Source of the DNA: Fibrobacter succinogenes subsp. succinogenes S85 | GTDB taxonomy: Bacteria; Fibrobacterota; Fibrobacteria; Fibrobacterales; Fibrobacteraceae | Direction: 5' to 3' | Assembly: GCF_000146505.1 (NCBI RefSeq) | Contig: NC_017448.1 | Span: forward strand, 3,030,001 to 3,062,000 | Length of the DNA: 32,000 nucleotides | Part shown: piece after piece, positions 1 to 32,000 of the stretch | Numbering within the stretch: position 1 is the first letter of the stretch | How the letters are laid out: each line of letters opens with the position of its first letter | The notes under the pieces: generated by a model | Databases searched by the model: none | What the model saw: the letters and a program-made list of their open reading frames with translations, nothing else | What the model was told of the DNA's origin: nothing | Position numbers and translations under genes: made by a program

Positions 1-1
1 C

Positions 2-862
2 GTGGTACATGAAGTCATCGACGAACATGCGGATGTATTTCTCGTCCCACGTGAATTTGTACGTGTGGAACTGCGTGATGTCGAGGTCAAATTTCTGGTT
101 GCGGTAATCGCCGGTGTTATTGCCGTAGGTCGCGTATTCGGTGCCGTTTGCCCAGTGGTTTGTACCGTAGATTTTGTTTTCGCTATTGACTGCTTCGATG
201 ATGTCTATTTCGCCGCAGGCGGGCCATCCGACTGTGTCGAAGTTTTCGCCGAGCATCCAGAATGCAGGCCAGATTCCCTTGCCGGTCGGGAGTGCAATGC
301 GCGCTTCTACCGTGCCGTACTTGAACGCAAATTTGCCTTTGGTGAGCATGCGGGCGGAGGTGTACTTTTGACCTTCGTAGTCTTCTTTCTGGGCGCGGAT
401 GTGCAAGACGCCGTCCTTGACGTAGGCGTTTTCTTTACGGTCGGTGTAGTATTCCCATTCGTTGTTGCCCCAGCCGCTTGCGCCTGTGCCGATGTCGAAT
501 GTCCATTTGTTTAAGTCTATGGATTCACCGTCGAATTCGTCGTTCCAGAAGTATTCTGCGGCGGGTTCTTCGCTGCTTGAAGAAGTTGTTTCCGAGCTGC
601 TTGAGGAAACCGTTTCGGAACTGCTGGAAAATTCAATTGTCATGCTGCTTGAAGATGCCGCGGAGCTTTCAATGACGTTGTCGATTGAACTTGATGATGC
701 TGCGGCAATTTCAGAACTGCTTGACGATTGAACTGCCGCGCAACTTGAGGACTCCGTGGAACTTTCTGCGGGTCCCGCGAAACTGGGTGACGCATCATCG
801 GAACATGCTGCTAAACAAGCGATTAAGGCGGCACATCCCATTGCAACAAACTTATAAACCAT
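2..862 (-). CDS. GH16 family beta-glucanase (laminarinase/lichenase-like) lipoprotein; C-terminus lies beyond the window start
   Basis: Absent from the ORF track because it runs off the window edge. Reverse-strand translation from ATG at 862 gives MVYKFVAMGCAALIACLAACSDD (signal peptide plus lipobox), then a Ser-rich linker. GH16 hallmarks follow: GWGNNEWEYYT, WPACGEIDIIE (ExDxxE catalytic motif) and FHTYKFTWDEKYIRMFVDD. The frame stays open to nt 2. Confidence 0.85.
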   Translation of the reverse strand, partial: MVYKFVAMGCAALIACLAACSDDASPSFAGPAESSTESSSCAAVQSSSSSEIAAASSSSIDNVIESSAASSSSMTIEFSSSSETVSSSSSETTSSSSEEPAAEYFWNDEFDGESIDLNKWTFDIGTGASGWGNNEWEYYTDRKENAYVKDGVLHIRAQKEDYEGQKYTSARMLTKGKFAFKYGTVEARIALPTGKGIWPAFWMLGENFDTVGWPACGEIDIIEAVNSENKIYGTNHWANGTEYATYGNNTGDYRNQKFDLDITQFHTYKFTWDEKYIRMFVDDFMYH

Positions 863-886
863 AAAACCAACCCCTTACTTTTCTAA

Positions 887-1390
887 TTACTTTGCGTCCG
901 GATCTTCCGGGTGGACACGTGCAATCACGCCAACCGTTGCTCGCGTAGCCTTAACCAAGTCTGCCGGCGCTACTTTCAACTGCAAACCACGTTCGCCTGC
1001 GCTCACGTAAATGTACGGGAACTGCATCGCTGTCTCGTGAATGAAAATGGGGTAGTTCTTCTTGAGTCCGAGCGGGCTGCAGCCGCCACGAATGTAACCC
1101 GTCAGCGGAGTCAAATCCTTGAGCGGGACGGTGTCGATTTTCTTGTTGCCGCTTACTTTGGCAGCCCCCTTCAAGTCCACTTCGAGATTGCCTGGAACAA
1201 CGCAAATAAGGTAACCAATCTTGTCTCCATGCACGAGAATCGTCTTGAAAACCTGGTTGATATCTTCGCCTAGGCTGTCGGCCACGTGCTGTGCGCCAAG
1301 GTCGTTTTCATCAACCTTGTATGGGATTAGTTCGTATTGAATCTTCTGCCTGTCCAAAATGCGGGCGGCATTAGTCTTTTTGATGTCCAT
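887..1390 (-). CDS. ybaK: YbaK/EbsC-type Cys-tRNA(Pro) deacylase
   Basis: C-terminal 167 aa of track ORF 887..1945. It starts at ATG 1390 (MDIKKTNAARILD...) and contains GYIRGGCSPLG and YVSAGERG, typical of YbaK/ProX editing domains. The upstream 185 aa of the track ORF are antisense to the GGDEF gene and look non-coding. Confidence 0.8.
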   Translation of the reverse strand: MDIKKTNAARILDRQKIQYELIPYKVDENDLGAQHVADSLGEDINQVFKTILVHGDKIGYLICVVPGNLEVDLKGAAKVSGNKKIDTVPLKDLTPLTGYIRGGCSPLGLKKNYPIFIHETAMQFPYIYVSAGERGLQLKVAPADLVKATRATVGVIARVHPEDPDAK

Positions 1391-1534
1391 AAATTCCTCA
1401 AAAGCGGGTTTAAACCCCTTGAATATTCCAATTTCAAATATAAATCTTTGAGGGTACCGGTTGCAATAGTTGTAAGTGAAAGCTAAATTAAAAAAGTGTA
1501 GTTGTATGGTGTTTTGGTGGAGAAGGAGTATTCT

Positions 1535-2404
1535 ATGGACGTAATGAAGATTGACTATGACTTGTTCAAGAAAATCTTGAAAGAGATTCCATCGAATATT
1601 TTCTTCAAGGACACCGAATGCCGCTACGTTTTTTCGACGCATTACTGGCGCCACCTTCAAGGTGCCGAGGATCCTTCGTGGGATATTGCCGGCAAGACCG
1701 ACCTGGAAATCCGCAAGGATAAGGAAAACGCAAAACTCGCGATGGAACAGGATCGCGAAATTCTCCGTACAGGCAAGGGAACGCAGTACGTCATTGAAAT
1801 CAATCAGGATGGCGTGACTGAATTTTTGGAACTCATCAAGAATCCGGTTCGCGATGACGATGGCAATATTATTGGTATTGTGGGTCTTATCAACAACGTG
1901 ACCGAAAAAGTCTTGCTCGAAAAGAAACTCGAAAAGTATGCTCACACCGACATGCTCACGGGCTTGTACAACCGTAATTATTTTGAAGAATGGGTTTCGA
2001 ACCCTGTAAAACCAGAAATGTGTCCGATGTGCGTGATTTCTGCGGACTGCGACGGTTTAAAGAAAACGAACGATACGTACGGACATGCTATCGGCGATGA
2101 ACTGATTCGCCTGACGGCATCGCTGTTCCGCGTGGTGCTCCCTGAAAATGCGGTGATGTTCCGCGTGGGCGGTGACGAGTTCTTCCTTGTGCTCCCGAAT
2201 ACGACGCAAGAAGAATGCAAAAAGTATATCGACAACATGAACGAAGTTTCTCGTGCGTTGCTTTTGAAGGGCAAGCCGATTTGCGTTTCTTTGGGCTCTT
2301 GCGAAATTCCGTCGCCGTCACTCAGCTTTATGCAGGCTATGGAAACTGCTGATAAGCGAATGTACATGGAAAAGAGTACAAAGTACTCTGAGCCGAAAGA
2401 GTAA
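1535..2404 (+). CDS. PAS-domain diguanylate cyclase (GGDEF)
   Basis: ATG at 1535 is preceded by GGAGAAGGAG; the track start at 1502 is a TTG. The N-terminal half is PAS-like (FFKDTECRYVF...GIVGLINNVTEK). The C-terminal half has DMLTGLYNRNYF, GHAIGDELI and RVGGDEFFLVL (intact GGDEF). Confidence 0.85.
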   Translation: MDVMKIDYDLFKKILKEIPSNIFFKDTECRYVFSTHYWRHLQGAEDPSWDIAGKTDLEIRKDKENAKLAMEQDREILRTGKGTQYVIEINQDGVTEFLELIKNPVRDDDGNIIGIVGLINNVTEKVLLEKKLEKYAHTDMLTGLYNRNYFEEWVSNPVKPEMCPMCVISADCDGLKKTNDTYGHAIGDELIRLTASLFRVVLPENAVMFRVGGDEFFLVLPNTTQEECKKYIDNMNEVSRALLLKGKPICVSLGSCEIPSPSLSFMQAMETADKRMYMEKSTKYSEPKE

Positions 2405-2429
2405 TTGAAGTTTGAATGATAGATTTCCC

Positions 2430-3335
2430 ATGAAGCGAAATTATAAGGCGGTGCTGTTTGGCAATGGCACCATGGGCGAACGCCATCGCAAGTTTTTTGA
2501 ATATTCCGGTGTACAGTTCCTTAAAATTTTTGACATAGAAGATTTGGATAGCGCAGGGAATGTGCGTGCTTCGCTTGTTGATGAATTTATTTCTAGCGAA
2601 AAGATTGATTTTGCCGTGATTGCATCTCCGGCGACAACGCATTACGAGTATGCAAAGCTTTGTTTGAAACGTGGAATCTCCGTATTTGTAGAAAAACCGC
2701 TTGCAACGCTTGGTGCGCAAGCGCAAGAATTGGTGGATTTGGCTATCCGCAATAATGTGATTTTATTTGTGGCTCAGTCGGAATGTTTTAATTCGGTTTT
2801 CTTGAATTTCCGCAAACATTTTATGAATGAAATCGGAGCCGCGGGTTCGTCGTTCCGTTTGGAATTCCGTCGCGAACACAAGTATTCTGCGCGTTGCCGC
2901 GATGTGAACGTGGCGCTCGATTTGTTGGTGCATGACTTGAGCCTTTGCCTTTCGATGTTTGCCTATGACGATTTGAATGTGGAAAAGTTCACGATTTCAA
3001 AAAACGAAGACCGCGCGCAAATGCAGATAAGCATTGTAAAAGGCGCTTATGCTGGGGCTGAACTCGACTTTATTGTAGACCGCAATAGCGATATCGATGT
3101 GCGGACTATCTCTGTGGAATTCGGGGGCGATGGTGGCCCAGCTTGCGATTACTCGGTGAGCCTTGCACCGAATGACGAAAATGGCGAGGTTATCCATGTT
3201 TCGGATTCGCTCGAAAACGAACACAAGTTCTTTTTGAAGTTGATGGTGGGCGCCTGTTCTGAATGGGGTAGGCGAGCCGCGCAAAGCGCCGCGAACGCCG
3301 TCAAGCTCGCGACAATTTCTACAGCGTCATCCTAA
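2430..3335 (+). CDS. Gfo/Idh/MocA-family NAD(P)-dependent oxidoreductase
   Basis: N-terminal Rossmann signature KAVLFGNGTMGERH, followed by VIASPATTHYEYAKLCLKRGISVFVEKPLA, typical of this family. ATG 2430 is preferred over the TTG at 2412. Confidence 0.65.
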   Translation: MKRNYKAVLFGNGTMGERHRKFFEYSGVQFLKIFDIEDLDSAGNVRASLVDEFISSEKIDFAVIASPATTHYEYAKLCLKRGISVFVEKPLATLGAQAQELVDLAIRNNVILFVAQSECFNSVFLNFRKHFMNEIGAAGSSFRLEFRREHKYSARCRDVNVALDLLVHDLSLCLSMFAYDDLNVEKFTISKNEDRAQMQISIVKGAYAGAELDFIVDRNSDIDVRTISVEFGGDGGPACDYSVSLAPNDENGEVIHVSDSLENEHKFFLKLMVGACSEWGRRAAQSAANAVKLATISTASS

Positions 3336-3463
3336 ACGAAACAATTATTCGTCACTAAAAAAGTCCGCGACTTTCATCGCGAACTCTTCTGTAATAACGT
3401 TTTAACCTGCGTCTACTTTCGTCTTTCGTCTGTAGGACCGCAGGTCCGTTCTTTCGTCTAAGC

Positions 3464-5938
3464 TTACAGCTTAATGCTGCACGGCTTGGCGTTCCAGATT
3501 TCTTCGGCGTACTGCTTGATGGTACGGTCGGAGCTGAACTTGCCCATACGAGCGACGTTGAGGATTGCCATTTCCGCCCAGTGCTTCTTGTCCTGGTAAG
3601 CATCGGCAACCTTCTTCTGCATATCCACATAGCTGCGGAAGTCTGCGCAGAGCATGTACGGGTCATGCGACAAGAGCTTTTCTGCAATGTGCTTGAAGGT
3701 TTCCGGATGATCCGGGCTGAAGAAGCCAGAAGTGATAAGGTCAATTACGCGGCGGAGATCGTCGTCATGTTCGTAGAAGTCGCGCGGACGGTAACCCTTA
3801 GCGAGAAGGTCCGTCACTTCTTCAACGGTGAGACCGAAGATGAAGATGTTGTCGTCACCGACTTCTTCCTTCATTTCCACGTTAGCGCCGTCGAGCGTAC
3901 CAATCGTGAGAGCGCCGTTCAAAGCAAACTTCATGTTACCCGTACCCGAAGCTTCGGTACCAGCGGTAGAAATCTGTTCGGAAAGGTCTGCGGCTGGGAT
4001 GATCTTTTCGGCGAAGGACACGCGGTAGTTCTCGAGGAACACCATCTTGAGCTTGCCCTTGCAATCCGGATCAGCGTCGATGATAGAAGCCACAGCGTTA
4101 GCAAGACGGATAATCTGCTTAGCCATCCAGTAACCCGGAGCGGACTTACCACCGATCATGATGGTGCGCGGCATGATTTCCTTGCCGTCCTTCACCTGGA
4201 TGTAAAGGTGGATGGCATGGAGAATGTTCAAGAGCTGGCGCTTGTATTCGTGAATACGCTTGACCTGCACGTCGAAGAACGTGTTCGTGTCGACATCGAC
4301 ATTCTGCGTTGCCTTGAGGTACTTGGCGAGGCGTTCCTTGTTCTGCTTCTTGACTTCCATGAATTTCTTCTGGAAATCGGCGTCCTTGGCGAACTTTTCG
4401 AGCTTCTTCAAATCGTCCAAATCCTTGACCCAGGATTCGCCAATCTTAGAAGTGATGAGTTCGGACATAGCCGGGTTAGCCTTGCGGACCCAACGACGCG
4501 GTGTCACGCCGTTTGTCTTGTTGTTGAACTTTTCAGGCCACAGTTCGTAGAAGTCTTTGAAGAGCGTGGTCTTGAGGAGGTCGGAGTGGAGTGCTGCTAC
4601 GCCGTTCACAGCAAAGGAACCCACGATGGAGAGGTATGCCATGCGGACCATCTTGCAGCCGCCTTCTTCGATAAGGCTCATGCGGGCGAGACGAGCGTTG
4701 TCGCCAGGCCACTTCATGGAAACCATGCGGAGGAAGCGGGCATTGATTTCGTAAATGATCTGGAGGTGACGCGGCAAGAGCTTTTCGAACAAGCTTACCG
4801 GCCACTTTTCAAGAGCTTCCGGCATGAGCGTGTGGTTCGTATAAGCGAACGTGTGCGTTACGATGTCCCAAGCTTCGTCCCATTCGAGGTTTTCGATGTC
4901 GAGGAGGATGCGCATCATTTCGGCGATAGAAATTGCCGGGTGCGTATCGTTCAACTGGATGGCGACCTTTTCCGGGAAGAGCTTCCAATCGTTGTTGTGG
5001 AGCTTCTTGAAGCGCTTGATGATGTCCTGCAAAGAAGCAGAGCAGAGGAAGTACTGCTGCTTGAGGCGGAGTTCCTTACCGTTCATGGAAGCGTCGTTCG
5101 GGTACAAGACCTTGGAAATCGTTTCGGAAAGTTCCATGTCCTGCACAGCGGCGATGTAGTCACCGTTGTTGAAGTAGCTAAGACCGAAGTCGTCAGCGGA
5201 CTTGGCGCTCCAGAGGCGGAGGTTGTTCACTGTGTTGTTCTTGTAACCCGGGATCGGCGTATCGTACGGGAGGGCCATCACGTAGTCCTTCGTTTCCCAG
5301 CGGTTGCGGAGGCGACCGTTTTCGTCCATCCAGCTGACCACGTAGCCGTAGAACGGCACCTTGATAGCGTTAGCCGGGCGGGCGATTTCCCACGGGTTCG
5401 GGAGGCGCAGCCAGTTATCCGGCTGTTCTTCCTGTTCGCCGTTCACAATCTTCTGGCTGAACATACCGTATTCGTAACGGATGCCCATACCGGTTGCCGG
5501 AAGTTCGAGCGTAGCCATGGAGTCGAGGAAGCAAGCTGCCAAACGGCCAAGACCGCCGTTGCCAAGCCCTGCGTCCACTTCCTGTTCGCGGAGTTCTTCG
5601 AGCGTCATGCCGATTTCGTCAAGAGCTTCCGTCACGGCGCTTTCGACGTCGAGGTTCAACACGGAGTTGCCGAGCGTACGGCCAATCAAAAATTCGAGAG
5701 AGAGGTAATAGACGCGCTTGACGTCTTTTTCGTAATAGGTGTTCTGCGTCTTGATCCAACGGTCAACAAGACGGTCACGCACGGCGTAAGCCACAGCGAG
5801 GAACTTTTCGTGGTCCGTCACCGTGTACTTGCTGCGGGCGAGCGTGTGGTGGATGTGGTCGGTAAATGCCTTGCGGAAGGCTTCCGCATCGGTACCGAGC
5901 ACGGTAATGTCACTTGCATTCTTGGTAGTTTTAGCCAT
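3464..5938 (-). CDS. glgP: glycogen/maltodextrin phosphorylase (GT35)
   Basis: 824 aa with LGNGGLGRLAACFLDS, NDTHPA and the PLP-lysine region EASGTGNMKFALNGALTIGTLDGANVE. Full length for the family. Confidence 0.95.
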   Translation of the reverse strand: MAKTTKNASDITVLGTDAEAFRKAFTDHIHHTLARSKYTVTDHEKFLAVAYAVRDRLVDRWIKTQNTYYEKDVKRVYYLSLEFLIGRTLGNSVLNLDVESAVTEALDEIGMTLEELREQEVDAGLGNGGLGRLAACFLDSMATLELPATGMGIRYEYGMFSQKIVNGEQEEQPDNWLRLPNPWEIARPANAIKVPFYGYVVSWMDENGRLRNRWETKDYVMALPYDTPIPGYKNNTVNNLRLWSAKSADDFGLSYFNNGDYIAAVQDMELSETISKVLYPNDASMNGKELRLKQQYFLCSASLQDIIKRFKKLHNNDWKLFPEKVAIQLNDTHPAISIAEMMRILLDIENLEWDEAWDIVTHTFAYTNHTLMPEALEKWPVSLFEKLLPRHLQIIYEINARFLRMVSMKWPGDNARLARMSLIEEGGCKMVRMAYLSIVGSFAVNGVAALHSDLLKTTLFKDFYELWPEKFNNKTNGVTPRRWVRKANPAMSELITSKIGESWVKDLDDLKKLEKFAKDADFQKKFMEVKKQNKERLAKYLKATQNVDVDTNTFFDVQVKRIHEYKRQLLNILHAIHLYIQVKDGKEIMPRTIMIGGKSAPGYWMAKQIIRLANAVASIIDADPDCKGKLKMVFLENYRVSFAEKIIPAADLSEQISTAGTEASGTGNMKFALNGALTIGTLDGANVEMKEEVGDDNIFIFGLTVEEVTDLLAKGYRPRDFYEHDDDLRRVIDLITSGFFSPDHPETFKHIAEKLLSHDPYMLCADFRSYVDMQKKVADAYQDKKHWAEMAILNVARMGKFSSDRTIKQYAEEIWNAKPCSIKL

Positions 5939-6065
5939 AAATCTAACCTGCCTGGTATTGTTTATTCAATCCAAGGAAAAGTTTAGAAATTTTTACGAGA
6001 TTTGCAATACGTTAATTCTGTAAACCACAGTTGTAAGCCTTTCCAGAATGTGTAAAGGATGTGGG

Positions 6066-7085
6066 CTATCGATGGGAGTATGTGCTGTATAGGAAACCTG
6101 AAAAATCGTATAGGCGATTGCGGAGCGAAATTGGCTTGATGACTGTGGCGCTGTCCGCGTACGAAAGAACCCAACGGTAAAGTAGTTCGTTTGCCTCGAC
6201 CTTCATCGTGACGCGTAATTGACCGTTTTTCAGCTCCTCGACTTTCATGGAACGGTGGAACGGCTTTTCATCAAGGTAGAATTTGGCGCTTGGGTCGAAA
6301 ATGATTTCGACATCTTCGGCTTTCGGATCTTGCGTGCCTAAAATAGCGGAACCGAGCATGACACGCTTGCGGAGTGTTTCGATAACTTTAGGATTTTCTT
6401 GGAATGTTTCTTTGGTGAGCTCGACGCTTTTGATGCGACGGAACTTGAGAACGTACGTCTTACCCGGATTGCTTTGCGATTCGCAGCCGATGTAAATCTC
6501 GTTTTGATAAATGATGATCATCAGCGGAATGCGCACTTTCTTTTCCACTTTTTCTGGGGTAGCGTATTCCACTAGAATTTTACGGTGATCGTGAATGGCT
6601 CGCAAAATGGTCTTGAGTTTGTCGCTCGCGTCTTCCTCGAAATTTGGTGGTGTTCCCATAAAGAGAATTTTTGTATTCAGAGCATCGGAAACTTGCTGGA
6701 GCGCTTTCCGTTCGCTTGCTGGCAGAGTCTTGTTGATCTTTTCAAGCAATGCGAAAATCAGTTCGCTTGTCGCGGGGTAGATGTTGGCAATGCGCTGCAA
6801 GAATACGAAATGCAGCATCGTGTTTTCAAAATTCGGGAACAGCAGGCGGTCTGCCGTCTTGATGGCGGACTGATAGGCGAATGAACGCCCTTTGCCGTGC
6901 GTTTGTATGTACGCTCCGTTGTTCATGGACACGAGAAAGCTCATGTCGCGCTGCACATTGCGGCGTTCTCCCTCTGGAATCTGCAACACTTCCATCAAAT
7001 TACTGATGGAATAGCTCTTGTCTGGATTCGAAATCAAGTGAGCAAAAAGTTGAACAGTGCGTTCCCCGCGAGTTTTCTCTGCCAT
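6066..7085 (-). CDS. WYL-domain transcriptional regulator (wHTH-WYL-WCX architecture, BrxR/CapW-like)
   Basis: N-terminal wHTH-like segment (YSISNLMEVLQIPEGERRNVQRDMSFL). Central WYL-like core (KILVEYATPEK..VRIPLMIIIYQNEIYIGCES..KTYVLKFRRIKSVELTKETF). C-terminal WCX-like end (LLYRWVLSYADSATVIKPISLRNRL). An AGAGG RBS lies 9 nt after the rhuM stop, so the two genes are probably co-transcribed. Confidence 0.75.
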   Translation of the reverse strand: MAEKTRGERTVQLFAHLISNPDKSYSISNLMEVLQIPEGERRNVQRDMSFLVSMNNGAYIQTHGKGRSFAYQSAIKTADRLLFPNFENTMLHFVFLQRIANIYPATSELIFALLEKINKTLPASERKALQQVSDALNTKILFMGTPPNFEEDASDKLKTILRAIHDHRKILVEYATPEKVEKKVRIPLMIIIYQNEIYIGCESQSNPGKTYVLKFRRIKSVELTKETFQENPKVIETLRKRVMLGSAILGTQDPKAEDVEIIFDPSAKFYLDEKPFHRSMKVEELKNGQLRVTMKVEANELLYRWVLSYADSATVIKPISLRNRLYDFSGFLYSTYSHR

Positions 7086-7094
7086 AATAAACCT

Positions 7095-8093
7095 CTAAAT
7101 TTTGTTTGACAGCTTCTTCGTCTCTTCCAAGAACAGATCGAAATCGCTTTTCAAATTAGCCAATTCCTTTTGGCGGAAAAGCTTGTATTCATGTTCCGCT
7201 TTCTCCATAGCTTCGTCGTGGCTTATTTTGCCTTTGCCTTCCAAAATTTTCCGCTGGCTCATGATGATTTGATTGTCGAGAGCTTTAACCCAGTCCTGCA
7301 TTTTCATGGGCTTTTCATCCAAGGCTTGCAATTCGGCGAAATCAAGGAATTGCGATACCATCAGATTCAAACGCTGGAGTTCTTTTTCCGAAAGGTAGTT
7401 TTTTGCGATTTTTACATCGTCTTCTGTGATGTAGTCGCCCCTGAAATTTGTCATGCCAACGAATGGTTTCTCGCTGTCAACTCGCTCGTAGATAAGCTCT
7501 GCTGCGGTATGTTCGTGAACTGCGTAATGCAGTTTGTTTTGAACGGTAGCAAAGAAATCCTTCGTAATTTTTTTGCGGGGATCGTAGTCGATGGACGTTG
7601 CGTAGATGTCCGTGACTTGCTGATAGAAATTGCGTTCTGATGAACGGATGTCGCGGATTCTCTGCAAAAGTTCCTTGAAATAGCGGTTCCTGCCATTTTT
7701 GAGCCTTTCGTCGTCAAGGGAGAACCCCTTCTGGATGAATTCATGCAACCTTGCTGTGGCCCACCGTCTGAACCTTGTGGCAACAGGGGATTGGACACGA
7801 TAGCCGATGGCGATGATGACATCGAGGTTGTAATGAGCGATCTTTCGATGAACCTGTCGTTTCCCCTCTTGTTGAACTAACAAGAAATCCTTGTGAGTTG
7901 CCTCCTTGGGCAGTTCCTCGTCCTTGTATATGTTGTCGATGTGCAGGCTTATATTTTGCTGAGAGGTTTCATACAGCTCGGCTAGCTGAACCTGTGTCAC
8001 CCATACATCTTCGTCGGCAAAACGCACGGAAATATCTGTATTGCCGTCTTTGTCGTGGTAAAGCAGAAAAGTGTTTTCTAATTCGTTCTTCAT
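7095..8093 (-). CDS. RhuM-family protein (DNA-binding/virulence-associated family common in defence islands)
   Basis: From ATG 8093 (the track start at 8102 is a GTG). Contains ISVRFADEDVWVTQVQLAELYETSQQNISLHIDNIYKDEEL, HYNLDVIIAIGYRVQSPVATRFRRWATARLHEFIQKGF and LDDERLKNG, which match the RhuM family consensus from memory. Confidence 0.8.
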   Translation of the reverse strand: MKNELENTFLLYHDKDGNTDISVRFADEDVWVTQVQLAELYETSQQNISLHIDNIYKDEELPKEATHKDFLLVQQEGKRQVHRKIAHYNLDVIIAIGYRVQSPVATRFRRWATARLHEFIQKGFSLDDERLKNGRNRYFKELLQRIRDIRSSERNFYQQVTDIYATSIDYDPRKKITKDFFATVQNKLHYAVHEHTAAELIYERVDSEKPFVGMTNFRGDYITEDDVKIAKNYLSEKELQRLNLMVSQFLDFAELQALDEKPMKMQDWVKALDNQIIMSQRKILEGKGKISHDEAMEKAEHEYKLFRQKELANLKSDFDLFLEETKKLSNKI

Positions 8094-8103
8094 ACTGCAC
8101 AAA

Positions 8104-8131
8104 TATATACTGTAATGTTTGGCTCTGTCAA
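8104..8131 (-). promoter_or_regulatory. sigma70-like promoter candidate for the rhuM-WYL operon
   Basis: Minus strand reads TTGACA-16 nt-TATATA, ending about 10 nt upstream of ATG 8093. Confidence 0.3.
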
Positions 8132-8228
8132 GTCGATCCGTGTAATTTTTATAAAACTGCGTAAATGCTAGGTCACAAAATCAATTAAGTCCAAATACAT
8201 CATACGAGTTTTAAGAGATTGACATTCA

Positions 8229-8393
8229 TCAATGTGGAAAGCTTCTTTTCCCCAAAAGTTGCTTGGAATAGAGATAGGCGTCATTTTTGAAAAAATCGTC
8301 TAAATCGCTATCGCCACATTGAAACGAAGAAAGGTCTGTTTTACTATCGATGGGGTAGATTGTGCAATCAGATGCTAAAAGGATTCTTTCCAT
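8229..8393 (-). pseudogene. truncated N-terminal fragment of a GNAT-type (TacT/KacT-like) toxin, with an overlapping short RHH-like antitoxin remnant upstream
   Basis: The 54-aa ORF MERILLASDCTIYPIDSKTDLSSFQCGDSDLDDFFKNDAYLYSKQLLGKRSFPH* carries the F-x-CG-x3-LDxF motif that opens GNAT toxins, then stops before any acetyl-CoA binding core. A 34-codon frame (..NFAQIDEMVARTHSYQEAHNGKNPFSI*) overlaps its start in typical TA geometry. TTGACT-17-TAAATT lies upstream at about 8480-8510. Confidence 0.35.
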
Positions 8394-8639
8394 TATGAGC
8401 CTCTTGATAAGAATGGGTACGAGCGACCATTTCGTCGATTTGGGCGAAATTCAAGAGCCATAACTCCTCCACAATTTAGATTTATTTAGAGTTATAGTCA
8501 ACATCGGTTAATTCTCCTTTCCCCGCGGACACGCAAAAACAGCGAGGCTTTAAAAACTATAAAATGCTCATATGAGCACTAGAAAATATAAATCCGTAAA
8601 TAGCGATTGTCAAGAGCCGCGAAAAAAAATTCCCTATAC

Positions 8640-8670
8640 TCAAATTACGACATTATTTGTCGCAGTAAAA
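8640..8670 (+). repeat. 31-nt element TCAAATTACGACATTATTTGTCGCAGTAAAA, left copy; candidate operator/promoter-proximal element 51 nt upstream of ATG 8722
   Basis: Perfect reverse complement of 17712-17742. Contains an internal dyad CGACA-TTATT-TGTCG. It is followed by GAAGAATAACAA, which resembles GAGATATAACAA after the other copy. Confidence 0.6.
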
Positions 8671-8721
8671 TAGTAATTTTGAAGAATAACAATTTTACGA
8701 GAAAAACATAAAAGAGGCTTT

Positions 8722-9381
8722 ATGAGAGGACGTTACATCTATCAATTGGCGGCGACAATCCTGCCGAACGGCTTAGGGCGCGAAACGGTCGTGCACGACT
8801 TGGGTATTTTCACATCGCTTCGCACCGCCGAAAAAATTATGCGCGAGTATGTCACGGAGGGCAACTTCTATTGCCCCGTCTACAGTTTTTCCATCATGTT
8901 CCTACCGGTGAACGATGATTTGGAATATCAGTCTGAACGCCAAATCAATATCTATTCGCCTGCGGGTGAATTGCAAATTTCGGAATTCAACATGATTTCT
9001 TGCAATGGCGCTTGGAGTAACCGAATGAATATTGACATCAGAGCCATCATTGATATTGGACCGTTTAAAAAGCCGTATTTTGTTCTGTACAATCATTGGC
9101 GTCGTGGGCTTGCGACCAAGTGCGCCCGCATTTCTTTTTTGGAGCCTAAATACGAACTGGGCGCGTCGTACAACAAATCGGTTTGGTTCCTGGATGAAAA
9201 TGAGAAAAAGATGCTCGTCAGGTTTTTGAAAGCGGGGAAACATTCTCCGCATGAAGCTGAACCCTCAAATAATTGGCGACTTGCCATCGGAGCCTTCAAC
9301 AACGAAGTCCGAAACGATGACGATAGTCGCATTTTGCCTTATGACCTCCCGATTCCTGACTACACAAAACTGGAGCCGTGA
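8722..9381 (+). CDS. hypothetical protein (219 aa), first gene of the plus-strand string
   Basis: ORF with RBS AAGAGG 5 nt upstream of the ATG. No motif I recognise. Its stop overlaps the next start (GTGATGA). Confidence 0.6.
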   Translation: MRGRYIYQLAATILPNGLGRETVVHDLGIFTSLRTAEKIMREYVTEGNFYCPVYSFSIMFLPVNDDLEYQSERQINIYSPAGELQISEFNMISCNGAWSNRMNIDIRAIIDIGPFKKPYFVLYNHWRRGLATKCARISFLEPKYELGASYNKSVWFLDENEKKMLVRFLKAGKHSPHEAEPSNNWRLAIGAFNNEVRNDDDSRILPYDLPIPDYTKLEP

Positions 9382-10052
9382 TGACTAGAATTTTATCACG
9401 ACCCCCACGGTGGGACATCCTCGAAAAATTCTATCGTGTTTTTGATAAAGGCCGCAAACGCGGTTGCGTTGAACAGTGGCAAAAAGAAATGCCCAAAAAC
9501 CTTTTGGAACAGGAACTATTCGATACCAAAATACACATCGAATTCTTGACCGACCGTCGAGAAAAACTGAACAAGGAATTTCGCTGGACATTCGCAAACA
9601 TGAAAAAGCTAATCACGATGGACCAGCGCATCCGTGAACTCAACAACGAAATCAGCCGCACCTTCAATGCCACGAAAAAGGACATCGCCGGGCTCGTCGC
9701 GCAAAAACACGAGTGGTATAAAGAATACGAACTCGAAGCTGAAATTTGTCCCGCAAACGATTGGAGCATCGCCGGTGAACACGAATACATCAGCGATTTA
9801 CTTTTCTGGTATGTCAATTGGGATGCCATCAACATTCTTGCAAATACAAACGAAGATCATCACGAACGCCACAAGGCTTACAATGTTCCTGCCTGGAAGC
9901 AGATGATGCTTATAGACAAGTTTGTCGAAGACGGAGTTACTTGGGAACTCGATGCATTGCTTTACGACACTGATGCTAGCCTATACAGTTTCAAGGATGT
10001 CGTCCGATTCCGCCCAGAGCAATTTGAAGTGCGGTATAAGTTGAGCTTTTAA
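9378..10052 (+). CDS. hypothetical protein (224 aa), coiled-coil-rich middle
   Basis: ATGA overlap with the upstream ORF implies translational coupling. The central segment is heptad-like and charged (REKLNKEFRW...RIRELNNEISRTFNATKKDIAGLVAQKHEWYKEYELE). No recognisable catalytic motif. Confidence 0.6.
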   Translation: MMTRILSRPPRWDILEKFYRVFDKGRKRGCVEQWQKEMPKNLLEQELFDTKIHIEFLTDRREKLNKEFRWTFANMKKLITMDQRIRELNNEISRTFNATKKDIAGLVAQKHEWYKEYELEAEICPANDWSIAGEHEYISDLLFWYVNWDAINILANTNEDHHERHKAYNVPAWKQMMLIDKFVEDGVTWELDALLYDTDASLYSFKDVVRFRPEQFEVRYKLSF

Positions 10053-10076
10053 CATTAAAAAGGAGGCTGCTTCGTT

Positions 10077-11132
10077 ATGAAAAAGGCGAGAAGATTGCTT
10101 GATGAATTCTTGGAGAATAACAAGAATTTATTTAAACAGCATGATTTGGAAATTGATGCTGATGAAATACACGATGGTCAGCCTCAAAATGCTTATGCAT
10201 TTGTTGATGTCTTTGAAAAGTGCGATGAAAATAAAAATGGGTGGAATGTACATCCTTTCCCAGGACCGATTTGTTTAAGGATTGGATGTTGTGCGGCTGC
10301 AAATAATGGCTGTGGTTGCTTTTGCCTTTCGTTCTTTATCCCGATGGCGCTTGTTGGGCGGATTCCCGAGAAAATGGTTGATTTGATAATCCCGCACAAT
10401 CCAGATAAATGGACTGAGAAAAAATGGAATGGGACAGATTCTATTTTGATTAAACCTGAGCATTTTCGGCAATTGACTCTTGAAACGATTGGAGTTCGTT
10501 TTGATGGATTGAACTATGATGAAAGCCAAGAAATTGAATCAGATGATGTTCAAAAAATGATTGTTGAGAAAACTGCGCAATTGGAAAATGGAACATCGTG
10601 GTTTTATTCCTATTTCTTTGACAAGAATGATGCAGAGAGTGTTTTCGAAGAGCTTTTTGATGACATTATGCCGATATTAGAAAGTAAAAATTCAGATTGG
10701 TATGAATGCGTTGCTGAAATCCAGGCTCGTCGAGGTCAAGGACTTTTTCGGCGTCAGATGATGAAATATTGGGAAAATAAATGTGCGTTTACGGGATGCG
10801 ATAATCCTGAATTGTTGGTAGCTTGTCACGCAAAGCCTTGTGCTGCGTGTGAGAATGTCGAGCAACGAATGAGTCCATATAACGGATTTTTGTTAAGGAC
10901 TGATATTGCTTATTTGTTTAATAAAGGGCTCATTACTTTTCTTGATTGCGGTCTTATAGTTATTTCTAAAAAGCTAAGCGACGAGGACCAGAAAGCTTTT
11001 GGACTTTATGGCGATATGTCTATTCGGAAACTTGATGAAAAAAATCGTGAGTTTTTGCATTACCACCAAAAATATGTTTGGCAAGATCGCGATAGGGGCG
11101 AGCTGATTTTGAAGATGAATGGGTATCTGTGA
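10077..11132 (+). CDS. HNH endonuclease (HNH_2-type C-terminal domain) with unknown Cys-rich N-terminal domain
   Basis: RBS AAAGGAGG lies upstream. The C-terminus has RRGQGLFRRQMMKYWENKCAFTGC..LLVACHAKP...NGFLLRTDIAYLFNKGLITF, the pattern of stand-alone HNH nucleases of the PF13391 type. The N-terminal ~220 aa are unassigned (CLRIGCCAAANNGCGCFC). Confidence 0.75.
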   Translation: MKKARRLLDEFLENNKNLFKQHDLEIDADEIHDGQPQNAYAFVDVFEKCDENKNGWNVHPFPGPICLRIGCCAAANNGCGCFCLSFFIPMALVGRIPEKMVDLIIPHNPDKWTEKKWNGTDSILIKPEHFRQLTLETIGVRFDGLNYDESQEIESDDVQKMIVEKTAQLENGTSWFYSYFFDKNDAESVFEELFDDIMPILESKNSDWYECVAEIQARRGQGLFRRQMMKYWENKCAFTGCDNPELLVACHAKPCAACENVEQRMSPYNGFLLRTDIAYLFNKGLITFLDCGLIVISKKLSDEDQKAFGLYGDMSIRKLDEKNREFLHYHQKYVWQDRDRGELILKMNGYL

Positions 11133-11218
11133 TTCTATGTTGGAATAAGAATTACTGAATTTTGAAGGAAAATGAGTATAGATTTAAAGGAGGTGTATAA
11201 TCTAAAGAAGGGGAAAAT

Positions 11219-12595
11219 ATGTTTTATAGCAATAAATTACATAACAAGTCTAATATACAAAAATTGACTTTAGATGAACTTGTTAATCGATTGTCTTGTA
11301 AATCGGATGTCTTTGTCGTATCCTGTTTTTATGGTTTGGACACTATCCAAAATTTTTTTGATAAAATGTATGATTGTGGAAGACAAGGTCGCTCAACAAC
11401 CGTAATTGTTAGTTCGCAGGGTAGTTCCACAGATCGATTAATTTCAATTTTAAAAGATTTAACACGCGTTAAATTACATCAAACGCAGAAATTATATGTT
11501 TATGAAAATTCTTCTTTACTCCACACAAAATTATACCTATCAATGGATTCTAATGTTTCAAAAAACACATGTTGTTTAGTTGGTAGCCTGAATCTAAGTG
11601 ATAATGCTTTTTCTTCAAATGAGGAAATTTTAGTTGATATTGCAGAAACCAAAGACAAAAAAGCAGCAAGTGATTACATAGATTCCATTCTTTATGAAAA
11701 TGACAAAAGTTTGATAGATGTAAAAGAGTTGCAGAACGAAATGAAAGGCATAAAGGATATAGATGCTTTTTTAAAAGCTAAATATGCGAAGAAATGTGAG
11801 GCTATTTTCAATGGCACATTAAAAGATTTTATTGGTAATGGTTATATATTTTTTAAAGCGCAACGAAACTTTTCGCTGACATATCCCCAAAAATCATTAT
11901 GGGATAATTGGCTTTCAAATATTGACCCGCAAAGCAGGAAAAATCTTATTCCTAATACGAAGAATCCTCGATTAAATGTTTATGATTTACTAGGAATCAA
12001 TGAAGAAATTGATGAAGCTGATACTATCTATATAAAGCAAAATTCGGTTGAAACCAATTTGGGCTATTGGGTGCCCACAGGGAAAAGACATGATTTTATT
12101 CAAGAAACTATAAATAAGATTACGGATCAACGAAAAGAGAGGTATGATAGTATTAATAATATTCTAATTCAAAATAGAGAAAATCTTTCAAATGATACTT
12201 CAAAAAGACTAAAGGATTCTTTTGATAGATTAAATATGTTGTTGACAGAAGATAAAAAGCTCAAAGAAAATGATTTTGACGAGTTAAAAGAAGAATTCTG
12301 TCGTTTTATCCGTGAAAAATCAATGTGGTTCGAAAAAGGTGAAAATAAGGAATTGTATAAGCAAAACGGAATATATTTTAACCCTATGCCTAATTTTTGG
12401 GATGATATTCCTGCTGTAAAAGAGTTTAGAGAAAGCTTTTTTGATGATATAAAATTAAGACATTCAAAAAACGGGAAAAAGATTGTTGATGTTTTGTTTG
12501 AATATTTTGAAATGGAAAAAGGTGAGGTGAATTTAAATAAAAAATTGGGCGAATGGAAGAAAATAGATGAGGAATCCTTTAAACCTAAAGGTTAA
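11219..12595 (+). CDS. phospholipase-D-superfamily nuclease-like protein (single HKD, NgoFVII/BfiI/Nuc-like N-domain) with long K/E/N-rich helical C-terminal region
   Basis: LLHTKLYLSMD...CCLVGSLNLSDNAF gives HxK...D...GSxN, a single HKD motif at about residue 100. The remaining ~300 aa are low-complexity helical. The gene is very AT-rich. Confidence 0.6.
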   Translation: MFYSNKLHNKSNIQKLTLDELVNRLSCKSDVFVVSCFYGLDTIQNFFDKMYDCGRQGRSTTVIVSSQGSSTDRLISILKDLTRVKLHQTQKLYVYENSSLLHTKLYLSMDSNVSKNTCCLVGSLNLSDNAFSSNEEILVDIAETKDKKAASDYIDSILYENDKSLIDVKELQNEMKGIKDIDAFLKAKYAKKCEAIFNGTLKDFIGNGYIFFKAQRNFSLTYPQKSLWDNWLSNIDPQSRKNLIPNTKNPRLNVYDLLGINEEIDEADTIYIKQNSVETNLGYWVPTGKRHDFIQETINKITDQRKERYDSINNILIQNRENLSNDTSKRLKDSFDRLNMLLTEDKKLKENDFDELKEEFCRFIREKSMWFEKGENKELYKQNGIYFNPMPNFWDDIPAVKEFRESFFDDIKLRHSKNGKKIVDVLFEYFEMEKGEVNLNKKLGEWKKIDEESFKPKG

Positions 12596-12603
12596 ATTTT
12601 GCC

Positions 12604-13182
12604 GTGAATAAGAAAAATCAATTTGAATTCCGACCGCAAATAGCGGGGTACGATTGTGCCCCGACAGCTTTTATTAACGCTTTAATCTATTTATTTAAGC
12701 GTGAAGAAATTCCTATAGATGTTGTGCAAGGAATTTATAAAATTACTTTGAATGGGGGCTTATACCATGGATCTTCGGAAAAGGATATCGCAAAACTTTC
12801 AAAGTGGCTTAAGGATTATCGCAGAAAAGACTGGAGTTTTGCAGTTGATATAGATCGTCAAGTTGGGAGAATAGCGAACTTTGACAAAATTGATTTAGAA
12901 GATGAAAACGTATGTTGTATTTTACATGTGAAAATAGCTGGTGGGTACTGGCATTATATTACAGCCTTTTACGAAAAGGGCGACTATATTTATTGTTATG
13001 ATCCTTATTTTGAAGAAGAAAAAGAAACTCGTAATTGGCGTTCAAAGAAAATGAGAAATGGCTGTAATTTGAAAGTTAAAAGAGAATATCTATTTGCAGA
13101 AAAAGATAGCGGCGTTTATCGAACTGGGTTATCTAAGAATCGCGAGTTCATTTTAATAAAAAGGATTAAACCCGCGAAATAA
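12604..13182 (+). CDS. papain-fold cysteine peptidase-like protein (C39-like)
   Basis: GTG start 8 nt after the PLD gene stop. GYDCAPTAFINALIYLF is a candidate nucleophile Cys at a helix N-terminus. GGYWHYITAF is a candidate His and CYDPYF a candidate Asp/Asn. Order and spacing fit Peptidase_C39-like folds. Confidence 0.45.
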   Translation: MNKKNQFEFRPQIAGYDCAPTAFINALIYLFKREEIPIDVVQGIYKITLNGGLYHGSSEKDIAKLSKWLKDYRRKDWSFAVDIDRQVGRIANFDKIDLEDENVCCILHVKIAGGYWHYITAFYEKGDYIYCYDPYFEEEKETRNWRSKKMRNGCNLKVKREYLFAEKDSGVYRTGLSKNREFILIKRIKPAK

Positions 13183-13202
13183 ATTCTCCGCCATTCTAAT
13201 CT

Positions 13203-13811
13203 ATGCAAGAACAGACCTCCAAATTTATCAAATCCAAATCCGAAACCTGCTGTGATTTCTGGCAATCGCTTGTTAAAAAGATTTATGCCCCAAATGCTGA
13301 TGTGATTTTCCTGCATAGAAGGGATGTTCTTGCTGCTTTTAAACGCTTGCAAAAAGCGAAGCCAAATTACGGGTTTGAAATTTCTTATAAGCAAGAATCA
13401 AAGGGGTATCGGAATTGCGATAAGTCGCAAGTTGTTTGCTTGCGCAAGTCTTTGGGTAGTGCCGCTTCAATTGAATTCCTGGTAGATTGTGATGCTAAAT
13501 ATTTGAGCATTCGTTTTTCACATATTGACGCAGGGAAATTTAATGTTTCGTATGAACGCTGCTGGTGTAATCTTGAAGCGACTCTTGAAAACCTTGTGAA
13601 GTTCGTTGATGAATTCACGAATTATAACGAGCAATCGTCAAGAATTATAATGGAAATCGAAAAAGATTATACCATTCAAATGTCTTTTGATATTCAAAAC
13701 TATCTTGAGCAAATCCCGGCGTTGCAAAATGTTCTGAAGCAAACGGAAAACTTCTTAAAAGAAATTCCGTTCCCAATATCTATTAAGGCTCTTGACAAGA
13801 GTCGTTTTTGA
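13203..13811 (+). CDS. hypothetical protein (202 aa)
   Basis: ORF 20 nt after the peptidase gene on the same strand. No recognisable motif. Confidence 0.5.
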   Translation: MQEQTSKFIKSKSETCCDFWQSLVKKIYAPNADVIFLHRRDVLAAFKRLQKAKPNYGFEISYKQESKGYRNCDKSQVVCLRKSLGSAASIEFLVDCDAKYLSIRFSHIDAGKFNVSYERCWCNLEATLENLVKFVDEFTNYNEQSSRIIMEIEKDYTIQMSFDIQNYLEQIPALQNVLKQTENFLKEIPFPISIKALDKSRF

Positions 13812-13875
13812 ATTTATATTGTTGGTGAACAAATGTGTAATCCTGTCTTTTTTGCTTGTAGATGGGAAGGAGTAA

Positions 13876-14904
13876 ATGATGAAAAATGATGTCCCGGCAG
13901 TTGCCAAGTCTGAATTTTCCCTGATAGACGAAAATATGCTTAAATCGCGAATCTACACGATTCGTGGTCTCAAAGTCATGCTTGATGCTGACTTGGCGGA
14001 GATTTATGGGTATAGTACGAAGGCTTTTAATCAACAGATTAAGAATAATATCGAAAAATTCGATGAAGATTTTCGCTTTCAGCTGAATTTTGGGGAAATT
14101 GAAGAACTTTCAAGGTGCAAAATTTGCACCATGAACATGGAAACCGAAAATAAGGAACCTTCAAGGTCAAAATTTTTGACCTTGAACAAGGGCTCTCGCG
14201 GTTCAAATGTCAAGTATGCTCCTTACGCTTTTACCGAGCAAGGCATTTATATGCTTATGACTGTTCTCAAGGGCGAACGGGCGACGGCACAAAGCAAGGC
14301 TCTTATCCGCCTTTTCAAGCAGATGAAAGACTATATCATTGCTGAAAATCGGAATTTGTTGAGTAATGAAGGCCTAGTTCAAATAGCCATGCAAACGGAA
14401 TGGAATACCAAGGATATTGCCGTCATTCAGTCCGACTTGCAGAAGGTCATGGAAAATTTTGTTGATCCTTCTACCTACAAGCATTTCTTGATTTTGAATG
14501 GAAAAAAGTTGGAAGCGGATGTTGCTTATACGCAAATTTATGGCATGGCAAAGAAATCCATCGCCATTATTGACGATTATGTTGGCGTGAAAACGCTCGA
14601 TCTTTTGCGAGGAATTGCCAAGGGCGTTTCTGTGACAATTTATAGCGATGAACAAGGATTTGAATCGCTGGCAGATCAAATTAAGAATGATTTCTCGGCG
14701 GCTCGCCCTGATGTAAAGCTCTTCACGGATCGGACAAGGGGTAAAATCCATGACCGCTATATTTTTCTGGATTACGGCTTAAAAGGTGAAAAGCTTTTTC
14801 ACTGTGGTGCTTCATCTAAAGATGCTGGTAACAAAATTACTACCATCATGCAGATTGAGAATACTGAAATTTACCACATATTGATGGATAAATTAAAAAG
14901 ATAA
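13876..14904 (+). CDS. ORF6N (KilA-N-like) DNA-binding domain protein with C-terminal PLD-like HDR domain
   Basis: N-terminus has IYTIRGLKVMLDADLAEIYGYSTKAFNQQIKNNIEKFDEDFRFQL and APYAFTEQGIYMLMTVLKGERA (ORF6N family). C-terminus has KIHDRYIFLDYG..LFHCGASSKDAGNK, matching the HDRF-x-IID...GASLKDLGKK tail seen in this protein family. Confidence 0.75.
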   Translation: MMKNDVPAVAKSEFSLIDENMLKSRIYTIRGLKVMLDADLAEIYGYSTKAFNQQIKNNIEKFDEDFRFQLNFGEIEELSRCKICTMNMETENKEPSRSKFLTLNKGSRGSNVKYAPYAFTEQGIYMLMTVLKGERATAQSKALIRLFKQMKDYIIAENRNLLSNEGLVQIAMQTEWNTKDIAVIQSDLQKVMENFVDPSTYKHFLILNGKKLEADVAYTQIYGMAKKSIAIIDDYVGVKTLDLLRGIAKGVSVTIYSDEQGFESLADQIKNDFSAARPDVKLFTDRTRGKIHDRYIFLDYGLKGEKLFHCGASSKDAGNKITTIMQIENTEIYHILMDKLKR

Positions 14905-14906
14905 CA

Positions 14907-15314
14907 TTACCCTCTTATCAAAACAAATGGTTTACCCATTTCCTTTATACGCTTGAGGTTTTCTGCTGTGCCTTTGCTTTTTCCATCCCAAATCATAAGA
15001 GCTTGGTCACAATCTTTTGCCATTTGAACGTCTTTCACATAGTGAAAGGCGCGGCCGGTAAGGCCTTTGGCCGCTTCGGCGCATGAGTGGATTTTTGCGG
15101 ATGATGTAAAATTGTTTCTCGGGTTGACTCCGCTACAATAAACGGTTATATTGCTGAAACTCTTGGATTCAAGGTGCTTTTGTACGACGGCATCAACCCC
15201 GTAGCAATCACCGATAAGAATTTCATCGTTGTTTTCGATGAATTGGTCGATGAATATTTTTGCCAATTCAGGCAACTTTGAAATGGATTTTGATCCGGAT
15301 ATAAATATTTTCAT
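14907..15314 (-). CDS. small SLOG-superfamily Rossmann-like protein (DUF2493/YspA/DprA-like pattern)
   Basis: 135 aa. KIFISGSKSI, ILIGDCYGVDAVVQKHL, ITVYCSG and ALMIWDGKSKGTAENLKRIKEMGKPFVLI follow the GxR / GxxxGxD / xGSxGT layout of DUF2493- and DprA-type SLOG domains. RBS AAGAGG is present, 35 nt downstream of the AAA gene stop. Confidence 0.5.
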   Translation of the reverse strand: MKIFISGSKSISKLPELAKIFIDQFIENNDEILIGDCYGVDAVVQKHLESKSFSNITVYCSGVNPRNNFTSSAKIHSCAEAAKGLTGRAFHYVKDVQMAKDCDQALMIWDGKSKGTAENLKRIKEMGKPFVLIRG

Positions 15315-15349
15315 AGCGCCTCTTTATAGAAATTTTTTTCTCATATCAG

Positions 15350-17674
15350 TTATAACCCCATTCTGCGTCCTTCGCGAGTGTCCTTGCATTCGATTTCGTG
15401 GCGCAGTGCTTGCAGAATGTTTTCGGCGGAGATTTCGCTTTCGTCATAATAGCGGAATGATCCATAGACTGCGTTGAAATCGCCTGGTGCGAGTGATTTT
15501 AGCTCGCGAGCGGCGGCGGGGCATTCGACTTTCGGGAAAAACGCTTGCCATACTTTTTCGATTCCCTCTGGCTGCAAGTAGTTGAATTTTATCTTCAATG
15601 CGAATCGCCTGCGTGAAGCTGAGTCTAAATTATTGTTGAAGTTTGTTGCCGCAATGAAGATTCCCTTGAAGTTTTCCATTTGCGTTAATAGCTCGTTTAC
15701 TTGCGTTACTTCCCACCTGTGTTCGGCTCCGCCACGTTCCTGTAGAAAACTGTCCGCTTCATCTAAGAAAAGGATGGCTTTCTTTTCTTCGGCTTCATGG
15801 AACATTGCTCGAATGTTTTGCTCGGTTCCGCCAACGAAACAATCTAAAATTTCACTAGCTCGTTTTACAATGAGTTTACGGTCGAGAGTCCTTGCAATGT
15901 GCTTTGCGAGTTCTGTTTTGCCAGTACCGGGAGCTCCGTAGAATAGAGTGTTCAAGGATTCGGGACAGTCGTAATCATTGAAGTCTTTCCATTTGTCGTT
16001 GAATGAATTGATGACTTTCATGACTTTACTCATGTCGGTATCGATGTTCAGAGCATCTAAAATGTAATTGGGTGCATGGGTGTCTCTATCTCGATGAACA
16101 TATTCTCGCGAGAGTGATAGTAAATTGGATTGAGCTTCTGCTATAATGCGTACTGCTTTTTCGGGAGGAGTCTTGCTACCTTTCTCTTGCAGATGTTTTG
16201 CGCCTGCAATGGCCTGCGTGATACCGCCTGCGGTAATAGAAAGCTCGGATGCTAGTTGTTGAACGAATTTGTGTGACAACATGTTTTTTGCATCTTGCTC
16301 GCTAATGACAGATTCCCAGATTTCCATTCGTTTTTCGGAATCAAGCCTTTCAAATTCTATGGAATAATCGAATCTGCGACGTGTACTATTTTCGATATAT
16401 CTGATATTGTTTGAAATCCAAATGACGGGTACTTTGATTTGCTCCAAGAAAAAGTTAAGCGCTCCTTTTTCACAAAAATTCAGGATGATGTCGGCTTCAT
16501 CTACCAAGAGAATTGCACGCTTGTTTTGGTATTTGGTTGCTGCATACAAGATGCTTCCCATGCGTTCTTGGATGGAAGTGCTTTCTTTTGATTCTCTGTT
16601 TACGCCATCAATGCTTGTGTTGGTAAGGACTAACGGTCGCTTAAGTTCTTTGGCTATCGCTTTGGCGAGTTCCGTTTTGCCGGTTCCTTCGACTCCATAT
16701 AAGAAAATATTGATACCTTGGCCGATATCTACATGCTTGAGCATGTCGTATGCCATTTCGATTTTTGGGTTTTTGTTGCACAGCTTTTTATAGGGGACTG
16801 AATTGCCTTCGTAGACTTTGAAATAGAGAGAATCTAAGTCGCTGCCTGATGTCCCGTCTAGAAAGAGCGCTATTCGTTCGGATGTGTCGAGGTCGTTGTG
16901 GAGAATCCCCATCCGCTTGAGTGTTGATTTGTTCAAAATTGCGTTTTCTATTTGAAGTTCAGGATATAGCGTAGTAAATGTGTTTGCGTAATTTGATTCA
17001 TAGTGTCTATTGGATTCGACTATATTACGGAGGGCGCTGCATGTTTCTTTGTTGCGGAAAATCCATGCAAATATGAGAATTTCCATTTCTGTTGGATTGA
17101 GGTTGAACGATTTTTGTATGATGTCAAGACGTTTTTGATAGGGGTCGTCAAAAGAACTCGTTGTTTTGAGAATTTTTAACATTTCCTTTGAAATCCCATC
17201 GAAGAAAATCTTTTGGGCCGGAGCGTTGAAAATATCTTCGCCGTCAAGGTTTTGACCTGTGACATTTCGGATTGCGTCGATAGAGCTGTTGTTTTTGAGA
17301 ACTTCTCTAATTTTTGTTATTGTTTTCTGACGATCTTGGTAAAGTTCTGATTTGTCGGATTCTTCGACGTCGAATAGCTTGTTGTCAATTCTGATTTTTC
17401 TCTTATGGGAAGACTGCTTTGGGCTTTTTGGATGTTTATCTTCATCGTTGTTTTTTTGCTTAAAATGTTTAGCGAGTCTCTCTAAAATGCGTGAGGCGTT
17501 TTCTTTCGGAAGAATGGCGATGCTGTCTGATGCGTCTGGATATTTTTTTGTGCATCGAAGCATGCGAATCCAGTATTCGTAGCTCTTGAGCGTGATGAAA
17601 TTTAGGCCGATTAGTCTGTTTTCGGTTCTTTTTTGTAACGCCTTGCAAACTTTCTTGAAGTAATCTTTTTTCAT
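15350..17674 (-). CDS. tandem classical AAA+ ATPase (two AAA modules) with ~320-aa unknown N-terminal region
   Basis: D1 has GVEGTGKT (Walker A), AILLVDEAD (Walker B), WISNN and STRRRF. D2 has GAPGTGKT, AILFLDEADSF, FIAATNFNNNLDSASRRRF (sensor-1 and SRH arginines). The D2 context ASEILDCFVGGTEQNIRAMF is typical of the classical AAA clade. Confidence 0.85.
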   Translation of the reverse strand: MKKDYFKKVCKALQKRTENRLIGLNFITLKSYEYWIRMLRCTKKYPDASDSIAILPKENASRILERLAKHFKQKNNDEDKHPKSPKQSSHKRKIRIDNKLFDVEESDKSELYQDRQKTITKIREVLKNNSSIDAIRNVTGQNLDGEDIFNAPAQKIFFDGISKEMLKILKTTSSFDDPYQKRLDIIQKSFNLNPTEMEILIFAWIFRNKETCSALRNIVESNRHYESNYANTFTTLYPELQIENAILNKSTLKRMGILHNDLDTSERIALFLDGTSGSDLDSLYFKVYEGNSVPYKKLCNKNPKIEMAYDMLKHVDIGQGINIFLYGVEGTGKTELAKAIAKELKRPLVLTNTSIDGVNRESKESTSIQERMGSILYAATKYQNKRAILLVDEADIILNFCEKGALNFFLEQIKVPVIWISNNIRYIENSTRRRFDYSIEFERLDSEKRMEIWESVISEQDAKNMLSHKFVQQLASELSITAGGITQAIAGAKHLQEKGSKTPPEKAVRIIAEAQSNLLSLSREYVHRDRDTHAPNYILDALNIDTDMSKVMKVINSFNDKWKDFNDYDCPESLNTLFYGAPGTGKTELAKHIARTLDRKLIVKRASEILDCFVGGTEQNIRAMFHEAEEKKAILFLDEADSFLQERGGAEHRWEVTQVNELLTQMENFKGIFIAATNFNNNLDSASRRRFALKIKFNYLQPEGIEKVWQAFFPKVECPAAARELKSLAPGDFNAVYGSFRYYDESEISAENILQALRHEIECKDTREGRRMGL

Positions 17675-17711
17675 GTTTCACTCTCATTTTGTTATATCTC
17701 TAAAAATAGAT

Positions 17712-17742
17712 TTTTACTGCGACAAATAATGTCGTAATTTGA
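17712..17742 (-). repeat. 31-nt element, right copy (minus strand reads TCAAATTACGACATTATTTGTCGCAGTAAAA); 37 nt upstream of ATG 17674
   Basis: Perfect inverted copy of 8640-8670, in the same orientation relative to its downstream gene. Confidence 0.6.
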
Positions 17743-17747
17743 AGAAA

Positions 17748-17783
17748 GTGAAAAAAGGCAGTCCGCACTTGCGAGCTGCCTTT
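17748..17783 (-). terminator. Rho-independent terminator of the GNAT gene
   Basis: Minus strand has AAAGGCAG-14 nt loop-CTGCCTTT followed by TTTTT, starting 5 nt after the GNAT stop. It abuts the right 31-nt element and marks the island edge. Confidence 0.6.
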
Positions 17784-17787
17784 GCTA

Positions 17788-18411
17788 TTACAATTGTCCG
17801 GGGAGTACTAGCTTTTCCTTAGGCGGGAAGTTGGCTTCGTACTTCTCGAATTCTTCGGGCATTCGCTCGGTTACGAAGTAGCCCTCGGGGTCTTTGTATG
17901 AGCCCATCACTCCGTCCAAGAATCCCTCGTCGAGTTCCTTGCACAAGAAGTATGGCGCGTCGCTGTTCGGGTCGTCGGCGTAGCGGATGCCCTTGACGTA
18001 AGCGGGGACAAATCCGCTCTTGCCGTAGAATCCGATGTTCCCGACGATGAGCAGGCAACCTGCGCTCATCTTGCGCGCGAGTTCCATGGAATAGTCGAGG
18101 AGCGCCTTGCCGTATCCCTGTCGCTTGTAGTTCGGATGGATGCTGATGGGCCCGAAGGTCATCATGCGGATTTTGCGTCCGTCGTCGGCATCGATTTTCG
18201 ACCACGCGTACATCACGTGTCCGATAATTTGTCCGTCAACTTCCATAACGAGCGAGAGTTCTGGGATAAAGCTTGGGTCGTTCCTGTAATGGTGGAGGAC
18301 AAAATGCTCCACGCAGCCGGGACGGTAAACGTTCCAGAATGCTTCTCGGGTGAGATTTTCGACGATTTTAAAGTCGCGCGGTTGTTCCGTGCGGATATTG
18401 TATTTTTTCAT
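17788..18411 (-). CDS. GNAT-family N-acetyltransferase
   Basis: 207 aa. GPISIHPNYKRQGYGKALLDYSMELARK is the acetyl-CoA binding Q/RxxGxG/A motif. Composition returns to core-like GC. Confidence 0.8.
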   Translation of the reverse strand: MKKYNIRTEQPRDFKIVENLTREAFWNVYRPGCVEHFVLHHYRNDPSFIPELSLVMEVDGQIIGHVMYAWSKIDADDGRKIRMMTFGPISIHPNYKRQGYGKALLDYSMELARKMSAGCLLIVGNIGFYGKSGFVPAYVKGIRYADDPNSDAPYFLCKELDEGFLDGVMGSYKDPEGYFVTERMPEEFEKYEANFPPKEKLVLPGQL

Positions 18412-18705
18412 TGTTTATCTCCAAAATTTTTGTGTGAATAGGCACAATCACCTTGGAAGACCGCCTTGAAAACATTCGTCTTCCAAGGCACTAAACAATG
18501 AACCAATATTTACTAGATAACATCCAGCCTCTGATAAAAGTGATGCCTTAAATATACATAGTTTTGCGGAGTTTGGGGCGAAAATGCGCTTTTTCCTGAC
18601 GAATCGCAAATTTTAAGTGTTGTTGAGCTGTGTTTATGAAACTTTTACGAGGAAATTTTTCGGAAAAATCTAAATTTCAATGTTAGTATATGAGGATTTT
18701 TGAAT

Positions 18706-19773
18706 ATGAAAAATATTTCCGCTAAGTATCTTGTGAGCGCCCTTTTTGTCGGGCTTTGCATGTTTGCCGGTTGTGGCGACGATTCGTCGAACTCTTTCCC
18801 GGCTGCTCCGAATACGGGGGCCGTTTCTTCGTCTAGTGTAGATCAGCCGCAAAGCCAAGCTGGCGATACCCAGTCCTCTTCTAGTGAAAATATTTCGAAT
18901 CCCGCTTCGAGTTCCTCTGCTACAGACTCTGGCGTTCCGGCAAGTTCGTCCGATGTGGGTTTGTCATCGAGTTCAGCGGGTGCTACGGTGAATGGTCCCT
19001 TTACTTTTGCGACGACTCCAGGTACTCTCGCCTTGGCTCCGGATGAAGATGGCTTCTACGACATGGGCGATGTCTATAAGGCTGTGCCGAAGACGAGCAA
19101 GATTGCTTTTGTGATTCGCCATTCCAAGCGTCAAAAGAATAATTTGGGAACAGAATCGACGCTGACTCCCATTGGTATTACAATGGCTAAGACCCTCGGT
19201 GAAAAGCTGGTGGGCGATGAATCGTTCTATTATGCTTCGACAAACTTCTTGCGTACCCGCGCAACTTGCGAAAACATTGCCGCAGGCCGTGGCGAAACCG
19301 CCGAGGTCGTGACGTGGGATGGCGTTAATGGCGGTTATTTCTTGACCGTGCCTAGCGATTCGCTGGATGCGCTTGTCTCTAAGAAGGGCGGAAATCCGAA
19401 GTTCATTGCGCAATATTCTTATGGCGTTCCATTCTCTTATGCCGCTACGATTGGCGCAACTCTTTCAACTTATTTCTACGATTTGTATCCTCGCGGCAAT
19501 CAGTTCGTGAACGAAGTTATTGTAGCGAACATGCCGAATTGGAAGCGCGTGAGTGTGCTTGTGAGCCATGACATGTTGGTTGAACCGCTGATTGTGTTTG
19601 TCTCGAATCGGACCATCAATTTGAAAGCTTATGAATCTCCGTTCCACTGGGTCAACTATTTGTCGGGCATTGCCGTGATTGTTGATGAAGCTGGCGCAGT
19701 GACGGCACTCCCGGTTCGCGGTGATGCGGTTGGCTGGATGATTCCGAGCCAAGAAGTGGACGAAGGTGTTTAA
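18706..19773 (+). CDS. histidine-phosphatase-superfamily lipoprotein
   Basis: ATG 18706 follows RBS TGAGGA; the track start at 18700 is a TTG. Signal peptide plus lipobox (LCMFAGCGDD), then a Ser-rich linker. IAFVIRHSKRQ (RH catalytic motif) and VLVSHDMLV (second His) are present. Confidence 0.6.
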   Translation: MKNISAKYLVSALFVGLCMFAGCGDDSSNSFPAAPNTGAVSSSSVDQPQSQAGDTQSSSSENISNPASSSSATDSGVPASSSDVGLSSSSAGATVNGPFTFATTPGTLALAPDEDGFYDMGDVYKAVPKTSKIAFVIRHSKRQKNNLGTESTLTPIGITMAKTLGEKLVGDESFYYASTNFLRTRATCENIAAGRGETAEVVTWDGVNGGYFLTVPSDSLDALVSKKGGNPKFIAQYSYGVPFSYAATIGATLSTYFYDLYPRGNQFVNEVIVANMPNWKRVSVLVSHDMLVEPLIVFVSNRTINLKAYESPFHWVNYLSGIAVIVDEAGAVTALPVRGDAVGWMIPSQEVDEGV

Positions 19774-20519
19774 TGAAAGTCGCTCTTCTTGGTTCAACAG
19801 GACTTATCGGGAAGAGCGTCGCTCAGTTGCTTTCCCGTTTAGATGACGTGGAATCTGTTTTTTGCCCGGTGCGTTCGGTCCCAGACTTGAATGCGCTGGG
19901 CATTTTTAATGGCGTATTGAAGTTCAATTTTGAGGCGGTGGATTTTAACGCTCTTTTGAGCGCAAGGCCCGAAGAGCAAAGGGTGTCTAGCGTTTGCGAG
20001 AACTTTACCTGCTGCGATGCGGTGATTTGTTGCCTAGGGACGACGCTCAAGCAGGCGGGGGGTAAGGCTGCTCAAGAAAAGGTCGATTTGCGTTTGCCGC
20101 TCACGCTTGCTGCCCTTGCGAAGCGTCAGGGCGTCAAGCATTTTTTGTGCGTGAGTGCCATGGGTGCAAATTCTCATTCGCCGTTCTTCTATAACCGCCT
20201 GAAGGGGCAACTCGAAGAGGGCCTCACGATGATGGGTTTTGAATCGCTCACGCTCGTGCGTCCGTCGCTCCTCCTCGGGAAGCACAAGGACAAGCGCTTT
20301 GGCGAAGAGCTGATGCAAAAGCTTTTCGGGTCGCACCCGGAATGGATTCCTGCGCATTTCCGCCCGGTGCCTGCAGAGACGGTAGCCGCGCATCTCGTGG
20401 CGAACATGCTCAAGCCTCCCGTAGACCACGTTTGCGCAACCGACGGTGTAAAAGGCAAGCGCATCGTCTATAACCGACAATTTTTTAAATTTGGCAAAAA
20501 CATTTCGGAGGTCTTATGA
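19773..20519 (+). CDS. NAD(P)H-binding atypical SDR (YraR/HTATIP2-like)
   Basis: MKVALLGSTGLIGKS (GxxGxxG), CCLGTTLKQAGG and RPSLLLGKHKDKRFGE match this family. TAATG overlap with the upstream gene. Confidence 0.6.
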   Translation: MKVALLGSTGLIGKSVAQLLSRLDDVESVFCPVRSVPDLNALGIFNGVLKFNFEAVDFNALLSARPEEQRVSSVCENFTCCDAVICCLGTTLKQAGGKAAQEKVDLRLPLTLAALAKRQGVKHFLCVSAMGANSHSPFFYNRLKGQLEEGLTMMGFESLTLVRPSLLLGKHKDKRFGEELMQKLFGSHPEWIPAHFRPVPAETVAAHLVANMLKPPVDHVCATDGVKGKRIVYNRQFFKFGKNISEVL

Positions 20520-22057
20520 CGATTGTCGTCTTTATCCTTTATTTGCTGATGATGCTTGGCATCGGAGCGTATTTCTCTCGCAAGGCGAACAGCCTGAACG
20601 CCTATTACCTCGGTAACCGTGGCATGAACAAGTGGGTGGTCGCCATGTCCGCCCAGGCGTCTGACATGAGCGGCTGGATGCTGATGGGCCTTCGGGGCGC
20701 CGTGTTCGTGAGCGGTTTTTCCGAAGCTTGGATCGGTATCGGCCTTGTGATCGGTACGTACTTCAACTGGAAAATTGTCGGTCGCAGGCTCCGCAAGTAC
20801 AGCCATTTCTGCGGCGACTCGATTACACTCCCGGACTTTTTCTCGAACCGTTTCCGCGACAATAAGGGCATCATCCGCGTGATTGCCTCGATTTTCATTC
20901 TCGCGTTCTTTTTGTTCTATACGGTGTCGGGCTTTGTCGCTAGTGCAAAACTTTTCGGTACGATTTTTGGTTTGGATTACACCACGGGCCTCATTCTCGG
21001 TGCCGTCGTGGTGGTGAGCTACACGTTCATGGGTGGCTTTTTTGCCGTTTGCTGGACTGACTTTATCCAGGCTTCGATGATGCTTATCGCCGTCCTCGTG
21101 ATTCCGCTGATGATCATGAGCGGTTCGGGCGGTTTTGCCTCGACGATGGATGCGGTGAACGCCCAGAATCCGTACTTGATGAGCCTTTTCACGAACGCAA
21201 CGACGGGCAAGTCCATTGGCCTTATCGCTTTGATTTCTAGCCTTTCGTGGGGGCTTGGTTACTTTGGCATGCCGCACATCCTTGTGCGCTTCATGTCCAT
21301 CAAGAACGCCGAAGAAATCAAGGATTCTCGCCGTATTGCTATGACTTGGGTGATTATCTGCCTTGCTGCAGTCGTGATGATTGCACTCCTCGGCCGCTAT
21401 TACGTGACTGCTCACGGCATTACCGTTGATGATCCGGAACGCATTTTCATGATTCTCTGCCAGGCACTTTGCCATCCGGCCATTGCCGCCATCCTCATGG
21501 CTGCTATTCTCGCTGCGATTATGAGTACTGCCGACTCCCAGCTTTTGGTGTCCGCATCCGCATTCAGTAACGACCTTTACAAGCACTTGTTCCGCAAGAA
21601 CGCAAGCAACAAGGAAGTGATGTGGGTGAGCCGTGGCGTGGTCGTGGTGATTACGCTTATCGCTGTGATTGTCGCGATGCAGGGCGCTCCGAGTGCCGAC
21701 GGCGTGAAGCACGGCAAGAGCTTCCTTGATGTGGTGATGAGCCTCGTGAGCTTTGCTTGGGGCGGTTTCGGTGCAACGTTTGGCCCGATTATGTTGCTTG
21801 CTCTCTTCTGGAAACGTACGACACTCCCGGCTGCTGTTGCGGGTATGCTCGTGGGTGGCCTTACGACGTTTATCTGGAAGTTCTACCTTTCCGGATTCTC
21901 CGCCGAAATCTTCCAGATTTATGAACTCGTGCCGGGCTTTATCCTCTCCTTCGTTACAATCGTCGTCGTGAGCCTTTTGACCAAGGAACCCTCTGCTGAA
22001 ATCCAACTGGAATTTGACCGCGTGGAAAGCACTCGCCTGAGCGATATGAAACTGTAA
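20516..22057 (+). CDS. putP: sodium:proline symporter (SSS family)
   Basis: 513 aa and polytopic. The N-terminus YFSRKANSLNAYYLGNRGMNKWVVAMSAQASDMSGWMLMGL is characteristic of PutP. ATGA overlap with the upstream gene. Confidence 0.85.
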   Translation: MTIVVFILYLLMMLGIGAYFSRKANSLNAYYLGNRGMNKWVVAMSAQASDMSGWMLMGLRGAVFVSGFSEAWIGIGLVIGTYFNWKIVGRRLRKYSHFCGDSITLPDFFSNRFRDNKGIIRVIASIFILAFFLFYTVSGFVASAKLFGTIFGLDYTTGLILGAVVVVSYTFMGGFFAVCWTDFIQASMMLIAVLVIPLMIMSGSGGFASTMDAVNAQNPYLMSLFTNATTGKSIGLIALISSLSWGLGYFGMPHILVRFMSIKNAEEIKDSRRIAMTWVIICLAAVVMIALLGRYYVTAHGITVDDPERIFMILCQALCHPAIAAILMAAILAAIMSTADSQLLVSASAFSNDLYKHLFRKNASNKEVMWVSRGVVVVITLIAVIVAMQGAPSADGVKHGKSFLDVVMSLVSFAWGGFGATFGPIMLLALFWKRTTLPAAVAGMLVGGLTTFIWKFYLSGFSAEIFQIYELVPGFILSFVTIVVVSLLTKEPSAEIQLEFDRVESTRLSDMKL

Positions 22058-22081
22058 TTAACAATCTAATTAGAATGTTTA

Positions 22082-22110
22082 GCCCGGTTCAAAAGGACCG
22101 GGTTTTTCTT
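22082..22110 (+). terminator. Rho-independent terminator after putP
   Basis: CCCGGT-TCAAAAGG-ACCGGG followed by TTTTTCTTT. Confidence 0.7.
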
Positions 22111-22206
22111 TATTTGAAAATTATTTAGAATCGCTTTTCTGCAATTTGTCTGTTTTGTATATTCCTTGATGAAAATGTTAATTCGTTAGAAAAAAGGAGA
22201 TTTTAT

Positions 22207-22953
22207 ATGTTGAAAAAGGCATTTCTTGCCGCGACACTTTGTGCAACCGCAAGCTTTGCAACTTGGGATAAGTTCCCCGTCCTTGAAGACCACAAGGGCG
22301 AAATCGTAGTCGGTACTGAATTTGTCAAACAGGGCGAGCCCATGAAGCTCGTGCCTTATATCGGCTCCCGTTATACGGTCATGCCGAATTTGGAATTGGG
22401 CGTGATCCTTCCGTATTATGTGAACTTGAACATTAACAACGAAAACGGTCTTGCGAATCCTGTGTTTATGGCTCGCTACCAGTTTATGCCGATGTTGAAC
22501 GCCTTCTTGGACGTTCAAGTCCCTATAAGCAACGACCCCTACAATAACAGTGAATGGTCTTTCTGTTTTGGTGCTCAGTATTCCCAGAATCTTGGTGTTG
22601 TAGATTTTGGTGCGGAATTGGGCCTTACTGTGAATACCAGAGGTGATGATAAGATTTCGCCTCCGTTGAGACTGAATTTGGGTGTTGAGACTGATTTTAA
22701 TCTGGGCATTCCGCTGACCCCGTTTATCGGTGCTGATATGTTTGTATGGATCGGCAAGTTTACTTATGAAGGGGAAAACGTTGGCAAGAGCCATACGGGT
22801 GATTTAGCTGTCCGCCCTTATGCCGGTTTGAAGTATGCAATCACCCCAAATGTTAGCGTTCAGGCTTCCGCGCTGACGCTGTTGGGCAAGGAAGAAGTGG
22901 TTGGCCCGGATACTCCGATCAAGGCTGACTTAAAGCTTAAAATGTCGTTCTAA
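22207..22953 (+). CDS. putative outer-membrane beta-barrel protein
   Basis: RBS AAGGAG and a signal peptide (MLKKAFLAATLCATASFA). Alternating hydrophobic beta-strand patterns run throughout, and the C-terminus ends in F (LKLKMSF). Confidence 0.45.
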   Translation: MLKKAFLAATLCATASFATWDKFPVLEDHKGEIVVGTEFVKQGEPMKLVPYIGSRYTVMPNLELGVILPYYVNLNINNENGLANPVFMARYQFMPMLNAFLDVQVPISNDPYNNSEWSFCFGAQYSQNLGVVDFGAELGLTVNTRGDDKISPPLRLNLGVETDFNLGIPLTPFIGADMFVWIGKFTYEGENVGKSHTGDLAVRPYAGLKYAITPNVSVQASALTLLGKEEVVGPDTPIKADLKLKMSF

Positions 22954-23072
22954 AAAAGGTGGGAGGGGGAAGCTTCCCCCTGATTGCAGCCCCTACGGGT
23001 CTTCCATCACCCCTTCTAACGGGCTTCAGACGCCAGCCCGTAACGCCTGGCTCCTAGTTATAAAACAAAAAA

Positions 23073-23092
23073 AAGACGCTTAGCAGCATCTT
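23073..23092 (-). terminator. hairpin plus U-tract after repeat unit C1
   Basis: Minus strand has AAGATGCT-GCTA-AGCGTCTT, with a U-G pair only on this strand, followed by a T-run. Confidence 0.4.
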
Positions 23093-23101
23093 TTTTGTTT
23101 T

Positions 23102-23262
23102 AGAGCGGGCGGCGGGATTGTCAAAGTCCAGTTCCCGCTGCGCGGCTGAACTTTGACCCTTCGGGCTTGCGCTCACTACGTTCGCGTCAAGCGCAAAATT
23201 CGTCTCTTCGCACTTCGTGCATGCGCCGAATTTTGCCGCACCCTCTTCTCGGGTCCTCGTCC
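23102..23262 (-). ncRNA. candidate structured RNA, unit C1 (161 nt)
   Basis: Minus strand starts GGACGAGGACCCGAGAAGAGGG. H1 is GCAAAATTCG...CGAATTTTGC enclosing ATGCAC-GAA-GTGCG. H2 is GCTTG(A)CGC...GCGCAAGC. A CCC-GAA-GGG minihairpin follows. H3 is GTCAAAGTTCAG...CTGGACTTTGAC. The tail AATCCCGCCGCCCGCTCT resembles a tRNA 3' end. Confidence 0.4.
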
Positions 23263-23283
23263 AAATTACGATATAAAAAAAGA

Positions 23284-23305
23284 AAACCACCCTTGTAGGT
23301 GGTTT
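23284..23305 (-). terminator. bidirectional hairpin terminator after unit B1
   Basis: AAACCACC-6 nt-GGTGGTTT, flanked by an A-run and a T-run. Confidence 0.5.
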
Positions 23306-23314
23306 TTCTTTTTT

Positions 23315-23475
23315 AGAGCGGGAAAAGGGAATGATTCGTCGTCAGTCACCCGTGCTAAGGCACGGGCTGACTCCTCACTCTTACGGGCTTATCGCTACGC
23401 GATAATTCCTAAACAACTCGTACGCACTTCGTGCATCTCGTTGTTTAGTCGGCCCCTCTTCTCGGGTCCTCGTCC
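23315..23475 (-). ncRNA. candidate structured RNA, unit B1 (161 nt)
   Basis: Same 22-nt 5' end as C1. H1 is CTAAACAAC...GTTGTTTAG enclosing ATGCAC-GAA-GTGCGT (U-G pair). H2 is TTATCGC-GTA-GCGATAA. H3 is GTCA(G)CCCGTGC-CTTA-GCACGGGTGAC. The last 16 nt (TCCCTTTTCCCGCTCT) are identical to the 3' end of the adjacent tRNA-Gly. Confidence 0.4.
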
Positions 23476-23495
23476 AGTTCAGTACATAAAACAAA

Positions 23496-23520
23496 AGAGC
23501 CTAGCTTGACGCTAGGCTCT
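23496..23520 (-). terminator. Rho-independent terminator after tRNA-Gly copy 1
   Basis: AGAGCCTAGC-GTCA-GCTAGGCTCT followed by TTTGTTTT on the minus strand. Confidence 0.6.
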
Positions 23521-23529
23521 TTGTTTTAG

Positions 23530-23602
<73 letters not shown>

Positions 23603-23614
23603 GAGGACAGCCCA

Positions 23615-23643
23615 TATATAGAAATAAAATTTGTAGTTATAAA
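23615..23643 (-). promoter_or_regulatory. promoter candidate for tRNA-Gly copy 1
   Basis: Minus strand has TTTATA-17 nt-TATATA, ending 12 nt upstream of the tRNA 5' end. The same arrangement recurs upstream of copy 2. Confidence 0.4.
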
Positions 23644-23782
23644 GGGGTGAGTGCCGAAAAAAGTGAAATTTTTTTGAGAGTTCCGAAAGAATTTGGTCGC
23701 ACCCTCTCCCCCGAGGGGTCTCGGGTCCTCGTTCAGCATCTGACTACAAAACAAAAAAGGCGCTTTGCAGCGACTTTTTTTT

Positions 23783-23935
23783 AGAGCGAGAATGTCAAAG
23801 TCCAGTCCCCGCTTCGCGGCTGGACTTTGCCCCTTCGGGCTTGCACTCACTGCGTTCGCGTCAAGCGCAAAATTTGTCTCTTCGCACTTCGTGCATCTCG
23901 TTGTTTAGTCGGCCCCTCTTCTCGGGTCCTCGTCC
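23783..23935 (-). ncRNA. repeat unit C2 (153 nt), B/C chimera, probably defective
   Basis: The 5' part is B-type (..GGGGCCGACTAAACAACGAG..) and the 3' part is C-type (..GACAAATTTTGCGCTTGACGCG..). The two strands of H1 therefore no longer pair. H3 (CAAAGTCCAG...CTGGACTTTG) is intact. Confidence 0.35.
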
Positions 23936-23955
23936 AGTTCAGTACATAAAACAAA

Positions 23956-23980
23956 AGAGCCTAGCTTGACGCTAGGCTCT
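23956..23980 (-). terminator. Rho-independent terminator after tRNA-Gly copy 2
   Basis: Identical hairpin and T-run to those at 23496-23520. Confidence 0.6.
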
Positions 23981-23989
23981 TTGTTTTAG

Positions 23990-24062
<73 letters not shown>

Positions 24063-24140
24063 GAGGGTAGCCCATATATAGAAATAAAATTTGTAGTTAT
24101 AAAGGGGTGAGTGCCGAAAAAGTGAAATTTTTTTTGTTTA

Positions 24141-24320
24141 AGAGCGGGTAACGTGGGTGAGAACGGGAAAAGGGAATGATTCGTCGTCAGTCACCCGTGC
24201 TAAGGCACGGGCTGACTCCTCACCCTTACGGGCTTATCGCTACGCGATAATTCCTAAACAACTCGTACGCACTTCGTGCATCTCGTTGTTTAGTCGGCCC
24301 CTCTTCTCGGGTCCTCGTCC
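24141..24320 (-). ncRNA. candidate structured RNA, unit B2 (180 nt)
   Basis: Same as B1 apart from two changes. One substitution turns CCCGTAAGAG into CCC-GTAA-GGG (a GNRA-closed minihairpin). A ~19-nt insertion sits in the 3' tail (CCCGTTCTCACCCACGTTACCCGCTCT). Confidence 0.4.
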
Positions 24321-24340
24321 AGTTCAGTACATAAAACAAA

Positions 24341-24364
24341 AGAGCCTAGCTTGACGCTAGGCTT
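24341..24364 (-). terminator. Rho-independent terminator after tRNA-Gly copy 3
   Basis: Same hairpin with a one-base change in one arm, followed by a T-run on the minus strand. Confidence 0.55.
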
Positions 24365-24374
24365 TTTGTTTTAG

Positions 24375-24447
<73 letters not shown>

Positions 24448-24458
24448 AGGGTGACCCA

Positions 24459-24487
24459 ATTATAGAAACAAATTTACCAATTGTAAA
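24459..24487 (-). promoter_or_regulatory. promoter candidate for tRNA-Gly copy 3
   Basis: Minus strand has TTTACA-17 nt-TATAAT, ending 11 nt upstream of the tRNA 5' end. Confidence 0.45.
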
Positions 24488-24545
24488 GGGGTGGGCTGAA
24501 AAAAGTTATATTTTTTTAAGGTAATCGTTTGTTTACTGTAGTTTT

Positions 24546-25682
24546 ATGTTCGGTATTTATATCCACGTTCCGTTTTGCGCGAAAATTTGCGATTATTGCG
24601 ACTTTCGCGTGATGCCTGCGAATGCCCGGCTGTTTGAAGAGTATGTGGGCCTGTTGGAGCGTGAAATCCGTGCATTCAATGATACGCATCGTGGAGCGCT
24701 TTCGCAAGCGCGAACGCTTTATCTCGGCGGTGGAACTCCCTCAATTTTGCCGGGCGCGTGCCTTGAGCGGATTTTTGCGGTGCTTACGGAATGTGGCGTT
24801 CGCGTGGAATCGCTTGACGAAGTCTCAATGGAGTTCAACCCGGAATCATGTACCGAGGAATCTGTGCAGATGGCGCTTTCGTGTGGTGTGCGTCGATTTA
24901 GCCTTGGACTCCAGACGTTTTCGCAAACGCTCTTGGACCGTATTGGACGCAGGCACACGGTGGAACGTGGCTTTGAAGCTTTGCGCTTGTTGACATCGCT
25001 TCCGCAGACGAAAGTCTCGGCTGATTTGATGTTTGATCTGCCGGGGCAGTCGGTAGATTCTTTTTTGAGCGATGTGGACCGCTTGTCGGATTTTCCGCTT
25101 GGGCATTTGAGCTTTTACGGATTGAATGTGGGTGAGCGAACGCTTTTGGGCGGTCGCGTATCGCGTGGCGAAGAAAAAATTGATGAGAGCTTGTACGAGC
25201 CGATGTATCTCGGTGGTGTAGAGATTCTTGAGAAAAAGGGCTTCTCGCGTTACGAGGTCTCAAATTTTGCGAAGCCTGGCGATGAAAGCTTGCACAACAT
25301 GAATTATTGGAATCGCGGCGAGTACATTGGCTTTGGACCGGGCGCGCACAGCTATTTTGATGGTCGCCGTTTCTGCGCTCCAGAGATGTATCCGCGTTGG
25401 CGCGATTACGTGAATGCGGGTTCGCCGGATGCGTCGCTGACATACGATGATCTGGACAAAGACGATGTCTTGACGGAGCGCGTATGGCTCTCGCTGCGCC
25501 AACGCTCTGGTCTCGACCTGAATGCGCTTGCTGCTGACGGAATTTCTGTTTCGCCGGAAGGCTATGAGCCGTGGGTCAAGAAAGATTTTGCGATGCTCGA
25601 TAGCGGAGTCTTGAAACTTGTCGGTCGCGGTTGGATTTTCATGGACAGCGTCGTGACCGACGTGCTAAACGCCTGCCGGTAA
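24546..25682 (+). CDS. hemW: radical SAM heme chaperone / oxygen-independent coproporphyrinogen-III oxidase-like protein
   Basis: YIHVPFCAKICDYCDF (CxxxCxxC radical SAM cluster), LYLGGGTPS and a HemN_C-like C-terminus (GLDLNAL..). The 378-aa size fits HemW rather than HemN. Confidence 0.8.
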   Translation: MFGIYIHVPFCAKICDYCDFRVMPANARLFEEYVGLLEREIRAFNDTHRGALSQARTLYLGGGTPSILPGACLERIFAVLTECGVRVESLDEVSMEFNPESCTEESVQMALSCGVRRFSLGLQTFSQTLLDRIGRRHTVERGFEALRLLTSLPQTKVSADLMFDLPGQSVDSFLSDVDRLSDFPLGHLSFYGLNVGERTLLGGRVSRGEEKIDESLYEPMYLGGVEILEKKGFSRYEVSNFAKPGDESLHNMNYWNRGEYIGFGPGAHSYFDGRRFCAPEMYPRWRDYVNAGSPDASLTYDDLDKDDVLTERVWLSLRQRSGLDLNALAADGISVSPEGYEPWVKKDFAMLDSGVLKLVGRGWIFMDSVVTDVLNACR

Positions 25683-25693
25683 GACTTCGCTTT

Positions 25694-27100
25694 TTAAATT
25701 TTGATCCTGATCTTCTTCTGTTTATAGATTGATTGTCCGCCGTTGCAGATGTAAGCGACTGTGCAGACGATGAAGAATGCGGGGAGGCAATTGAATCCGA
25801 AGATTTCGCCGGCGATGAGGATGGGAGCCCAGAGCGTGTTGCTTGCGCTTGCGAACACGGCCGCAAAGCCGAGGGCTGCGGCAAGGGCAACAGGCGTTCC
25901 GAACATGCTTGCGATGAAAATTCCGAAGGAAGCACCGATGGCGAAAAGCGGGGTGACGGCACCGCCGATGAATCCGGCGGAGAGCGTAAGGATTGTGAGT
26001 GCAAATTTCAGAATCCAGTCATATCCGGCAACGTTCCCAATTAAGTCGGCGGTTCCGGCGGCACTCGCATTAGCAATGCCCGCGGAATCACCGGTAGCAT
26101 TAATCCCAAAACTCAAATCCAACAAGTTTGTTCCAAGTCCGGCATAACGACCTTGGAAAAATACGAGCAGCAAAGCGCTTATTCCAACGCCCATAATAGC
26201 GATTCGCTTGATGTTGTTCGGGAACTTCTTGGCAAAAAAGTTTTGCGAGAGTCCGAGGAGCTTTGCAAATCCGCCACCGACAATTCCGAAGAGCACGCCC
26301 ATCAGCGCAAGCTTCACGAGGAACTTTCCGTCGAGCGCACCTTCGTTCGTGAAAATGCTTGCCGAAAATCCGCTCGCATCTAGAAGCGAACTTAAGTCTA
26401 CGCTGAACTTGTGGAATCCAAGCATGCTCGAAACTTTGCAGGCGGTGAATGCGGCTGCTGCGGCGGGGAGCAATGCGCCAAGTTCCAAATGGCCAACGAG
26501 CAAAACTTCCAAAGCGAATGCTGTGGCTGCCATCGGGGCCTGGAAAATTCCGGCAAATCCTGCGGCAAGGCCTGTCACGAGCATAACATGCGCTGCGTTT
26601 TCAAATGGCAACTTCTTGCTTATGTTGTACGAAAGTGCGGAGCCTATTTGCATAGCAGCACCTTCACGACCTGCGCTTCCGCCGAAGAGTTGCGTCAGCC
26701 AAGTGCTCACTGCTGCCATCGGGATAGAGACGAGCGGGAAATCGGATTCCTTGTTGAGTCCTACGGCGAAGACCTGGTCCATGCCGCGTTCTGTCCAGCG
26801 TCCCCATTTCTTATAAGCGAATACAATTGCGGCACCGCCGATGGCAAGGGCGGGGATAAAGTACAACGGGTTTGCATCGCGGATGGCGGAGAGCCTGTCG
26901 CTGATGTCTCCAAAGCATGCGGTGAGTGCGCCGATGACTGCGCCGAGAATAATTCCGAGCAGCACAAATGTCGGTGTCGCAAGCCACTTGAGTAATTTTT
27001 CCTTTACGCGGACTTTTGCCATCTTCATCATCTGTTCTTTCATCTCGGGGCTGAACTGATTGAACTGTTGGCTCGCCTTGCTGAAGTCGCTGAAATTCAT
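25694..27100 (-). CDS. ClC-family voltage-gated chloride channel / H+-Cl- antiporter
   Basis: From ATG 27100 (MNFSDFSK...); the track ORF extends to 27232 through non-coding-looking sequence. GGSAGREGAAMQIG (GREGP-type selectivity motif), GIFQAPMAA and GGAVTPLFAIGASFG (GxFxP-type motif) are present. Confidence 0.85.
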   Translation of the reverse strand: MNFSDFSKASQQFNQFSPEMKEQMMKMAKVRVKEKLLKWLATPTFVLLGIILGAVIGALTACFGDISDRLSAIRDANPLYFIPALAIGGAAIVFAYKKWGRWTERGMDQVFAVGLNKESDFPLVSIPMAAVSTWLTQLFGGSAGREGAAMQIGSALSYNISKKLPFENAAHVMLVTGLAAGFAGIFQAPMAATAFALEVLLVGHLELGALLPAAAAAFTACKVSSMLGFHKFSVDLSSLLDASGFSASIFTNEGALDGKFLVKLALMGVLFGIVGGGFAKLLGLSQNFFAKKFPNNIKRIAIMGVGISALLLVFFQGRYAGLGTNLLDLSFGINATGDSAGIANASAAGTADLIGNVAGYDWILKFALTILTLSAGFIGGAVTPLFAIGASFGIFIASMFGTPVALAAALGFAAVFASASNTLWAPILIAGEIFGFNCLPAFFIVCTVAYICNGGQSIYKQKKIRIKI

Positions 27101-27312
27101 GTAAAATCCTGCTTTTGTTAAAATTTTTTCACGACAAAAATAGTAAAACGGAACGCCTTGTTCCGCTTTTTTGCGTGTTGTCAAATGCTCAATCCTTTTA
27201 CAACGTGAAATTAAAAAAAGAGGCTTTTGCAATGCGGCTAAATATATACTTAACTCAAGGATTGGATTGGTGTGGCGCTCAAAATGTATCGCTCAATTCT
27301 AAGGGATCAGAC

Positions 27313-30300
27313 ATGAAAAAAATCTTTTCTGGTGTAGCGTTATTTGGGATTAGTTTTGGTTTGGTTTTATCCGCTTGCGGTGATTCGAATTCTTCGGATT
27401 TCGGCATGGCGGCTCCGGGAATTGGTGAAATTAGCTCCGATTCCAATGACGGTCAATTGGGCGGTTGGTCCAGTTCGTCTTTTGCTCCGGGACTTTCTTC
27501 AGCTGGCATTCCGGGTAGCTCCTCTGCGGGTGTTCCGGGAACGTCGTCTCCTGTAGTTCAGTCATCTTCTTCGGCATTAGTTCCCACTTCTAGCGCTCAG
27601 GTTCCTCCGGCTTCGAGTGCCGCTACTGTTATTCCGCATTTCGAAGGGAATAGCCCGGTGTTCTTCTCGGAAGTTTCTCCGACAAATGCAAATCTCAAGG
27701 ACAATGACGGCAACGATCCAGGATGGGTTGAATTTTACAACTCGTCCGATGCTCCCGTCAATTTGAATGGGTATGCGCTTACGGATGATTTGTCTAATCC
27801 GCGTCGCTGGGTCTTTGGCAATGCGACTGTTCCTGCCAAAAGTTTCATGATCGTTTTCCTTTCGGGCAAGAATTATCCTGACTATGTCTTGCCTTCTGAT
27901 TCGCTTAATATGATGAGCTCGGATTGCAGTTCTGAATCTGCATCGGGTGGCATGGGCGGCTTCAACTTTGGCGATTTCGGTGGCGGAATGGGCAACTGGG
28001 GTGGCGGCGGCTGGGGCGGCAACATGGGCGGCAATACCGGTGCTGCATCATCTGGCAACAATGTCGAAAATTTGCAAGGTAAGTCTTCGCTCTGCTTTAG
28101 CGAAAATGGCTCTGTCCAGATTGGGTCTGTGATGAAGGTTGCCCAGGGTGGGGATTACTCTCGCGTGGTTGTCAAGACCAATAATGCGTCTAGCCTTAGC
28201 AAGGTCAACCAGCTTGTTGTCCGTGGCTTTATCACAAAAAATCATAAAATCCGTGTGAACTTTAAGGAAGGCGATTCGCTCAGCAGTTGGAGCGGCAAGA
28301 ATCTCCGCGGTACGGGTGATTTGTCATCGGTGTTCTATGTCCGCTTAGATGATAATGCGAAGGACCTCAAGCGCAATAATGTGACTGCAACGACGTTTGC
28401 AACTGAAACTCAGGGAAGTGAATCGACGACCATTCAGATTACGTCGTACATTGCTCGCAATCGCGGCCATGAACCGCATGCTTCGTTCAAGGTGGACAAG
28501 GATGGCGGTGCATTGTACTTTGTAAATGCCGAAGGCGCTTTGCTGGACTCTGTTCGTTTTGGTGCTGTTCCGACGACCGCATCCTGGTCTCGTGATGGTG
28601 CCGGCAAGTGGGGATTTGCGACTCCGTCGCCTTATGGCAATACGGCGGGTGAGGTCTTTGCCGAACAAGTTCAAGTTGCCGAAGTGAACATTCCGCCTTC
28701 TGGTTTCTACACGTCTGCGGTGACGGCGACATTCCCGGCGGGTACTCGTTGCGAACAGGGCGGTGCCGAACCGACTACAAATTCTCCGGTAGTGCAGACT
28801 ACGGTGACGATTAGCGCTACGACGGTTTTGCGTTGCCGTGCGTATGTCGGCGGCTCTTACCCGAGCGAAGAAATTATCCGTACTTATGTTTTCGAAAAGC
28901 AGCCCACGCTTGCCGCGCTTTTTGTGACGACCGATCCGCTTTCGATGTTCAGCCCCGATTCCGGCCTTTACATGACGGGCAATAATGCTTCGATGATGGA
29001 TCCGAAGAAGGGCGCAAACTTCTGGAGCAATCGCGAACTCCCGGTTTATGTGGAAATGTTTGAACCTGGCAAGCCGCAGGCTCCGGCGTTTGGCGTGATG
29101 GGCGACTACAAGATTTCTGGCCAGTACAGCCGTGCAAAAGAAAAGAAGTCCTTTGCGGTGACACTGCGCGAAGAGTATGGCGAAAAGCGCCTGAAATACA
29201 CGCTGTTCCCGGATTATCCGGAACTCAAGAAGTTTAAGGCCTTCTCGCTCAGAAACTTTGGTAACAATTCCGGCGACGATTACGTGCGCGACCGTGTGGG
29301 TACTTCGATGACGGAAGGCTTGGGCGTTGATTACCAGCGTGGCCGTTATGTTATCGTGTATTACAATGGCAAGTATTACGGTATCCACGACTTGCGCGAA
29401 CGCAATAACGAATACTATTACGAAACCAAGTACGGCTATGACCCGAACGATATTGACCTTCTTGCAACAACATCCAGCGGTACAGATGAAGCGAGTGTCG
29501 GTTCTTCTGCGGATTACAAATCTATGTTGGATTGGCTGCAGAACAACGATTTGAAATCGGATGCAAACTACAAGAAGATTGCAGACCAGGTTGATGTCGA
29601 CAACTACATGAATTACATGCAAGCCGAAATGTTCTTGAACAACAGCGACTGGCCGCACAACAACATGAAAAAGTGGCGTGTCGCAAGTCAGAAGACGAAG
29701 TGGAAATGGTTCATGTACGATACGGACTTTGGCTTCGGCGTGTCTTACAATACCCAGACCGGAAACGTGTTCAGCTATGTGACGAATGCTAGTGGCACAA
29801 GTGGCATGGGTATGGGAATGGGCTTCGGCATGGGTGGCATGGGCGGTGGCCAGCAGCAGGTGACGAACGGCTCTATTTCTCCGCACACGATTCTCATGAT
29901 TCGCTTGCTCAGTAACGAGGGCTTCAAGAATGCGTTTATCAACCGCTTTAGCGTGCTCCTTTCGATGAACTTCTCGGCGGATAGGCTCCTCAAGCGCATT
30001 AACGATTTGCAGTCACAGGTGGAACCTGAAGTGGCTCGTGATCAGGAATTCTGGGGTTATAATGCATCTAGCATGAGTAACGCTTTGGAAACGATAAAGA
30101 GCTTTGCCCAGACGCGTCAGGCTAAGGTCCGTGAACAGATGGAATCGTACTTTACGCTTTCTTCTCCGGTTGAAATGACGTTTACGGCGCAGGGTTCCGG
30201 CACGATTCTCGTGGATGGCCTTGCTCTGGATAAGTCTTCGATGACGGTCTCGCTTTACAGGGATGTGCCGGTCACGCTTACAGCTCAGGCAAATTCTGGC

Positions 30301-30393
30301 AGCACTTTCACGGGCTGGAGCGATGGTGTCACGGATATGACCCGCAAGGTGAACCCGGGTGAAGTCACGTCTGTTACCGCCGTGTTCAGGTAG
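27313..30393 (+). CDS. secreted lipoprotein with lamin-tail domain (LTD), CotH kinase-like domain and C-terminal InlB-B-repeat-like domain
   Basis: From ATG 27313 (MKKIFSGVALFGISFGLVLSACGDS, lipobox). A Ser-rich linker is followed by FFSEVSPTN...DPGWVEFYNSSDAPVNLNGYALTDD (LTD). The CotH-like core has FSLRNFGNNSGDDYVRDRV, YYGIHDLRERNN, NSDWPHNNMKKWR and FMYDTDFGFG. The tail has TFTGWSDGV. Confidence 0.7.
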   Translation: MKKIFSGVALFGISFGLVLSACGDSNSSDFGMAAPGIGEISSDSNDGQLGGWSSSSFAPGLSSAGIPGSSSAGVPGTSSPVVQSSSSALVPTSSAQVPPASSAATVIPHFEGNSPVFFSEVSPTNANLKDNDGNDPGWVEFYNSSDAPVNLNGYALTDDLSNPRRWVFGNATVPAKSFMIVFLSGKNYPDYVLPSDSLNMMSSDCSSESASGGMGGFNFGDFGGGMGNWGGGGWGGNMGGNTGAASSGNNVENLQGKSSLCFSENGSVQIGSVMKVAQGGDYSRVVVKTNNASSLSKVNQLVVRGFITKNHKIRVNFKEGDSLSSWSGKNLRGTGDLSSVFYVRLDDNAKDLKRNNVTATTFATETQGSESTTIQITSYIARNRGHEPHASFKVDKDGGALYFVNAEGALLDSVRFGAVPTTASWSRDGAGKWGFATPSPYGNTAGEVFAEQVQVAEVNIPPSGFYTSAVTATFPAGTRCEQGGAEPTTNSPVVQTTVTISATTVLRCRAYVGGSYPSEEIIRTYVFEKQPTLAALFVTTDPLSMFSPDSGLYMTGNNASMMDPKKGANFWSNRELPVYVEMFEPGKPQAPAFGVMGDYKISGQYSRAKEKKSFAVTLREEYGEKRLKYTLFPDYPELKKFKAFSLRNFGNNSGDDYVRDRVGTSMTEGLGVDYQRGRYVIVYYNGKYYGIHDLRERNNEYYYETKYGYDPNDIDLLATTSSGTDEASVGSSADYKSMLDWLQNNDLKSDANYKKIADQVDVDNYMNYMQAEMFLNNSDWPHNNMKKWRVASQKTKWKWFMYDTDFGFGVSYNTQTGNVFSYVTNASGTSGMGMGMGFGMGGMGGGQQQVTNGSISPHTILMIRLLSNEGFKNAFINRFSVLLSMNFSADRLLKRINDLQSQVEPEVARDQEFWGYNASSMSNALETIKSFAQTRQAKVREQMESYFTLSSPVEMTFTAQGSGTILVDGLALDKSSMTVSLYRDVPVTLTAQANSGSTFTGWSDGVTDMTRKVNPGEVTSVTAVFR

Positions 30394-30412
30394 TTTCACT
30401 CAACTGAAATCC

Positions 30413-30456
30413 AAAATAAAACAGCTAAACGGGAAACCGTTTAGCTGTTTTTGTTT
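30413..30456. terminator. bidirectional Rho-independent terminator between the convergent CotH and ACT genes
   Basis: ACAGCTAAACGG-GAAA-CCGTTTAGCTGT, flanked by AAAATAAA on one side and TTTTGTTT on the other. Confidence 0.75.
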
Positions 30457-30536
30457 GCAATAGCGTGCGTAGTTTAGTCCGCGCATTCGCGCATCTCGTC
30501 TGCGCGTTTAACTTGCACAGACTGCGCGACTCGCGT

Positions 30537-30962
30537 TTAGCCCAGCATTTCTGTGGTGCTGAGAGTCTTGAAGTTCTTTTCTTCCAAGACCTTGAGCGCC
30601 TTTTCGGTATCGCTGAAGCGAAGAATCATGACGTTCGTTGCCGTCGAGCATTCGGACGGGTAGGCGTACATGTAGTCAATCTGCAAGTCGCCGAGAACGT
30701 CGAGAAGGTCTGCAAGACCGCCGACCTTGTCTGCAACAGGGCATGCGACAACGTCGGTAACGGTTGCGCTGAGGCCAGCCTTGGCAAGGACATTGACAGC
30801 CTTTTCAGAATCGTTCACGATCAGGCGGATAAGGCCGAATTCGCCGGAATCGGCGAGCGTGAGCGAGAGAAGGTTAATGCCTGCATCAGCGAGCGAGCGG
30901 CAAACTGCCTGGAGACGGCCCGGGCGGTTCGACACGAAAACTAAAACCTGTGGAATTTTCAT
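30537..30962 (-). CDS. ACT-domain protein (tandem ACT)
   Basis: 141 aa. VLVFVSNRPGRLQAVCRSLADAGINLLSL and VACPVADKVGGLADLLDVLGDLQIDYMYAY follow the ACT beta-alpha-beta-beta-alpha-beta pattern. This family commonly follows paaK-like ligase genes. Confidence 0.7.
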   Translation of the reverse strand: MKIPQVLVFVSNRPGRLQAVCRSLADAGINLLSLTLADSGEFGLIRLIVNDSEKAVNVLAKAGLSATVTDVVACPVADKVGGLADLLDVLGDLQIDYMYAYPSECSTATNVMILRFSDTEKALKVLEEKNFKTLSTTEMLG

Positions 30963-30976
30963 TTTTTTTCTCCTTC

Positions 30977-32000
30977 TTAAATCTTCTTTCTGTTGTCGAT
31001 GACGCGCTTGGCCTTGCCTTCGCTACGCGGCAGAGAATCCGGTTCGCAGAGCGTGACAATCACGGAAATGCCGAGAATCTGTTCGATGGAGTGCTTGAAC
31101 TTCTTGGAGAGCTGTTCCATATCGCTCATGGAGTCGCTCACCATGTCGCGAGAAACTTCGACCTTGACTTCGAGCGTATCCATGTTGTTCTTGGTGTCGA
31201 GCACAATTTGGTAATGCGGCAAAGCCTTTTCTGCGCGGAGGAGAGCCGTTTCGATCTGGCTCGGGAACACGTTCACGCCACGCATGATAATCATGTCGTC
31301 GCTGCGGCGGCCGATGCGACGGATACGGCGGATGGTACGGCCGCAGGCGCACTTGGTCTTTTCAATAGCTGTGATGTCGCGGGTGCGGTAGCGGAGGATC
31401 GGCATAGCGCGCTTGCTGAGCGTGCTGATGACGAGTTCGCCTTCCTCGCCGTCCGGAAGCGGTTCAAGCGTTTCCGGGTCCACGATTTCAGGGTAGAAGT
31501 GGTCTTCGAAAATGTGGATGCCGTCGCGGCATTCGCATTCGCAACCTACGCCCGGGCCGACAATTTCAGAAAGTCCGTAAATGTCGTAAGCCTTGATGCC
31601 CGTCTTTTCTTCGATGTAGTCGCGCATGCCATCGCTCCACGGTTCAGCACCGAAGATGCCGCGCTTCACGTTCAACTTGGAAATGTCGACGCCCATCTTT
31701 TCGGCAACGTCGATAATGCGGACAAAGTAGCTCGGGGTGCCACCGACTGCGGTCACGCCGAAGTCCTTCATGAGCATCACCTGGCGTTCGGTATTACCGC
31801 CGCTAATCGGCACGACTGTGGCGCCGAGGGCTTCGAAACCGCCGTGAATGCCAAGACCGCCCGTAAAGAGGCCGTAGCCGTAGAAGTTCTGCACAATGTC
31901 TGTGCTGCGGAAACCGCAGGCGAGGAGGCCGCGCTTCACGACCTGGGCCCAGACTTCCATGTCTTCCTTGGTGTAACCGACAACAATCGGCTTACCGGTA
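30977..32000 (-). CDS. paaK: phenylacetate-CoA ligase family (PaaK-like adenylate-forming enzyme); N-terminus lies beyond the window end
   Basis: GGTPSYFVRI, FGAEPWSDGMR, YDIYGLSEIVGPGVGCEC, ILRYRTRDIT, GRRSDDMIIMRGVNVFPSQIE. The frame stays open to the window edge. Confidence 0.8.
   Translation of the reverse strand, partial: TGKPIVVGYTKEDMEVWAQVVKRGLLACGFRSTDIVQNFYGYGLFTGGLGIHGGFEALGATVVPISGGNTERQVMLMKDFGVTAVGGTPSYFVRIIDVAEKMGVDISKLNVKRGIFGAEPWSDGMRDYIEEKTGIKAYDIYGLSEIVGPGVGCECECRDGIHIFEDHFYPEIVDPETLEPLPDGEEGELVISTLSKRAMPILRYRTRDITAIEKTKCACGRTIRRIRRIGRRSDDMIIMRGVNVFPSQIETALLRAEKALPHYQIVLDTKNNMDTLEVKVEVSRDMVSDSMSDMEQLSKKFKHSIEQILGISVIVTLCEPDSLPRSEGKAKRVIDNRKKI

Follow-up and report, generated by a model that had tools for sequence, protein, structure and literature searches.

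Binding sites defined for WYL-type regulators in other bacteria provide the closest comparison for the element described here. DdaA recognizes the consensus CGWCA-N5-TGWCG (PMC12392091), and CGACAATATGTGTCG and CGTCATGTTATGTCG are experimentally bound DdaA sites (PMC13010146). The consensus of DriD is ATACGAC(N7)GTCGTAT (PMC10853764), and in an "optimized -35" construct of a DriD promoter the spacer of the box contains TTGACA at a distance of 17 nt from the -10 (PMC13004042). PafBC promoters conform to tGTCgg(N10)tA(N3)T (PMC8635444).

We analyzed a 32,000-nucleotide stretch of the Fibrobacter succinogenes S85 chromosome (here, the window), which contains an accessory island with a perfectly duplicated 31-nt element. 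We consider it probable that each 31-mer is the upstream half of a WYL-activator-dependent promoter, which the WYL protein of the island binds to switch on two facing operons. Sequence, motif match, fixed spacing, the lack of a -35, cross-locus conservation, fold relationship, and gene co-occurrence were computed, and they support a shared cis-element with a WYL regulator. From these we infer that the protein binds, that it activates, which ligand it takes, and where transcription starts. The GC content of the island is 30 to 45%, versus about 50% in its flanks, and five related genomes (L002, L004, L007, L009, and L023) have empty sites in its place. Its features are as follows.

About 6056 to 17750, no strand: accessory island, 11.7 kb, low GC, between glgP and a GNAT gene
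6066 to 7085, minus: regulator with wHTH, three-helix bundle, WYL, and WCX; proposed binder of both boxes
7095 to 8093, minus: RhuM-family gene (Virulence_RhuM; PADLOC PDC-S05, E = 8.5e-142), predicted to be cotranscribed with the WYL gene
8102 to 8131, minus: sigma-70-type promoter TTGACA-18-TATATT for RhuM-WYL (11/12 matches)
8585 to 8613, minus: divergent sigma-70-type promoter TTGACA-17-TATATT, about 35 nt left of box 1 (11/12 matches)
8640 to 8670, plus: 31-mer copy 1, perfect match, 5' of gene A
8648 to 8662, plus: WYL box copy 1, CGACATTATTTGTCG (CGNC-N7-GNCG, AT-rich spacer, then conserved CAGT)
8674 to 8679, plus: predicted -10 TAATTT, 11 nt past GTCG (from spacer scan and invariant columns)
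8722 to 9381, plus: gene A, 219 aa, unknown, conserved, putatively box-driven
9378 to 10052, plus: gene B, 224 aa, unknown, conserved partner of A
10077 to 11132, plus: HNH_2 nuclease (Pfam, 5.5e-9), variable cargo, absent or replaced in L008 and L093
11219 to 12595, plus: PLD-family protein (Pfam PLDc_2, 1.7e-9), variable cargo, present in L003 and not in L008 or L091
12604 to 13182, plus: gene E, 192 aa, cargo, papain/C39-like at the motif level only
13203 to 13811, plus: gene F, 202 aa, unknown, conserved 5' partner of G
13792 to 13820, plus: separate sigma-70-type promoter TTGACA-17-TATATT for G, conserved in six loci
13876 to 14904, plus: gene G, ORF6N (Pfam, 4e-28) with a PLD-like C terminus; PADLOC PDC-S05, 1.8e-100
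14907 to 15314, minus: small SLOG/DprA-like protein, encoded second in the minus-strand operon
15350 to 17674, minus: tandem AAA+ ATPase (Pfam AAA, 4e-42) with a unique 300-aa N-terminal region
17703 to 17708, minus: predicted -10 TATTTT, 11 nt past GTCG
17712 to 17742, minus: 31-mer copy 2, perfect match, 5' of the AAA gene
17720 to 17734, minus: WYL box copy 2, same dyad as copy 1

The gene calls of an earlier, sequence-only reading of this DNA were correct, and Pfam bore out its HNH_2, PLDc_2, ORF6N, and tandem AAA assignments. Its "SLOG-like" label agrees with the fold: the predicted structure (pLDDT 88.6) has ShosA, YpsA, and DprA as top Foldseek matches (TMq of about 0.72), and the protein has 418 Fibrobacter homologs. 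The cysteine peptidase proposed at 12604 to 13182 (gene E) had no match in any library searched; this gene travels with the PLD gene and is found only where the PLD type of 11219 to 12595 occurs. The C-terminal half of gene A is a widespread unnamed domain. As to the statement that the gene set matches no named system, G and the RhuM gene do match a catalogued candidate, PADLOC PDC-S05.

A window search located the perfect 31-mer TCAAATTACGACATTATTTGTCGCAGTAAAA at 8640 to 8670 (plus) and 17712 to 17742 (minus) and no third copy in the window with up to three mismatches allowed. The chance expectation is 0, as 100 dinucleotide shuffles gave no match. The exclusive pair that the sequence-only reading had reported is thus confirmed, as are the distances to the start codons (51 nt to ATG 8722 and 37 nt to ATG 17674), the orientation of each copy toward its gene, and the similarity running on toward the genes, which is gapless over 56 nt at 82%. 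The CGACA-N5-TGTCG dyad likewise has only two sites in the window, namely, the two copies, and its symmetry is that of a site for a dimeric HTH protein. Copy 2 starts about 9 nt within the right edge of the island, immediately past the GNAT terminator. The reading of the element as a duplicated cis-regulatory site at the head of both gene strings is supported.

The architecture around the two copies is that of DriD and PafBC promoters. Each box overlies the expected -35 position, which is occupied by CATTAT, and a -35 hexamer at 16 to 18 nt from the -10 is absent from both copies. The spacing GTCG + 11 nt + TAnnnT is identical in the two; the -10-like block proposed earlier (GAAGAATAACAA/GAGATATAACAA) lies 3' of this better-placed, invariant TAnnnT (8674 to 8679; 17708 to 17703). 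At copy 1, TAATTTTG at the predicted -10 is also compatible with the FCB-type TAnnTTTG, and transcription would start at about 8685 to 8687. A spacer scan of 306.5 kb (284 kb of related Fibrobacter loci plus two further loci) returned 26 matches at N11 versus 0 to 7 at the other spacings from N7 to N15. In nine diverged and otherwise unalignable promoters, the only invariant columns are those of the box (C,G,-,C,A,-,T,A,-,T,T,G,T,C,G) and of the -10 (TA and TTT), and the promoter-proximal half, TTGTCGCAGT, is more conserved than the distal half.

The WYL protein at 6066 to 7085 had been named as a candidate binder, and its sequence and predicted structure support it as the obvious one. It matches Pfam WCX (4.5e-12) and PADLOC WYL (4e-21), with a weak Pfam WYL match (E = 7e-4; 19.9 bits against a 21.8-bit cutoff). 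Foldseek searches with its model, which is of moderate quality (pLDDT 76, pTM 0.46) and predicts a three-helix linker at residues 86 to 137, returned DriD at 2e-14, PafBC at 3e-11, and CapW/BrxR at 2e-6 to 4e-5. As modeled, the protein is structurally nearer to the activators DriD and PafBC than to the repressors CapW and BrxR, with about 14% identity to DriD and low TM-scores (0.37). Residues R42, N43, Q45, and R46 are invariant, and R42-x-x-Q45-R46 parallels R37-x-x-E40-R41 of DriD, an equivalence drawn from residue numbering and not from structural alignment. In S85, no box precedes the WYL gene itself, and box 1 is 1.6 kb away from it.

The sequence-only reading took the element for a repressor operator. 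A WYL repressor on the dyad would then block RNA polymerase in unstressed cells until released by a ligand, as with BrxR and CapW. WYL regulators beside defense islands are indeed known inverted-repeat-binding repressors (PMC9122601, PMC11662680), a protein on the box would overlap the core promoter and could shut polymerase out, and an 11-5-11 reading of the element, matching at 7 of 11 positions, has the geometry of the BrxR R-box (PMC9122601). We nevertheless regard repression as unlikely. A repressed promoter must be strong alone, so the missing -35 argues against it, and the three TTGACA-17/18-TATATT promoters elsewhere in the island indicate that the host does use -35 elements. Both the sequence of the box and its distance from the -10 match those of activator sites, and the fold search places activators some 8 orders of magnitude above CapW/BrxR.

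The shared element was also read as the mark of a single obligate defense system of nine proteins. The expected co-occurrence of the two strings in related loci was found: the layout is present at two different chromosomal sites (GNAT-glgP and feoAB) in lineages that share about 70% identity, and the conserved set comprises A, B, F, G, SLOG, usually AAA, and a hydrolase-like gene x. In every case G is preceded by F and faces the SLOG gene convergently. An obligate nine-gene unit nonetheless appears rather improbable. The central part of the plus string differs between loci, with HNH, PLD, and E replaced elsewhere by type III R-M (Mod-Res), UDG + HNH genes, or NOV_C-like or other nucleases; the tandem AAA gene is absent from L003, L091, and L082; and gene x is lost in S85. 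Dependence of all seven plus-strand genes on the element promoter is not supported, as G has a near-consensus promoter of its own, and both G and the RhuM gene match a single-gene candidate.

The element is not restricted to this locus but belongs to a promoter family spread across Fibrobacter islands. Its 24-nt core occurs in none of 185,579 species-representative genomes. The composite motif CGNC-N7-GNCG-N11-TANNNT is found 23 times in the 284 kb of related loci, versus 1.4 +/- 1.1 in shuffles, and not once in 95.6 kb of island-free loci. All sites are intergenic and oriented at a downstream gene, with the called start usually 25 to 80 nt from the -10 and at most about 150 nt (L083, 5906). 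The genes behind them are mostly homologs of the AAA ATPase, A, B, SLOG, and WYL genes; AAA is the most frequent target (L005, L008, L083, L084, L087, L093, and 11 metagenome contigs). WYL homologs of four diverged lineages always adjoin box promoters, among them the homologs' own promoter (L082, L093) and that of an AAA-WYL-recBCD operon.

These distributions bear on whether another factor reads the element, with the WYL protein a bystander: an alternative sigma factor recognizing TGTCGCAGT as a -35-like sequence, or the ORF6N/RhuM proteins. Such a factor could account for the better conserved proximal half, and ORF6N and RhuM genes, too, are found together with boxes. We consider it very doubtful, as the box agrees base for base with experimentally defined WYL sites and lies in the WYL genes' own promoters in L082, L093, and five metagenome contigs, while in the box-bearing loci L083 to L090 no ORF6N/RhuM gene is called within the stretches covered. 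That the inverted copies bound a 9.1-kb segment able to move or invert, with the copies serving as terminal inverted repeats or recombination sites rather than promoters, as perfect inverted repeats flanking 9 kb and the position of copy 2 within about 10 nt of the island's right edge might suggest, is hardly credible: the left edge (about 6056) lies 2.6 kb beyond copy 1; transposase, integrase, invertase, and target-site duplication are all absent at the locus; single copies precede many unrelated genes at a fixed distance to the -10; and orthologous copies vary outside the core yet retain the box.

In the activator-dependent promoter that we favor, the box would be a pseudo-palindromic CG(A/T)CA-N5-TGTCG with a CAGT extension, placed over the -35 position with TAnnnT exactly 11 nt on. 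The homodimeric wHTH-3HB-WYL-WCX protein (6066 to 7085), itself made from ordinary sigma-70-type promoters, would contact it via two recognition-helix arginines and, once its WYL domains are ligand-loaded, recruit RNA polymerase to an otherwise unrecognizable promoter. One signal would therefore coactivate the convergent operons A-B-(HNH-PLD-E cargo)-F and AAA-SLOG, with gene G (ORF6N-PLD) expressed separately. If the analogy with DriD, DdaA, and PafBC holds, ssDNA from DNA damage or phage replication would be the ligand. In the metagenome sample, the 99 ORFs that follow boxes included none of recA, uvrA, or ssb, and this lack of a classical damage-response gene suggests that the signal may not be DNA damage.

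Some genes of the island resemble parts of described systems. PDC-S05, which both G and the RhuM gene match, is a computational candidate of RhuM/ORF6N-family single genes without a known mechanism, whereas G here is preceded by F and convergent with the SLOG gene. The C-terminal AAA module is IetA-like (7e-46), as in Ietat (IetA AAA ATPase plus IetS protease), but scores far below the NCBIfam IteA cutoff (153 versus 510 bits) and belongs to a tandem AAA protein with a unique N-terminal region; no IetS protease is present. ShosA of Shosta (ShosT plus DprA-like ShosA) is the best structural match of the SLOG protein, but no ShosT phosphoribosyltransferase is present.

As for the control element, it has in common with BrxR/CapW a WYL regulator in a defense-type island, a dyad, and multiple sites per island (PMC9122601, PMC11662680). 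Those proteins are repressors whose sites cover a complete promoter or lie 3' of it, whereas the Fibrobacter element has activator-type spacing and no -35, and structural similarity is much weaker (E = 1e-6). The PafBC -26 element of actinobacterial RecA-NDp promoters also lacks a -35 and corresponds to TGTCGC(N10)TAATTT here, with an activator bridging promoter and polymerase (PMC8635444; proposed here). PafBC acts as a heterodimer, recognizes a half-site that is not palindromic, and binds DNA only together with polymerase (PMC8635444), in contrast to the two-half-site dyad and single WYL gene of the island. DriD of Caulobacter crescentus has the same CGxC-N7-GxCG with an AT-rich spacer, the box over a missing -35 (PMC10853764, PMC13004042), and an identical distance to the -10 (GTCG + 11 nt); it is the top structural match (E = 2e-14), with a three-helix linker and an R-x-x-(E/Q)-R recognition helix. 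It differs in its low identity (about 14%), E40 in place of Q45, the flank (TAT versus CAGT), and regulon content. The two experimentally bound DdaA sites are nearly identical to Fibrobacter boxes such as CGTCAATATTTGTCG, CGWCA-N5-TGWCG corresponding to CGACA-TTATT-TGTCG; DdaA is a homodimeric wHTH-WYL-WCX protein serving several promoters, restriction and defense loci included, as the Fibrobacter regulator would be. The Fibrobacter regulator is from another phylum (Fibrobacterota) and lies on an accessory island, and its predicted targets are tandem AAA, SLOG, A, B, and nuclease cargo rather than recA/uvrA/ssb or the CRISPR, R-M, and Zorya loci regulated in Acinetobacter. Most likely, then, the control circuit is one known from other bacteria, and its Fibrobacter example is new.

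The 31-nt element TCAAATTACGACATTATTTGTCGCAGTAAAA occurs in two perfect copies, at 8640-8670 on the plus strand and at 17712-17742 on the minus strand, each placed ahead of one of two convergent gene strings as the sequence-only reading had described. Both copies have the same orientation relative to the gene that follows, at 51 nt from ATG 8722 and 37 nt from ATG 17674, and they align without gaps over 56 nt at 82%. No third copy with three or fewer mismatches was found in the window, and 100 dinucleotide shuffles yielded none. The internal dyad, CGACA-N5-TGTCG (hereafter the box), also has no occurrence in the window besides the two 31-mers. The 24-nt core, searched in exact or degenerate form, gave no match in 185,579 species-representative genomes, a set in which a genome other than S85 represents the species. 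Judged from sequence comparison, this absence argues against a dispersed REP/MITE-type repeat; the copy number of two holds for the window, and absence from the representatives does not prove it for S85.

Features of the island, in window coordinates
6066-7085, minus strand: WYL/WCX regulator (Pfam, PADLOC)
7095-8093, minus strand: RhuM-family gene (PADLOC PDC-S05, E 8.5e-142)
8640-8670, plus strand: 31-mer, copy 1
8722-9381, plus strand: gene A
9378-10052, plus strand: gene B
10077-11132, plus strand: HNH_2 gene
11219-12595, plus strand: PLD gene
12604-13182, plus strand: gene E, taken in the sequence-only reading for a Cys peptidase
13203-13811, plus strand: gene F
13876-14904, plus strand: gene G, ORF6N with a PLD-like C terminus
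14907-15314, minus strand: SLOG gene
15350-17674, minus strand: tandem AAA ATPase
17712-17742, minus strand: 31-mer, copy 2

In both copies, a TAnnnT hexamer lies exactly 11 nt past the GTCG of the box (TAATTT at 8674-8679 and TATTTT at 17708-17703), and we take it as the predicted -10. The block (G)A(T)ATAACAA, earlier suggested as -10-like, instead sits at the predicted start site, has no T at position 6 as a -10 would, and varies more than TAnnTT. The hexamer at the -35 position is CATTAT, indicating that the box promoters have no -35. Elements of this kind are in use in this organism: the island's best three promoter-like sites all read TTGACA-17/18-TATATT in the correct orientation, within intergenic DNA or at the edge of a gene, one ahead of G, one ahead of RhuM-WYL, and one divergent from box 1. 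A Bacteroidetes -33/-7 reading of the 31-mer (TTTG ... TAnnTTTG) was rejected because the spacing of about 14 nt is too short for a -33, and its -7-like box is retained only as the -10.

Each copy thus presents a CGxC-N7-GxCG (CGWCA-N5-TGWCG) site with an AT-rich spacer, placed over the -35 position at a fixed distance from the -10, without a recognisable -35, as expected of a DriD/DdaA-type promoter. The site of the Caulobacter WYL activator DriD is ATACGAC(N7)GTCGTAT, with a conserved CGxC(N7)GxCG and an AT-rich spacer (PMC10853764), and that of DdaA in Acinetobacter/Moraxellaceae has the consensus CGWCA-N5-TGWCG, with sites CGACAATATGTGTCG and CGTCATGTTATGTCG bound in experiment (PMC12392091, PMC13010146). 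The CGACA-TTATT-TGTCG of the 31-mer agrees with both. Its GTCG, 11 nt and TAnnnT also reproduce the geometry of the DriD promoter and of the PafBC consensus, tGTCgg(N10)tA(N3)T (PMC8635444). In the "optimised -35" didA construct of DriD, the box spacer itself contains TTGACA, which is thereby 17 nt ahead of the -10 (PMC13004042).

The composite of box and -10 is conserved well beyond the two S85 copies. Related islands at the same site carry the element at the same two positions with one to three substitutions, all outside the CGNC/GNCG positions, and the sole half-site change among orthologous sites is A to T at the tolerated third position. There are 23 matches to CGNC-N7-GNCG-N11-TANNNT in 284 kb of Fibrobacter loci, compared with 1.4 +/- 1.1 in dinucleotide shuffles, and none in 95.6 kb of island-free loci. 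Varying the second spacer from N7 to N15 in a 306.5-kb locus set returned 0, 2, 3, 7, 26, 1, 4, 0, and 3 matches, respectively, with the maximum at N11. All sites of the composite pattern in the Fibrobacter loci are intergenic and directed at a gene start, and the box and the TA..TTT of the -10 are the sole invariant columns of nine otherwise unalignable promoters.

The proposed binder is the WYL protein at 6066-7085, which has a wHTH/three-helix bundle/WYL/WCX architecture and is predicted to form a homodimer. Its WCX domain scores above the cut-off, its WYL-domain match is weak (19.9 vs 21.8 bits), the PADLOC WYL model matches at 4e-21, and helices are predicted at residues 86-137, in the region of the three-helix bundle. 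Sequence-profile searches against the PDB reached PafC weakly and DriD never, and the relationship was resolved by fold search alone: Foldseek places the model closest to DriD (E 2e-14 to 5e-13), followed by PafBC (3e-11) and the repressors CapW/BrxR (2e-6 to 4e-5). R42-N43-x-Q45-R46 is invariant in the recognition helix, and R42/Q45/R46 are spaced like the base-reading R37, E40, and R41 of DriD, of which they would be the counterparts by residue numbering rather than by residue-level structural alignment.

Box promoters also travel with the regulator. Among 278 close homologs of the WYL protein, the few with a labelled source are from Fibrobacter, and box promoters lie next to the WYL gene in contexts from all four diverged lineages examined. 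The WYL gene has its own box in L082 and L093 (L numbers denote the related loci or contigs compared), where the box of the next operon has a 24-nt core identical to that of S85. Between an AAA gene and the WYL gene, the L083 to L086 loci have a variable island in which several boxes occur, some as divergent pairs. In L087 to L090, one of two divergent boxes precedes a DNA polymerase III finger-domain gene and the other an AAA-WYL-recC-recB-recD string. This finger-domain gene (L087 6730-7458, minus strand; same in L088-L090) encodes a stand-alone 242-aa protein made up of the alpha finger domain of DNA polymerase III (PF17657, E 2e-44).

The main rival reading is that the WYL protein represses at the box, as BrxR and CapW do, which would make the 31-mer the repressor operator that the sequence-only reading proposed. 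To our knowledge, ssDNA is the ligand of every characterised member of this WYL class, activator or repressor. BrxR/CapW-type regulation places the inverted repeat over or downstream of a complete promoter, whereas the box here lies upstream of the -10, with no -35 at 16-18 nt, and the fold of the protein is far closer to that of DriD. Repression ranks lower in our assessment: a promoter under repression would be expected to work by itself, and both box geometry and fold ranking favor activators. Under the preferred activator reading, the S85 regulator would be made from ordinary promoters at 8613-8585 and 8131-8102, ligand-loaded WYL domains would allow the dimer to bind the box, and the bound dimer would recruit RNA polymerase to a promoter without a -35. 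Both box promoters would then fire together, A-B-HNH-PLD-E-F rightward and AAA-SLOG leftward. In this scheme, the direction of control, the identity of the ligand, and the positions of the transcription starts are all inferred. The expected sign is thereby corrected: without the WYL gene and the inducing signal, both operons are probably silent, and a negative phage-challenge result from a clone lacking them would mislead.

The boundaries of the island bear on a further alternative. GC content drops from about 50% to 30-45% between about 6 kb and 17.8 kb. We retrieved the orthologous GNAT gene from species-representative genomes for an empty-site comparison and found it directly beside glgP in five Fibrobacter genomes (L002, L004, L007, L009, and L023), indicating that about 6056-17750 of S85 is an 11.7-kb insertion. 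Its right boundary falls about 9 nt beyond copy 2, immediately after the conserved terminator of GNAT, and its left boundary just past the WYL stop codon, 2.6 kb outside copy 1, so the 31-mers are not the island ends. These boundaries, together with the absence of any transposase, integrase, or target-site duplication from the island, rule out the terminal inverted repeats of a transposon or MITE, or an invertible segment, despite the two inverted perfect copies. Rfam detected no known RNA in the island, and no tRNA lies at its ends. Outside it, at 23529-24447 on the minus strand, three tandem tRNA-Gly(GCC) genes sit within a repeated spacer of about 450 nt whose copy number varies among Fibrobacter genomes. 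Between the divergent promoter and RhuM, a 54-aa ORF (8229-8393, minus strand), accompanied by a possible short ORF at about 8397-8459 on the same strand, is the truncated N terminus of a GNAT-like gene whose intact 199-aa form is in L003 (13480-14079), and it resembles a degraded gene of the toxin-antitoxin type.

The nine genes had been proposed as one unit, and this stands only in part. L003, L008, and L091 share the convergent layout at the same chromosomal position (AAA is absent in L003), so the AAA/SLOG and plus-strand strings do co-occur. It is also found at a second site beside feoAB, with protein identities of about 70%, in L093 to L095 and partially in L082, where WYL, x, SLOG, G, and F are present and A and B were not detected. 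Here x is a 200-aa alpha/beta-hydrolase-like gene with a GMSKG nucleophile elbow, located between AAA and SLOG in relatives (L008 11354-12007; L005 13372-14529; L091 8196-9347; L003 4609-5217). It is fused to SLOG in L005, has an extra fusion copy in L091, occurs without AAA in L003, and is lost in S85. The recurring genes are WYL, A, B, F, G, and SLOG (A/B undetected in L082), usually with AAA and x. The segment between B and F is exchangeable: in S85 it contains HNH-PLD-E, to which L003 adds a NOV_C-like nuclease, whereas L008 has type III Mod-Res there, L091 HNH genes, and L093 HNH plus UDG. Gene G has its own promoter, TTGACA-17-TATATT (13792-13820), conserved in six loci. Taken together, the recurrent core, the exchangeable segment, and the separate promoter of G indicate a scaffold of conserved regulon genes into which cargo is slotted, rather than a machine of nine fixed genes.

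Several smaller features mark the gene junctions. The HNH-PLD gap (11133-11218) contains a perfect TATAAT preceded by TG (GGTGTATAATC), without a -35, which may be an internal promoter at the cargo junction; here L003 carries an insertion of two additional genes. A hairpin in the 5' leader of G (13841-13867) abuts the ribosome-binding site. Its stem differs in a compensatory way between loci of the S85 type and those of the L093/L082 type, but its folding energy is unremarkable (z = -0.43). A gap of 2 nt (14904-14907) separates the stop codon of G (plus strand) from that of SLOG (minus strand), and this tight convergence is conserved in all related loci, with a 17-nt overlap in L093. Since there is no room for terminators, transcripts of the two sides must collide or overlap.

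Few of the encoded proteins match known families. Pfam, NCBIfam, and PADLOC gave no match for A, E, F, SLOG, or the hydrolase-like gene, and B has only weak sub-threshold library matches. G matches the PADLOC PDC-S05 profile HMMs (1.8e-100), and the RhuM-family gene does so equally strongly (8.5e-142), so the island has two genes of this computational candidate type. The proposed SLOG fold was borne out by structure: the model (pLDDT 88.6) matches ShosA, YpsA, DprA, MCP, LOG, and TRPM N-domains in Foldseek (TMq <=0.73), the first three being the best. The tandem AAA ATPase resembles IetA in its AAA module only, and its N-terminal region returned just 10 fragmentary homology matches. We rejected Ietat (IetAS), as the NCBIfam IteA score is 153 bits against a cut-off of 510 and no IetS serine protease gene is in the island, and Shosta (ShosTA), as no PRTase (ShosT) is present and the neighbors of SLOG are the AAA ATPase and, in relatives, the hydrolase-like gene. 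The C-terminal half of A (residues ~100-217) belongs to a widespread domain of about 140 aa without a Pfam model, found alone or fused to a PIF1 helicase or an FGE-sulfatase domain. A 602-aa protein in L083 (3734-5542, minus strand) combines PLD-like and C39-like peptidase domains and has no detectable homology to S85 E; the fusion hints that a PLD and a peptidase can act as one module.

We also scanned metagenome contigs for the pattern. True sites are mixed there with chance matches from unrelated environments, and we therefore used only clustered downstream genes. Among the matches listed, the commonest clustered downstream ORFs are the tandem AAA ATPase (at least 11), A (at least 6), and the WYL gene (at least 5), with B (at least 3) and SLOG (at least 2) also represented. 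A 555-aa AAA protein follows in at least 5 of the listed matches, on low-GC contigs with a -10 of TAnnTTTG, the Bacteroidetes -7 type. As to DNA-damage-response genes, the boxes of L087-L090 precede the recC-recB-recD string and the finger-domain gene described above; none of recA, uvrA, and ssb is among the 99 box-downstream ORFs of the metagenome matches. On low-GC contigs, box, 11 nt, and TAnnTTTG precede 554-556-aa single-AAA proteins (L139, L143, L170, L196, and L202) and 297-298-aa WYL-like genes (L096 and L211). By these sequence matches, the circuit may be shared across the Fibrobacter-Bacteroidetes group. On a tentative and rather doubtful reading, the WYL/tandem AAA/x/SLOG/A/B/F/ORF6N-PLD core would constitute an inducible module, not described before, for conflict or DNA damage in that lineage, with DriD/DdaA-type activation and an A/B...F slot taking varied nucleases or restriction systems under the same alarm signal.

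A literature search found no publication on this Fibrobacter circuit. Work on DriD and PafBC reportedly defines the promoter mechanism, and a WYL activator of Moraxellaceae was described in 2025 to govern damage-response and anti-phage genes through the same motif. The S85 circuit is new in its phylum, its location on an accessory island, and a target set mostly of unknown proteins. The signature CGNCA-N5-TGTCG-N11-TAnnnT is searchable, flagging inducible island genes in a major rumen cellulose degrader and picking out recurrent unknown proteins (the tandem AAA ATPase, the SLOG protein, A, and B) as prime targets. DriD/DdaA/PafBC-style control, in which an ssDNA-sensing WYL activator replaces the missing -35 contact, would extend to Fibrobacterota and, from the metagenome matches listed, probably to Bacteroidetes-type promoters, with a recognition sequence nearly unchanged from that of Proteobacteria.

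Follow-up and report, generated by a model that had tools for sequence, protein, structure and literature searches.

Three adjacent genes of Fibrobacter succinogenes subsp. succinogenes S85, encoding an HNH_2 endonuclease, a single-HKD PLD nuclease, and a C39-like cysteine peptidase (C192), are best explained as separately acquired, exchangeable cargo in a hypervariable slot of a Fibrobacter chromosomal defence island, a reading to which we assign a probability of roughly 60%. We analyzed them within a stretch of 32,000 nt, here called the window (NC_017448.1, positions 3,030,001-3,062,000; assembly GCF_000146505.1), and compared the locus with related loci from Fibrobacter MAGs. All three genes lie on the forward strand where an initial annotation, made from the sequence alone, had placed them: HNH at 10077-11132 (351 aa, ATG start), PLD at 11219-12595 (458 aa, ATG start), and C192 at 12604-13182 (192 aa), the last beginning with GTG 8 nt 3' of the PLD stop codon, and the first two separated by the 86 nt originally given. 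The G+C counts reported by hand, 13 in 11221-11280 and 33 in 20581-20640, were exact on recounting, and the AT-rich trough that they illustrate is real, with GC down to ~30% compared with about 53% in core genes. By gene, GC is 29.6% for PLD, 34.4% for C192, and 38.3% for HNH, whereas GlgP, GNAT, and SSF, taken as core genes, have 53-54%. This low GC of the cargo fits horizontal acquisition, and the original view of the block as horizontally acquired, effector-type cargo proved right, as did all three enzyme assignments, which are upheld by profiles, family alignment, and predicted structure.

The island and its frame

The island spans about 8630-17752 and is bracketed by a 56-nt inverted repeat, I1. 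Its left copy (8630-8685) lies about 80 nt upstream of the first gene, A, and its right, inverted copy (17697-17752) marks the right island edge, upstream of a leftward AAA-E135 operon; a repeat search finds the pair to be 82% complementary. The I1 core, AAATTACGACATTATTTGTCGCAGTAAAATA, includes the palindrome CGACA-N7-TGTCG and lies 5' of the first frame gene in each of the 16 loci examined, and the left copy is a candidate operator/promoter. Just outside this copy, on the reverse strand (6066-7085), lies a gene for a WYL/WCX-domain protein (Pfam WCX, 4.5e-12; WYL, 7e-4), and genes 71-98% identical to it adjoin the island, on either side, in L005, L008, L011, L014, L021, L022, and L105. Its product is a candidate transcriptional regulator of the island, and such control would operate via I1.

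The slot is framed by three genes on the forward strand: A (8722-9381, 219 aa) and B (9378-10052, 224 aa), both without a known domain, form the left flank, and D (13203-13811; 202 aa here and 240-248 aa elsewhere) lies on the right. The stop codon of B is the left breakpoint of the slot, and the right breakpoint lies about 20-30 nt inside D. Gene A is 66-100% identical across carrier loci, at several chromosomal sites, and gene B is 72-99% identical across loci. Considered together, the two flanks, A/B to the left and D/ORF6N to the right, keep ~50-98% identity at no fewer than five chromosomal sites while the cargo between them varies. A and B, and D followed by ORF6N, constitute the frame, and the content between them is exchanged among strains by recombination. 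Gene A has no Pfam, NCBIfam, PADLOC, or PHROG match, and no recognizable function was found for A, B, or D, so that the three, instead of being just a frame, could belong to a system.

Read from the left I1 copy, the locus is one co-oriented string of A, B, HNH, PLD, C192, and D, with the WYL gene outside it. A terminator-like hairpin (pair I2; 13787-13820, forward strand) follows D and overlaps a promoter-like TTGACA-17-TATATT before ORF6N, these being consensus matches only, and the hairpin is the probable end of the A-to-D transcription unit. Since one co-oriented string lies behind a shared, conserved upstream element, HNH, PLD, and C192 are probably co-expressed, though separately acquired.

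Hotspots with conserved flanks, often with WYL-type regulators (BrxR/CapW-like), are known from the Escherichia coli immigration control region and from P2/P4. The Fibrobacter island resembles them in its conserved frame, in its low-GC, hypervariable cargo (restriction, toxin-antitoxin, nuclease), in its adjoining WYL-domain gene, and in having recombination breakpoints at the frame genes. In contrast to those hotspots, its genes A, B, and D are uncharacterized and Fibrobacter-specific, the frame is found at several places on the chromosome with no integrase, and the 56-nt repeat that brackets it is its own. None of the genes was found on viral contigs, and our searches revealed no link to a phage or satellite.

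The three encoded enzymes

The HNH protein matches HNH_2 (PF13391, of the beta-beta-alpha-Me nucleases; residues 236-288, E=5.5e-9, 36.2 bits with the cutoff at 21), and its residues 214-335 match VcaM4I (PDB 6yex, E=1e-17), whose catalytic His H224 and structural Asn N241 correspond to H251 and N269, both invariant in the HNH family alignment. Like the modification-dependent PUA-HNH Type IV enzymes of the VcaM4I/TagI type (PMC7897488, PMC6765204), it is a single polypeptide of ~310-350 aa, with an N-terminal noncatalytic domain followed by HNH_2, and its last ~135 residues can be aligned with the linker plus HNH domain of VcaM4I. Unlike theirs, its uncharacterized N-terminal domain of ~212 aa showed no resemblance in sequence searches to EVE, SRA, or YTH readers or to other Pfam and PDB entries: It has no Pfam match, and an eight-sequence profile of the domain gave no PDB sequence match. 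This domain had been called Cys-rich and does hold 8 Cys within the first 211 residues of the protein, but they are not conserved among homologues. The build would be that of a Type IV restriction enzyme, with the N-terminal domain in the place of the VcaM4I EVE reader, then the linker and HNH, and the protein would cut foreign DNA that its N-terminal domain recognizes.

At the two metal-ligand Asp positions, mapped onto VcaM4I D250 and D254, the window protein has A278 and N282 and hence neither acidic ligand, whereas both Asp are essential in VcaM4I by mutagenesis (PMC7897488). The stretch RTDIAYLFNKG, which carries A278 and N282, occurs in the window protein, P0024, and P0027, while all other relatives keep LDALFDKG. 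Because the two metal-ligand aspartates are replaced, the nuclease activity of this clade may be weakened or lost; D276 or N282 might compensate.

The PLD protein matches PLDc_2 (PF13091; residues 41-154, E=1.7e-9, 38.1 bits with the cutoff at 27), and its relatives also match RE_NgoFVII, an N-terminal PLD domain model. Its catalytic motif, H102-T-K104 with G123-S124-L-N126, is kept in all seven relatives with a PLD domain and has five residues between Lys and Asp, versus four in the HxK(x)4D...G(G/S)xN pattern. The HKD motif is single, bare H-x-K triplets at residues 8 and 415 being without the G-S-x-N signature. In the single-HKD enzymes Nuc and BfiI the active site is dimeric, and the presence of one HxK...GSxN motif per chain implies that the active site of the window protein would likewise form by dimerization. 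This single motif is the likeness to Nuc, BfiI, and NgoFVII/NgoAVII; unlike in BfiI and NgoAVII, the tail is not, at the sequence level, a B3-like DNA-binding domain, and no methyltransferase or NTPase partner adjoins the gene. The catalytic domain is matched by two PADLOC models, ZacB (2.5e-8) and DrmC (3.6e-6), but likeness to DISARM (DrmC), Azaca (ZacB), and Mokosh is confined to that domain, and no other required component of these systems scored in PADLOC among the ten island proteins scanned.

The remainder of the PLD protein, initially described as a K/E/N-rich helical tail of ~300 aa, has the composition claimed for it (K 13%, N 9.7%, E 9.4%) but is actually a conserved domain of ~260 aa containing invariant motifs; neither Pfam nor the PDB gave a match to it. 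It would serve target recognition or regulation, and both it and the HNH N-terminal domain may act as sensors. The tail is homologous to a stand-alone protein, p266, encoded beside HNH in L012, where PLD is absent, and in L105-107 PLD is fused to D; a stand-alone homologue and a fusion of this kind are signals normally read as functional coupling.

The family assignment of C192 is transitive, resting on a 60-sequence family alignment and a predicted structure, as C192 itself has no Pfam, NCBIfam, PADLOC, or PDB sequence match. Among its relatives, 19/60 match Peptidase_C39_2, 17 match DUF3335, and 15 match Peptidase_C39. Its catalytic set, Q12, C18, H117, and D133, is in papain order, with the Gln six residues before the Cys, and in the alignment (mean column identity 29%) H117 is invariant and the other three are present in at least 90% of sequences. 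The AlphaFold2 model (pLDDT 93.2, pTM 0.91) has as its top seven Foldseek matches in the PDB the C39 domains of PCAT1 and LahT (probability 1.0), with a target-normalized TM of 0.63-0.68 against isolated C39 domains such as those of LahT and ComA, and its viral fold matches are peptidases too. The call of a papain-like Cys peptidase is borne out by this C39-like fold and by the catalytic set. C192 is like Peptidase C39 (PCAT1, ComA, LahT) and the C39-like families Peptidase_C39_2, DUF3335, and BtrH_N/CtaG in predicted fold and in its Q/C/H/D arrangement, but it is a stand-alone protein of 192 aa with about 50 extra C-terminal residues, and it is encoded behind nuclease genes within a proposed defence island. 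The context of bacteriocin-processing C39 peptidases is missing, with neither an ABC transporter nor a small GG-leader ORF among the island ORFs listed and scanned.

The loss of both D250/D254 equivalents in HNH, together with damage to D, which has a 41-aa internal deletion in the window (at 13657-13666) and is frameshifted or truncated in several other loci, means that parts of the locus may be decaying. Carried further, this would make the whole an inactive patchwork of selfish or toxin-type genes (nuclease toxins, and a protease toxin to which D was once the antidote) preserved by linkage only, and one could add to its favour that HNH is split in L110 and that toxins, papain-like CDI ones among them, are found among the structures closest in fold to C192 (8ssm, 9l5u). 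We consider this very improbable. The HNH, PLD, and C192 ORFs are intact and their relatives are full length across many samples, the catalytic residues of PLD and C192 are conserved, and no secretion or delivery domains were found; C192 is, moreover, intact where D is broken, a misfit with a toxin that needs D as its antidote.

Exchange of cassettes among loci

The DNA itself divides into three independently exchanged cassettes: HNH, PLD, and C192 with D. In the same-site alleles L021 and L022, homology to the window is lost at 10051-10052, in the stop codon of B, and regained inside D. L014 and L105 share A, B, and HNH until 11214-11218, and their homology returns at 13224-13231, where that of L022 also resumes. 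L001, L008, and L027 share only 11152-13666, homology starting at 11152-11160, and the 5' leader of PLD (11152-11218, forward strand) travels with the PLD cassette and holds the point (11208-11216) at which a NOV_C cassette is inserted between HNH and PLD in L011. Relative to L001, which occupies another chromosomal site, DNA identity is 98-100% in PLD, 81-89% in C192, and 54-73% in D, with a breakpoint at the PLD/C192 junction. These breakpoints place HNH, PLD, and C192 in different exchange units, and the slot of this strain holds three separately acquired units: the HNH_2 gene, the single-HKD PLD gene, and the C39-like peptidase gene.

Elsewhere the slot is occupied by other HNH and PLD variants, NOV_C nucleases, Type III R-M, and HipBA; for example, L021 has Type III Mod and Res, L022 has NOV_C with a helicase and PLD, and L023 has HipBA, and AbiEii genes lie just downstream of D in L008. 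The locus has, then, what is expected of a defence hotspot: conserved flanks and variable cargo, with recognized defence systems in or beside the slot.

The initial annotation offered two readings of the trio, as one multi-effector module or as stacked single-gene defences. The trio does recur elsewhere, but not as a fixed unit: It is found in 2 of ~16 distinct architectures, the window type (with the near-identical contig L024) and L011, where NOV_C comes between HNH and PLD, and each of the three genes is also found without the other two. PLD, C192, and D occur without HNH at two sites (L001-4 and L008), HNH and PLD occur without C192 in L014, L017, and L105, and the presence or absence of HNH is independent of PLD and C192 across loci. 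A single multi-effector defence system made of the whole trio, perhaps with A, B, and D, is therefore improbable in our estimate, the more so as unrelated systems (Type III R-M, HipBA) fill the same slot and breakpoints fall between the three genes, even though the genes are co-oriented, closely spaced, and in one probable operon.

Some proximity of HNH to PLD does speak for such a system. The two lie near each other in six architectures, the PLDc_2 genes close to HNH-family genes falling into five widely divergent types (window, L014, L017, L105, L009), and in L009/10 the pair has diverged together over its full length, at 31-32% identity. In addition, the p266 gene flanks HNH in L012, and three forms of C39-like gene are seen among the loci that carry HNH (L012, L028, L104). 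There are hints here of a functional HNH-PLD link rather than pure stacking, but across architectures the two are not significantly associated (5/6 vs. 3/7, p=0.27). Stacking is the closer of the two original readings, with the qualifications that the string is probably co-expressed and that C192 is not a stand-alone gene.

The peptidase and its upstream partners

The junction of C192 to the preceding gene is always -22 to +18 nt, behind PLD, HNH (PF01844), HNH_2, or p262, and wherever that gene is identifiable it is a nuclease gene. The first 4-10 codons of C192 vary with the upstream partner and the rest does not; in five PLD-type loci the GTG start and the AAAGG(T/A)TAA junction are kept, and the 8-nt spacer is conserved as well. 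D follows C192 in every Fibrobacter-type locus long enough to tell, even in L104, where C192 is only 36% identical. C192 has an intact Q/C/H/D set. Together with D it would be the part of the operon that stays constant at the 3' end, its translation coupled to that of the gene before it, whatever that gene is, and its role may be an accessory one, in processing or turnover.

These features raise the possibility, which we hold tentatively and below the reading as separate cargo, that the last nuclease of the slot (here PLD), the C39-like peptidase, and D make up one operon in which the nuclease is exchangeable and HNH is a separate neighbour. The peptidase would activate, mature, or remove the nuclease, for example by a cut at or near its C-terminal domain, or would answer a phage protein. 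Such a system would account for a peptidase gene that never has an intergenic region of its own, for the PLD::D fusion, and for a relative of C192 (42% identical) whose gene, in L030, shares an overlap with the end of one that looks like a Type I R-M specificity subunit gene. Nevertheless, the partners are unrelated in fold, so that a specific cleavage site is hard to picture; PLD has been exchanged without C192, as their differing identities to L001 attest, and PLD-family genes occur without C192 in L014, L105, L009/10, and the P0006 contig. Frequently D is broken next to an intact C192, and distant relatives of C192 adjoin sigma-54 activators, not nucleases. Going further, a constant C39-like peptidase with D and an exchangeable upstream nuclease might be an undescribed protease-coupled nuclease defence module, its effector swapped at the first peptidase codons and its WYL-controlled operon marked by the 56-nt palindromic element; we regard this as rather unlikely. 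In its stronger version, A, B, the HNH N-terminal domain, and the PLD tail domain would be new invader-sensing modules.

Whether or not that proposal is right, the C39 peptidase that follows a nuclease or other cargo gene with almost no gap is the most novel lead from this locus, and our full-text literature searches turned up no account of a recurrent, tight pairing between a C39-type Cys peptidase and nuclease genes as a means of defence. Should the peptidase prove to gate or mature the nuclease, the few bacterial immune effectors under protease control would gain a member with a papain fold; otherwise, the locus still illustrates clearly how defence genes are shuffled one by one. The locus also provides two nuclease architectures in which the putative recognition domain is without known relatives. 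Fibrobacter is a key rumen fibre degrader, is unusually rich in defence systems, being among the most defence-rich rumen genera (PMC11834463), and has islands that are unstudied. Its cargo slot is cleanly delimited and naturally modular, with breakpoints, repeat, and candidate regulator mapped, and could be used to catalogue Fibrobacter defence genes and to find new ones by position.

Three predicted degradative enzymes in an AT-rich block

We find the three open reading frames where the initial annotation had placed them: an HNH gene (10077-11132, 351 aa, ATG start), a phospholipase D-like (PLD) gene (11219-12595, 458 aa, ATG) and the gene for a C39-like peptidase, C192 (12604-13182, 192 aa, GTG), separated by gaps of 86 nt and 8 nt. 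Recounting reproduces exactly its hand counts of 13 and 33 G+C for single sequence lines, and the AT-rich block is real, with a GC fraction of 0.296 at 11501-12500 (1-kb window) versus ~0.53 in flanking core genes; by gene, GC is 29.6% in PLD, 34.4% in C192, 38.3% in HNH and 37.4% in the downstream gene D. A promoter scan performed no better than on shuffled sequence (21 sites versus 22.9 expected) and alone supports no promoter call. Two long antisense ORFs, one of 801 aa (3581-5986, +; no Pfam match) opposite the glycogen phosphorylase gene and one of 512 aa (20468-22006, -) opposite a sodium:solute symporter gene, are most likely shadow ORFs of these real genes.

The first protein matches HNH_2 (Pfam, E=5.5e-9, over cutoff), and its ~135 C-terminal residues align with VcaM4I (6yex, E=1e-17), a Type IV enzyme of EVE-HNH build, over the linker and HNH domain of the latter. 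VcaM4I depends on H224, D250, and D254, and N241 has a structural role in it (PMC7897488). The window protein retains H251 and N269 and carries A278 and N282 at both aspartate positions, a replacement common to it and its 89-91% identical relatives, both aspartates being kept in all more distant relatives. Because A278 and N282 occupy positions essential in VcaM4I, the nuclease activity of the window's HNH clade is uncertain, judging from these residues. The N-terminal domain (residues 1-212) had been described as Cys-rich, but its cysteines are not conserved among homologues, making a structural zinc site unlikely; an eight-sequence profile of this domain gave chance-level matches only against the PDB, and hhalign detected no relation to the C-terminal domain ("tail") of the PLD protein.

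The second protein matches PLDc_2 (Pfam, E=1.7e-9) and has one complete HKD motif (H102-x-K104 ... G123-S-x-N126). Its C-terminal part (residues 195-458), previously described as a K/E/N-rich helical tail, is instead a conserved domain with the invariant motifs SGY..FK..FSL, S.ET..G.W, and PMPN.WDD...F..SF, which is also found as a stand-alone 266-aa protein adjoining an HNH gene in locus L012. The tail has no Pfam match, its profile gave chance-level matches only against the PDB, and direct sequence search of the PDB with the PLD protein found nothing. We considered and rejected a double-glycine leader in the PLD N terminus (KLTLDELVNRLSC), as the spacing is off, the GG is missing and the segment lies within the PLD fold. 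A 635-aa ORF (L105:6272-8179, also in L106 and L107, contigs from three different samples) fuses a divergent PLD and tail to a full D that is 86% identical to the window D.

By sequence, C192 has no match in Pfam, NCBIfam, PADLOC, PHROGs or the PDB. Its close family comprises 16 clusters among 5.8 billion proteins, and an exhaustive profile search added 237 more distant representative clusters. Across an alignment of 60 sequences averaging 29% identity, H117 never varies, and Q12, C18, and D133 occur in at least 90% of sequences, with the Gln-x5-Cys spacing of papain and a H-Y-[VI]-L...[FY]-D-P-Y motif; members of this alignment match Peptidase_C39_2 (19/60), DUF3335 (17/60), and Peptidase_C39 (15/60). 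The AlphaFold2 model built from it has pLDDT 93.2 and pTM 0.91 (one from a shallow 16-sequence alignment, pLDDT 33, was discarded), and its nearest Foldseek neighbors are the C39 domains of PCAT1, LahT, and ComA (probability 1.0, TM up to 0.68), followed by CtaG and papain-like toxins; fold matches among viral proteins are likewise peptidases. Alignment with a 138-aa C39-like ORF of L012 was not significant, though the His motif aligned. Given the Pfam and 6yex matches of the first protein, the PLDc_2 match and HKD motif of the second, and the family alignment, model and Foldseek neighbors of C192, all three enzyme assignments made initially are supported.

An island enclosed by an inverted repeat

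We gathered related contigs (loci L001 onward) by looking up identical proteins and by scanning reference genomes and metagenomes, the C192 locus scan using a 10-sequence alignment. The relatives come from Fibrobacter MAGs of rumen and hindgut; E. coli genomes gave no match, no relative was found on viral contigs, and on plasmids there were none of PLD or C192 and HNH genes whose match is confined to the C-terminal half.

The island, flanked by genes for glycogen phosphorylase (3464-5938) and a GNAT protein (17788-18411), runs in the order WYL/WCX, RhuM, A (8722-9381) and B (9378-10052), both uncharacterised, HNH, PLD, C192, the uncharacterised D (13203-13811), ORF6N, the gene for a 135-aa protein and that for a double AAA+ ATPase. 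The stretch from A through the ATPase is enclosed by an inverted repeat of 56 nt (8630-8685 and 17697-17752). The 31-nt core of the repeat, with a CGACA-N7-TGTCG palindrome, precedes the first frame gene by ~80 nt in each of the related loci examined (16/16, among L001-L108). In most loci that are long enough, an inverted copy also stands upstream of the right-hand operon, which faces inward, and one copy of the repeat invariably has the WYL gene just outside it. The repeat is a candidate WYL-regulator operator, by which the WYL protein would control the island as WYL regulators do at other defence loci; alternatively, it could form the terminal repeats of a mobile unit. The ORFs scanned across the remainder of the window show no integrase domain, and three tandem tRNA-Gly(GCC) genes (23529-24447, -; ~385-460 nt apart) lie 6 kb past the island, not adjacent to it.

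A RhuM-family gene (7095-8102, -; PADLOC PDC-S05, 8e-142) separates the WYL gene from the left repeat. Other same-site alleles (L008, L011, L014, L022, L105) have this gene, have it in duplicate or truncated form, or lack it, making its site a second variable position. A neighboring 54-aa ORF (8229-8393, -; MERILLASDCTIYPID...FQCGDSDLDDFFKNDAYLYSKQLL), 97.6% identical over this stretch in L011, resembles the N terminus of GNAT-type toxin acetyltransferases, has no Pfam match and is probably a gene remnant. On the right, the ORF6N protein (13876-14904, +) matches PDC-S05 over its full length (1.8e-100), and an HKD-like motif with Arg for Lys in its C-terminal part ('HDRYIFLD...GASSKDAG'), on which Pfam makes no call, makes a third PLD-like domain of the island possible. 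The gene for the 135-aa protein (14907-15314, -; PHROG 289 'GTP-binding domain', 1.8e-9) is constant and belongs to the frame on its right-hand side. The 774-aa ATPase encoded upstream of it (15350-17674, -) has strong IetA-like PADLOC matches (6.9e-46), and the island genes that were scanned include no IetS-like protease; other strains have uncharacterised proteins of 200-350 aa in place of the ATPase.

Slot architectures and exchange units

Between A/B and D we distinguish ~16 architectures of a variable cargo slot (p84 and the like denote proteins by length, C the C192-type peptidase). HNH-PLD458-C192 occurs in the window and L024. Other slots with HNH genes are HNH-p84-NOV_C-PLD-C (L011), HNH-PLD486 without C (L014-16; PLD 33% identical to PLD458), HNH-p358-PLD635 (L105-109; the last 200 residues being the fused D), the stand-alone PLD-tail protein followed by HNH(44%)-NOV_C-p169 and a reverse C39-like ORF (L012/13), p124-HNH(37%)-PLD318 (L017-19), PLD493(32%)-p111-p62-HNH(31%) (L009/10), HNH(49%)-p165-C39-like(36%)-D (L104), PF01844-type HNH-C (L025/26/29), and HNH_2-C (L028). 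Elsewhere the slot holds a PLD458-type gene and C without HNH (L001-4, L008, L027), p196-p262-C (L005-7), Type III Mod+Res (L021), NOV_C with a helicase and another PLD (L022), or HipBA (L023). One PLD relative adjoins a GmrSD-type gene; L110 is uninformative, its assembly being frameshifted. The N-terminal ~180 residues of the NOV_C protein of L012 (9242-10279) and the PF01844-type HNH of L026 (654-2045) are homologous (29% identity), and one such N-domain on two nuclease domains would be a pattern typical of sensor-nuclease shuffling.

Comparing the DNA of same-site alleles locates the breakpoints. In L021 and L022, homology with the window ends at the B stop codon (10051-10052) and returns inside D (13231 and 13376); in L014 and L105, A-B-HNH is shared until 11214-11218 and homology is back at 13224-13231; in L001, L008, and L027 the common stretch is limited to 11152/11160-13666; and in L011 the NOV_C cassette is inserted at 11208-11216. 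Identity between the window and L001 is 98-100% in PLD, 81-89% in C192, 54-73% in D and ~77-83% in the A/B frames, which occupy different chromosomal sites, indicating that the PLD gene moved recently on its own. From these breakpoints and the near-identity confined to PLD, the three genes represent three exchange units. The junctions (8-24 nt) are too short for attC-like sites, and we rejected an integron-like cassette system.

The evidence best supports a hypervariable slot for defence cargo, where nuclease cassettes acquired separately are stacked and probably share one transcript from a single regulated promoter, the C39-like peptidase and D forming a constant 3' end. The initial annotation was right in its observation and only partly in its interpretation: stacked cargo agrees with the three exchange units, and a conserved multi-effector module does not, as the trio is present in 2 of ~16 architectures and each gene is also found without the others. 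Coupled systems, with nuclease and peptidase or HNH and PLD working together, are less likely but have some signals in their favor. HNH genes repeatedly adjoin very divergent PLD genes, although the association by architecture is not significant (5/6 versus 3/7, p=0.27); moreover, the stand-alone PLD tail adjoins HNH in L012, PLD is fused to D in L105-107, and C is always joined tightly to the preceding gene.

The peptidase junction and its wider family

In five PLD-type loci the C192 GTG start lies 8 nt past a conserved AAAGG(T/A)TAA stop; with other genes upstream, the first 4-10 codons of C alone vary, and the junction ranges from -22 to +18 nt. C-to-D spacing is a constant 20 nt wherever both are called, and D follows C in every sufficiently long Fibrobacter-type locus. 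D is frequently broken while C is intact, which argues against a toxin-antidote relation, and we rejected C-D as a toxin-antitoxin pair. The window D, whose sole PHROGs match has E=0.0095 (A, B, C192, and PLD have none), has a 123-nt in-frame deletion at 13657-13666 (a 10-nt overlap in the alignments) relative to 240-248-aa versions; this short form also occurs in L105.

In 11-14 environmental loci, distant C192 relatives (27-30% identity) adjoin sigma-54 activators rather than nucleases, and the few 42%-identical relatives include one downstream of a Type I S-subunit-like gene; the defence-island link of C192 is thus specific to the Fibrobacter clade and these few relatives. The sigma-54-linked relatives (L040, L041, L050, L055, L068, L072, L076, L077, L084, L093, and others), from sediment, hypersaline and other metagenomes, usually lie directly downstream of Sigma54_activat + HTH_8 genes (gap 0 to ~110 nt), a conserved pairing outside any defence context.

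Fibrobacter is reported to be among the most defence-rich rumen genera (PMC11834463). The locus is a probable defence island or hotspot, and the Type IV-like HNH and PLD nuclease families gain new members from it. A full-text literature search returned no paper describing a C39 peptidase-nuclease arrangement in phage defence, and the nuclease-peptidase operon is the newest and most testable lead of the locus.

Follow-up and report, generated by a model that had tools for sequence, protein, structure and literature searches.

In the explanation that we favour, and to which we give about an even chance taken as a whole, the genes for a 774-aa tandem AAA ATPase and a 135-aa SLOG-fold protein belong to one genuine two-gene transcription unit within a variable defence island of Fibrobacter succinogenes S85, and this unit represents a larger module in reduced form rather than a dedicated sensor-motor pair. 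The analysis covered a window of 32,000 nucleotides of S85 (NC_017448.1), in which the following features were located.

6066..7085, minus strand: WYL/WCX-domain regulator of 339 aa (Pfam WCX and WYL; PADLOC WYL, E 4e-21)
8645..8668, plus strand: second copy of the 24-nt TTACGACATTATTTGTCGCAGTAA, 53 nt upstream of a gene encoding 219 aa (8722-9381)
14907..15314, minus strand: SLOG-fold protein of 135 aa (AF2 model with pLDDT 92, and Foldseek)
15315..15349, minus strand: intercistronic spacer of 35 nt between the AAA and SLOG genes, with AAGAGG at 15319-15324
15353..15979, minus strand: AAA module D2, residues ~566-774 (Walker A GAPGTGKT, Walker B LFLDEAD, sensor-1 ATN, SRRRF)
16175..16729, minus strand: AAA module D1, residues ~316-500 (Walker A GVEGTGKT, Walker B LLVDEAD, sensor-1 SN, RRRF)
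16730..17674, minus strand: N-terminal region of the AAA protein, residues 1-315, all-alpha and family-specific (AF2 model with mean pLDDT 72)
17714..17737, minus strand: palindromic promoter/operator candidate TTACGACATTATTTGTCGCAGTAA, 43 nt upstream of the AAA start codon

By ORF and motif check, the AAA gene extends over 15350..17674 on the minus strand (ATG at 17674, TAA at 15350-15352) and the SLOG gene over 14907..15314 on the same strand (ATG at 15314, TAA at 14907-14909). The initial annotation had described a two-gene arrangement with a ribosome-binding site in the spacer; its coordinates and the AAGAGG were confirmed, and every AAA and SLOG motif it quoted was found at the expected position in a sequence check. 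Neither a predicted terminator-like site nor a copy of the 24-mer operator was found within the spacer, and the two genes are probably co-transcribed. The products are identical to WP_014546757.1 ('AAA family ATPase') and WP_014546756.1 ('hypothetical protein') of F. succinogenes S85, respectively. Purifying selection acts on both genes (dN/dS of 0.13-0.15 in the pairs of loci with unsaturated dS), and their dN values are similar across pairs of loci. The plus-strand ORFs within the AAA gene, such as 15582-15941 and 16407-16793, were rejected as shadow ORFs because the AAA frame is kept full-length in more than 100 homologues.

The 774-aa protein is a member of an uncharacterised tandem-AAA ATPase family centred on Fibrobacter. 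Pfam PF00004 matches it in two stretches (E 4e-42; 144 bits against a gathering threshold of 21.2) and the motifs are present in both, which upholds the proposal of two complete AAA modules. D1 contains the first stretch, along with TRIP13-like and RFC-like matches over residues 323-476, and the second lies at residues 577-698 of D2. GVEGTGKT lies at residue 327, LLVDEAD at 389, GAPGTGKT at 580, LFLDEAD at 635, ATN at 676 and RRRF at both 432 and 688. Each module thus displays the profile match, Walker A and B, sensor-1 and SRH arginines of classical AAA proteins with family-invariant motifs; K333, D392 and E393 of D1 are invariant in the family. A pore loop is found only in D2, where pore loop-1 reads C-F-V-G at 612-615 (FVG), and D1 as read from the sequence has no aromatic pore loop. 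The C-terminal tail of D2, GR.MG[LF], is also conserved in the family. The N-terminal region of about 320 aa had been described as free of recognisable motifs, and this held in all four comparisons: residues 1-318 have no match in Pfam (best E 0.086), a PDB sequence search of the region returned none, and its all-helical AF2 model found no fold match in PDB or in the viral models of BFVD (best E 3.3 and 0.41). The region nevertheless possesses 50 invariant positions among homologues at 39-75% identity, and residues from ~180 onward are also common to distant homologues outside Fibrobacter.

Assignments to Cdc48, ClpB, IetA, Thoeris and ShosTA were all rejected, as each misses a defining feature. 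The C-terminal ~270 residues of the AAA protein, comprising the linker and D2, align with IetA, the AAA ATPase of the anti-phage and plasmid-stability system IetAS (E 7e-46 in PADLOC, 1e-44 in NCBIfam), and the two proteins have the classical AAA type and a defence context in common. However, the score of 153.1 bits lies far below the NF042959 equivalog cutoff of 510, the coverage extends only over residues 532-719, and the window protein has an extra N-domain of ~315 aa together with a whole extra AAA module. The adjacent IetS-like subtilase of IetAS is also absent, with no Pfam protease or PADLOC IetS match among the island genes scanned in the window and related loci, and one clade has an alpha/beta serine-hydrolase-like neighbour instead. 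The earlier suggestion of a Cdc48/ClpB-style motor stands for D2 and fails for D1 and the N-domain. Tandem AAA modules are shared with Cdc48, p97 and VAT, and D2 resembles them in Walker A/B, sensor-1, Arg-rich SRH and the aromatic-hydrophobic-Gly pore loop; among PDB sequences, Cdc48/p97 chains match best, at E ~1e-30 (D2). In contrast, D1 lacks the pore loop, the all-helical N-domain without fold match differs from the double-psi barrel domain of Cdc48, the C-terminus is GR.MGL and not HbYX, and TIGR01243 gives 96.7 bits against a cutoff of 802.65. For ClpB/Hsp104 the AAA_2 match is weak (29 bits against a threshold of 27), and no ClpB-specific family occurs among the 25 best Pfam families listed for the protein. 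The resemblance to DolB is weak (E 8e-13).

The SLOG character of the small protein is demonstrable only by structure prediction, because the Pfam, NCBIfam and PADLOC models are silent. No match was obtained from Pfam even at E<=10, from NCBIfam or from PADLOC, and PDB sequence searches, whether by single sequence or by profile, produced no usable match; the sole profile match is PHROG phrog_289 'GTP-binding domain' (E 1.8e-9), the name of which is uninformative. The top Foldseek matches of the model are ShosA, DprA, YpsA, MoCo carrier and LOG proteins (TM 0.6-0.72, prob 1.0), and ranks 1-11 consist of ShosA, DprA and YpsA (TM 0.64-0.72, all prob 1.0). The model is a three-layer Rossmannoid with conserved loops after strand 1 and before the last helix, as in the SLOG superfamily, has conserved G7-S8 and S113-x-G115, and carries ISGSK at residue 5, GDCYGVD at 35 and DGKSKGT at 110. 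Conserved residues of the crest are G7, S8, G35, D36, G39, D41, R66, K94, D95, W109, S113, G115 and N119. The placement in the SLOG superfamily therefore survives the structural comparison.

A total of 1717 representative clusters constitute the family of the small protein, which is outside Pfam coverage. Among 148 representatives, six match PF10686 (YAcAr) weakly with a best E of 5.9e-5, six match Nuc_deoxyrib_tr just as weakly, and three match DprA (PF02481, best E 0.0017). It is a separate family near YAcAr/DUF2493, unmodelled by Pfam, and the SLOG fold close to DUF2493 suggested at the outset is borne out by the Foldseek matches and the six PF10686 hits. With YAcAr the window protein shares a small stand-alone Rossmannoid, the Gly-Ser loop after strand 1, GD..G.D after strand 2, and DG.S.GT; it has no PF10686 match at E<=10 and, though related to the family, is not a member by that model. 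Its Rossmann-domain matches to DprA/ShosA (8zva, E 5e-5; 4ljl, 1.8e-4; TM ~0.7) come with defence contexts on both sides, whereas the identity is 12-18%, the SAM and C-terminal domains are missing, and the fusion partners of the SLOG family point to small-molecule chemistry. Identity with DprA (PF02481) was rejected, the window protein having no Pfam match. ShosA, which resembles DprA, is an ssDNA-binding antitoxin (PMC11961720); unlike in ShosTA, no ShosT-like PRTase is adjacent here, the genes next to SLOG being AAA and ORF6N. The SLOG domain of ThsA in type I Thoeris belongs to the same superfamily and senses cADPR isomers, a precedent for NAD-derived signals in phage defence (PMC11204291). 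However, the window protein consists of SLOG only, and neither ThsB/TIR nor a SIR2 or Macro effector accompanies it as a fusion or a neighbour; Pfam and PADLOC scans of the window genes gave no TIR or SIR2 match, and PADLOC finds no Thoeris component.

Homologues of the AAA protein were found at 53 genome loci, almost all in Fibrobacter. A SLOG gene lies downstream in 10 of the 48 full-length homologues, all from one clade, and the other 38 are without it. In that clade SLOG stays downstream of AAA at all ten species-level loci, and the same order is found in metagenome loci (L007-L010 and L068-L070); the module occurs in at least three chromosomal contexts. Direct adjacency is restricted to two of the ten loci, the window and L018, and the slot between the two genes is very fluid, with the gene clusters C7, C64 and C45 present or absent by locus. 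The SLOG-AAA pairing put forward by the initial annotation is thus real as a two-gene unit but not a conserved dedicated pair. Literature searches on an AAA+SLOG or a WYL+AAA system likewise turned up no account of this pair, which the initial annotation did not recognise from described defence systems. Differently arranged loci (L001, L005) also place SLOG relatives at a distance of a few kb from AAA genes. Many genomes carry several AAA paralogues, including tandem AAA-AAA genes (L032, L033), and the AAA gene is often located beside recC/recB. A phage origin was rejected: the annotated phage database returned only weak partial matches, namely 'DprA/GTP-binding domain' proteins of N4-like Erwinia phages for SLOG and one faecal phage for AAA (32% identity over residues 319-773), and no AAA relative was found in IMG/VR viral contigs.

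In the SLOG-bearing clade, a gene of ~200 aa encoding an alpha/beta serine-hydrolase-like protein (C7) usually lies between AAA and SLOG, in the order AAA-C7-SLOG with gaps of 16 nt and 9 nt, and most of its Ser/Asp/His positions show conservation. Fusions in the order hydrolase-SLOG are present in L012, P0248 and P0404-P0408 and in the order SLOG-hydrolase in P0411 and partially in L019, and the two are also duplicated together. In L070 an AAA gene 94% identical to that of the window is followed by a fused hydrolase-SLOG gene, a separate hydrolase and a window-like SLOG. No AAA-SLOG fusion exists among the best 150 of the 1717 SLOG-family representatives. It is the alpha/beta-hydrolase-like protein and not AAA that forms the recurrent, fused and co-duplicated partner of SLOG, and S85 has lost this hydrolase, as has L018 independently, with AAA and SLOG kept. 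The hydrolase is also fused to ADP-ribosylglycohydrolase (ADP_ribosyl_GH) elsewhere; a metallophosphatase-SLOG fusion was found, and other SLOG-family fusions involve Tpt1/KptA and cREC. Fusion partners such as hydrolases and phosphatases suggest ligand processing rather than relay to a motor, and the clade-specific SLOG accessory probably handles a ligand derived from ADP-ribose. Strain UWB12 shares the 5' region, which there precedes a hydrolase-SLOG gene without an AAA gene, and the SLOG part is truncated.

The window contains two exact copies of the 24-mer, against zero expected, and the copy at 8645..8668 faces into the island from the side opposite to the one at 17714..17737. Both lie within a 56-nt inverted repeat (8630-8685 / 17697-17752). 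The 24-mer has the core CGACA-N5-TGTCG, in which a TTTG is embedded, and then TAnnTTT. The 19-nt core occurs 63 times with up to 3 mismatches in 1.17 Mb of related loci, against ~0.25 expected by our own calculation. Where an AAA gene follows, the palindrome usually precedes its start by 43-50 nt, and the WYL gene of several loci has it ~33 nt upstream. Exact 24-mers in metagenome contigs precede AAA genes (8), 219/224-aa genes (11), C64 (5) and C45 (2), and C64 and C45 elsewhere carry their own copy. Such positions suggest that the palindrome acts as a promoter/operator. The WYL gene at 6066..7085 belongs to C1, the most frequent neighbour of AAA, which adjoins AAA on the same strand in 14 of the 48 genes; in the window it is located at the far end of the island. 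A WYL/WCX protein in the locus and a palindrome upstream of both WYL and AAA genes are two traits shared with WYL-regulated defence loci of the BrxR/CapW type, and BrxR is a published WYL regulator of defence systems (PMC9122589). The WYL protein is a candidate binder of the operator, and AAA expression is probably controlled by a WYL-type regulator.

By Pfam and PADLOC, the island in the window includes two PDC-S05 genes, an HNH gene, a PLD nuclease and the WYL gene, which substantiates the defence-island context claimed before. AbiEii, AIPR, Fic and NOV_C are encoded near AAA homologues. The island is variable, and strain UWB12 has the same flanks with different cargo. No signal-generating enzyme (TIR, cyclase or SIR2) was found in the Pfam and PADLOC scans of island genes, nor did the island yield a gene of integrase, transposase or plasmid type. 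The AAA ATPase is an uncharacterised defence-island protein, probably under the control of a regulator.

In the favoured explanation, the 774-aa AAA protein would be the self-sufficient core, and its novel helical N-domain probably recognises a target or trigger. A D1 ring without pore loop and an IetA/Cdc48-like D2 ring with the FVG loop would have the anatomy of a hexameric machine that threads or remodels proteins. A WYL-type regulator probably acts on a palindromic operator overlapping the promoter, to which it would bind. SLOG would be an accessory gained once, in one AAA clade, and would normally work with the ~200-aa alpha/beta serine-hydrolase-like protein. The two may bind or process an ADP-ribose/NAD-derived nucleotide; this ligand is proposed because of the link between hydrolase and ADP-ribosylglycohydrolase and the SLOG fusions to metallophosphatase, Tpt1/KptA and cREC. 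S85 and, independently, L018 have dropped the hydrolase and retained AAA and SLOG. The analysis established gene structure, folds, family membership, distribution, synteny, fusions and motif statistics; hexamer formation, threading, binding by the WYL protein, the ligand, the defence role and any crosstalk between AAA and SLOG are what we infer.

About half as probable is that the two genes are independent neighbours, where SLOG with or without the hydrolase forms a self-contained cassette that shares a hotspot and promoter with AAA and has no crosstalk with it, serving either as a DNA-binding antitoxin of the ShosA/DprA kind or as two enzymes that break down or make signals derived from ADP-ribose. 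The structural matches to ShosA and DprA, the fusion and duplication of hydrolase and SLOG as a unit, the fluid slot with C64 and C45 carrying their own operator elsewhere, the AAA-less gene behind the UWB12 5' region, the SLOG relatives of L001 and L005 a few kb from AAA, and the 38 SLOG-less AAA genes are in line with this. However, SLOG follows AAA throughout the clade and in the metagenome loci in several contexts, with short gaps and no separate operator; the only AAA-less case, with its truncated SLOG, has the look of a remnant, and for an antitoxin of this type the SAM and C-terminal domains and a nearby ShosT-like PRTase are missing. It is unlikely that SLOG senses a nucleotide-derived ligand and directly gates the tandem-AAA unfoldase as a new two-gene defence system. 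The common strand, the 35-nt gap and the probable co-transcription would suit such a sensor, as would the strongly conserved ligand-crest pattern of the SLOG fold, its retention across the whole clade (twice without the hydrolase, in the window and L018), the similar dN of both genes and the ThsA precedent (PMC11204291). Against it stand the rarity of direct adjacency, an AAA family mostly without SLOG, and a SLOG family far broader than the AAA family, with this AAA absent from its best 150 representatives; the fusion partners suggest ligand processing, and the Pfam and PADLOC scans of the island revealed no signal synthase.

Equally unlikely is an undescribed three-part immune module of tandem AAA, hydrolase and SLOG under the WYL operator. 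SLOG and hydrolase would here read or edit an ADP-ribose-derived signal that switches on the unfolding motor, with the novel AAA N-domain choosing its target from phage or host; S85 would carry a natural minimal form of the module, AAA+SLOG, and the wider SLOG-less family would be a new single-gene AAA defence. Least probable among these readings, and improbable in our estimate, is that AAA with or without its partners has no immune function and instead provides a mobile island with addiction or stability, or acts as a stress-proteostasis ATPase, its occurrence in a defence island being incidental. IetAS, the source of the D2 likeness, was reportedly first described (by Yamamoto in 2009) as a plasmid-stability toxin-antitoxin system on pTiC58, and the several paralogues per genome, the tandem AAA-AAA genes and the adjacent recC/recB fit a function of this kind. 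Yet genes for an integrase, a transposase or plasmid functions were not found in the island, conserved partners of protease or toxin type are lacking, and no AAA relative was found in IMG/VR viral contigs; WYL regulators and such neighbourhoods are typical of defence loci (PMC9122589).

If the AAA family is a defence effector, as the favoured explanation would have it, it would add a new architecture and an uncharacterised recognition domain to the few AAA unfoldase-type immune proteins (IetA, DolB), and would be a lineage-specific immune gene for Fibrobacter, an important rumen fibre degrader. The hydrolase-SLOG unit, with its fusion elsewhere to ADP-ribosylglycohydrolase, is a new candidate for the handling of molecules derived from NAD/ADP-ribose, and the shared palindrome offers a testable regulon spanning several uncharacterised island genes.

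The two genes under study are encoded on the same strand of the window:

14907..15314, reverse strand: SLOG gene, ORF call, 135 aa, small SLOG-fold protein
15350..17674, reverse strand: AAA gene, ORF call, 774 aa, ATPase with two AAA modules (D1 and D2)

Both ORFs, their start and stop codons and every motif quoted in the initial annotation were confirmed in the sequence. The spacer between the genes is 35 nt, with AAGAGG four bases ahead of the second ATG, and no terminator was predicted on it. Each protein has an identical counterpart among the deposited proteins of Fibrobacter succinogenes S85, the source of the window; the annotations there read 'AAA family ATPase' and 'hypothetical protein'. 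Values of dN/dS of 0.13-0.15 against homologous loci, calculated from pairs with unsaturated dS and alike for both genes, denote real, constrained coding genes. The SLOG-fold protein (14907-15314) and its homologues are named 'adenine-specific DNA-methyltransferase' in UniRef and JGI/IMG. Neither sequence nor model supports a methyltransferase, and the name is therefore probably a propagated mis-annotation.

Pfam AAA (PF00004) matched the 774-aa protein twice. Among 24 aligned homologues of 55-91% identity, each about 775 aa long, no substitution occurs at the two Walker A lysines, the two Walker B Asp-Glu pairs, the sensor-1 positions of either module or the two RRRF motifs. D2 is similar to Cdc48/p97 chains (E about 1e-30) and to IetA profiles (E 7e-46 and 1e-44). 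However, the protein scores 97 bits against the Cdc48 cutoff of 803, and 153 bits against the IetA equivalog cutoff of 510 with a match confined to residues 532-719; both identities were rejected. An aromatic-hydrophobic-glycine pore loop is present in D2 (C612-F-V-G615), and none of this kind was found in the D1 sequence. Such loops thread polypeptides in classical AAA proteins, and by analogy the 774-aa protein may thread a substrate. Residues 1-315 gave no match to Pfam or to PDB sequences. The AlphaFold model of this N-terminal region, based on 13 sequences, consists of helices only (mean pLDDT 72). Its top fold matches, at E 3.3 in PDB and E 0.41 in BFVD, are not significant, which bears out the first description of the region as unrecognisable. 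The extreme C-terminus (residues 764-774, window 15353-15385) displays the motif K..R..GR.MG[LF], which hardly varies within the family. AAA proteins can engage peptidase rings through tails or loops, and the conserved hydrophobic-Gly-hydrophobic tail suggests by analogy docking to a partner.

Except for PHROGs, no profile library recognises the 135-aa protein. The top PDB fold matches of its AlphaFold model (26 homologues, pLDDT 92, pTM 0.87) are ShosA (E 5e-5), several DprA, YpsA, MoCo-carrier proteins and LOG, with TM 0.6-0.72 and probability 1.0, all of them members of the SLOG superfamily. This assignment agrees with comparative work arguing that SLOG domains either act as sensors of ADP-ribose-derived molecules or cut the N-glycosidic bonds in them (PMC9503650). 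A total of 1717 SLOG-family representative clusters were obtained by exhaustive profile search at E<=1e-3, and 812 at E<=1e-10. Among the best 150 of the 1717, 80 are of stand-alone size (<=170 aa) and 21 exceed 300 aa, which denotes fusions. A Pfam scan of 148 representatives matched PF10686 (weakly) and Nuc_deoxyrib_tr in 6 each and DprA in 3, with fusion partners including Tpt1/KptA, cREC, RNase H and YpsA. PF10686 is YAcAr, formerly DUF2493. The initial label 'SLOG/DUF2493-like' stands at the level of fold and superfamily, given the structure matches, and fails as PF10686 membership by the Pfam model. Residues G7, S8, G35, D36, G39, D41, Q45, R66, K94, D95, W109, S113, G115 and N119 are nearly invariant in the diverse family and, judged from conservation, may form a ligand-binding or catalytic crest.

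A scan covering a single genome of each species located AAA relatives at 53 loci (numbered L), nearly all from Fibrobacter. Distant relatives in Kiritimatiellales, Spirochaetota, Bacteriovorax and others align at 29-34% identity from about residue 146-187 onward. ORFs of the loci were called, clustered and searched with a SLOG HMM, and counts were made over 48 full-length AAA genes. A WYL/WCX regulator is immediately adjacent on the same strand in 14 of the 48, and a SLOG gene lies downstream on the same strand in 10. In the L045-L053 clade (36-38% identity to the window protein), a DUF4172-Fic gene upstream on the same strand replaces WYL, and a DUF1232 membrane protein is encoded downstream on the opposite strand. 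Several genomes possess two or more AAA paralogues at separate loci (e.g. L012/L027, L039/L053), and tandem AAA-AAA arrangements of two divergent paralogues, 763 and 779 aa, were found at L032 4686-9368 and L033 6253-10934. Many of the 48 genes have recC/recB beside them, and the AAA gene, with or without WYL, is immediately upstream of recC/recB-like genes in L005, L023, L026, L028, L029 and L040; this could mark a favoured site of integration or a functional tie to the processing of DNA ends. All SLOG-bearing loci fall in one clade in a neighbour-joining tree, with AAA identity to the window of at least 68%. Within it the AAA-to-SLOG distance ranges from 2 to 1989 nt, with the gene clusters C7 (~200 aa), C64 (~360 aa) and C45 (~125 aa) variably present in between, and the two genes are directly adjacent in the window and L018 only.

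C7 is an alpha/beta serine-hydrolase-like protein, altogether absent from S85. It possesses a G-x-S-x-G nucleophile elbow, with Ser and Asp each in 12/13 and His in 10/13 sequences, and a weak, sub-threshold Pfam Abhydrolase_1 match (E 0.01); the family has no match in PADLOC. Members of the hydrolase-like family include:

L007, 7395-7991
L012, 12631-13788
L070, 1937-3732
L065, 6001-7512

Several associations mark C7 as the recurrent partner of SLOG. Hydrolase-SLOG fusions were found in L012 and in proteins P0248 and P0404-P0408, and the reverse order in protein P0411 and partially in L019. L070, whose AAA is 94% identical to that of the window, encodes in order AAA, a fused hydrolase-SLOG, a separate hydrolase and a window-like SLOG; hydrolase and SLOG were therefore duplicated as one unit. 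A C7-type domain is also fused to ADP-ribosylglycohydrolase (PF03747) in ~500-aa proteins of another lineage, which neighbouring spore-germination genes suggest to be Firmicutes. L005 encodes a metallophosphatase-SLOG fusion close to another AAA gene. The fusions to SLOG in both orders and to ADP-ribosylglycohydrolase suggest that C7 is an esterase or hydrolase, as yet uncharacterised, with ADP-ribose derivatives as substrates. The contexts of hydrolase and SLOG, read with the comparative work (PMC9503650), may point to a NAD/ADP-ribose-derived ligand.

A palindromic element was found as two copies of a 24-mer in the window, with 0 expected by chance, facing into the island from each end:

8645-8668, forward strand: TTACGACATTATTTGTCGCAGTAA, 53 nt upstream of a 219-aa gene
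17714-17737, reverse strand: TTACGACATTATTTGTCGCAGTAA, 43 nt upstream of the AAA start

Over 1.17 Mb of related loci, its 19-nt core (<=3 mismatches) was counted 63 times, with about 0.25 expected by our own calculation. Where the core precedes an AAA gene, it is mostly found 43-50 nt ahead of the start; in several loci it sits about 33 nt ahead of the WYL gene. The sites in L007 are:

3836-3854: putative operator site
4991-5009: putative operator site

Of 30 exact copies in metagenome contigs, 8 precede AAA, 11 the 219/224-aa genes, 5 C64, 2 C45 and 3 unidentified ORFs; for the remaining copy, the contig stops before any downstream ORF. The invariant part contains TTTG, which sits within a CGACA-N5-TGTCG palindrome and is followed about 14 nt on by TAnnTTT, an arrangement like that of the -33/-7 promoter in Bacteroidota, which may not extend to Fibrobacter. 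From its sequence we read the element as a putative promoter overlapped by an operator, and the predicted promoter/operator defines a small Fibrobacter island regulon of AAA, WYL, the 219/224-aa pair, C64 and C45. By analogy with BrxR (PMC9122589), the WYL protein would be the obvious candidate binder. Further copies of the putative operator were noted in L071-L099.

The island is an AT-rich stretch at about 8 to 17.7 kb of the window and involves two genes of a PADLOC candidate family:

7095-8102: PDC-S05, RhuM type, E 8e-142
13876-14904: PDC-S05, ORF6N type, E 2e-100

The ORF6N and SLOG genes are convergent, their stop codons lying 2 nt apart. Other island genes encode an HNH nuclease, a PLD nuclease similar to ZacB/DrmC (11219-12595), a WYL regulator and, following the PLD gene, a C39_2-like 192-aa protein (12604-13182) that is 39% identical to a Peptidase_C39_2-like protein of L069. 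PLDc_2 and Peptidase_C39 are combined in a single 602-aa protein in L001, and the window PLD and 192-aa genes may be a split/fused PLD-peptidase defence gene. Genes for AbiEii, AIPR, Fic, CdiA_C-like and NOV_C proteins lie beside homologous AAA genes. No integrase or phage genes were found in the island, and no relatives in IMG/VR. Fibrobacter sp. UWB12 (L064, FRAZ01000008.1) has both flanks in common with window 4074-22981 at 92-94% DNA identity. Its cargo is a truncated hydrolase-SLOG gene and a NOV_C gene, in place of which S85 has the AAA, SLOG, ORF6N, 202-aa, 192-aa, PLD and HNH genes. The 5' region of the S85 AAA gene precedes the hydrolase-SLOG gene in UWB12, an arrangement that may be a remnant because SLOG there is truncated. 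The locus is a defence-island hotspot with exchangeable cargo, and cassette exchange is seen between S85 and UWB12. Three tandem tRNA-Gly(GCC) genes of identical score, spaced about 385-460 nt, lie at 23529-24447 on the reverse strand.

A link between AAA and SLOG is favoured by the position of SLOG downstream of AAA in all clade members, across three or more chromosomal settings (GNAT side, FeoB/WYL side and others), including L012, which lacks ORF6N. Little sequence separates neighbouring genes (16 and 9 nt in L007), and SLOG was kept through two losses of the hydrolase (window and L018). However, 38 of the 48 AAA family members have no SLOG, none of the best 150 SLOG-family representatives contains this AAA, and UWB12 carries hydrolase-SLOG behind the shared 5' region without an AAA gene. 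The initial annotation had proposed a SLOG-like sensor paired with a Cdc48/ClpB-style motor as a possible sensor or remodelling arm of the island; its observation of genes and motifs is retained, and its interpretation is supported in part. A dedicated sensor-motor pair seems improbable in light of these counts, and that the two are independent neighbours, given the constancy of their order within the clade, is somewhat unlikely. An addiction or housekeeping role is very unlikely.

We give about an even chance to a joint reading in which the AAA protein would stand as the autonomous core of a defence-island ATPase family that is uncharacterised and controlled by a regulator, SLOG would be a clade-specific accessory from the hydrolase-SLOG unit, probably handling an ADP-ribose-derived ligand, and the S85 module would be a reduced version. 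Defence islands are already known to carry AAA ATPases, and SLOG accessory proteins are likewise a known kind; the system does not represent a new category. The family covers a narrow taxonomic range, and its N-terminal domain, the hydrolase-SLOG unit and the operator regulon are directly testable.
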